DNA of 50,039 bases, taken from Catajapyx aquilonaris. Lineage: Eukaryota. The DNA lies in contig JYFJ02002838.1 in NCBI GenBank assembly GCA_000934665.2, positions 1 to 50,039 of the forward strand, written 5' to 3'. This document shows positions 1-50,039 of the stretch, piece after piece; position 1 is the stretch's first letter; each line of letters begins with the position of its first letter. The translations under genes and the position numbers were made by a program. Below the pieces are notes generated by a model. The model worked only from the letters and a program-made list of their open reading frames with translations. It was not told where the DNA came from and did no database searches.

Positions 1-359
1 CCAGCTGCAGCAGAGACGATCCACGCCAGCGCAATATATTAATGGGTCTCCGCCCGGCCGGAAGGCAGAGGGAATAAGAGAGGGGGCGGGCGGGGGGGGT
101 CCTATCGCAGGTTGTAGCGGGTAAAAATAAAAAAAGGGTCCTCGAGAGTTTTCGGAAATATCAGTAGGATCGTTCAAGCTTCGTTTTAAGAGACATTCAA
201 AAAATATCAAAAATGTCCAAGTTTGAGCTAAATCAAAATCAAAATTTTGTCGCCATTTAGAAATCGCAATTTTCATTTTTCACAATTCTTGCTGTCATAG
301 TATTAAAGGGCGTTTCCAGACCTGTCCAAATCACTAATCACATTTGGAATCACTTTAGG

Positions 360-1971
<1,612 letters not shown>

Positions 1972-2612
1972 TTATTCATGTTGTGATGCATATGTTTTCT
2001 AAGAGGCTTTACGGTAAGTTTCATTTCAGATTCTTGATTATAATATTATGTAGACTTATGGTATGTATAACATCCGGTGTACTAAACATTGTACGTATGT
2101 TTCTGTGACGGGGAGAAGGAGAGAAGTTACTTTGTATAGCTCGCTGCATCTGTTTTTAACCCAACTGCTTGTGTTTTTAAAAGTTCTGGGCTTGTGAACA
2201 CTATGTGCATAGTACCTGTAAGGCAGTACCACACATGCAACAATGTCTAGAACTCATTACAGTTTCGAAAAAGGAAAATAGAGTTGGGTCACAATGCATA
2301 AAGTTGGTTGCACCTACACATGCAGTAGAATATCTATTATCAGATGTCGACATAATAATATTTATGTTGCCATGTTCTGTTGCATGTGCTGCATGCACAT
2401 GCAACAGAACATGCAACCACATGCAACCACATTACAATGTTCCAAATTTTAATATGTTGTCAAGACAATCTTCCTTTGCAAATTACACAAACTCGGGGCC
2501 GATTATCGAGGTTGATTTAATTATTCGAAAATAAAAAAGTGAGCATATGGATGAGATCGGAACTTAGGGTAGCTTCAGTTAGGTACTGATTGATCAAAGT
2601 CCGTGCAAAACC

Positions 2613-2673
<61 letters not shown>

Positions 2674-2720
2674 TCAACAACAACAACAACAACAACAACA
2701 GCAGCAGCAGCAGCAAGCTT

Positions 2721-2770
<50 letters not shown>

Positions 2771-2778
2771 TATTATTA
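2613..2778. repeat. Compound trinucleotide microsatellite (TAA)n-(CAA)n-(CAG)n-aagctt-(TCA)n-(TTA)n
   Basis: Directly visible consecutive triplet arrays. Confidence 0.97.
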
Positions 2779-2869
2779 ACTGCACTTACGGCGAGAAGCA
2801 ATGACAGAAGTGTAGGGTTTGTATGTCCTCGTGTAAAAAGTTCCACACTCAACCTCTCGGATGGAGATG

Positions 2870-2870
<1 letters not shown>

Positions 2871-2905
<35 letters not shown>

Positions 2906-3234
2906 GATACCCCGTGCTCGAGCCTTCGGCTCGTTTAGGGGGGTGGCAGACCACCATACAGTTTTCTATTTTCTTCAATCTCCGTGCAAGGAATACTAGG
3001 ATATAGGGTAGGGAAAGGGATTGTTGGGGAGGGGACACTTGTGCAGGTGCATTGTCCTATGGCTTTTGGGCCATGTGCAGTCCCCCAGGAGGTTAGGTTG
3101 CCAGACACCTCCTTGGTGCAGGTCAGAGACCCTCCTGACGCAGGTGAAAGGAAAGTTCCCCAGGCGGGGATCGAACCTGGGGCCTTTCACTCAGCAAGCC
3201 GTGACGTTACCATCACGGCCACCACACCTCCCCC
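2871..3234 (-). mobile_element. tRNA-derived SINE, family A, full length with (TAA)n tail
   Basis: Minus-strand head ggggaggtgtggTGGCCGTGATGGt...GGTTCGATCC (Pol III A and B boxes). 13-bp TSD cggatggagatgt at 2858-2870 and 3235-3247. Homologous to 13645-14004 and 14213-14560. Confidence 0.9.
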
Positions 3235-3356
3235 CGGATGGAGATGTACTGCATGAGACGGGGCATGAGTGGAGCTTTCATTTGGTATCCATTGCATATT
3301 TTTATTCCCAATAGGCGCCTGACAGCGAGCCGCATCGCCATAAGGCGCCACTCTAA

Positions 3357-3507
3357 AGGCCAAAACACAAAAAGATTTTGCGGCAGCGGCAAGCGGCAAA
3401 CGCGTGCCCCGCCAATTATTATTAATTATTGGCAACAATATGCCGCGCGACAAATATGCCGCAACGCGCGCCGTGTGCCGCGCGACATTTTTTGGGGGAA
3501 ATGGCCT
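3357..3507. mobile_element. PIF/Harbinger-like (Tourist-type) MITE
   Basis: TAA|AGGCCA...TGGCCT|TAA: 3-bp TAA TSD, imperfect TIRs of about 30 bp, internal gccgc repeats. Confidence 0.65.
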
Positions 3508-4049
3508 TAATTCGTATTCCCGCCTCCTTTTTTGCCCTAAGTCACGTGATCCCCCCGTCTACTGGTATATAATTGTGGTCTAAGAGCCCAACATGCAAAA
3601 TTCCAAATCAAAGAATATTAATCCGGGGCCCCTGCTGGCACTCCCACCCCCTTTCCCCCCTTTCTCACCAAACCGGGTTTTCCGGGTTTTTCCTTATGGC
3701 AGCCCCCAACCATGGCAGCCCCTCTTCCGAGCTTAGAGCCTTAGACAGCTGTTCCCATGGTTGCTGTTCCCACCCCCAGAAAACGCGGAGGTATGTCCAC
3801 CTAGCGGCCGGTGTTGTCAGTTCTTGAGTACTCGAATGGCTGCTGCTATGGCAGGCAATGCGGGAGCGACGCTGGGGAATAAGCGGATTGGGAATAAGTC
3901 CAACACGATCTGTTGTGTGGTCGGGTGCCACCATACACACAGCCGAGGTGTGCCTGGAGTTATCCTCTACAATTTCCCAGGAAAGCCCTGGGAAAAGGAG
4001 CAGCGGGAGAAGTGGATCCACGCAGTTAAAAGAGTCAAGTTAGTCAATT

Positions 4050-5480
4050 GACCAATTTCCAGATGCGCGCCTCTCGCGGCCCAATTCGGCCTGCTATCAA
4101 AATGGCGGCGTTATGAGTGCAAGGCGGGACTTTCCTATCCCTGCCCATGTTAAATGGCCTCTGCTTGCTCGCGTCTGGGGGTCTGGCCCCGGGGCAGATC
4201 TTGTTGACATATTTTTTTGTGGAGTGAGGAGGTTCTTGGCCTGCCCTCACCAGGTTCCAAAAGTTAATTGGCCCCCGTGCGGACTGCCCCCGGAGTGATT
4301 TCGTGAACGTGCGAGTTTCTCAATACTAATCCGGCCTCTCATTGTCCGCGTCTTATGGCTTGGCCCCGGGGCAGATCTTGCTGGTATTTTTTTTTGGAGT
4401 GACCAGAGACCGGACCTTCCCTTACCCGGTGTCTGAAGTGAATCGGCCCCGAGGCGAACTGCCCCCGGAGTTATTTTGTAAGTGGTGACGCCGCTTTTCT
4501 CATTATTATAATTATATCCGCCCTCTTCTGTCCGCGTTTGGTGGTTTGGCCCCGGGCAGATCCTGCTGAGAATTTTTTTAAATGGTTCCACTAATTTCAT
4601 AAATTACAGGGTCACATTTTAGACTCCCAGCATAACAAGACTGCTCCAAAAATATGCATGCATACGGTATAGATATACGTATAGCCACATTTATATTTTA
4701 GAAGAAATGACACATTTAAAAAATTAATGAGAAAGCTACAAATTTACACACATATAGTCAAAAGTGAGGTCCATTATCAAAAGGGTTCATGCTCAACAAC
4801 ATCTGCCCCGGGGCCAAACCACCAAACGCGGACAATAATAAGAGGGCGGATATAATAATGAGAAAAGCGCGGTCACCGCTCACAAAATAACTCCGGGGGC
4901 AGTTCGCCTCGGGGCCGATTCACTCAGGCACCGGGTAAGGGAAGGTCCGGTCTCTGGTCACTCAAAAAAAAATTACCAGCAAGATCTGCCCCGGGACCAA
5001 GGCATAAGACGCGGACAATAAAGAGACCTGATTACTATATTGAGAAACTCGCACGTTCACGAAATCACTCCGGGGGCAGTCCGCCACGGGGCCAATAAAG
5101 TTTTGGAACCCGAGGGCGGGAATCTCTTCACTTCAAAAAAATATCTCACCAAGGTCTGCCCCGGGGCCAGACCCCCAGACGCGGACAATCGGAGTCCGTA
5201 TATGAGAAAAGCGCGATCACCATTCACAAAATCACTCCGGGGGCAGTCCACTCGGGGGCCAATTAACATTTGGAACCTGGTGAGGGCAGGCCAAGAACCT
5301 CCTCACTCCACAAAAAAATGTCAACAAGATCTGCCCCGGGGCCAGACCCCCAGACGCGAGCAAGCAGAGGCCATTTAACATGGGCAAGGATAGGAAAGTC
5401 CCGCCTCTGCACATATAAACGCCGCCAGTTTGTTGGCAGGCCAAATTTGGCCGCGAGAGGCGCGCATCTGGAAATTGGTC
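4050..5480. mobile_element. Foldback-type non-autonomous DNA transposon with long modular TIRs (AATT TSD, possibly Sola1-like), inside the transposase intron
   Basis: AATT|GACCAATTTCCAGATGCGCGCCTCTCGCGGCC ... GGCCGCGAGAGGCGCGCATCTGGAAATTGGTC|AATT. Arms are about 4050-4570 and 4790-5480, built of about 175-bp units, around an AT-rich spacer. Confidence 0.88.
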
Positions 5481-6683
5481 AATTGCATCTCTGTGCATTT
5501 GGATTGGTCCCTGTTCCTCCTCAGGTGGGCTGGACCCGGGGCAAACCGTCCCTGGATTTTTTGAGGGGTGAAGGATCCTTGCCCTTCCTATTGACCTGAG
5601 TTTGGGGGGGGGGGTGTTTGGCCAGGGGCAGCCCTCCCCTGGGCTGACTTGCTCCTCAATGTCTCCTCTGAAGATTACAAACACAAGTCACATACTGACT
5701 ACAATATTGCACTTTGGGGGAGGCTCTGCTTGCTTACTGTAAACTCATTAAAAGCTGCACGTCAACACTACAATAAATTATATAAGTGTACTAGCTCATT
5801 GCCCAGAATAGAACTGACCACCACATAGTGCAACAGATCATATTCATTCATTTTTTCATTACATCATGGCATTAATCCCATAACGGGGTAGCCAGCGACG
5901 ACTAGTGTACACCGTACCCCTAGCCATCTCGATTGACCAATACAATGAAATCTTTTGGTGACTGGTCATTGCCATTTGAAATATGCTGGTGATCTAACTA
6001 ATTTTTGATACAGTCCGGTTGATTTTTGGGAATGATACTTAAGAGCCCAGAGTCACATACCCAAAGGAATATACCTTTCAAGGAATTCATGTGCAACCTG
6101 TTATTTTGCAGTTGTGATGGAACACCCTGGCGACCAACGAAATGGTCCAGGATTTGCAGTTCTCATTTTGTTGGGGGGAAAAAATCAACACACCCAGATC
6201 ACCCTGCCTTTGTTCCCACCCTTTTCCCCGACATGTACAGACGTCAACCCCCCACCGAAGCAGGCCAGAGGAGAGGACTGCTACGTGCAAGTAGGATGCA
6301 ACGTGCTGGATCAGTACCCAAAGAAGATGAAGATGCTGCAACATGTATTCCTGCACATGGAGCACCTGGAGAAAATGGAGAAGAAAGAGTACGTCCAACA
6401 ACAAGCATTGCCGTACAAACAGACCTTTATGCAGAATCTGCCGTCACCGGGAATATGCCACTTCTCTGCTGTGTCCAGATTAGGACTTGCAATGCTGAAA
6501 CAGGTAACATGAAATGTGACGCTTCGACTCACACCGTCATCCCTCCACACAAACAACTGTGTAATGCAGGAAGTCAATGTACAATTACCCCTCGTGTTGC
6601 CCCAAAGTGTACCAAAAAAGGTTTTATGATGTAGCAGATAATGGTGAGGTAGGCTACTGTATGAAATGACAGGAGTTACACTT

Positions 6684-7352
6684 GAGGGGGTGAAAATCAA
6701 AAACCAACAGCTCCGTCATAAACGTAACGGAGAAAAACGAGAAAAACCTACACTTTCGCCGTATGTCAACGTAGACACCTGAATGTAGCGGCTATAGATT
6801 CCTTTACTAGCAACACAACCATTGGTAAGTTATTATGAAATCATCCGCCATTACCCAATGAGCTGTGGACCGTCCATTCCGCCACTGGGCGGTTTTTGAT
6901 TTGCAACAGCTGGGAGTTGGCGGTTTTTGATGCAAAATTGAGTGAGGGAAACATGAAACACAGGTTTATCCGGCGTGTAAATGTTTAAGTTTATTCCACC
7001 CTTACATACCAACGTTCTATTGCATTACGCAAGGTGTTCTGTTAAATGCGCATCTCATTCGCACCATCGTTATCCGTACGAGCTTCGCAGTATGTACTGT
7101 CTCCCATAGCTTTAGTTTCGTGATGGAGCTGGCGGTTTTTGATCTGTAATTTTCTGCGAGTGGGGATGGAGCTGGCGCATGGCGGTTTTTGTTACGGAGG
7201 TCATTTTTCACCCCTGCATTTGACGGCTTTGTTGTAGGGTTTTAAATACCATATTAAGGTATTATGTACTCCATGGCATGAGGAATGCATTGCCGGCGCT
7301 AACTCATTTTTTTTGTTTTTTGGAGCTGTCGGTTTTTGATTTTCACCCCCTC
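6684..7352. mobile_element. Sola2-like non-autonomous DNA transposon inserted in the transposase CDS
   Basis: ACTT|GAGGGGGTGAAAATCAAAAACC(A/G)ACAGCTCC ... CTC|ACTT: about 31-bp TIR, GAG termini, 4-bp TSD, internal ggcggtttttg repeats. Removal restores the frame MTGVTL|VTFTTLL. Confidence 0.88.
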
Positions 7353-8089
7353 ACTTGTCACGTTCACCACATTATTGACACTCATTTCTTCATCCCTCAA
7401 AGACACGCATGGTATGACTAGAGAAAATAAGTTGATGCTGTTCTTAATGAGAATGCGATTAGGAGTAACATTTTCTGCTCTATCTGTTTTTTTTGGCTGT
7501 CACGCAACAACTTGTGGGTATTTATTTCATCAAGTCTTGGAGCTCGTATACACTGCCACACACAACTGGGTATTTTGGCCAAAAAAAGGAAACTATCCAA
7601 GAAACAATGCCAGAATGATTTAAAAAAGATTTTGCGCAATGTCGTGCCATTATTGATTGTACTGAAATACTGGCTGAGAAGCCCCAGTTGGGGAGGGCCC
7701 AGGTATAGGCTACTTGTACTCGCACTATAAAGGGGCATATACAGTCAAGTTTCTCATAGCCATTGCACCTAACGGCTTTATTTCATATGTATCAGACTGT
7801 TATGGGGGAAAGGCAACCGATTCCCAAATCACTATTGAGAGTGAATTCATACAGGCCCTTGAGCCTGGTGATGTAATTTTAGCAGATAAGGGATTTCCAC
7901 AAATTCTGACGCATATAACTGAAGCTGGTTGCTCTTTGGTGATGCCGCCATTCGCAAAATCCGGTGAGTCCCAATTCTCTCAGGTACAAATGGAAGACAC
8001 TTAGAGAATAGCTTCAGTGAGGGTCCACGTTGAAAGGGCAATTTACCGAGTGAAGTATTTTCATGTTTTGTGGAAAGTAAGTATAGATG

Positions 8090-8687
8090 CAGTAAAACTT
8101 CTATAAGTCGAACTTCCTTAAGTTGAAGTTCTCTATAAGTCGAATAAAATGAAGAGCTTGGTTAGTCACAATGTAAAATAATAGAAAATAAGCTTCCCTA
8201 ACTGGAATTTCTAAAACGCGAAGTTCTCCATAACTCGAAGTACTGGCAGGGCCTTACGATGGGATATCAATGAATTTTCAGTCCCCATAAGTCGAAGTTG
8301 ATGTTGGCGAGTAAGGAAAATTTTCTCATTTCCCAGCCAAAGGGTCAAGAGTAGGCTACATGTACAGAAAGGCTCAATCTCCTGATCTCCATCTACCAAA
8401 CATACCGGAAGACGTGTTTGACTCGATTGTGACAATTGAATCCTTGAATCTAAGAGTAGACAAATGTCCATAACTGAGTTGTTTTTTTTTACAATAAAAC
8501 AATGAGGAACATTGTAAGTGTGATAGTGACAGTTATTTCTACGTTTTGAACACCTTTCGTCACTGGATATAAGGCTTCCTTACAGAGTTCTGTGCTTTAA
8601 AAAATCCAAACTTCTCTAACTCGAATCTTCTGTAATTCAAAGTTTTTTCCCGGTCCCATGGAGATTCGACTTATAGAAGTTTTACTG
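8090..8687. mobile_element. pogo/Tigger-like MITE inserted in the transposase 3' end
   Basis: TIR CAGTAAAACTTCTATAAGTCGAA; right flank TA, left flank TG (decayed TA); internal ataagtcgaa/taactcgaa repeats. Removal restores KVSID|SYPHVDK. Confidence 0.9.
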
Positions 8688-8969
8688 TAGTTATCCCCAT
8701 GTAGATAAGTTCATAAGATGTTGTTGTGCATTTGACAATGCTATGGGACCGTTGATTCGGTAAAACGTGAATATAATAAAATAGGTAAGGTTAATTAGGA
8801 AATAAAGCTATTGATCATGTTCAAGGTTTATTTTGTCTTTTGATTCTGTGTAACTTATCTGGCTTTAGAGATCAAGGCCAGTCATAAACATCCTTTGCAG
8901 AAAAAGTCATGCACAGTCATGTATAAACTATGACTACGACTATGACTATGACTCGTATATATACAAAAT

Positions 8970-9545
8970 TTATGTGACATTCTTGACAATGAATGGTAAG
9001 TATGTTTTAAAATAGAAGTCTTCTAGTGCAGGAATAAGGGAGGAGAGGAACACCTCATCTTTTTCAACATAAACCAGAACTTGTTCTGTTTTTGCATAAA
9101 ACCACAAGTGGCACAAGGTACACCCAGTTACGTACATTCCCACTTGTATCTGTGTGTAATATGGGTGTGTGGGTTTGAGCTATATTGCGGAGTCATCACT
9201 CAACACTAGATAATCCCATGGGGCTTCTTCGATTGAGGATCAATGACCTCACCTTGTCGACACTTAATATGGGCACTTTATCTCCAGAAGAATCATTTTG
9301 TCTTTTAGAATGCTATTGGGTGAACAGCACAACCAACTTTGCCCATCACACACCACTGTCCCCACAATATGAACTCTTCCATACTTCTACTCGTACAGCT
9401 CCCGTGCTACACTTTCCATCTTCACCCAATAGTTCATGGATGCCACTCTGGCCTCTTTTGCAAAAATGAAATGATGTATAAGCTTCTCCCTGTGAGCGGT
9501 TCCCGGTCTCTTCATTGCAGAACTGATTTGGTGTGCTCTTGTGAC
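8970..9545 (-). pseudogene. YqaJ-like (lambda-exonuclease fold, PD-(D/E)xK) nuclease pseudogene, 5' truncated
   Basis: Minus-strand translation: MNYWVKMESVARELYE*...GTVV...WLCCSPNS...LLEIKCPY / LKPTHPYYTQIQVGMYVTGCTLC...DEVFL...LEDFYFKTYLP...*. These are decayed versions of the YqaJ motifs G..E, SPDG, EIKCP and YY.Q.Q. Absent from the ORF track because of stops and frameshifts. Confidence 0.88.
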
Positions 9546-10288
9546 AAAAATTCCATAATGAGCAAATTTCTAGACGAAATAGGGTTAAATGATTTTAAAA
9601 TAGCAAGGTACTTCCAGCACTAAAGCAACATTGAATACCTCCACAGTCTAAAACGTTCATACATCGTTCTTGGTCATATTTTACTACTTGATAGGAGTAT
9701 TTAATGCACAGTACAGTACCTACTAAATTATAATGAAATTCGGGAGAGTCACTGCAAAGCTAGGCTGAAGCAGTGACCCTTCCTGACGTCCGAAATGCCC
9801 TCCTAGTGGCCCTATTCGCTGGCACGTTAAGATGTAAGTTCGATCCCTGGACCTTCGTGGGTTAGACGTTAGATGGAACATGTGGGATACTTCTCGGAGG
9901 CAGCACCTGGCCCCACACCCGTCTACCCTTTCCCCCTTTTCCGCCAATAATATAAAGGGGTCTTGTGTTGAGTCAGCCCTTCGTCAAAAACACCTCTGCA
10001 CATTCACGTACTCAATTGCGATCCTTATAAGCAAAAATTGGTTGATATAGAATGGAGCACATGGTTAGGGGCACAACAAGCTACAAAAAATTACTGCTAT
10101 CGGGCGATATCAGTTATCAAAAAGTGACCCACGAATCTGGAACACCCTGTATATGATAGTAGTGAACCCGTCGCCAAAATTAGGCAACACTGCCCCCCCC
10201 CCCCCCCCCCCNGTACAATATGCCACTTCCAGTTGACGCGCACCCTCCCTCTGCACCCTACTCCCACTCCATGTGGTAACTACATGTA

Positions 10289-10436
10289 TAATCTGTCTCA
10301 ATAAGGTTTGGCCACTTTATCCTGGTCTTGAAGCAACCCTTCGCACAGGCCCCACGGTGAGCAGGTGTGTGTGTGTGTGTGGGAAGGGTTGCTTCAGGAC
10401 CAGGATAAAGTGGCCAAAACTTATTGAGACAGATTG
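10289..10436. mobile_element. Tc1/mariner-like hairpin MITE
   Basis: About 55-bp TIRs (c/t)aatctgtctcaataag.tttggccactttatcctggtc.tgaagcaacccttc, TA flanks, (TG)n inside. Confidence 0.85.
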
Positions 10437-10868
10437 TACATGCACCTATAGGTGATGAAACAACACGTGCAAGGACAAAGTCACGCTTACCCAATTCTAC
10501 ATAATATGAAAACGCGGAATTAAGAGTGATGTCATTCAGTATAAACTACCCAGCGGGGGTGAGGGGGTGGTGGGCTGTGTATATAGCCTACAGCCAACCG
10601 ATGCGATGCCAAAAATGCTTCTAGCTCACGCTACATTCTATCACCAAACTTTTCTAACCGCTTTATTCATTTGTCACTCGTTATTTTATGTCGAGTGAAT
10701 ATTTTAATGTGATGTAAATTTTAAATTTACAGTTGACTATGTATATGGAAGGCCGTTTCTTGGAACATTTAGATTTTTCTCACCTCTTGACCTGTTGGGG
10801 ATTAGAGGGAAATGGTTTGAGCATGATATAGCTATTAACTGAAAACCTTTCACATGCATGAAGAAATA

Positions 10869-11262
10869 CAGGGTGGTTCAACTTCAAGTGTCGTTTTATA
10901 ATGGCTATTAATAGAAGCGCTTTACGATTATCGTAGCAGCCACGTGTAAAATGGCCCACTTCGGTGCCATCGAAAATATTAGCTGTGTTTCGTTTGCCGG
11001 CTTCCCCCTTGCATTACAGGTCCATGGTCCATCTGGTGCCTTGGACGTCACCCATTTCACCCAGGCGCATCGCAGGTCATGTGTGCACCTCCTTTTTTCC
11101 AGGTCAACCCAGCAGCAGGGTTGATCACATGTGTGCTGCTATTGGCAGCGAATATTTTCGATGGCGCCGAAGTGGGACATTTTACACGTCGCTGCTACGT
11201 CATCGCAAAATCACTGCTATTAATCGCCGTTATAAAACGACACTTGAAGTTTGACCACCCTG
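10869..11262. mobile_element. Tc1/mariner-like MITE with long TIRs of about 115 bp
   Basis: TA|CAGGGTGGTTCAACTTCAAGTGTCGTTTTATAA ... TTATAAAACGACACTTGAAGTTTGACCACCCTG|TA. Confidence 0.9.
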
Positions 11263-11753
11263 TATATGGTTATGTGTGTCATGAAGTTTGTCACGGGAAT
11301 ATCCCTATTGAAATACTCAATCAAACCTCACCGCTCTCTGTGATAATTACAGTATTTTGATAATTAAATCAATTTAATATGGCTGTTGAGTTTGGGGTCG
11401 CGACCCTCAGTTTGGGAAGCACTGCACGAAGGCCTCCGCATATAACAGTTTTGTGTATATTTTAGTATTAAAGAAATAACATATTTTAGATATTTTTGAC
11501 AGTTTTGTATTTACCAAGCCAGGGTACTTTACAATCATGCTCCGTTAATGTCTTGGATACTTGTCGGTGTCTTTCGTTGGATTCATGATGACAGTTTCCG
11601 TTAAATAGGAATAACACCCCTAGGGCACACCGTAATCATGCCTCATTTATAATAATTATGCAAAGGGATCGTATTTTGGTCTTATAATATAGGTTCAGAG
11701 CCCTTATTAAAGCAAATGTGGGAGTTACTTGCCACCATGTTAAGAGTACAATA

Positions 11754-12035
11754 CAGTAGAATATGGAATATTGCGGACTAAACGTAACGGCATAGCGGTA
11801 AATCCGGATAATCAGGATCAGGAAGGGGGGGGGGGGGGNGGGATGAAACTCAGCACTTTACGGAAAGTGGTTCCAAGTGAGGTGTTTAAAATCAAGTTTA
11901 CTAAATGATATATAAAATGTGAGAAAGTAGTGACTGTGATAATATGGATCAATGTTTGCATGCCATAATTAGAGATAAATAGCAAAATATGTGGATATTC
12001 AGATAAATCGGAAGTCCGGATAATCGAGACTGCTG
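11754..12035. mobile_element. Degenerate pogo/Tigger-like MITE
   Basis: TA|CAGTAGAA... left end; repeated tccggataatc motifs; right end gtccggataatcgagactgctg. Confidence 0.45.
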
Positions 12036-13276
12036 AACTCCAATTTGGTGTTCCCGAGCATATTATTCTCACGTTCGATTTAAATTAAAATTAAAAGAAG
12101 GCGCTTGAAATACTTTTCACTCTCATGAATACATTTGTTATTAACGTCTTTATCGAGTACGTGACGGTATGACGTCATAATTATGTCTGGCTACGTGCCA
12201 CGCCGTATCCGACCATGTACAGTACAGTACTCCCGGTTCCTCAAGGTCTTCCTATTTTTTCTCTCTGCACCGCTCCCATCAACCATTGCGTATTTCCCAT
12301 CATCCTGTGCGGTTGGGGACTATAATATTGAGCCGCCTCCACGTAAGTAATTTAGTCACACTTGGCAATCACATTATCACTTTTTAGTCCAGGAATGGGT
12401 ACATTCGAAGGAAATAATTTCATATTGAGAGACCGAATGTGGCAGGGGTAGGGGCACGCTGTACCAACATACTCCTTGCCGGCGGATACACACCATCCTT
12501 CAGCGGATCCACGCCTATCTTTCAGCAGATACAAGTCAGCCTAGGAAAATAGGTAAAAGTGCGGGGTCTCCCGATATGAAAGCGTAGGGCCCATTAGAAT
12601 CTAATGACGCAGTTATAAAAATTTGCAACTGAGCTTTTATAGTGTAGTAGGATGTTGTACTGGTGTCGAGTATAGGTATCATACTTGTATAGCCATTGCT
12701 GAAAGATAACATGACAATATTATTGTGCTCTCCGATAGAGCTGTCATTCTATAGTGTATTCAGCAAAAAAAAAAAAAAAAAAACCGCGTGGAGCCATCAT
12801 GGGAAAGGGAAACACCATTATCACCACGGGTCCACTTGAGTCTGAGGCGTTAAAAATCGTTTTTTGAGATAATAATACCGCTGGAGAGCGCAGCCATCTG
12901 GCTCCCTGCTGATCCACTCATCATTCAGAATAGCCCCATAGATCCTGTCAAAAAATTATAAAGTTTTGTCATTTCCACGCACACTTTCCTGGGCACATCA
13001 TGTCTTTTGTTTCGCTCGAAATTGGCTTTTTTCAGCCAAACTTCAGATGAAATGCAGTTAAAAAATCCCAGCCCCTGCTGATCTTAGTGAGATGATAAAT
13101 TTCCTAAGGCTGGAAGATGTAGGAAAAAGGGACCATAAGTTTTCAGAAACTGGGCAAAAAATTCCACATCATTGCGCTTATTATTAATTGTTGACAAAAA
13201 AAAAATCAACAATTAATTACAAACGCCTACCAAGTTCGATCTTCCCTTCTTAAGTAACGACGCAGCAAATAAAAAC

Positions 13277-13475
13277 CCTATTTTGAATGTCCCTCGCAAA
13301 CTTGCTAAGGGCGTGGTCTAGCAAGTGTGTTGTGTCAGGAGGCCTGTCACCAACCCAAATTGCGAGAGTTCCTGGAAATCAATTCCCGCAATTTGGGTTG
13401 GCAAGAGTCCCAGCCACGTGACACTTGCGAGGCCACTCCTCCTAACAAGTTTGCAAGAAACATCTAAATTGTGGA
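13277..13475. mobile_element. Old MITE or inverted repeat
   Basis: About 55-bp imperfect inverted arms (atgtccctcgcaaacttgct...gtggtctagcaagtgt versus acacttgcgaggccac...acaagtttgcaagaaacat). No clear TSD. Confidence 0.55.
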
Positions 13476-13644
13476 CCCTGTTGATCTACGCTTCATACCA
13501 ACAGTAAGGGAGATCAGTATCGGTTGTAACACTTTTTAGTCTGGATTTTTAAATATTCAGTTACATTATGCATTTAGGCAAATATTTATGACGTGGTGGA
13601 AATAAGGGAACATTCTTCTTTGTAAAATTAACTTATGAAATCTT

Positions 13645-14004
13645 GGGAAGGTGTGGTGGCCGAGATGGTAACGTCTTTGGCTTGCTGAGTGAAAGGTCCC
13701 AGGTTCGATCCCCGCCTGGGAGTTCCCTTTCACCTGCGTCGGGAGGGTCTCTGACCTGCACCTTGGAGGTGTCTGGCAACCTAACCTCCTGGGGGATTGC
13801 ACATGGCCCAAACTTGAGACAGTGCACCTTCACCCGTGTCCCCTCCCCGAAAATCCCTATCCTTACCCAATCTCCATGATTCCCTGCACCGGAGTGAAGT
13901 TAACATAGAAAATTGAGGAAAAATGGCGGTGTTCCACCCCCCTATAGAACCCGTAAGGGTCATCACGGAGTACAATAAATAAATAAAATAAGTAATAAAC
14001 ATGT
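13645..14004 (+). mobile_element. tRNA-derived SINE, family A
   Basis: A box tggccgagatgg, B box ggttcgatcc, (AATA)n tail, short flanking repeat aaatctt. Confidence 0.9.
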
Positions 14005-14212
14005 TAAAATCTTAAGACTAAAAATTGATAGATTTATAAATACTTTTCAAATGCAAGGCAGAGTGTTACAACCGAGACCATCATATCGGGACGATTGTAA
14101 CATTGGGCGGGTTCGATCGTTGACATAAATGGTAAATGTAATATGGAAGAACAGTTTACACCCACTCATCTTCTCGACAATTGTCTTATAGCCTACTTGA
14201 TCTACCTGGATT

Positions 14213-14560
14213 GGTTTATATATTTACGTTACCCCGTGATAGGGCCAGAGGCCCGTATAGGGGGGTGGAATACCACCATTTTTCCTTCAATTTTCTGATT
14301 TTTCTTCTAACTCCGGTGCAAGGATGAAAGGGCATGGGGTAAGGATGGGGATTTTTTTGGGGAGGGAACATGGGTGCAAGTGCAAAGTCTGATATGGGGT
14401 CATGTGCTGTTCCCCAGGAGGTTAGGTTGCCAGACACCTCCTTGGTGCATGTCAGAGACCCTCCTGACGCAGGTGAAAGGGAACTCCCAGGCGGGAATCG
14501 AACCTGGGACCTTTCACTCAGCAAGCCAAGACGTTACCATCTCGACCACCACACCTCCCC
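14213..14560 (-). mobile_element. tRNA-derived SINE, family A
   Basis: Homologous to the other family A copies; 14-bp TSD gatc(t/c)acctggatt at 14199-14212 and 14561-14574. Confidence 0.9.
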
Positions 14561-15700
14561 GATCCACCTGGATTACTCGTTATCTCTCGATACACTGGAA
14601 TTTATTCAGCAGATAAGTATTACAAGTGAAAGGATTTTTTATTGATATAAACTGGTTTTATATGAGGGTTTATTGCATAAAATAATATTTATTTCTACTC
14701 TCGCTGTCAAATATGTAGCTGTAACATATGTACACAGACTTGACCTTTCATGAATTTACCATGTTACAACGGACCCCATATTGGTCCAAAAGTGCATAAG
14801 ACCGATTTTTCCATTGACGACTCAGTCAGATTGGGTCATTTGATCCACACAATCGAGCAATCTCGTTCACATGCAAGACACCGTCAAGAGAGATGCGTCG
14901 TCAGCCTTACAAGTAATACCACGAGCATCCTTTCTGTAACGCAGCCGATTTCACCTATCGCTGGCTGTCCTCTGACATTGGGACCTACCCACCCTCCCAC
15001 CATATTGAACGCATGCGTCCAAAGCGCGCTTATTTTGCCAAAAAAGTGTCGGCGCCTGGCCGACACCAAACAGGTTGGCTGCAGCGGTGCTCCAAGCCAG
15101 AAGTGGGTTTGGGACTGGTCTGATCGGAAGCCGGGTGTACGTGTCTTCCGGGGAAGACGGCTGTACCAGGTGAGGCACAGTGATTTTTTTTGGGAGGGAA
15201 ATAGTTTTGTCTCCTGGGCAATTATAGTTTGTATTAATTAAATCCATTAAGCGGATTAGAAGTTGGCGGCAAATATCACATGGGAGGTGTTGATGTAATG
15301 TAGTATAATTTGGTGCTTCCTGGTTGTATGCTGACCACATTGTACACAGTGGCGTACCGTGCAGGAACGCAGCCATATATAGTAAAATCATTGGAGTCAA
15401 ATGAGGTTTGCTCATTTGCCATTTTCTCACCGCTCGTCGCATCAGCACACAACCATCGCTGAGAGAAAGTGTAAGTGCAGACGTAATTTGCGATGTGCCT
15501 CGGTTTATGAAAGAGGACAACACGGCAAACTTGCCGGAAAAGGCTTTTCAACTTGATTTTCTTTAAGACTGACTGAAATTTGCATCAATACGAAACGAAA
15601 TTGCATCAATACGAAACGATGCGTTCAGGTAGGCCAATTAGGTTGATCAGTATGTTACTGCGGTAGGATAAAATATAAATAGCGAAAGTCTTTACATTTA

Positions 15701-15857
15701 CAGTAAAACCTCGATGTAACGCTCTTCAAGGGACCGCCCAAAAGTAGCGCTATAAGCGGGAAGAATTACCTTATGGAAAATGATCAAGGGACCGGAAAAG
15801 GGGGCGTTAAAAGCGGGAAAGCGTTATATACGGGAGCGTTAAATCGAGGTTTTACTG
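15701..15857. mobile_element. pogo/Tigger-like MITE
   Basis: TA|CAGTAAAACCTCGAT(G/T)TAACGCTC ... GAGCGTTAAATCGAGGTTTTACTG|TA. Confidence 0.9.
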
Positions 15858-17035
15858 TATATTTACTGTGTCAGTTGCCTAAGGTTCCTTACTACTAAGG
15901 CTGATAATTGCCGTAATTTATTGAGCGTCCTAATCGTTTTAATTACCTCACAACGAAGAATTATTATCGACAGAGTAATATGATTATGCCGCTAGCTCAT
16001 GTAGCTCATAACTGTAACCTAATGTCACTCCGACTTTGATTTGCAAAGGGAAAGTACGTGGATGATGAGCGATATTTTAGTACAATTTGTCCTTATTTTG
16101 CATTAGCAATGATATTATATGCGGCGCAAGTTGGGGCATTGACAGGGACGAACTAAACTTCCCGTTTTTATTACAGGAACGGATTAAATTAAGTAGAGCA
16201 TTTTGTGTCTTGCGTTTAAAAAAAAGGGGGAGACCTGCCGATTTTCTAAAGTAGCAAGCGTTTCGCTAAATATTCAGTCGGCATATTTCAGATACGCCAC
16301 TATGCATACACTTTAAGAACTTCTGAAAAGTCAGCTAATAAAACTGCTTATGCTGTGGAAAACCTCAAGAAAAAAAATTACTACCATGGTGGCATGCAGC
16401 CGCAAAATTAAAACACAATTCCGCACGTTTAATTACGTAAGCGTTGAAATTTTGCGGAATGGGAATCGCAGTCAGACTTTCCCTCAAGTTACTCCTCCCA
16501 GTTCGCAAACTTCACTGAGCTTGTCAACGGCACAGTACGACGCTAACGATGTTTCTATTCTTCCGAGTAAATTCGTCACAGAGCACAGATGGCTGGCGAA
16601 TATATCTCCCCCTTCCCCCCCATGGCGAAACAATAACTGACATTTCACGTCAAAATGAGTTATGTACCCTAGCTATATAGTCATACAGTGCAACCAGTGC
16701 AGAGGGTCACATTTTTGGTGGTAACTGTGAGTCCATTATAGAGACGGAGATACGCCACTTTTGTTGTCGAAGTCGCTAAAATATATTGCGACCTTTTGGG
16801 GGACATATCCACCCCCCCAGTTTTTCAGTCCCTGTGTTGACGCTTTTACGATTTGCTACAAGCATTATTTCATCCAGACCACTTTCAACAAATTGGATGT
16901 GCATGATATTTTGGGTTATACGCCATAGAAACTCCATCTGAAATTATTAGCGCACACGTAGCGATGTCTAGTGGCTGAGAGTTTCAGAACGGATAGTGGT
17001 TGTAATATATTCCAAATTTAAAATTGTCGTATTTA

Positions 17036-17292
17036 TTTTATTTTATTTTATTTATTTATCATACTCTGTGCTATAGAGCCTTTGGCTCCCTTAGGGGGGT
17101 GGATTACCACCATTGGATGGGACCAGGGATAGGGAAGGATGGAAGCGGCTGTGGCCTATTTTTACGGAAACGACCCCGGAATTGTCCTGGCGGGGACCAT
17201 GGAAAACCACAGCAAACCATGGGTCCCCGGGATTCGAACCCACCTCCCGATTAGCAGGCGGGCTCCTTATCCCCTACACCAACCTGTTTCGG
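17036..17292 (-). mobile_element. tRNA-derived SINE, family B
   Basis: B box gggttcgaatcc on the minus strand; A-rich tail; 17-bp TSD taaaattgtcgtattta at 17019-17035 and 17293-17309; homologous to 32824-33117. Confidence 0.9.
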
Positions 17293-18327
17293 TAAAATTG
17301 TCGTATTTACATAACTAGGTAGCATTTTTCTACATGGCTAGTCGTATTCATAATGAGCCAGGAAAGCCAGAATTTTCCGCCTTAGTTCAAAGAAGAATAA
17401 AAATGTCCCCAAAATTTCAGTCAAAATTATTTGACTTTTCCAACCGCATATCTAGAACTTTTTGCCCAATTTGACTGCTTTAGGTTTAAATCGAGTCGGA
17501 ATAATCTGGACCAGCAAAAATGCGCATTTGTGGTTGACGTGCGTAGGTTGAGCGAAACTTCCGGTGCGCTCACAGAAAATCGCGTATTATGCGAACTTAT
17601 TTGATAGACAAAATCTGAATCCGGAGTATATGCTATACCCTGATTATCCGGGAACCGTAATGTGGAAGTTTGGTTAAAATGACGTCAGTAGTGGAAATGG
17701 CGCCTACTTTTCCTCGAGAAACAGCGTCACGCGCTATTGCCCGTGTTCAAGCGGATATTTCCAGGCTCTGAAACCCGATTGGTTCATTTCAAATTCAAGG
17801 ACACATCTTGCACTGGAAGAGGAGAAGAGCTGGACAGGTGCATCGTCGCTTCTCCTCTTCTATACAAATAATGTTCGTTGGTGTGGCACTTTTCCAATAT
17901 TTTCCATGCGAAATATTGCGTAGGCTTGGAAAGTGAGGTTTCGCTGTGGGAAGGAACACCGCGAAAAAATAACATCTCCAGGAAAAATGCAAATATCGGG
18001 GTGGTGAGAAGGTGGTGCGATCGTGCCAGATTTATGCTAAGGAAGATCGTGTAGGAAGAGTGGAGACGGGAGTGGAAGTGGATCTAGATATAGTACCCTG
18101 TTGCGTTGTAGAAATAATAACCATTTTGGCCTGACCCATCACCAGAACTGATAAATCATATTGGCCCTATATGGTTCTGAAACTACAGTGGTTATTTATT
18201 TATTTATAATTAAATCGAGCAATTAATTTTAATTTTATTCCTATATGTTTACGATTATCTGCTATCCATTATGCTCTATTCAACAATACAACGCATTTTT
18301 CTCAAAAAAAAAAATATAACGAAGTTA

Positions 18328-18519
18328 AGGCCGGTATCCACGTACGAGAATCTCGCATACGAGGAGCCGCGAAGAGCCAACTGCGCATGCCCAGATACGA
18401 GGAAAGGGGGAAAAAGTAGAGAATTTTCTACTTTTCCCCCCTTTCCTCGTATCTGGGCATGCGCAGTTGGCTCCTCGCGGCTCCTCGTATGCGAGATTCT
18501 CGTACGTGGATACCGGCCT
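18328..18519. mobile_element. PIF/Harbinger-like MITE forming a near-perfect 192-bp palindrome
   Basis: TTA|AGGCCGGTATCCACGTACGAG...CTCGTACGTGGATACCGGCCT|TTA. Arms of about 93 bp with about 2 mismatches and essentially no spacer. Confidence 0.92.
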
Positions 18520-21500
18520 TTAGTCTTGAAAGCTACTGGTTACAAAATCCTTCATTGCCTGTGCAAGCCTTCCGATTGGCCCTTGCCACATATTGTTACC
18601 AGCGCCGCTTCCCATTGGCCCTAGTTCTACGCATGCGCAGTGGGGTGAGAAACATTCCATTCGTATTCTGACGGGCGGAGAGTGCACATCTGCCACCACC
18701 TCTCCCGTAACACCTCGTCGTGTCCAAATCACGGTGACCTCACAGCAGGGTAGTAGGGGGGAGTGGAGGGAGGTAGCAGGATAGATGGAACGCGTACTAA
18801 AATCGAACCTACACTACAGTCGGGATCTGTTGTTATCAGTGGTGCCTACTTCAAGGACGTTTATAAATAAAATAATTTCAGTTTGTAGCGAGGTCCTTAC
18901 CCCCGCGCCCCTGGCGGGAAGAGAGGGTAGGGATATGATTGGGGGATGGGTATAATCACTGGCTATAAGTCCGAAGCGATTAAAAATACGGTGTCCACCG
19001 CACGCGAGTGGTTTTCTACGCCTGCGCCATAGATAAATGCGCTATTCTTTTGTGTCCATAGGCGTAATAAAAAGACAAAAATGTAGATGTACTGGCGACA
19101 GGTGGTGATAACTTAGTGAAATGCACAGCTGCTCTCTTAGCTCCTTTTCGTGCACCTGTGTCAGAAGAAAGGGTTTCATCGGAGCACGTTTTGGCATCCT
19201 ACAGTACGTGTTAGCTGAGAAGAAAACTTGAAGAAGCCATTTGAAAGTTTCTGGCAGGGTAACAGTGCGGCGCAAACTTGAGGATAAAATCCTTTATGTT
19301 TTCTAGTCCGATCGTTCGACTGAAGTGTTCAAGACTCTACAAATAGGAATGTGCTGGTGTAGCATGCGAAAACAACTTGTTTCACCATCTTCAATGTACT
19401 CAATCGCATTTCGGACAAGCTAAATGCGTTACCGTGCAACTTCACCTTAAATTTTTTTTAGCGTGTTTTCGATCTACTCTTTGATACACTCTGACTTGGA
19501 CCTTTGAGTAGGCTATACTACAGGAAACTGTGTATTAGGATGTTCTGATGTGGGTTTTCTCGGTATCCTCCTATTGCTTCACACTGTCAAAATCTATCAA
19601 CAGCGCAGGTAATACACTATTGGCAATATTGACACAAAATATGTGACAGATACAATAGAATGTGACAAAACGAGCAGTTTGTGGCATGCGCAATAAGCAG
19701 TAGAACAATTTTAAAAATAAATCACGACGTCTTCTCATTAGGAGAATGGTCTCTAGAGACGTCAGGACCAAACTGCCACCTGTTCAGACAGGCCCACCTG
19801 GGTGGTCCAGATTCATGACGGACTACAACAGAGAATACGGTGGGATCCCTGGAGTGCACTAAAGTTGTTGTGGTTTAAACATTTACACAAGATGGGATTT
19901 ATGTGCAGAGGGACATCGTAGGCTACGCCGATTTAAATGTCACTCTAGGAATCTGCCACTGACAGTGAAAAAACAGTCCAGACGTACCTGTCACTCACTT
20001 CAGCATACATAGGCTACCTATTTGTAAGACCGCATTATTCTGCATTTGGATTCGCCAGAATGTTGCCATTCAATTTCTTTTTGCGTCATTGGCTGTATGA
20101 CCTTCTTGAATGACACAAGAGGACAACTATACTGATGTGTATTACTGTGAAGATTTCCTGCGTAGAAGGACCACTTTATACTCCATATAGTCCATACACA
20201 ACCATATGTGTGTTAAAGACTTGAAATTGTGCCATTTTTGTGTTGGCGGATCTACAGAGTCAGTTAATATTACGCAAAGCAGATGTGGGATTTCAAAAAT
20301 CAAATATTAATTCAGTAAAACTGCAGTCTGGTATAGATTTGAGAGGCTTTAATAACGTTCAGTTATGCCTTTATTGTCAGTAATTATTAGCTACCCGAAC
20401 AGATTGGTGTTGTCTGACTGCATAAATAATTAACATAATGAGACCGGTTATTGTGGCAGGGTATATCAAATTGAATTAGTATTAGGTATCTCTGAAGCTC
20501 TGCAATTTAAAACGGTAATTTCTTAGAAATAGTGGCTACAAAGAGATGCCTCTGTTGATTAGTGTAATCCCTATAACAAATACTAATACCAGCATAATGT
20601 TTATCGCCACCTTTACTTGTAGTTTCATTACAACTGAAACCACAAACGCCACTCTCTAGAATACCGCGTTCGTTTAAGTTTTGTTGGGTTAAATTTTCCT
20701 TCTTTGTATATCGGTACATAGTGTTTCCGATCTGGACTCACAAGTGACTTAGTTCATGCTTGAAGGTTTTTGCCAAATAAAAGTTTCTATAAACTCTACG
20801 GCGAATGTTTCTCATTGAATATATTTAGTTTTTATATAAATACCTGACTACAGAACAAAGTTCCATTTTAGGTGAAATATAGTTAGGTACTCTGTAATAT
20901 GAGCTTGAAGATTATAAATAATTGCTGTTCTCGTGAAGAAATTACAGTGCTCTGCAGAAGTTTGATTAGTCATAGCGAATATCCCTGTGCATTATTTTAC
21001 CCCGTCATAATCATGACTTTAAAATAATTACTTTGAATTGGCCTATTTCATCGAATAGAGTATACCTGTCTGATAGTACTTTTCGTGAAATATGCACACC
21101 GTTTAATTCAAGATTCGATAACATTTAAGAAATGCATGTCACGTTAATTCTGATACATCAGTTTCTGTAATGTCGCTTTGTAAAATTTCTGGAATTTCTG
21201 ACACTACAAGTACGTGAAGCAGATGATGGGCTGATGACATGCCAATTTATATGTAATAGAATAATGTTGAAAGCCAAGTAAAATCACGTCCAACTACACC
21301 CGATTATACCAAAATTCAGTAAGTGCTGAGCTGAACAGTTTCAGGTAAAGCCCCATCACAAAGATAAGCCAATTTGTAATAATAATTCTTGGAATAAAAT
21401 ATATCAGTCATTGATATACATTAAAATTTAATCAACATTAATGCACAGTTCAGAGTTGAACATGTCATGATCTTTAATCAGGCATATGTGGCACAGATGA

Positions 21501-23870
21501 CAGTACATTGTTACTATATGCCTGAAAATAGCCATTTTTGTCAAAAAAAATGCATTACTGCCAAGGAAAAAAAATCAGCTGCGGAAAAGGTTGCGTAATA
21601 TTACCTCTTCAGGGTATTTGTTCTTTCACTATCGATCCTAAAAGGGATAGAACTTGGGTAGCTTGAATTCGTGACGATTCATTGAGGATGATTAAGAGGA
21701 TGATTGAAAACCGTATTCGCGACTATGGTAACCCTGCATTACAGCAAGTAGATTACTCTCTTTCCCGTGTTGTTTGCCGAACACTTTGCCATCTGCCTGT
21801 ACCTTCATCACTCCCACGTTGCTCACTCCTCCGCAAAATTTGTGGCCTGCTATATGCAAGAGATGACCCCTCAATTCTCAAGTGTTGCCTCGCCGCTTCT
21901 GCAACTTCCGCTACCTAAATGTTTGTCGTCACTGACACATGTTTCTAACATCTAAGGTTCAGGGTGGTAGAACTATACAACTGATAAGAATTAATTTGTC
22001 CCTACAGGGGGCTTCATAATGATGCATATAAACATCTAGATGAGATCTTGTTGGGTATTGGAATATCACTTATGTAGAGGTGTAATTTGGTCTTGAAAGT
22101 CTCGTTACGGAGATAATTGGCGAAATGTAGAAATTACATTACATCCTTTGATCGCTATGGGGACCAATTGCCGCCTCCACATAAAGTAACCCGTTTGAGT
22201 CCAGGACTTGGCCATAGTTTGTCTAAATCGACATGTAACATCATGTATAATATTATTGAAATGGTAAAGTTTAACAACATATAATTTATACACAGCTAAA
22301 ACTGGCTAAGGGAGCCCAGGCCGGGATTCGATCCTCGTACTTCCTGAGTGGAAGTCACGCCATACCCTGCTCTCCGACAAAGTGCCTTGTTCTTCCCCTG
22401 AATGATAAATTCTCAAGACTATATGCCCTTTACTTGCGCACTAGATTTTTTGACCTGTTTCTCATTGTTGAGATAAGCGGTTTCCTGACTAAGTTTGCTG
22501 GTGTCCATCTGACAGTCGGGGAATACTGACACGCACGTAGTTTTGATATAAATTGTTGTAGATGAAACCAGTTTGGCCTATGTTAAGCTTAGTTTGCTTC
22601 AAACAGACGAGGCAAACATTTCTCAGCATAAATATGCATAGATTTTAAACTCATTATAGTGCTGCTTATTTCCTTAATAGGAAGGCATAAAAGCGAGGCG
22701 CGGTGTTGAATAGTACAGTACGATATATCTCGGATTTAGCTCGACCTTTCAATATACCGTGCAGGTAAATGAGGAGGAATTTGGACATTTGTATTTAATT
22801 ATTTTCGTTGTTGTATTGCGGCTAACACACGTGATTAATTTCTTAATGTCAAAATTTCATGCAACCATTGAACCCTCAGCCGTAGTTTTAATTAACAGAC
22901 TCAATATATTTATTGGGAGAGAGACAGGTCCGATATGTTGTCCTTACGCCTGCGGGTTATGATACACGTGCTACAAGGGTGTGGTTGCATAACAGGTCAG
23001 GATGAAGGCGAAGGACATGGATTTCCTTTCACTGGACCATGTGCATGTTACGTGATAGTCCTTTGGCTAACTTCACCGTGACATACAGTGTTCCTATTTA
23101 AATGATAGGAGTTAGCGATTTTTCGGTTGACATCTGCTTTATAGAGTTTATCCGGCATATTCATTTAGTGCATGAGCTAATTTGACAAACATACTGTATC
23201 CTACATAATAGTCGCAGTAACATTGGATTATACATAATTACCACTACATAATAATTTAAATATACACACATGGCTGTTCAAATTGTACACGTCAAGTGAC
23301 CATTCTCAGAAGGCGATTTTCTGTACAGAGTATGAGTTCAACATTTTTTTTAGCAGGAGGAAGCTAGGAGAACCATTGAATTCTGACTTCGCCCATACAT
23401 TATTTTCATTTTGTGACTGGCTAGATGCTCTCATAGATATTTGCGCAAAGCACCTTCCGCCACTCACCGTAGATCAGATCCATTCAAGATGTAAGCCTCT
23501 GTGACGCATCTTCTATACCAAATGCTTCTGTAACCTAGAGTAGAAAGAGTCCGTTTACCATCCGTATAGGCTACGCTTTACATTAACAAGTACCATTAGG
23601 CTAGTACTAGTATCAGAGCAAGAGCTTAATGCTTGCAGGAAAGGCCATCTGACAGTTATTCGAGAATGTCGAGTGATTAATTGTTGCAGGGAAATGCTTT
23701 CTGCTTCGGCAGTGCCGGAAATCCCTCAACAATGCTTGGACCTCCAGAGTGTATAGTCTAAGGAAGTTGCTGTTTCCTTTCATAGACGAAAGAGTGATAA
23801 CTATACTGGTCTACAGGAGTAGCTTCGCCCAATATACACAATTTTAAATAATTTCTTTTCATTCTTTCAG

Positions 23871-23925
23871 CAGACAACAAAATCTGTCCGTGAAGAAGAA
23901 TACGGTGCGCTGTTCTACATTACCG
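23871..23925 (+). other. Candidate short internal exon, probably 5' UTR of the AstA receptor
   Basis: Strong acceptor atttcttttcattctttcag| (CAGCAG tandem acceptor) and donor ccg|gtaagc, on the same strand as the receptor. Confidence 0.4.
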
Positions 23926-25886
23926 GTAAGCCTTGTAATTGTTGTATTATAGGAATAGCCATTATCATGCAAGCGCAAGTAGGGGCATGCACTCTAAAAC
24001 CTATTGCAAACGACAAAAATACTCGGGAACGGAATAAACTTTACTGTTTGAGCGACCAAAATTCCAAATGTTTCCCAACTTGGGCCCTCGAGTACGCATT
24101 ATTAAGGATTGTTGACATCCGCCATCTTGGAAATCATTATTTTACACCATCATTTCAGGCCAGGAGTCACACTGGTACCACTCAGCTTGGTCAGCAGAAC
24201 TAACATTTCATCAATTTGTTTCCATTAATATTTATGCCTCGGACATAAATTTAAATGTAAGCTAGGCGTCTTCCAAAACATTGCACATAATTATTACACC
24301 AAAGCTAGAAGGAGGCTCAATCATTATCAAAGTAGGATCTGCAGAAGTTTATGCGGTCTGTATAAGCATTAAAAGTTCCCACGTATTACAAAATATGAAA
24401 ATGTTGATTTTACTTCAGTTTGATTTTTGAGAGCTAGAAAAAGATTCTTGGTGGATAACGTATCGCACGATGGAGAAACAGTGACTTGTAGATGACTGTA
24501 TCTCTATTAGTACAGTACGACAGATATATGGTATCGAATTTTTTTAGAATTTATGGAGGTGAAGGAAAGCGGTGGCCCGTTTCAAGTGGAATGATCCATA
24601 TGTAAACACAAATTTAAGAGTGTTGGACAAAAGACATAAACAAACAGAAAAAACTCTTCACCTATACCTATAATTTTAAAGGACATGCTACTCTTAGGAG
24701 GCGCGTTATAGATTCTCTTCGGCCGATATTTATGCCCTAGTTGTGTATAAGTCTATGAAATTTAGAAGGATGAAATTGTTTCCGTGGGAATATTTAATGA
24801 TCTTCTTAGCATACTCAATTCACTGGATCAACAGCTCATTTTCTGAAAGTTTCTTGATCCTATCACAATGCGATCAATCATTATACCCAACCCCAAGGCA
24901 TGAACACCACGGAGTCCCAACCGACTTGTGAGTGTAGGACAGTTTTCTAATTTTCCTACTATGATAGTGTGGAACACGTGTTTAACTACATGACACTCAC
25001 TGTTTCTCCCATGAAGTGATTCCTCCTATTGTAGTGTTTTAGCCACTGTATGTAGCGATAAGTAGTTATACGTAATATCACACTTCTGTCAGACAATTTT
25101 ACTATTAGGCAATATCCATGTTTGGAATACATTTACTTTGCAGGTGAATTTACTTTTGCAGGTGAAATAATCATAATTATGTGGCATTACCATTCTATCA
25201 AAATACATGCTAGCAGCTACTCCATTTCTGCATCACATAAAAATTCCATACTTCAACTAGGTCAAGTAGACAATATTCAAAACGGCAGACTCGATGCCAT
25301 TGTTTTGTTCTCGCACAATTTCTGTAACACTATACCGCTTTCTGCACGACATACGACCCCCCCTCCCCCCTACTGTATTTAAAACGACGGGAAATTTAAT
25401 ATCCCGCGTTTGATTCCTGTACTAGTGTAAAAAGTGGTTATACACTGACATCAAAACGCAAAATGCAACATATTGCATCCCTGCTGCCTCGCTCCTTATC
25501 CTAGAATTCTTATGAGGCCATAGAAGAGAGTTATGAGTGTTTTTATACTCCCAACCCCAAGTTAATAACTACATGTCCACACCCCTATGGCCATCTTCCT
25601 CTAATTCTTGTACTATAAGATTAAGTTGTAAAGAGGAAAAGTTTTGTAAGGGCTCTTCCCTCCGTCTCCCTCAATCTAACAGGTATATAGGTATCTCGAA
25701 TAAGGTCCGCGTAACCCGATACTAGCCTTTAAACTCTCGGAAGTGGGGAAGTTCCCTACACAGCATCCTAAGGGCTTCGGCCTTACTACTGGATGAAAGA
25801 ATCCGAATACTATTGAATTACATCTATTAATAGGTGTTACACTATCTGATTATTCAGGCTGCATCACAGTAACTGCTGCATTTAAA

Positions 25887-26115
25887 CAGGTGCGTAGGCA
25901 GGAAAATTTAGGAGGGAGGCTCATTTCAAAAGCATAAGGTCAACAAGCCGTAAAGACTTTAGGGGGTTCAAGGTCACACCAGCTTAGGTGAATGTGGGAG
26001 ATTTGATGAAATTGGTAGCAATGTTTCCAAAAAAACCATGAATTAGTAATTTCTAATGCTATTTCAAACATTTCGGAGAGGGGCCTGCCCCCCCCCCCCT
26101 CTGCCTACGCCACTG
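25887..26115. mobile_element. hAT-like MITE (CAG..GCGTAGGCAG TIR family)
   Basis: caggtgcgtaggcag ... ctgcctacgccactg; inverted homologue at 47225-47478; TSD not preserved. Confidence 0.75.
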
Positions 26116-26399
26116 AATCATATTATAAATAATTTTCGGAGGGGCATACACAGAATTGCGAAATATCAGGTTATCATGTAGTATTGCTCTAACAAAGGTT
26201 CGGCAAGACGACGCTAGATTAGGTACAGGAAAGTCGAGCTTGTTATCTAACCCGGACAGTGTTACGCCTCAGCTTCTTCGTACTGAAATTTAATAAATAA
26301 ATCATTAAAAGGGCAGAGGGGCGACATCTTTTTATAGCATCCATTTGATTACTTGAGAGGGAAAAAGTCGGTGGGTTACATCACTGAGGAAGTCTTGAG

Positions 26400-26520
26400 T
26401 AATGAGTAATGCGTCAGTCTGTCCTTCGGGAGGTGTTGGGGTCGATTCCCGAGTGCCTGCTATCCTGGCCAAGGTTTACTGTGGTTTTCCTTAGTCAATT
26501 TAAGGACAGTTCCCAAATAT
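26400..26520 (+). mobile_element. Degenerate SINE fragment related to family B
   Basis: B-box-like ggggtcgattccc followed by atcctggccaaggtttactgtggttttcc, which matches the reverse complement of the family B body. Confidence 0.5.
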
Positions 26521-28775
26521 CTTAAGTGTCCCCCTGTCCTGCCTCAAGTGGCTGAAATATATTAAAACGGTTAAAAAACTTATTATCTCTAAAAAGCCAA
26601 TTTGACGTAGCTCACTTTAGTAAGCGAAATAGAATTTTATTTACGACGTAATGACAGGGTTTCCACCTGTGAACGTAGGTGGCTCATAGCGCTGTTTCAA
26701 AACGTTACCAACGATGTCAATTTTGACAAAATTATGTTACAAGGTTTGGGACTGAAAAAAAAAAACTCCTAGACAGTATACATTCATATTCGCTGAATGC
26801 CTGCTACAGTCATAGCACATTACGACCTAACTGCAGTCACATGATTGCATAGGAATTGAGTCGGTAGCGAGACCGGAAGATCTATGACGGTTTAGTAGAC
26901 ATCAGTGTTACCATGGGACGCGGAAAGTTTGTGAAACTGGTGAATCTAGCCGTGTAACGCCGGAGACTTGAGCTATTTTTTATGTTGCTAATAATCGCTT
27001 TTGTGCGTGTCTGCGTTGGCGAGTCCTATCCCATTTGAGTTGCCATGTAGAAGCAAATGAAATCAGCGAATCCATTATCGGACGCGCCGTGTAAATTGGT
27101 TACAACGGCTAATTACGAAACGTCGGCGTTTAGTTCCAAACTCTGAGAACAGGCAGGCAATACTCTTTCAGCAGCATCCAAGCGAAGGAGCTTCCATCAC
27201 TAGGTAACATTTTAGTGTATAATGTTCAGGCCCAAGAAAGGCGCAGGTTTACAGCGAATTATAGGGACGAGGTAATTACTTGCGTACACTACAAGGCATT
27301 ATCTACAGTGTTTTATAAGTGATGGCATACTGCTATCCAAACTGCAAATCTCAGATGCTGAGTACGCGCTAAAATTTCACTAATGGTGCTAAAGAGTGAA
27401 AAGGTCGCGTCTTAGGTATGTCGTAAATTATTGTAAAAATCTGGTTGGAATTTTCCAGTTTTCTCTCGTTGAAAAAAAAAAATCGTTTAAATTATGATGA
27501 CACTGATAGATAAGTCCTGCATGTTGTTCACTGAACCTGAGCTGTAATTGAATTGACATATTCCAGTTAATTTCTCTCCATTATAATGCCCCGTTTGAAG
27601 CGGTGCCACATTAATCAACCAGCATAAATTTTATTAAATGTCTGTTATAATGAACTACAGTATAATATGTGACTTCAAAATTCTCATACCATTGAAATAA
27701 AATTAAAATTAAAATTAAATTAAAACACTCGGTGATATAAACTGCACTCGATATCATGCATTATCCTTGCAATGGAACTACTAAATAATTATCAAAATAT
27801 AGTAAATGATTCGCTAACTATCACTAGCCCTAATGTCACTTCAGGTGTATATCTGTGCTTGTTGGTGTCAAAGGGCATAGTGGAAAGACAAGACCCGTGG
27901 CATGTTGGATATTGGAGCTAACGTGGGTTGGAGAGTATCGACCCTCTGTCACTTGTACTCGACCTGAGAACGGTCACTTCCAGCTTGACTCATGCTTCAG
28001 TGTTATCTCTTGTGCAGTAGGCCACACCGTTTCCTCCCTGCCACTTCTAAGTCTGACATGTCTGTGCCCTTGACCTAACAGTCGACACCTGTTTCCGTCC
28101 GTGTGTTGCTGCAACTCCCATTTTGACACTTAGGCTCGTTTATGAACATTGTACTAGTCCATCCAGAGTAGCTTTGATGCCTGCATATTTGGTGGTTTTT
28201 AAAATTTAGAGGCCAGTTATTATGGTGCCCCACGACCTAATGCATAGTGGGCCAAAATTGGCCCACGAGACATGGATCGGCCACCGCTGCGGCTTAGTGC
28301 GACCTCTGAGCCTCCGTTCAACTTTGTCGCCTTGTCTGTGTGTAATGCACTTTCAACTCGGCTTTCCACCGACTCATGCTTTAAGCAAGGTAAGCATAGA
28401 ATGAGCAGAGTCCAGTTTCGACCAGTCTGGACTCGTTCAGACACAAACAGAATACAAAACACAATAGGCTTATTAATGAGCTAAAAAGGATTTACATATA
28501 CCAGCCTGAAGTTTATCAAAGTCTCCACTGTTACAACAATATATTCTAGTGCAAGGTTGCAGTTGGACCGAAAAATGTTGGTGGCCTCAGCGCTATATAT
28601 TGGCTGTCCTTATATTTCCTGTCGGTTTGGTTGAAATATATTTTGTGAACTCAGTCTGAGCCTATTTATCATCACTTTTGGTGCTTGAGACCGAGAATGT
28701 TTGGTGGTGAGCTCAATCTTTTGGTTATTTTGTACCCTCCACGTTCATGCTGAGAAGTCGAATTCGTGGGAGTGG

Positions 28776-28805
28776 AACCTAATACTGCTTCATCTCTCTT
28801 TTCAG
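28776..28805 (+). promoter_or_regulatory. Candidate splice acceptor opening the receptor's coding exon (exon from 28806)
   Basis: Branch-like cctaat followed by cttcatctctcttttcag|, 674 nt upstream of the ATG. Confidence 0.5.
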
Positions 28806-29479
28806 ACCTGTTCCAGATGATTTAAGAGTTGAGGCTTTTCCGAAGACATTTCCTACTTGGGTTCCCACGCTTCAATTGCAGTAGTGCTGAAACTTTTCCC
28901 CCTTGTCAGAACTCTTGTATTTTTGGCAGCCCGCTAAAAACTTTCTTTTCATTCTTTATTATAATTTTACTTCCCATTCCGTTCGATAAATTTGAGGTTT
29001 CGTGACGTTGGAACCGAATTAAAACTTTGACGCCTAGTCAGGACTAAAACTAGGACTTCATGTACGGTAGTGAAAAAGGATCGCTCTTTATAGCAGTTGT
29101 ATAGAGCCGGAACATTTTGAGAAGAAGGCGAAAGAAGTGGCAGAGAGTTCCAATTTAAGAGCTGAACGTTCTATTTTGGGATAATTTTTGACGTGCCGTG
29201 GAAAACAAAACTGAATTTACGCCCCACTTTTCGCTTCGTGTTTCTTCTCGGAAGACAGAGTGGCTCTTTGTGGCCCACGGTGTTTGTGTGTACTGTCAGC
29301 AAGAAAAAAAAAATGGTGCAAGGTTGCGATTCGTCGGACTAGGTCAAGACCTATCACCATGCTGTTATAAAGTTATACTCGAACTTGTCAATTGATCAAC
29401 TGATTACATAAGCATTTGTTCAAAGAAAATTTAATTGAAGAGATGCTACACCCCTGACGGTCAAGCAACAAGATTCAAG

Positions 29480-30652
29480 ATGCCCGAAGACTTCCTGGAA
29501 GGGTCAGCCTCCGGGCCTAGCCCTGCTCCAGCCAGGGCACGAGCTCCCAATTTCCTGTACTGCAACTTGACCAATTATACATTCTCTCCTTTTTGCAACG
29601 ACACCTTTGTTGACGAGCTATATGGAAGGACTGACTACACCGATGCCTTCACGCTGGAGCGCATTGTATCGACCGTGGTTCCCGTGATATTTGGCATTAT
29701 TGTAGTGGTAGGCCTCTTCGGAAACGCCCTGGTGGTCATCGTGGTGGCAGCCAACAAGCAGATGCGTAATACCACCAATATACTCATCATCAACCTGGCC
29801 ATGGCTGACCTACTCTTCATCGTATTTTGCGTTCCATTTACGGCCACTGATTACGCTCTTCCGTTCTGGCCATTTGGAGATATATGGTGCAAGATCGTGC
29901 AGTATTTGGTGATTGTCACCGCCTATGCCAGTGTGTACACTCTGGTACTGATGTCTCTAGATCGATTCCTGGCAGTGGTGCATCCAATCACATCCATGTC
30001 TATTCGTACTGAGCGTAACACCATCCTGGCCATTGCCCTGACCTGGGTCGTCATCTTCATCACTTGTATACCCGTCATGTTGGCCCACGGAGAGGTGACC
30101 TACCCGTACGCATTCAGCCAACACTCAGTCTGCGTTTTTCTAGACAAGAAGGGATACAACCACCCTGCGTTTCAAATCTCCTTCTTTGCTACGTCATACG
30201 TGATCCCTCTGGCACTTATCTGCGGCCTGTACTTATGCATGCTGATGAAGCTGTGGTACGGCGTGGCTCCCGGAGGTCGGGTGTCTGCAGAGAGTCGCCG
30301 TGGAAAGAAAAGGGTGACAAGAATGGTGGTGGTGGTGGTGGTCATATTCGCCGTCTGTTGGTGCCCTATTCAGCTAGTCCTGGTCCTCAAGAGTCTGGAC
30401 CTATTTGAGATCACACCGGTCAACGTCCTCATACAAATCACTGCACACGTCCTGGGGTACATGAACTCCTGCGTCAATCCCATCCTGTATGCTTTCCTCA
30501 GCGACAATTTCCGGAAAGCTTTCCGGAAGGTCATCTACTGCGCTCCCAGGAGGAGACCCGCCCAAAATGGCCGCCTGGAAGAAGAGAAAACCGACACTCG
30601 CGCCCTCACCATCAAATCCACGCGCACTAACGACAACAACGACATCCTATAA
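29480..30652 (+). CDS. AstA-R: Allatostatin-A (FGLamide) receptor, galanin-receptor-like class A GPCR, 390 aa, intron-free CDS
   Basis: Seven hydrophobic helices with GN (TM1), NLAMAD (TM2), DRF (TM3), CWCP (TM6) and NPILY (TM7). AstA-R-typical strings SVYTLVLMSLDRFLAVVHPI, RRGKKRVTRMV and FLSDNFRKAFRK. N-terminal sequons NLT, NYT, NDT. First in-frame ATG is 29480; the ORF-track start at 29435 is a TTG. Confidence 0.96.
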   Translation: MPEDFLEGSASGPSPAPARARAPNFLYCNLTNYTFSPFCNDTFVDELYGRTDYTDAFTLERIVSTVVPVIFGIIVVVGLFGNALVVIVVAANKQMRNTTNILIINLAMADLLFIVFCVPFTATDYALPFWPFGDIWCKIVQYLVIVTAYASVYTLVLMSLDRFLAVVHPITSMSIRTERNTILAIALTWVVIFITCIPVMLAHGEVTYPYAFSQHSVCVFLDKKGYNHPAFQISFFATSYVIPLALICGLYLCMLMKLWYGVAPGGRVSAESRRGKKRVTRMVVVVVVIFAVCWCPIQLVLVLKSLDLFEITPVNVLIQITAHVLGYMNSCVNPILYAFLSDNFRKAFRKVIYCAPRRRPAQNGRLEEEKTDTRALTIKSTRTNDNNDIL

Positions 30653-32823
30653 ACGTGACGCGAACTTGGGCTTGCATCAAAAGGGGGAAAATATAAGCTA
30701 CAAAAAAACCCATAAAAAACATAATTTGCTGTTTAATATAAGTTTGTGCGGTGGTGTCCCGTGAACTATTTGTTATGGACCAGTGCAGTGTTTCTTCATC
30801 TCCTCCTGAACTGACCCGCTTGCAACTGTGAGAGATTCTACATATTATCAGGTAAGGCTGTGTGCATGTCGTAGAAACATGGGGGAAATAGTCCAATTTG
30901 TATGCGGAGGAAAGCTCGATGATGACGTTCAGGCTTCCTTGTGGTAAAATATTTTATAGAGTGGGTATTTTCTCGCTCTATGGCCGTCATTTGTGGAAAT
31001 TGCACGGGCTTGTCACATCCAGGGGGTCTCGAACTTCAGACGCTTGGCACTTCTTATGGCAATTAATATTTCCTGGACGCTCTCTTGAGTCTGTCACTCT
31101 GGTTTTCTCAACTACGCCTCGTGAAAATTAAAACGTAATGTAGGATTCTGTTGAAATTTTACAGGAGAAAAGGTCATCTAGGGTCTGTAGTGGTGTGCAA
31201 AGAGTCGCCTGCTACAATTATAATGTTTGTTGGGTATAAAAGTGCATACACAGAATTGTTTTTAAAAAAACTACACATTTATGATCCAGCACCTAATGGG
31301 CAAAATTAAATGTACTGTCATGTAACTGCAGCTCACCGGTGATGATATACTATACCGGTATATCAAAGAAAGTTTTGGACACGCATATTCTGGCGATGTA
31401 GAGTTATCGGCATTTCTAACCTTGGTAATGAGCAGGATGCATAGACCCATGTTTGTTCGAAACTTTTTTTGACTTGTAATACGCATGTAGGTCGCGAATA
31501 AAAATCGACATATTCCATTACAAAGCCCTGATAGTGGCTTAGTTTAGGAGCATGTCTATTCCGAGAAGCTGATGTATGATGTTACCTCTGTGGTGTCACT
31601 AAAATTACATTCAGCAGATGACGGATGGTGGTACTGTGCATGTTACATTTTATCATACAGCATGTTGTGAAGGTGCAAATTGAAAGGTGAGCTGAGATGT
31701 GTGAATACTGAATTTTTGTAGTTTAATATTTCGTAGATAAAATAAGCGTCTTTTGTATCACATTTTGTTGGCGCACATTTCGGTACGTTTACAAGCTACA
31801 CTACTCAGCATAGGTAGCATGGAAAATGCCCAAGTCCATATTGGCCGTACACTGCCGTGTGATTTACCATCTTTAGTTTTGAATTGATCATGCACTGCTC
31901 GATTGGTCAAAACTATCTAGTTTATGACTCTCATTTGGAGGTCATAAAAAATCAAAGGGGTCGTATGAGTACCAGTATATAGAGTTGTTCTAAAAGTGGA
32001 TGATTACTGTTAGTAAGACACTCTGTGGTCCATCTGGAAGTGTCGGGACTGGATCATTTATGACACTTCATTCTTCAAAGAGAGTATCGCACGAAATGGC
32101 CCACTTTATGAACTAAGGCATTAGCATATGACGAGTCACATGAGAATGCAGTTATGACATCTTGAGGATGCCTGCCACCAACCTAGATGTTTTTTTAAAG
32201 TTCCAAAAGACGATAACAATTTTGCCAAGCCACATACTTGAAGGGCAGTAGCATTTACGGGAAGTGTTAGAAATAAACAAATTTTCTCATTGTCAGTTAC
32301 GAACTTGGTTAAGAAGCTTATCTGTGTTTTTGTGTCTCCTGCAAAGCTTTTCATTCTCACCGATTTTTATTCATACCTATTGTACAGACTGCTCTTTCAG
32401 GCAACGCTATAGCAGTTGTTCATTGTTTCACGGTGACATTTTGAATCCTATATCTGCATGTTTGCCCTGTTATTCTCCTATGTTCTATTTTTGTGTGTTT
32501 GTATGCAACTCGTAATATGTTACCTAGCAACACTATTTATTGCCTCGACACAATAACTAGATTGTGAAAGTTTTTAAATTGCTGCCATTTCACCCTGTTC
32601 GTGCTTCTCGTTTCAATGCAGAGACCTAAACAGATGTTACAGTTCATTCAAATTCCAGCCATAAAATAAGAAATCATTCCTCCTAGAACCAACAGCTGAT
32701 TGGATGCCTGGCACACTGTAATTAGGGACGAGGAAAAAGCAATATACCGTATAAAGATAATATACTCAATTATTTAAGTGAAGTCCTCTTTTATATTCAG
32801 GGATGAGGAATTATTTAAATAAA

Positions 32824-33117
32824 TAATTTGTACCCCGTGCTAGAGCCATGGGCCATCTTAGGGGGGTGGGATACCACCATATTTTTTATCTGGAACTCTT
32901 GCTTTCGTTTTTACTTCTCGTAGTATATGGGGATTGGATAGGGACGGAAGGAAGCGGCTGTGGCCTATAATTACGGACACGACCCCGGAATTTTCCTGGT
33001 GAGACCATGGGAAACTACAGAAAACCACGGTCAGGGTCGGCGGCCACCGGGATTCGAACCCAGGACCTCCCGATTAGCAGTCGGATACCATATCCCCTCC
33101 GCTACCACTGCTTCGGT
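32824..33117 (-). mobile_element. tRNA-derived SINE, family B
   Basis: Minus-strand A box (gtggtagcgg...) and B box gggttcgaatcc; flanking repeat ttatttaaataaa; homologous to 17036-17292. Confidence 0.88.
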
Positions 33118-33683
33118 TGAGTTATTTAAATAAAAATAAACACAGGAGAAGTTCTTACAGCAGGGTGTTCCTTAATACCGACAAGCTTCTATAGAGTGAA
33201 CTGCGGATGCAAACCTTCCATTATACGTACATATAATGTCTATGATTGACTAGTTCATCAGCATTCGGATCGTCAACTTGTGTAGAGAAAACCCCTCTGT
33301 ATTGTACAGTACTTGTCACCTTGACAAGTGAAAATTGCGCAATCAGCTTCTCTTAACAGCATCTGTTATTAACCTCAGCTCCAATGACCTGCCACTGGCC
33401 ACACTGGCCTGGACTTTAACATGAGCCGGACAGAATGGACTGGACACGATTTGATCTGTCCTAATGTAATTACGTCAGGTGAGCAGGCAGCGCCCCGTAA
33501 TTGACTTTGATTCCAGTGGAAGTCAGCCTTTTCCTCCTTACTGTACGGTACCTTCCGCACCATTTCAATTTGGATTCTGGTATGTCATTTTCTGAAATGA
33601 GTCTTTTATACAAAATCTTCAAGATTTGTCCAAAAATTTCATGATGCAATCTTGGAATAAATAATAATATTATCCTTCTGTAG

Positions 33684-34063
33684 AAGTGGTTCCCATTCTG
33701 TGGGTATATGGAAGCCTTTTCCGGGGGGTCGCGCGTGGTCCCGATAATTTTAATAAATTAATTAATAAATAAAATTAATTTTATAGGAAATTTTTCCACG
33801 AAGGTCCCCCCCCCCCCCCAACACCTACTAGCAGTGGCNGGGGGGGGAGCATAAGCCGCAAAGAGTGGGTTCAAGGTCATACGAGCTGAGGTGAATGTGG
33901 GAGATTTGAATGGGTGTGTATTTATTGAAGTTGGTAGCACTTCTTCCAAAAAATCATGAATTAGTAATTTTTGTCGATTTTTGGATAATAGCCTATGTTT
34001 CTCGGAGGGCTACTTGACTATCATAAAATGGGGTCGCGACCCGAAAAAGGTTGGGAATCACTG
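33684..34063. mobile_element. hAT (Charlie-like) MITE
   Basis: 8-bp TSD ttct(g/a)tag; termini (c>a)agtggttccca ... ttgggaatcactg; subterminal ggggtcgcg motifs. A related right end lies at about 11394-11424. Confidence 0.8.
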
Positions 34064-35189
34064 TTCTATAGTCTATTAACGTGGGAAGAAAAATCTTCAT
34101 GAACTTTACACGTTTTCCTGCATCATCATAATGTGAAAATTACGTTAATCACAATCAATTTGCATTAAACAAGAAACACACCGCTAATATTAATCTAATG
34201 TACATATGATTTTGATAGCGTTTACAACCATACGGCACTAATATCGCCAATTTAATACTATAATGTTGCATTAAAAATAACCAGGATCAAGATGGACTTT
34301 TGATTACAACAATGAACTAATTGTGACCTACACATATAATTGCTAGTTTATTTTGTATCACGGTGTGGTGCAGTGCAGGGAAGTTTATTTTGGGCACGTA
34401 ATATCTCCCGTATTGCACTTCCACATGTTTGCAAAATTGAAGAGTGCGTCAATCTCTGCAGAGTGGAAACCTCTCGCGCTAATGTTGTTGAAACCACCTG
34501 TTACTGGCATATTTCTGGAGTTTGAAGAGAGAGCCATATGGGAGCTAGCCTAATATAACTGACAAACAATTTAAGAATTTCCTGCCCTTAATGACTGTAT
34601 CCTTCCTGTATGAAACAGCTAATTAGGCCAGAAAAGGTTCAAACCCTATACCCAAGAGATGATTACAATTTTATTGAAAAAGTACAATAATCTAATTTTT
34701 AAAATTGGTCACATCCACATTTTTGGCAGTCGTCTTTCATAATATATGGACACAAAAAATAGTATAGTCTAGTCATCAGTAGGACACAGCTCAGTTTCCG
34801 GCGTATGTGTTTTAAGGGGAAACACACGAGTCCCTCAGGATGCACATGAAAATTGCGCCTTACGTTTGAGGAAACTGGCTCTGTTGTTGGGGGCACAACA
34901 ACGACTTCACATTTTCATAATATACTTGATGTGCGACGGTGCGCTTACCAAATGTGTGTCAGAATTAGCCTGGCACACTGCTGAAACTTTCAACATTTTG
35001 CAGCGCACATCAGTCACTTTACTTTTGCATGCAGCGTTGACCAGCTTCCTTTCCAACCTCATGCTTTAGCTAACTCCGCTGCTCAACGTATAGGAAGTAA
35101 GTTGAAACAGATGACCTGCCTTTTTCTCTAAAACATGGTAAAAGCATTGTAGAAATTACAAGCCAAAATTTTGCTAGCACTATCAGCTA

Positions 35190-35349
35190 CAGTCCTTTAA
35201 ACCAAAGAACGAGCTGACGTCACACCAGCAGTGTTTTCTGGGCATGCGCAGTATGCTTGCAGAGCGATTCGGGGACATGATAGGAAGGAAGGGCCTGGTG
35301 GAGGCGGGGCTGACCGTGACGTCAGATCGTTCTTTGGTTTAACGGACTG
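35190..35349. mobile_element. TA-flanked MITE (Tc1/mariner-like CAGT termini)
   Basis: TA|CAGTCC(T/G)TTAAACCAAAGAACGA(G/T)CTGACGTCAC 34-bp TIRs |TA. Confidence 0.88.
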
Positions 35350-38279
35350 TAGTAAATAGAGCTCAGATTCGGACGAAAACAAATAGGAAAACTTCTTGGT
35401 GCACAAAGGTGAATGACACTATTACTATCTATTAAAATCTTGGACTTGGAATCGATACCGTCATAACAAAAATAATTCATGGAGCTGTGATTATAATGCA
35501 AATTCCAAGGCGAAAATTGCTTAGGGTGGCATTCCCGTTATCTAAAGGAGGTGATAAATTAGTTTTTTTTGGTTCTCTCGAAATCCTTTTGTCTCCGATA
35601 GTATAGTAGCTTAGATATCCATTCAGAGGCTTGGCATAGCATTCCTTCTACAGGCAGTTTTGTGTCGACGTGTCCGGATCATTGGCTTGTTTTTCTTCTT
35701 GCGGAGACAAGCAAAGTTTCAAGCTTTGGTAAGAACCCCGCTTTACAAGAGAAATGGGAACACTTGACTTTCTGGTCAGGTGCAGTTCCTTGAACATTAG
35801 CTGACGTTTTAATCAAGCAAGAGAAGACTCACTATCTCCAACAGGCGCGGATATGGTGGGTTGAACAATTGACGATTGTGTGGAAACGGTGTTGCGAGGA
35901 CGATTTCCTTGTTCTAAAGATCCGAAGTGTAATAAAGTTCCACAATTGTGAATGGTAAAATAAGATTACAAAGGCATCGGGAGAGGGAATAGCCTTTGAG
36001 ACACCGGGAGAGAGTATACATGAAGTACAGTAGGAATACGAGGGGAATCCAACCCAATTGAAAAGCGGCGTTGGACTCTCCAGAAATGTCATAAGGTTTC
36101 TGGGGCGAATAACAATGTGAGAAAATGAGTGCTTTGTTGGCAGTGACTTCCCGTGGGAATTCTCAACCGCATTCGTTCCAAATGTAATTATGAAAATCCT
36201 CCACCTCCACAGCTGCTGGTGACTGTTGTAAGGGTTTCACTGTTACCTTCTGCAAGACAAACTTTTGTTAACATATATTTAAATGTGTTACATCATTCAG
36301 CTGCATTCCCTTGACAAAAAAAGGTCTCCTTATAGACTCCGAATATGCGCTAGAAAATACGTCGCGTCACAGTTCTGAAATGTAGATGTTCCCTCGAGTC
36401 TACTTGGGCATGAATAAGATTCAGACCTGTGATGAGAGTTGGGCGGAATTTATCACGACTGCACCGTTTGTCATCTGTCTCTGATAAAGTGAACTTGAGC
36501 TGAATAGTCTCGTCTGTAAGCGTAGGATATACTACTGTATGTCTAGTTTGTACAATATATTCAGTATATCTGTCGATGTAATATCGTGCATTCGCAGAAA
36601 TCGTTACCGATTATTTTGAAACATTAATATTATTAATTAATGCCTAATAAAATGCATATAATAATATTATAGTAATTTAAATAATTTAAAATAATTTAAA
36701 CCATTTCAAGTCATTTAAAAGTCCTGTAAATGCTGCCTAACAATTTTTCCTCTTTCTGAAATTGAGGCCAGAACTACTGTTATTGTAATGTGAATAATGT
36801 TGCATAAAGGAGAACTTTGACACTTTGTCACTGTCATTTTGTCGTTATTAATTGGGATTAGGGCTTGGTATTGACGATGTGCTGTGGACAACGATCTAGG
36901 GGATCATATTGCAAGGGAAGTATGAAATGTTTCACACCCGACCAAGATCAGAAGGGATGTCAAAACGCACAGACCGATCGATGCCGTTGCATTAATTTGA
37001 GCAAGGATGTCGTTGACATCAGTATCAGTGACAACACTAAATTAATTTCTACTCCCTTGCAGGACATTTTGTGAATTCAAAATTACCGCAATGACGACAG
37101 AAATTAATGGAGGTATGTGATATTATTGACCCTGAGGTGTTCATGATGCCAGTCCCGCAGTACACTAACGCACGGTGACGCAATTTAAATTAATTTCGGC
37201 ACATTAATATGTTAATTTCACGACTCGTCTTGTCATATATTTCAGAAACAAAACAGTACGTAAAAATTATGTTGGTAATTTGCATTTTAAAAATCCCCGA
37301 TCAACCAACATTTGCGGCCAAGCAGAATAGAAAACATCGGTCATGTTATTTTTACGCGCCGTCAAAGCGTCATACAAGGTCATTACTGCTGTGGTGTCGC
37401 CAATTGCAGGGATTTTAATTGAGCCGCCAGTCAAACGTCATAATGCCGTCTGTCAAGGTTTCCTTATTTTTCCACTAACAAGGTACTGTTGTACATTTTA
37501 CACACACAGCCTTATCTGAATGCTACCTACTGCGGAAAACTAAATTCGATAACTTTGGGCAAGACTTTGGGTGATAAGCTCGCCAAGACCTGAAGTTGTC
37601 ACACTGTGCATTTGACATCATCCCTTATTCACTGAGAGTGACCATTGAAGCATCCTGTATTTTCTTCAGATATCGAGCATGGTACTGTAATGCTACTGTC
37701 TCGTTCTTACATAATTAAGACTGGAAATTACGTGCCTTCGATAATAATCATCTGTTTGAAAGTTTCCATGGTGTTATTTTTGCACGTCTTACGAAGACGG
37801 GCCTTAGGCAGGATGTCATAAAAAGAAAGGACAGGAAAAAGCAGCCCTTAGATGGCGAGAAAAAAGACCCAACAGAGCATCAAAGGTTTTCGCACGTCGT
37901 TCTCTTGTTACCAGAAAAGAAAGAAAGGTGCCGCCCTCTGTGTCTCAGTACTGACACTCCCTGATGCTCACTTGTTTATTGTGAGTCTCACTCCACCCAA
38001 TCCCTTTGCTACCAACTGCATTGACCATCTGAACAAAATAATGCCAATGACCAGTTCAGGTAGCTAAGGTTACTGGCCTCCGCTGTGTCCCACTTAGTTG
38101 GCAAAAGCAGAACGAATGCACACAAGTGTTCCAGCGCCTCAGTCTCTGATAGTGGACCATAAGTCAAGGGTCGAAATCGACGTGCTAACTCCTGAACGCT
38201 CTCTGGCCGTGAATATACACCAGCGCCACCTTGCCTCGCAAAATGACGTTGGAAGAAACTCGATGAAATGGCAACTAGG

Positions 38280-38343
38280 CCTATCACGTGGTAAAATAAA
38301 TAAAATAAAATAAAATAAAATAAAATAAAATAAATAAATAAAT
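38280..38343 (+). mobile_element. Extremely 5'-truncated retroposon (13 nt of SINE/LINE 3' end plus A-rich tail)
   Basis: 17-bp TSD atga(a/g)atggcaactagg at 38263-38279 and 38344-38360 around cctatcacgtggt(aaaat)n; matches the 3' end of the SINE at 14213. Confidence 0.75.
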
Positions 38344-38698
38344 ATGAGATGGCAACTAGGACACTAGTATTTTCTAACAATTTATTGAAGAATGTGGATT
38401 TAGTATAGTGTGAGGAATCACTATAGAATAATTGCCAGGAAAAACAATGGCCACGAAACGAATCTCATACGCAAATTTATGCAAGCAAATTAGATGAGGG
38501 TTGTTGGTTGCACAAGGATGATATTTTATTTAAGCTCGGCTCTGCAACAGGATTAAAGTCAGCTTGGGCTTGAATATCCTTTCAAGCCATTTTTAGGGAG
38601 TGGAAAAAACTCACTCCCTGATCCGCACTGGAGCGCTTTTAACGCAAATGTGGATTGTATAGACTCCACTCTATGGTCCTTTTTGTAATGAGAACGTA

Positions 38699-38788
38699 CG
38701 CTCAAAAACATAAGAGACGATTTTGCATTTGATTCAAATTCAGGCTGCACTTGAGTCAAATGCAAAATCGTCTCTATGTTTTTGAGCG
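38699..38788. repeat. 90-bp hairpin, probably a minimal MITE
   Basis: About 38-bp arms cgctcaaaaacata(a)gagacgattttgcatttga.tcaa with a loop of about 13 nt. Confidence 0.8.
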
Positions 38789-41700
38789 ACATAATACGGC
38801 TACATTATTGTAAATATACAACCCGTACACCGTCATGTAACATAATGGTTAAAGCGCATTAATATGCCAGGCAAATCCTATTGACAGATTCCCTTTACTA
38901 CATTGCTCCGCAGCATTCATATGTCAATCAATGATTCTCGATTCAAATGCGCAACAAATTTTTTTGGGAGCACTACTACTTCGGCAAACCTAGGCGCTCT
39001 GTGTACTGAACGTCATATGCAAATAATGAAATAATCAAGCAAGGTAATTTGCGTGTTTGACTTTTCGTAATTGCGCGTCTGCCTAAATTCATATGTTCAT
39101 GACATTTTCATCATTAAAATGTGAACAGTAGGTTATTTTGACCTGCATAGGTTTCTTTTTTTTTTTGATTGGCCAATATTAGCTAAGTTACAGCTAAATA
39201 TACAAGAAGATATAAAATGTTGCATAAAGTGGAAGTATTTTTGCGAGTAGTGAGAGTCACTTCCCCTGTAAGTACAAAGGACCTAAATTTCAGGAATAAT
39301 ATTATCTAAGGACACACGAAAAGACTGCACATGTCGACTCTCACTAGAGCCTCCATTTTTTTTTTCTTTTGAAAAAGCTTTTAGAGAGACACAATCAGGC
39401 TTTCTGAGCTCTTAGTACGTACATCAAGTAATGCATTTACCAGCCTCGAAATGGAAGTGATTGCCTGAAATGAAAGATGAAGTCGCGCCTTTTCATTTTT
39501 GCTTAGTCCTATTCTACAGCAAGCTAGACCTTTCATCCCTTCATGAGATCTGTAAACATGAAGTGGCTGGAAAGAAAAAGGGGCTCCATCTTCCAGTCAT
39601 AAAAACTGACAAGGAAACAAATGACGGTAAATTGGCCTTTTCATCAAACTCTTATGAAAGATTTCCGCCATTGCAAGTGATCATTCCCTCCAATCATCCT
39701 GTCTCGGTTTATTACATTTAGGAAATTAAACTTCATAGTGCAATTAGGGCTACTAGTTTGCAAAATAAACAGATTTGGATGCATTTTTCTAGTTCAGGGA
39801 TTGTAGTAAAAATAGTCTGAGGAACAGGGTGTTTCAGAATTGTTGACATGTAATCTTGTTATCAAAATATACATTTGTTACAACATGTATGATCATTCAA
39901 ATTCGTTAAATTGGTATGCTTTCTTAACTAGTATTAAGTGATGATTCTATTTTAGCTACATTCTTAGTATAGGACTACTAGGTGATAGTGACAGGTGTAG
40001 TCTATGAGAAGCTGGAATGAAGTTTTGTGTCTACTTTTGTCTCAGGGTGAAACGCTCCTACTGTGCCAGATGGCAGAGAGATATGGGGGTCCTTCCGCTT
40101 TCTGTCCGCCTCCTTATGGGACTTTCATGGAAATGCCAAAACTTTATAATTTCTAAGCGGGATCAATAAGGTTTTCTGGACGAGGAGTATCGCAGCAGGT
40201 GACCAAGTCAGTGCACTATCCAATGGTATTATTATCTCAAACCCCACTTTTTTTTTCTTTTAGTTTTAACTCGTGTTTCTCTCCAAAAGTCATACTTTGA
40301 AGAATACAGGCACATAAAAGTGGAATTTATAACCTAATATTAATAAATCTCTACATTTATATACTGGCTGTAGAGCGTTTTTGGTGGGCAGCTTCCAGGG
40401 CGAATTTAATGTCACTTCTAATTTAACATAAAAGAAGATTGACTGCTCATAAGTATTTATTGGTTTGTCCTGCTGCAGTGCCTAATCCGCAGATTTTGTC
40501 CAAAGTGACGAAGGCCAGGTTACATGGACACTAACGGACAAGCTCCAATTATGTACAAATCGATCATATATAATGAGGATTTTCCCTAACTTTGCATTCA
40601 TACAACCCGACCAGTTAGTGTCCTTATGGTCAACTAGAACTCAAACCATAAATGGTACATTCCACATTTTGTTCATTTCAAAATCGGAGCAAATTTGAAT
40701 TTAAAATGTGCTTAAAGCTGCACTGTCTGGCGCACTACAAAGCTCGATACGTTTAGCACAGGCCTCGCACAAACGTTCATTTGGCCCAGACCTTGTATCC
40801 CACTAGTCTTAAAGGTGGTGTTCCCTGGGGCCACTTTTCCATCATTATATCCCTCGCTTGGTACCTAATGCAATATAACATGGCTGTGCACCTTAATCAG
40901 AACACCCTATTTAGTCCATTTTATGCACTCCCTGGTCTTCATTTTTCCACCCTGTATACGAAACTATATGCTTATAACATTAAGCTTAAATTTGCCAATA
41001 TGAAAATATTAGCTAGGTAAAATACTCCGAGAGGCCTCCCAGAGTTCCAGTATACCCACATGCACCGCTGGGACCGCCCTATAAGGTGGGGCATGATAAT
41101 TAGAGCAAGTTAAGCTCTGCAAACCAGGCAGAAAAGTGCTAATGCCAGCACTGCAATTTGTTCCTCTTAAAAAGTTTGTGAAACTCACATGCAAATGTTT
41201 AAAGTGGGGGTGCGAAACCCCATTTTTTTTAAAGGTCGCTAACATATGTGCTGCCACAGTGCGGAAGTCGAGGCGCTTACAAAGCAGGATTGGCCTGTAT
41301 CAGATTGCTACAGTAATGTGATGATCGGTAACTAAATTGCCTGAATTCACGAGGAGGAGAATTGGAAATGCAAAATATACTTCCGCCGGAACGCTCGCTC
41401 TACAATTTTGCAGAATCAGCATCTATCACGTGGAGTATGAATTTCAAACTACAAGTACTCGAGCGAAATAATCACATTATCTCATATGGTGTTGTCAGAT
41501 GTGAGGTTCACACTATGAGCACAAGAAACAACAGGCCATTTGTTATGCCTTGTCATATAGGTCTCGATGGATATCTATGTCAATAGCTGTTGAGTGTCGA
41601 GTGACGATATTATTCCATTCCCTTGATGCAGACCACGAAAAGCACCATCTATTAGAAATAGAAAGCTCTGTCTGCTGGATAGGAGTTTATGTTCAGTTGG

Positions 41701-44700
41701 ATCCTTCCAGTCCCCAATCCTGTCATCTGTCACTTGGAAAGGAAGAAGTGGGTCACTCATTGAAGTTCTTTTCAAACAGCGTGTTATATGCTCCAACGCG
41801 AAGGCAAAGCGTCAACGTCAGCTAAGTATATATCCCTCGGAAAATTGTGCTGGGAGTACATTTAATGCCTTCTGGGCCCGCCTGTATTCCGAAGAGGAAA
41901 ATTGAAACTAAATCAAATAATACAGGCCCAATCTCACTTATTCAAGACGTCGTTTGCAATTATGGTGGATTCTTTTTTAACATCAGAAATAATGTTGGTG
42001 TCATCTATTACAGCTGCAGCTGAGTGGTTTGAATAACGTTGTTCAGTTCTAAGTAGCTCCGGAGGAAAAAGACTAGATTTTGTACACTTGAAACACCCTT
42101 GAAGGCTACTAGTGCCAATGCGCCATTTGTAACAAAAGTATTGCATAAGATGTGTGAAAAATGTTTTTTCTCTTCGACCTTTTAGAAGCGCGAATATTAC
42201 GAAGCGAAGGAAGAAATTGATGCTAAGGTTGATAAAGTATGGAAGTGAGTGACACGACATACAGGCTCGTATAGTTAATCAAGATTCAGGGAAGTTTCTC
42301 CTGAGCTGGATCTATGCCCTTTCACAATGGCTCCATTTACATTCATCCTTCACAGGTTTGATTGCATTATACAGGCTCTCTCTCTATAGAAGGTTCATTG
42401 ACGCAGATGTGCTTAGACTATAGGGGAGAAGATTGGAATAAGGCTACGTAATGGGTACATTTTTATGTCTAAAATATACCGGTATTAGAATAGTATCAGA
42501 ATTTTATTTTATTTTGAAAGTAAAAAAAATATTCTGGCAAAAATGTTGTGCTTTATTTGCCCATCATCATGTATAAATCAGGTTATAATCGCATTCGTAA
42601 TGTCATTCTCGGAATGAAATTATAATCTGAAAGTTTTATTCGTCAATTTCACAAATAATGGTATGTCATAAACTGCGCATGGTAATAATGCATGATTTCC
42701 TTGATTTTAACATGATTCCTAATTTCCATGCTTTGAACTCTCATTACTTCACAATATTGCAAATTCTATTCAATTGATTTATAGTTTAATCGATTCCATC
42801 ATACGCCTACTATAAAGAACTGGCCTTTACATCATTTTCTGTTCTAATTTTAATTTCAAATCAATATATTTAGAATCATTTGTATCTCTCTGGATAAAAT
42901 AATACCTCAATCACGAGCTACACATGAGAAGCCACCATTTACAGGAAAGTACTGGTCCGCCCTGGAGGCACTATTGTATGCTAATAGATGAAAGAATGTA
43001 AATTCATATTAGGCTATTGATATCAAGTTACCATCATAACTATGAAGTCAAACATGAATGACTCCCAACTTCCCTCTTCAAATGAATCAATGTTTCCAGT
43101 ATTTTATTTTAGTCTTGTAAGTTGTTAATGGCAATTGCCAAGCTTTCTTGAAATAGAATCCTATTAGCTGATTTTATCCAGTCTGTTTTACGGCCGTGCG
43201 GGTAACATGAAGCACTCATCTGTATCCTAAAACAAAAAAAAAGAAGCCAGGGAAAGTGGAAACAGACAAGAGCAGCTCGCTTGTTACAGTAACTCGACTC
43301 CAGGATAAAGCAAGTGCTCGACTACAAATTCCTTTCTTCAACAGTGAAACACTTCTACTTTCGTAAGATATAAACTATTCAGTATTTACCGAGATGATCG
43401 TTTTCAAAGCTGTCCATATCAGATTCTGACTTTGTCGCAAATGGGCAATAACAATATTTGCATTAGTACTTACTACTGTGTGCTGGAGAGAAGTTGAGCA
43501 CACAATCCAACTTTAGCCAGGAAGTGCTTCGATCCATCTGGAGGTCCCATTAAGCTTGTAATGAAACGAAGTTTTAGACAAGAATGTAATTAAAATTTTA
43601 CTGATTTCCATTTGACTTCCATTGCATCCACCTGAATCCTCCATTAATTCACTCAAATTTATCATGAATATTACTTGTTTCTTTGATCAGGGAATCCATG
43701 AAGCTGTTAAAATTTAACCTAAGTGTCATACTGGCGTGGATTCCAAATTTAATTAGCAGTGAAAGTATTTGGGAAATTGTATACTGTCCAAATGAAAATG
43801 CCTGGCTGTTGGGATAGGTACATTTATCGTCGGACAGATGGCCGGGCTCTATCATCCATTCCAGCCATGCGTACAACAATGTTGCACTTGGTTTTTCATT
43901 GTACATGATAGGCAAAAACCTTGTCCGCTAATTCGTCACTGACATTGACAATAACCCGAAAGTTTGACCGCGTAGCTCGACCTGTTTTTACGGAACAATG
44001 ACCCAACCTCAAATTACGCACAGTGCCGTAACGCTGAGCTTAGCCTACAAAGAGTTAGGAAATCACTTAATGGATGCCTTCACATAACAGCTAGTACGTG
44101 CTTCAATCTATAGGCTTACAGCGTGTTTCAGAATTTAGATCACATCCGTACTAGTGCCAATTACGCGGACGCTCGCTTCTGTGAACTCACATTCAAAGGC
44201 TTAGAATCATATATACACTTGGAAGTCCAATTAAATGAGCTTTCCAGCGATGTATGAAACTAACTGCCACACGTGCATGTGAAGAGACAAGAGTGATAAT
44301 GAGTATATCCGGGATAATTTCAGCGGTATGCATGTCAGCTCAATTCTAAAACATGCATGTTGCTCCCAGTCATTATGAGAGGCGTGAGTAAATATCCACT
44401 CAATAAATAACAAAATCATCAGTATTGTCAGAGATTACCCCAATTACCATGTAACCTCTGCATGATAATTATACTTACATTATATGAAAGCCCCCATCTA
44501 GGTGTTGTGAAACTATCTGCAAGTTGTAATTTTGACACGTGCTAAGTGTCCGCATGAAAAGTCAATATCTTCATTAAACTGCAGGGTTGACGAAGCATTT
44601 CCCGGAGTACATATAACGTTACACGTGCTTCTAATTAACGGATTTAGTTTCACTCATCATCTTTCCCACGCCAGTTTCGTGTGTTCGAATGCGTTCCTAA

Positions 44701-45274
44701 TTCTCTCATATCTGCAGCCAAGTTGCAGGACTCAGCATGAGCATCAAGGCAAGGTTATTAGCCAGGAAATCAGTTCCTGTGACTGGCAAACCATGGATAA
44801 GGGAGTAAACGACTGCGAAACTTAGCGCTTCACGTATCTGAAGGACCTCTGGAGAGTGGATCACTCATGACAAATATTTGACTTGCACCGTGCTAATTTC
44901 CACTACAACAGAGCCAATAATTCGTTAATTAATTAACTATTAATAATAAATTATAATATATATTATGGCCCTTCAAATGAGGCGACTACACTGACATCCA
45001 CTCGTTTGGAACCTAAAAAGTTATTATGGTTGGCAAATATCAAAAATCGGTGCTCCAGATTTTTCGGAAATGTGAAGTAAACATTGCCCCTGTCATTTTA
45101 AGTGCCGTTCAAAAGAAATAGTAGGGGGTCGATTAATAAGCAATATCAAAATCAAAGATTTGGGAGCTATCTTTGATTTGAGATTTTTGGATTTCTGAAA
45201 AATGAACATGACCATCTCATAGAGCGTAATATTACCCTTCCAATGCATATATCAAATGTTAGATTTGACCTGAC

Positions 45275-45478
45275 CTTCTAGGAGATATGGCCGTCAAAGT
45301 GGCCGCGAACGGAGCAAAAATGCTCGTGAATTGGCACATTTGACACCCTGTAGTTATGCAACCACGCAGCGCAGCGGTATGACAATTGGGATTCCTGCAT
45401 AGGTCGATGAGTAGTATATGTCACTAAATTTTGGTCAAGGTCCTCAAGGATTTGTCGGAAGGGTGTGCCGCTTGACGG
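45275..45478. mobile_element. DNA transposon terminal fragment (same family as 360-570)
   Basis: Aligns with 360-560, strongly from 45346; the last dozen or so terminal bases have diverged. Confidence 0.7.
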
Positions 45479-46867
45479 CAGCACATTCGCGAACTTGATC
45501 TGTCCACCTACCACGGGCAGCACAGTCGCTAGCGATTGTGCTGCTGTCACATGGCGCTCTTTGATGCTCCAAGTTTCGTATTCGTATATTCTCTTCGTAT
45601 TAATTTCGAGACAAATGAAGAGTTTTCCTATAAAACTAGCCACGCCCGGCAAAATTTGTATTGAGACCGCGGTATGCAACGAAGTTACGACTCATTTGCT
45701 CTCCTGATGCCAGGTGGTGTCAAGCACTTACATAGGTAGGCAACTGCTGCGATATAGCCTGAGTCATATAACGCACTCTACACGGAGGAGTAAATTAAGT
45801 TTGTCAGAGAGTTTGATAGCACCAGCTCAAAATACTCAATTAAGATTGATCTCGATGGGAAGGCTCGAGAGCTCGTGACAACGAGTTCTATTTCAGTAGC
45901 TAGTTAAGTTTCATCTCTATGGGAGGAAAGTTCGGTCAGGTGCAATGCTCTGGTGATGAAAAGGGCGTGCACTTGGAAGAGCCAAGGGCACTCGAATCTT
46001 TGTTTTTCCACCCGATATTAGAGGAGGTGTAATGAGTTTCTGTCCGGTCCAAGTGATGAAAAAAGTCCTGGCAGGCTGTATGGTCACCAAGTGCTTTGGA
46101 GAAGTCGTCATGTTTTCTTTGTCCGGAGGAAGCGGAGGATTTGGCGTGCTTGGAGCCCTTTCCCACTTCCGGAAGTTCTTTTCCTTCCCGTTCTACGAAG
46201 CCATGATTCATTGCAATGTAGCCTCCAGACAGAAGAAGGGACAAAAAAAAGGAACGATACATGGCTCTCCTCCAACTTACTCTTTCAGTAATGTTCCTTA
46301 CTAGCCATGTCAAGGACTGCACGGATTGCACTAACGCTTTGGAAATTAATTAACACTCCAATAAACTTTTAGTCAGCTGTGATCTATCATCCACAACTTT
46401 GCAGGAAGTAAAGAAAAACGTTTCTCTCCCAAAGTCAAAGGAAAAAGACAACTGTTGTTGTTACCGCTCGTTACCGCCCATGTACAGTACTCCTGCATTA
46501 CTAAATTATCCCTTTGTACTTTCATTCCGCTTCATTCAAAGAAAGAGCTAGGAATACTGTTCCAATATTCCAAGAAGGTCAGGTGTGAGGGTACAGTTTC
46601 TGCCTTAAATATTACTTTCAACTGACTTTCTCTCAGGCAAACATGAACATACTGTAACTCGATATTCGGGAAGCGATAATATCAGCCCTTTCATTTGTTT
46701 GGCCTGCTATAGGGCCCACTGTACGTAGTTTCATAATTTAGTTCACATCTGTTTTACGTACGTCCACAAGTTCTGTTGGTCCCCGGAGGGGCCGAGAAGA
46801 AAGAAAGAAGGGAGTTATGGCACATTTATATATTGACAAATGGAACTATACTGTAGTATCCAAACTA

Positions 46868-47011
46868 AGGGGGTAATCACTTGACTGAAAAGTGTACACT
46901 GGAGTACCAAATTCAAGGAGTACCAAGGAGTAATAAAGAGTGAGGTACCTGAGGAGTACCTGGGAGTACCACTCGCAGGTGTACACCGGAGTACTGAAGT
47001 GGTTACCCCCT
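46868..47011. mobile_element. Small Harbinger-like MITE with internal GGAGTAC repeats
   Basis: TIR agggggtaa(t/c)cactt; six ggagta(c/a) motifs inside; degenerate 3-bp flanks (cta/tga). Confidence 0.6.
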
Positions 47012-47224
47012 TGATCCAAACAGTCGAAGTAGTTCGTTTGTTTTTAGATAAGAAACAGCTATTCGAACTACTTCGAACTGTTCAATACGTATGTGAATGA
47101 CCCTTAAAGATGAGAATGGCTGTCTGTCTATTGGGAATTGCCTGGAATATAGGGTGGGAATGTGTGGCATCACATCTTTAAGGCTTTCTTGACTGCTATA
47201 ACTATATATAGGGCTATGTAGGCC

Positions 47225-47478
47225 CAATGGCGTAGGCAAGGGGGGGGGGAGGGGCAGCCCCCCCTCCGAAATGTTTGGAATAACCTTAGAAATTCCTAAT
47301 TCATCATTTTTTTTGGAAAAAGTGCTACCAATTTCATCAAATACACACCTATTCAAATCTCCCACAGTCACCTAAGCTCGTGTGACCTTGAACCCCAAAA
47401 ATTTTCCGCCCTTTACGGCTTGTTCACATAGTGCTTATGAAATGCCCCCTTCCGAAATTGTTTCTGCCTTCGCGCCTG
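47225..47478. mobile_element. hAT-like MITE, inverted homologue of 25887-26115
   Basis: caatggcgtaggcaag ... ttctgccttcgcgcctg; internal sequence matches the reverse complement of 25887-26115. Confidence 0.75.
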
Positions 47479-48953
47479 GTATGCATATAGCTATAGTATA
47501 TTAATATAATAGAATATTACTTTTAAAATACTTGATGGTATGAATGGTTATAACACGGTCGGATTTTACATCGAATTTTAGCTGGCCTAACCTAACAGTA
47601 GCTTAATAGTCAAATCCAACAGTCAAAATCATCCAATCAGATAAAATTTTTGTTTCTTTCCAGTGTTATTCCATCCATCCTCGGGAATGGTGGTGGTTGT
47701 TCCGTGTGAAGTAGCCATGACCAGGTACGACATACTCTCCTATTTACTCCTATTTTTGTTCCCTCTCTATTACGCCATTACGTTCATTAAATTGGGTCGT
47801 GTGATTATGAGGAAACAACCGGTTGAGGGATTCTACATGTGACTATTGGCGACCATTGTACGTAGGATTTCTTTTCGGGAGGGTGGTTCGGTGGTGATTC
47901 GGTGGTTGTTCGGGTGGCTGACTGGGGGAGCGGTTGGAACGGGATGGCCAATGGGATAGAACGTGAAAAAGCTGACGCAAGAAAGGTTACTTGGCAAAAC
48001 ACACCGGCACGGGCGTAACCAGAGATTTGGGAGATGGGGACAGGATTTATTTGACTTTTTATCTCGCTAGTCGTGGCCGTTAAAAAAATGCCTTTTTCCA
48101 ACCGAGTTCAAAATAAGAAAGGTCAATCTCGGGTTCTGGAGGCACTTCTAGGCAGTAAAATATTGAAATTTAGGAGTCGGAATTTGCATTTTGGAGTGTG
48201 AGGATTTTGACAAGTTTACAGGTAGTATGATGGGATTGCAAAAAAAAAAATTGATTTCTGCCGTCCTTTTCTATAGAGATAGCAGGTTCGATATCCGGTG
48301 TCGATTATCCTGACTCGAATTGTCTAAAGATTAAGTTTAATTTGATCTGTTCACAGCTACTGGCTACTTTAGAAAAGTTTCTTAATTAGAATTACTTTGG
48401 TGTTCTGTAGCCTAGAACTGAGTACAAGTTTCGATTTCTGCAGTGATGTGAGAGGTTTAGGGTAGAATAGCACAATATAAAACGCAAGTTCAGCGCGTTC
48501 GTCTATAGGCGTTACAGTACTTTTTTTTTATTTGAGAAGAAGCAGAAGGAGCAGATATCGGCTGCCTCACAGTGTGATCATAAATTACATCGTTTCCAGG
48601 CAATTGAGGACCCCAATATATCCCAAAGTGCCTTTACTGCTTTTGGCCGAAATTGATACAAGATCAGTTTCTCAGAGAAAACGTCGCGGAGGAAGTGAAA
48701 ATATTGATTGGAATCAGATCCACACTTACTTCAATATCATTTATTGCAGGCTCCCAAGGCGTACATCTTCCTGCAAAATAGGTATCCTGGTTCTTCATAA
48801 TTTAATATTGCCGAATTGATTGTTTGTAGTATTATTTAGAAATTATCACAAAAACAATCACAGGAACAATCAGAACCATCTAGACTGCCCGTCACCTTCA
48901 CCTGCTAGCCTAAAGCCTCTATGCATAAATTACCGTCCACATTTATATCAATA

Positions 48954-48957
<4 letters not shown>

Positions 48958-48990
<33 letters not shown>

Positions 48991-49304
48991 TGCATTACTC
49001 CATTGGGATTTACCATATCCTTTAGGGGGGTGGATTACCACCATCGGAAATTGGAGCCATACAATAAGGTCCTAATTACTCCAGGGTAGGTAGGAGGGGA
49101 TGTGCAAAGTGCAAGTGCAATGTCTCTAACGGTCATTTTGTGAACTCCCCCGGGTGGCTTAGTCTATCGGAATTTGCCACCCGAAATGAAGCCAGAGATG
49201 GCCCAACTCTGCACGGATAAAGGTGGGAACCCCGGGTGGGGATCGAACCCGGGACCTTGATATCCGTGGGCGCGAGCGTTACCGCTGCGCCACTTCACCT
49301 CCCC
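48958..49304 (-). mobile_element. tRNA-derived SINE, family C, (TAA)n tail
   Basis: Minus-strand head ggggaggtgaagTGGCGCAGCGGt...GGTTCGATCC; 15-bp TSD ttatatcaatatatt at 48943-48957 and 49305-49319. Confidence 0.88.
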
Positions 49305-49419
49305 TTATATCAATATATTGGAAGACGACATAAAGGTGGCGATGAGGAAATGGTGCCGGGGCACTACTATTTTTATGGAATAGTGTTCAAAACTACCTCG
49401 ATCTCTCGGAGCTATATAT

Positions 49420-49522
49420 GAGGCATTCCACGTCAAGCGGGCCACCTTTCCGACAAATCTTCGAGGACTTTGACCAAATTGTAATGACATGTACTACTCA
49501 TCGACCTATGCCGGAAGCCAAA
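49420..49522. mobile_element. DNA transposon left terminus (ATAT|GAGGCATTCCACG..., possibly Sola2-like)
   Basis: Reverse complement of about 470-570; begins GAG after atat. Confidence 0.7.
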
Positions 49523-50039
49523 ACACAAATGCAGAGTAACAAGCTGTAAGAAACTTTGCCAGCGCCACTGCTGAACAGGAGTGCGAATGGCAAACCTGAG
49601 GCATAAAACATAAGTTGCATGTTATGAGCCGCTAAACTACTGTAAGTAGTTCTGGTGGTTCGGTCGTAATAGAGCCCATGAACATGGGGTCCAGCAATAA
49701 AATAAATAACCATAATTAATCTTAATGAAGATAAATATGACCTAATCAGCACCAGTGTGTGGCACAGAGGTCTCGGCTGTTTTGCGCATGACTTCAACTA
49801 CCCGTACCTTTAGTTGACCCTCTGACCGACTCATTGTTGGCCAACCCTATAACGAGAGATTACATTCATTAACTCACTGTAACATTGGATGCAAAGTTAT
49901 TCTCTCCTCTACGCTTCTATACTAACCAACTAATCATTTCCGCTTAAAATTCGTGCAGCCACATACGATACACCACATTGTGGAGGAACGGCACCCAGTA
50001 GGTGCATTCAGGCTAATCCGTTTATAATTCAAGTCTGTG

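Follow-up and report, generated by a model that had tools for sequence, protein, structure and literature searches.

The window, meaning the whole stretch of DNA analysed, comprises 50,039 nucleotides of Catajapyx aquilonaris (contig JYFJ02002838.1) and contains a dead transposon which, as the first-pass annotation had recognised, has the ISL2EU architecture, with a transposase combining THAP, HTH_Tnp_4 and DDE_Tnp_4 domains. The features of this element and of the DNA nested within it are as follows:

3911..4048, + strand: exon 1 of the transposase coding sequence, carrying the N-terminal half of the THAP finger
6113..8763, + strand: second exon of the transposase, with the end of THAP, a linker, HTH_Tnp_4 and DDE_Tnp_4; at least 8 lesions
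6620..6628, + strand: frameshift between GF and YDVA, where relatives have two more residues (GFHGY)
6650..6656, + strand: TAGGCTA, site 1, a possible GGC scar within the 19-nt interval 6648-6666
6655..6661, + strand: TACTGTA, the canonical CAG/CTG-type scar word, its first TA shared with site 1
6684..7352, + strand: nested MITE 1, TIR GAGGGGGTGAAAATCAAAAACC..., internal GGCGGTTTTTGAT repeats
7582..7588, + strand: A7 run with one A too many, so that WVFWP and KETIQETMPE lie in different frames
7616..7618, + strand: in-frame TGA (MPE-stop-FKK) in place of Ser, Cys or Val in relatives
7706..7712, + strand: TAGGCTA, site 2, located between IIDCTE and YSHYK where a conserved Tyr codon has its TA
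8002..8004, + strand: in-frame TAG replacing a conserved Tyr (DT-stop-RIASVRVH vs DTYCIAAVRVH)
8090..8687, + strand: nested MITE 2, tips CAGTAAAAC...GTTTTACTG, containing the third TAGGCTA at 8352
8976..9551, - strand: remnant of the second gene (putative YqaJ-type exonuclease half), four in-frame stops

The THAP finger was detected with Pfam (E 1.7e-5, residues 59-101 of ORF 3737-4048), as were HTH_Tnp_4 (1e-12) and DDE_Tnp_4 (3.1e-19) on the second exon, which is 73% identical to the protein P0001 and has a blastn match to the closest relative's DNA (L001); the latter encodes P0001 colinearly and has the same exon layout as the transposase of the window. An intron of about 2 kb follows the first exon and contains a long foldback repeat (4045-5485). 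At 6620..6628 the likely lesion is a loss of about 7 nt or of 1 nt, because the relatives have two extra residues there. The second-gene remnant matches ORF2 of L001 with 50% identity (tblastn, E 2e-58), its putative YqaJ label following the layout in an excerpt of PMC4482050, and upstream of it no significant match was found to the N-terminal half of this gene, which would cover 9712 and 10584. The ends of the window copy were not found, TIRs like those of L001 giving 0 matches in the window at up to 3 mismatches, and L001 itself has CAATTG at both ends with a duplication of AT in an AATT target.

MITE 1 lies between copies of a 4-bp duplication, ACTT, at 6680-6683 and 7353-7356, its removal rejoins the transposase frame (GVTLVTF vs GVLPATF in P0001), and its contig depth is 2600-4200. 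MITE 2 has a very high copy number, with a summed contig depth of about 1e5, compared with about 5x for the transposase family.

Frameshifts at the two TAGGCTA sites

TAGGCTA is present on the + strand at 6650-6656 and 7706-7712, each time within a short interval in which the frame has to change, and deletion of GGCTA (or equally of TAGGC or AGGCT) mends the frame at both sites, because both shifts are +2 modulo 3; the first-pass annotation had made both observations, and they are borne out here. Tiny introns at 6650 or 7706 were ruled out, P0001 being colinear with L001 there.

At 7706 the frame has to change after 7678 and before the stop at 7706-7708. In the alignment with five homologues (A1), 7619-7705 and 7711-8001 join end to end without overlap or gap and 5 nt are left over, so placed that the surplus can be 7706-7710 or equally 7708-7712; an ungapped spacer of 15 residues separates IIDCTE from YS.YK in 5/5 homologues, and L001 reads att-TAc-tgt at this point, that is, a plain TA within the Tyr codon and no intron. 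Site 7706 is thus a net +5 insertion that duplicates TA, as had been proposed, and the change from a single TA to TA + 2-4 nt + TA (5 nt for a 3-nt stagger) that characterises an excision footprint is found there.

At 6650 the frame changes between a stop at 6645-6647 (in the LYEMTG frame) and another at 6667-6669 (in the DNGEV frame), and the sequence across the site reads TA-GGC-TA-CTG-TA. Compared with the homologues, surpluses of 2, 5 and 8 bases fit equally well (top sums 164, 162 and 163), and one of 11 nt gives 148. Of the two sites read as GGC scars in the first-pass annotation, 7706 has the support of its 5-nt surplus, and 6650 may be something other than a GGC scar, since 2, 5 and 8 nt do alike and TACTGTA, overlooked in the first pass, overlaps. 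A double scar of 10 nt was rejected for 6650: it gives no +2 shift, leads to the wrong upstream frame, runs through a stop codon and no longer matches YD.[VI]A. A paralogous contig of 706 nt (5952-6624, 34 differences) ends 26 nt before site 1.

For this site only, it is a serious contender, at slightly below even odds, that the lesion is TACTGTA, a scar of CTG type left by the CAG-tipped MITE families, or a plain indel of 2 or 8 nt, TAGGCTA being native or irrelevant there, which would leave one GGC scar and not two. The overlap of the two words, either of which mends the frame when five bases are removed, is in favour of this, as are the CAG donors present in the window, the sums for 2 and 8 nt given above and the closest relative, which has one residue more in the variable linker than the 5-nt model provides. 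However, removing the CTG-type five gives a clearly lower score than removing the GGC-type five (141 vs 162; for P0001 alone 47 vs 55) and places Gly at a position occupied by Leu, Ile or Val in all four homologues, and the probability of meeting TAGGCTA by chance in the 19-nt interval is about 0.005.

TAGGCTA as a word in the window

All 15 of the TAGGCTA positions noted in the first pass proved real, and a further copy, at 23597, had been missed there, so that the two strands of the window together carry 16 copies, 9 reading TAGGCTA and 7 reading TAGCCTA on the + strand. Besides sites 1 and 2 these are:

8352..8358, + strand: TAGGCTA, inside MITE 2
10584..10590, - strand: TAGGCTA (TAGCCTA on +), repeat-rich bin
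14189..14195, - strand: TAGGCTA (TAGCCTA on +), repeat-rich bin
19509..19515, + strand: TAGGCTA, single-copy DNA; 4040-nt contigs with 0-1 differences in four runs
19919..19925, + strand: TAGGCTA, single-copy DNA
20010..20016, + strand: TAGGCTA, single-copy DNA
23567..23573, + strand: TAGGCTA, single-copy DNA
23597..23603, + strand: TAGGCTA, 30 nt from the copy at 23567
33989..33995, - strand: TAGGCTA (TAGCCTA on +)
34546..34552, - strand: TAGGCTA (TAGCCTA on +)
43010..43016, + strand: TAGGCTA
44041..44047, - strand: TAGGCTA (TAGCCTA on +)
48408..48414, - strand: TAGGCTA (TAGCCTA on +)
48906..48912, - strand: TAGGCTA (TAGCCTA on +)

In 100 dinucleotide shuffles the word occurred 4.73 +/- 2.15 times, with a largest count of 13, and 16 was reached in 0/100. 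The expectation is 3.5 under a Markov model of order 3 and 7.5 under order 5, the latter being partly circular because the 16 words themselves supply most of the TAGGCT and AGGCTA counts (16/23 for TAGGCT); the base following TAGGCT is A in these 16 of 23 cases, and the excess hence needs the whole word. With a Poisson P of 9e-7, TAGGCTA ranks 9 of 8192 seven-letter words in the window, behind simple repeats (ranks 1-6), TACWGTA (rank 7 of 8192; 28 observed vs 8.5 expected) and a word from a local repeat (rank 8). The most over-represented seven-letter words that are neither simple nor repeat-derived are therefore TACWGTA and then TAGSCTA, both scar-shaped. As had been suspected, the enrichment is specific, only the canonical TACWGTA ranking above TAGGCTA among the 32 TA-NNN-TA words, and each of its single-substitution neighbours is rarer than TAGGCTA itself (0-8 copies each); it amounts to only 3- to 4.6-fold and is based on one 50-kb window.

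The central base is G or C where the arms are G..C, and A or T where they are C..G, as a model of overhang pairing predicts, and words with mismatched arm and centre are much weaker (TAGWCTA n=6, TACSGTA n=5). TAGGCTA/TAGCCTA thus shows both variants of the central base together with complementary outer bases, as a footprint does. No flanks are common to any two of the 16 sites, and none of the sites lies within a within-window repeat. A preference for G before and C after the word (14/32 flanks vs 21% for all TA) is common to both word families, TAGSCTA and TACWGTA; it is not known from Tc1/mariner targets and to that extent weighs against the excision reading. Among neighbouring pairs less than 1.1 kb apart, 7/8 agree in their central base (post hoc permutation P 0.026), which counts against reading the words as excision scars, because random mismatch repair does not predict such clustering.

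If 16 words are placed at random, one falls in each of the two frameshift intervals with P ~2e-5, again post hoc, and none of the other 14 sites lies within a recognisable reading frame. The single-copy sites at 19509-23603 are identical in all four read runs, which come from one sample and one study and are probably the source of the assembly, and therefore lend no independent support. Run contigs were compared with 5500-24500 at 80% likeness, and 6650, 7706 and 8352 are absent among the 12 indels listed out of 135. The within-window repeats contain 95 insertions, of which seven are five bases long; 0/7 of these have the TA-NNN-TA form, a weak test because all seven belong to one foldback family.

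Candidate donor elements in the window

Elements with the tips TA-CAG...CTG-TA number four in the window, namely MITE 2 and three with clear TIR pairs:

10867..11264: TA-flanked MITE, donor type for TA-CWG-TA scars, tips CAGGGTGG...CCACCCTG
15699..15859: TA-flanked 157-bp MITE, tips CAGTAAAACC...GGTTTTACTG
35188..35351: TA-flanked MITE, tips CAGTCC...GGACTG

These four CAG-tipped, TA-flanked MITEs show that elements of such a kind have been active in the DNA of the window. A search of the 50 kb for TIR pairs with at least 13/20 matches, which yielded the three clear pairs of CAG donors, gave 0 pairs of the type TA-GGC...GCC-TA or TA-GCC...GGC-TA, in agreement with the first pass, where no GGC-tipped donor had been seen in the window. 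The inner bases of TACWGTA are accordingly the tips of a TA-targeting element resident in these 50 kb, and those of TAGGCTA are not. Two candidates for an element end were rejected: a GGCC-tipped repeat end at 17154 and 32963 is internal to a SINE-like repeat, and TAGGGGGGTGG... at 2936 and 13944 is likewise internal. The suggestion that the mutagenic process might be visible only through its scars overstates the novelty, given that CAG-type scars and their donors occur in the same window.

Discussion

We put at about 0.6 the probability that TAGGCTA at 7706, and probably also at 6650, is the 5-base scar of an excised TA-integrating cut-and-paste transposon. More generally, the TAGGCTA words are probably Tc1/mariner-type excision scars, the GGC type deriving from an unfound donor; against this, GGC tips are not known from any Tc1/mariner/pogo group so far described.

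A transposon with the chemistry of Tc1/mariner/pogo would have integrated at a TA in the ISL2EU-type transposase gene, by then already inactive, and have been excised afterwards. Its transposase would have cleaved each non-transferred strand at a point three bases into the element, and because of this position each flank would keep TA and a 3-nt 3' overhang of the element tip; end joining would then pair the two overhangs with a central mismatch and leave TA + 3 nt + TA. From tips CAG...CTG this would produce TACAGTA or TACTGTA, and from tips GGC...GCC (or GCC...GGC) TAGGCTA or TAGCCTA. We infer that the GGC words arose by excision and that a hypothetical donor with GGC tips is, or once was, present elsewhere in the genome. 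The presence of two scars in the transposase reflects the general density of scars, about 12 excess words per 50 kb, and not a targeting of the gene.

Apart from the CTG-type or indel reading of 6650 discussed above, three further explanations are to be weighed against excision. An unlikely one is a recurrent small insertion that converts TA into TA-GSC-TA by means other than excision, either through repair of breaks made by a TA-specific nuclease or through templated fill-in. The insertion at 7706 is real and yet has no donor element in the window, and the G..C flank preference and same-orientation clusters are not known features of Tc1/mariner scars, all of which would suit such a process. 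However, duplication of TA plus 3 nt with complementary outer bases is the exact shape of the canonical footprint, the sister word TACWGTA has its donors on the spot, and no nuclease process of such kind is known in animals.

It is quite unlikely that coincidence and word bias suffice, TAGGCTA being a somewhat common native word and the frameshifts unrelated small indels that by chance coincide with the word or adjoin it. A 2- or 8-nt surplus fits as well as 5 at 6650, the order-5 expectation of 7.5 places part of the excess in hexamers, and the finding is post hoc and from one window. Against this, the surplus at 7706 is exactly 5 nt with TA duplicated, both frameshift intervals contain the word at P ~2e-5, no shuffle reaches 16 copies, TAGGCTA exceeds every single-substitution neighbour and the order-5 model is itself circular. 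That TAGGCTA is a functional strand-specific motif under selection, such as a protein-binding site, is very improbable: orientation is indeed alike in 7/8 neighbouring pairs, but two copies disrupt an ORF in a decaying transposon, there is no likeness among the flanks, and the exact footprint grammar is shared with a twin, TACWGTA, that resident elements explain. In the literature on TAGGCTA/TAGCCTA, only bacterial operator sites and unrelated uses, and no transposon footprint, appear among the matches listed.

The excision reading can be extended to a GGC/GCC-tipped TA-targeting family, unlike the CAG/YYAGG tips of described Tc1/mariner/pogo groups, that swept the genome and left about 1 scar per 4 kb with almost no resident copies, a hit-and-run mode in which excision is far commoner than staying. 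We regard this extension as doubtful. If it held, the scars would add measurably to frameshifts, the G-TA-C context would reflect target choice and the locally uniform central base strand-biased mismatch repair.

If the excision reading is true, scars of this kind are a noticeable mutational input, with an excess of about 12 GGC-type and about 20 CAG-type words in the 50 kb, and can betray transposons that survive in few copies or in none. Annotators would gain a rule by which a frameshift in a pseudogene is explained by a 5-base, TA-duplicating insertion. TA-GGC-TA scarring is nonetheless a known kind of mutation and leaves the understanding of transposition unchanged; the TA-GGC-TA type lacks a visible parent element, but scarring as such is ordinary.

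Comparison with known systems

The host element resembles ISL2EU, a group of the PIF/Harbinger-ISL2EU-Spy (PHIS) superfamily according to the excerpt of PMC4482050, in its THAP, HTH and DDE transposase and in its opposite-strand second gene, probably with a YqaJ-type exonuclease, and the intact relative L001 resembles it further in its AT flanks inside AATT, the target being reported as A-AT-T in the same excerpt. It differs in that the window copy is dead and that the tips of L001 are TG...CA and not the usual GG. ISL2EU cannot explain TA-GGC-TA, because it duplicates AT and not TA; it is the host element, not the maker of the scars. Tips of Tourist-like MITEs and of PIF/Harbinger often begin with GGC or GGG. 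These elements, however, duplicate TWA and not TA (excerpt of PMC4482050), and scars of the form TTA...TTA or TAA...TAA do not fit, because only 4/16 words are preceded by T and 1/16 followed by A. Both Harbinger (TWA) and ISL2EU (AT) scars were thus rejected on the flanks of TAGGCTA.

The nearest likeness is to the footprint of Tc1/mariner elements, with which the window shares the 7-base form TA + 3 nt + TA, a gain of 5 nt where a single TA once stood, complementary outer bases around a central base of two possible values, and frameshifts in coding DNA. The inner bases differ, being GGC/GCC here, tips for which no TA-targeting family is known, and 50 kb hold no donor for the GGC type. The canonical footprint of Sleeping Beauty is TACAGTA/TACTGTA, its cuts lying a few nucleotides inside the element (excerpt of PMC6943129). 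The scars described here are deduced from old genomic DNA and not from an excision seen directly. The canonical CWG footprint is itself the most enriched complex word of the window, and its donors are resident there.

The host element

The window is DNA rich in transposable elements from an arthropod-like animal genome (GC 42%), and it carries a dead transposon with two genes that belongs, as the first-pass annotation had it, to the ISL2EU type; its parts are arranged as PMC4482050 describes for that group.

Parts of the ISL2EU-type element
~3911-4048: THAP exon, the first of the transposase
2 kb: transposase intron, occupied by a foldback repeat
6113-8763: second transposase exon, with the THAP end, HTH_Tnp_4 (E 1e-12) and DDE_Tnp_4 (E 3e-19)
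8976-9551: second-gene remnant, on the strand opposite to the transposase

The foldback element within the intron (4045-5485) has arms of up to 171 nt and nested inverted repeats containing CCCCGGGG. The closest protein to the window transposase, P0001, is 73% identical to it across the DDE portion and is encoded by a seemingly intact element of the same exon layout on contig L001 (positions 1-5126). That element has a THAP exon, an intron of 590 nt and a second exon coding for 461 residues; its second gene (SWIM-like plus exonuclease) has one intron, and its TIR is at least 19 nt long. Its duplicated AT flanks lie within AATT, the published ISL2EU target, and its tips are TG...CA and not the usual GG.

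Lesions were called by reading the three frames of the window transposase against its homologues, and the copy is an old, decaying one.

Lesions of the transposase
~6620-6628: deletion-type frameshift between GF and YD
6648-6666: first +2 shift
6684-7352: MITE 1 insertion with 4-bp duplication ACTT; taking it out rejoins the frame
7582-7588: extra A in an A7 run
7616: TGA stop
7678-7708: second +2 shift
8002: TAG stop in place of a conserved Tyr
8090-8687: MITE 2 insertion

MITE 1 has the TIR GAGGGGGTGAAAATCAAAAACC and several internal GGCGGTTTTTGAT repeats. MITE 2 is of very high copy (summed contig depth ~1e5, against ~30 for single-copy DNA), its tips, CAGTAAAAC, are pogo/Emigrant-like, no TA flanks it on the left, and its segment 8265-8413 is missing from other copies, as a joint in contigs indicates.

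The two frameshift sites

One TAGGCTA lies in each +2 interval, at 6650 and 7706, and deleting GGCTA repairs both frames, as had been noted; the further claim of two GGC scars is better supported at the second site. There, the spacer from IIDCTE to YS.YK is 15 residues long and ungapped in all five homologues, and in their alignment with the window (A1) the piece 7619-7705, with ...GRAQV at its end, meets the piece 7711-8001, with YLYSHYK... at its start, leaving neither gap nor overlap, so that exactly five bases are in surplus, which may be taken as 7706-7710 or, given the doubled TA, equally as 7708-7712. Their removal restores a Tyr shared with P0001 (QIYCYSHYK), and the L001 element reads att-TAc-tgt at this place, with no intron. 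It is therefore very probable, from these comparisons, that an insertion turned TA into TA-GGC-TA here.

Site 6650 is compatible with a GGC scar, to which we would give even odds. Each frame-restoring removal was scored against four homologue segments, and the best sums for 2, 5, 8 and 11 nt (164, 162, 163 and 148) are near-equal, the first three being alike; the linker measures 10, 10, 11 and 15 residues in the homologues and 9 in the window after removal of 5 nt. A TACTGTA at 6655, missed previously, overlaps the word, giving TA-GGC-TA-CTG-TA. Taking out the five bases of CTG type likewise repairs the frame, with a lower score (141), and brings in Gly at a position occupied by Leu, Ile or Val in all four homologues, while a GGC plus CTG double scar at 6650-6661 is rejected, its 10-nt removal giving the wrong shift. 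A second stacked scar-shaped case, two overlapping TACAGTA (TACAGTACAGTA), lies at 12218-12229.

Candidate footprint words in the window

With both strands pooled, TAGGCTA/TAGCCTA (TAGSCTA) occurs 16 times, that is, at the 15 positions already listed and at 23597, and the suspected excess was borne out: the expected number is 4.7 by dinucleotide shuffling (16 copies were attained in 0 of 100 shuffles), 3.5 under a Markov-3 background and 7.5 under Markov-5, the last being partly circular. The excess attaches to the entire word; single-substitution neighbours of TAGGCTA have 0-8 copies each, and of 23 occurrences of TAGGCT, 16 have A as the next base. The flanks of the 16 sites are unrelated to each other, none of the sites lies inside a within-window repeat, and single-copy DNA holds 5 of the 10 that contigs cover. 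Among the contig indels listed, none falls at the sites.

When all 8192 strand-pooled seven-letter words were ranked over the window by Markov-3 Poisson P, TACAGTA/TACTGTA (TACWGTA) came seventh (28 against 8.5 expected) and TAGSCTA ninth. Simple repeats fill ranks 1-6, and the word at rank 8 derives from the local foldback, so that TACWGTA and TAGSCTA lead the over-represented complex words outside repeats. Both are shaped TA + x-N-x' + TA, with A/T central between C and G and G/C between G and C (other combinations have 5-6 copies), a pattern that follows the overhang-pairing model. According to PMC6943129, TACAGTA/TACTGTA is the canonical Sleeping Beauty footprint, left by cuts a few nucleotides within the element and subsequent end joining.

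The two word families share a preference for G before and C after, found at 14 of 32 TAGSCTA flanks and 19 of 56 TACWGTA flanks, against 21% for all TA; GTACWGTAC occurs seven times and GTAGSCTAC three times, GTAC making up only 4.7% of TA sites. Eight pairs of TAGSCTA neighbours lie less than 1.1 kb apart (6650-48912), and 7 of them have the same central base (P 0.026 by a post hoc permutation test); positional clustering is weak (5 gaps below 600 nt, P 0.09). These features could stem from the choice of target, from local hopping or from repair with a strand bias.

The only intact long ORF found, and the only clear host gene seen, encodes a single-exon rhodopsin-family GPCR (29435-30649, + strand, 405 residues; 7tm_1, E 8e-62) with no scar words inside.

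Candidate donors

Four TA-flanked elements with CAG...CTG tips are present in the window (10867-11264, 15699-15859, 35188-35351 and MITE 2), and among the 28 TACWGTA words just 3 are element tips with their TA duplication. The same test, applied to TA-flanked inverted-repeat elements with GGC or GCC tips, gave 0 pairs in the window, in line with the earlier observation, and we know of no donor of this scar type. Two apparent GG-tipped ends proved internal to a tRNA-derived SINE-like repeat of very high copy (GGGATTCGAACCC box; 17100-17300, 32900-33120, 2936, 13944). Harbinger and ISL2EU tips often begin with GG; as scar-makers these families, with TWA and AT targets, do not fit the TAGSCTA flanks. 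Short inverted repeats of foldback or MITE-like form were also seen at 10283-10442 (65-nt arms, 94% complementarity) and 18335-18512 (perfect 16-nt arms, TA flanks, tips TCC...GGA).

Comparison with known systems

What had been noted holds up, and its interpretation as footprints has partial support. Ordinary Tc1/mariner-type excision scarring, with a GGC/GCC type whose donor is absent from the window, is the best reading (probability about 0.6), and the two transposase scars would mirror how densely the region as a whole is scarred, with no process directed at the gene.
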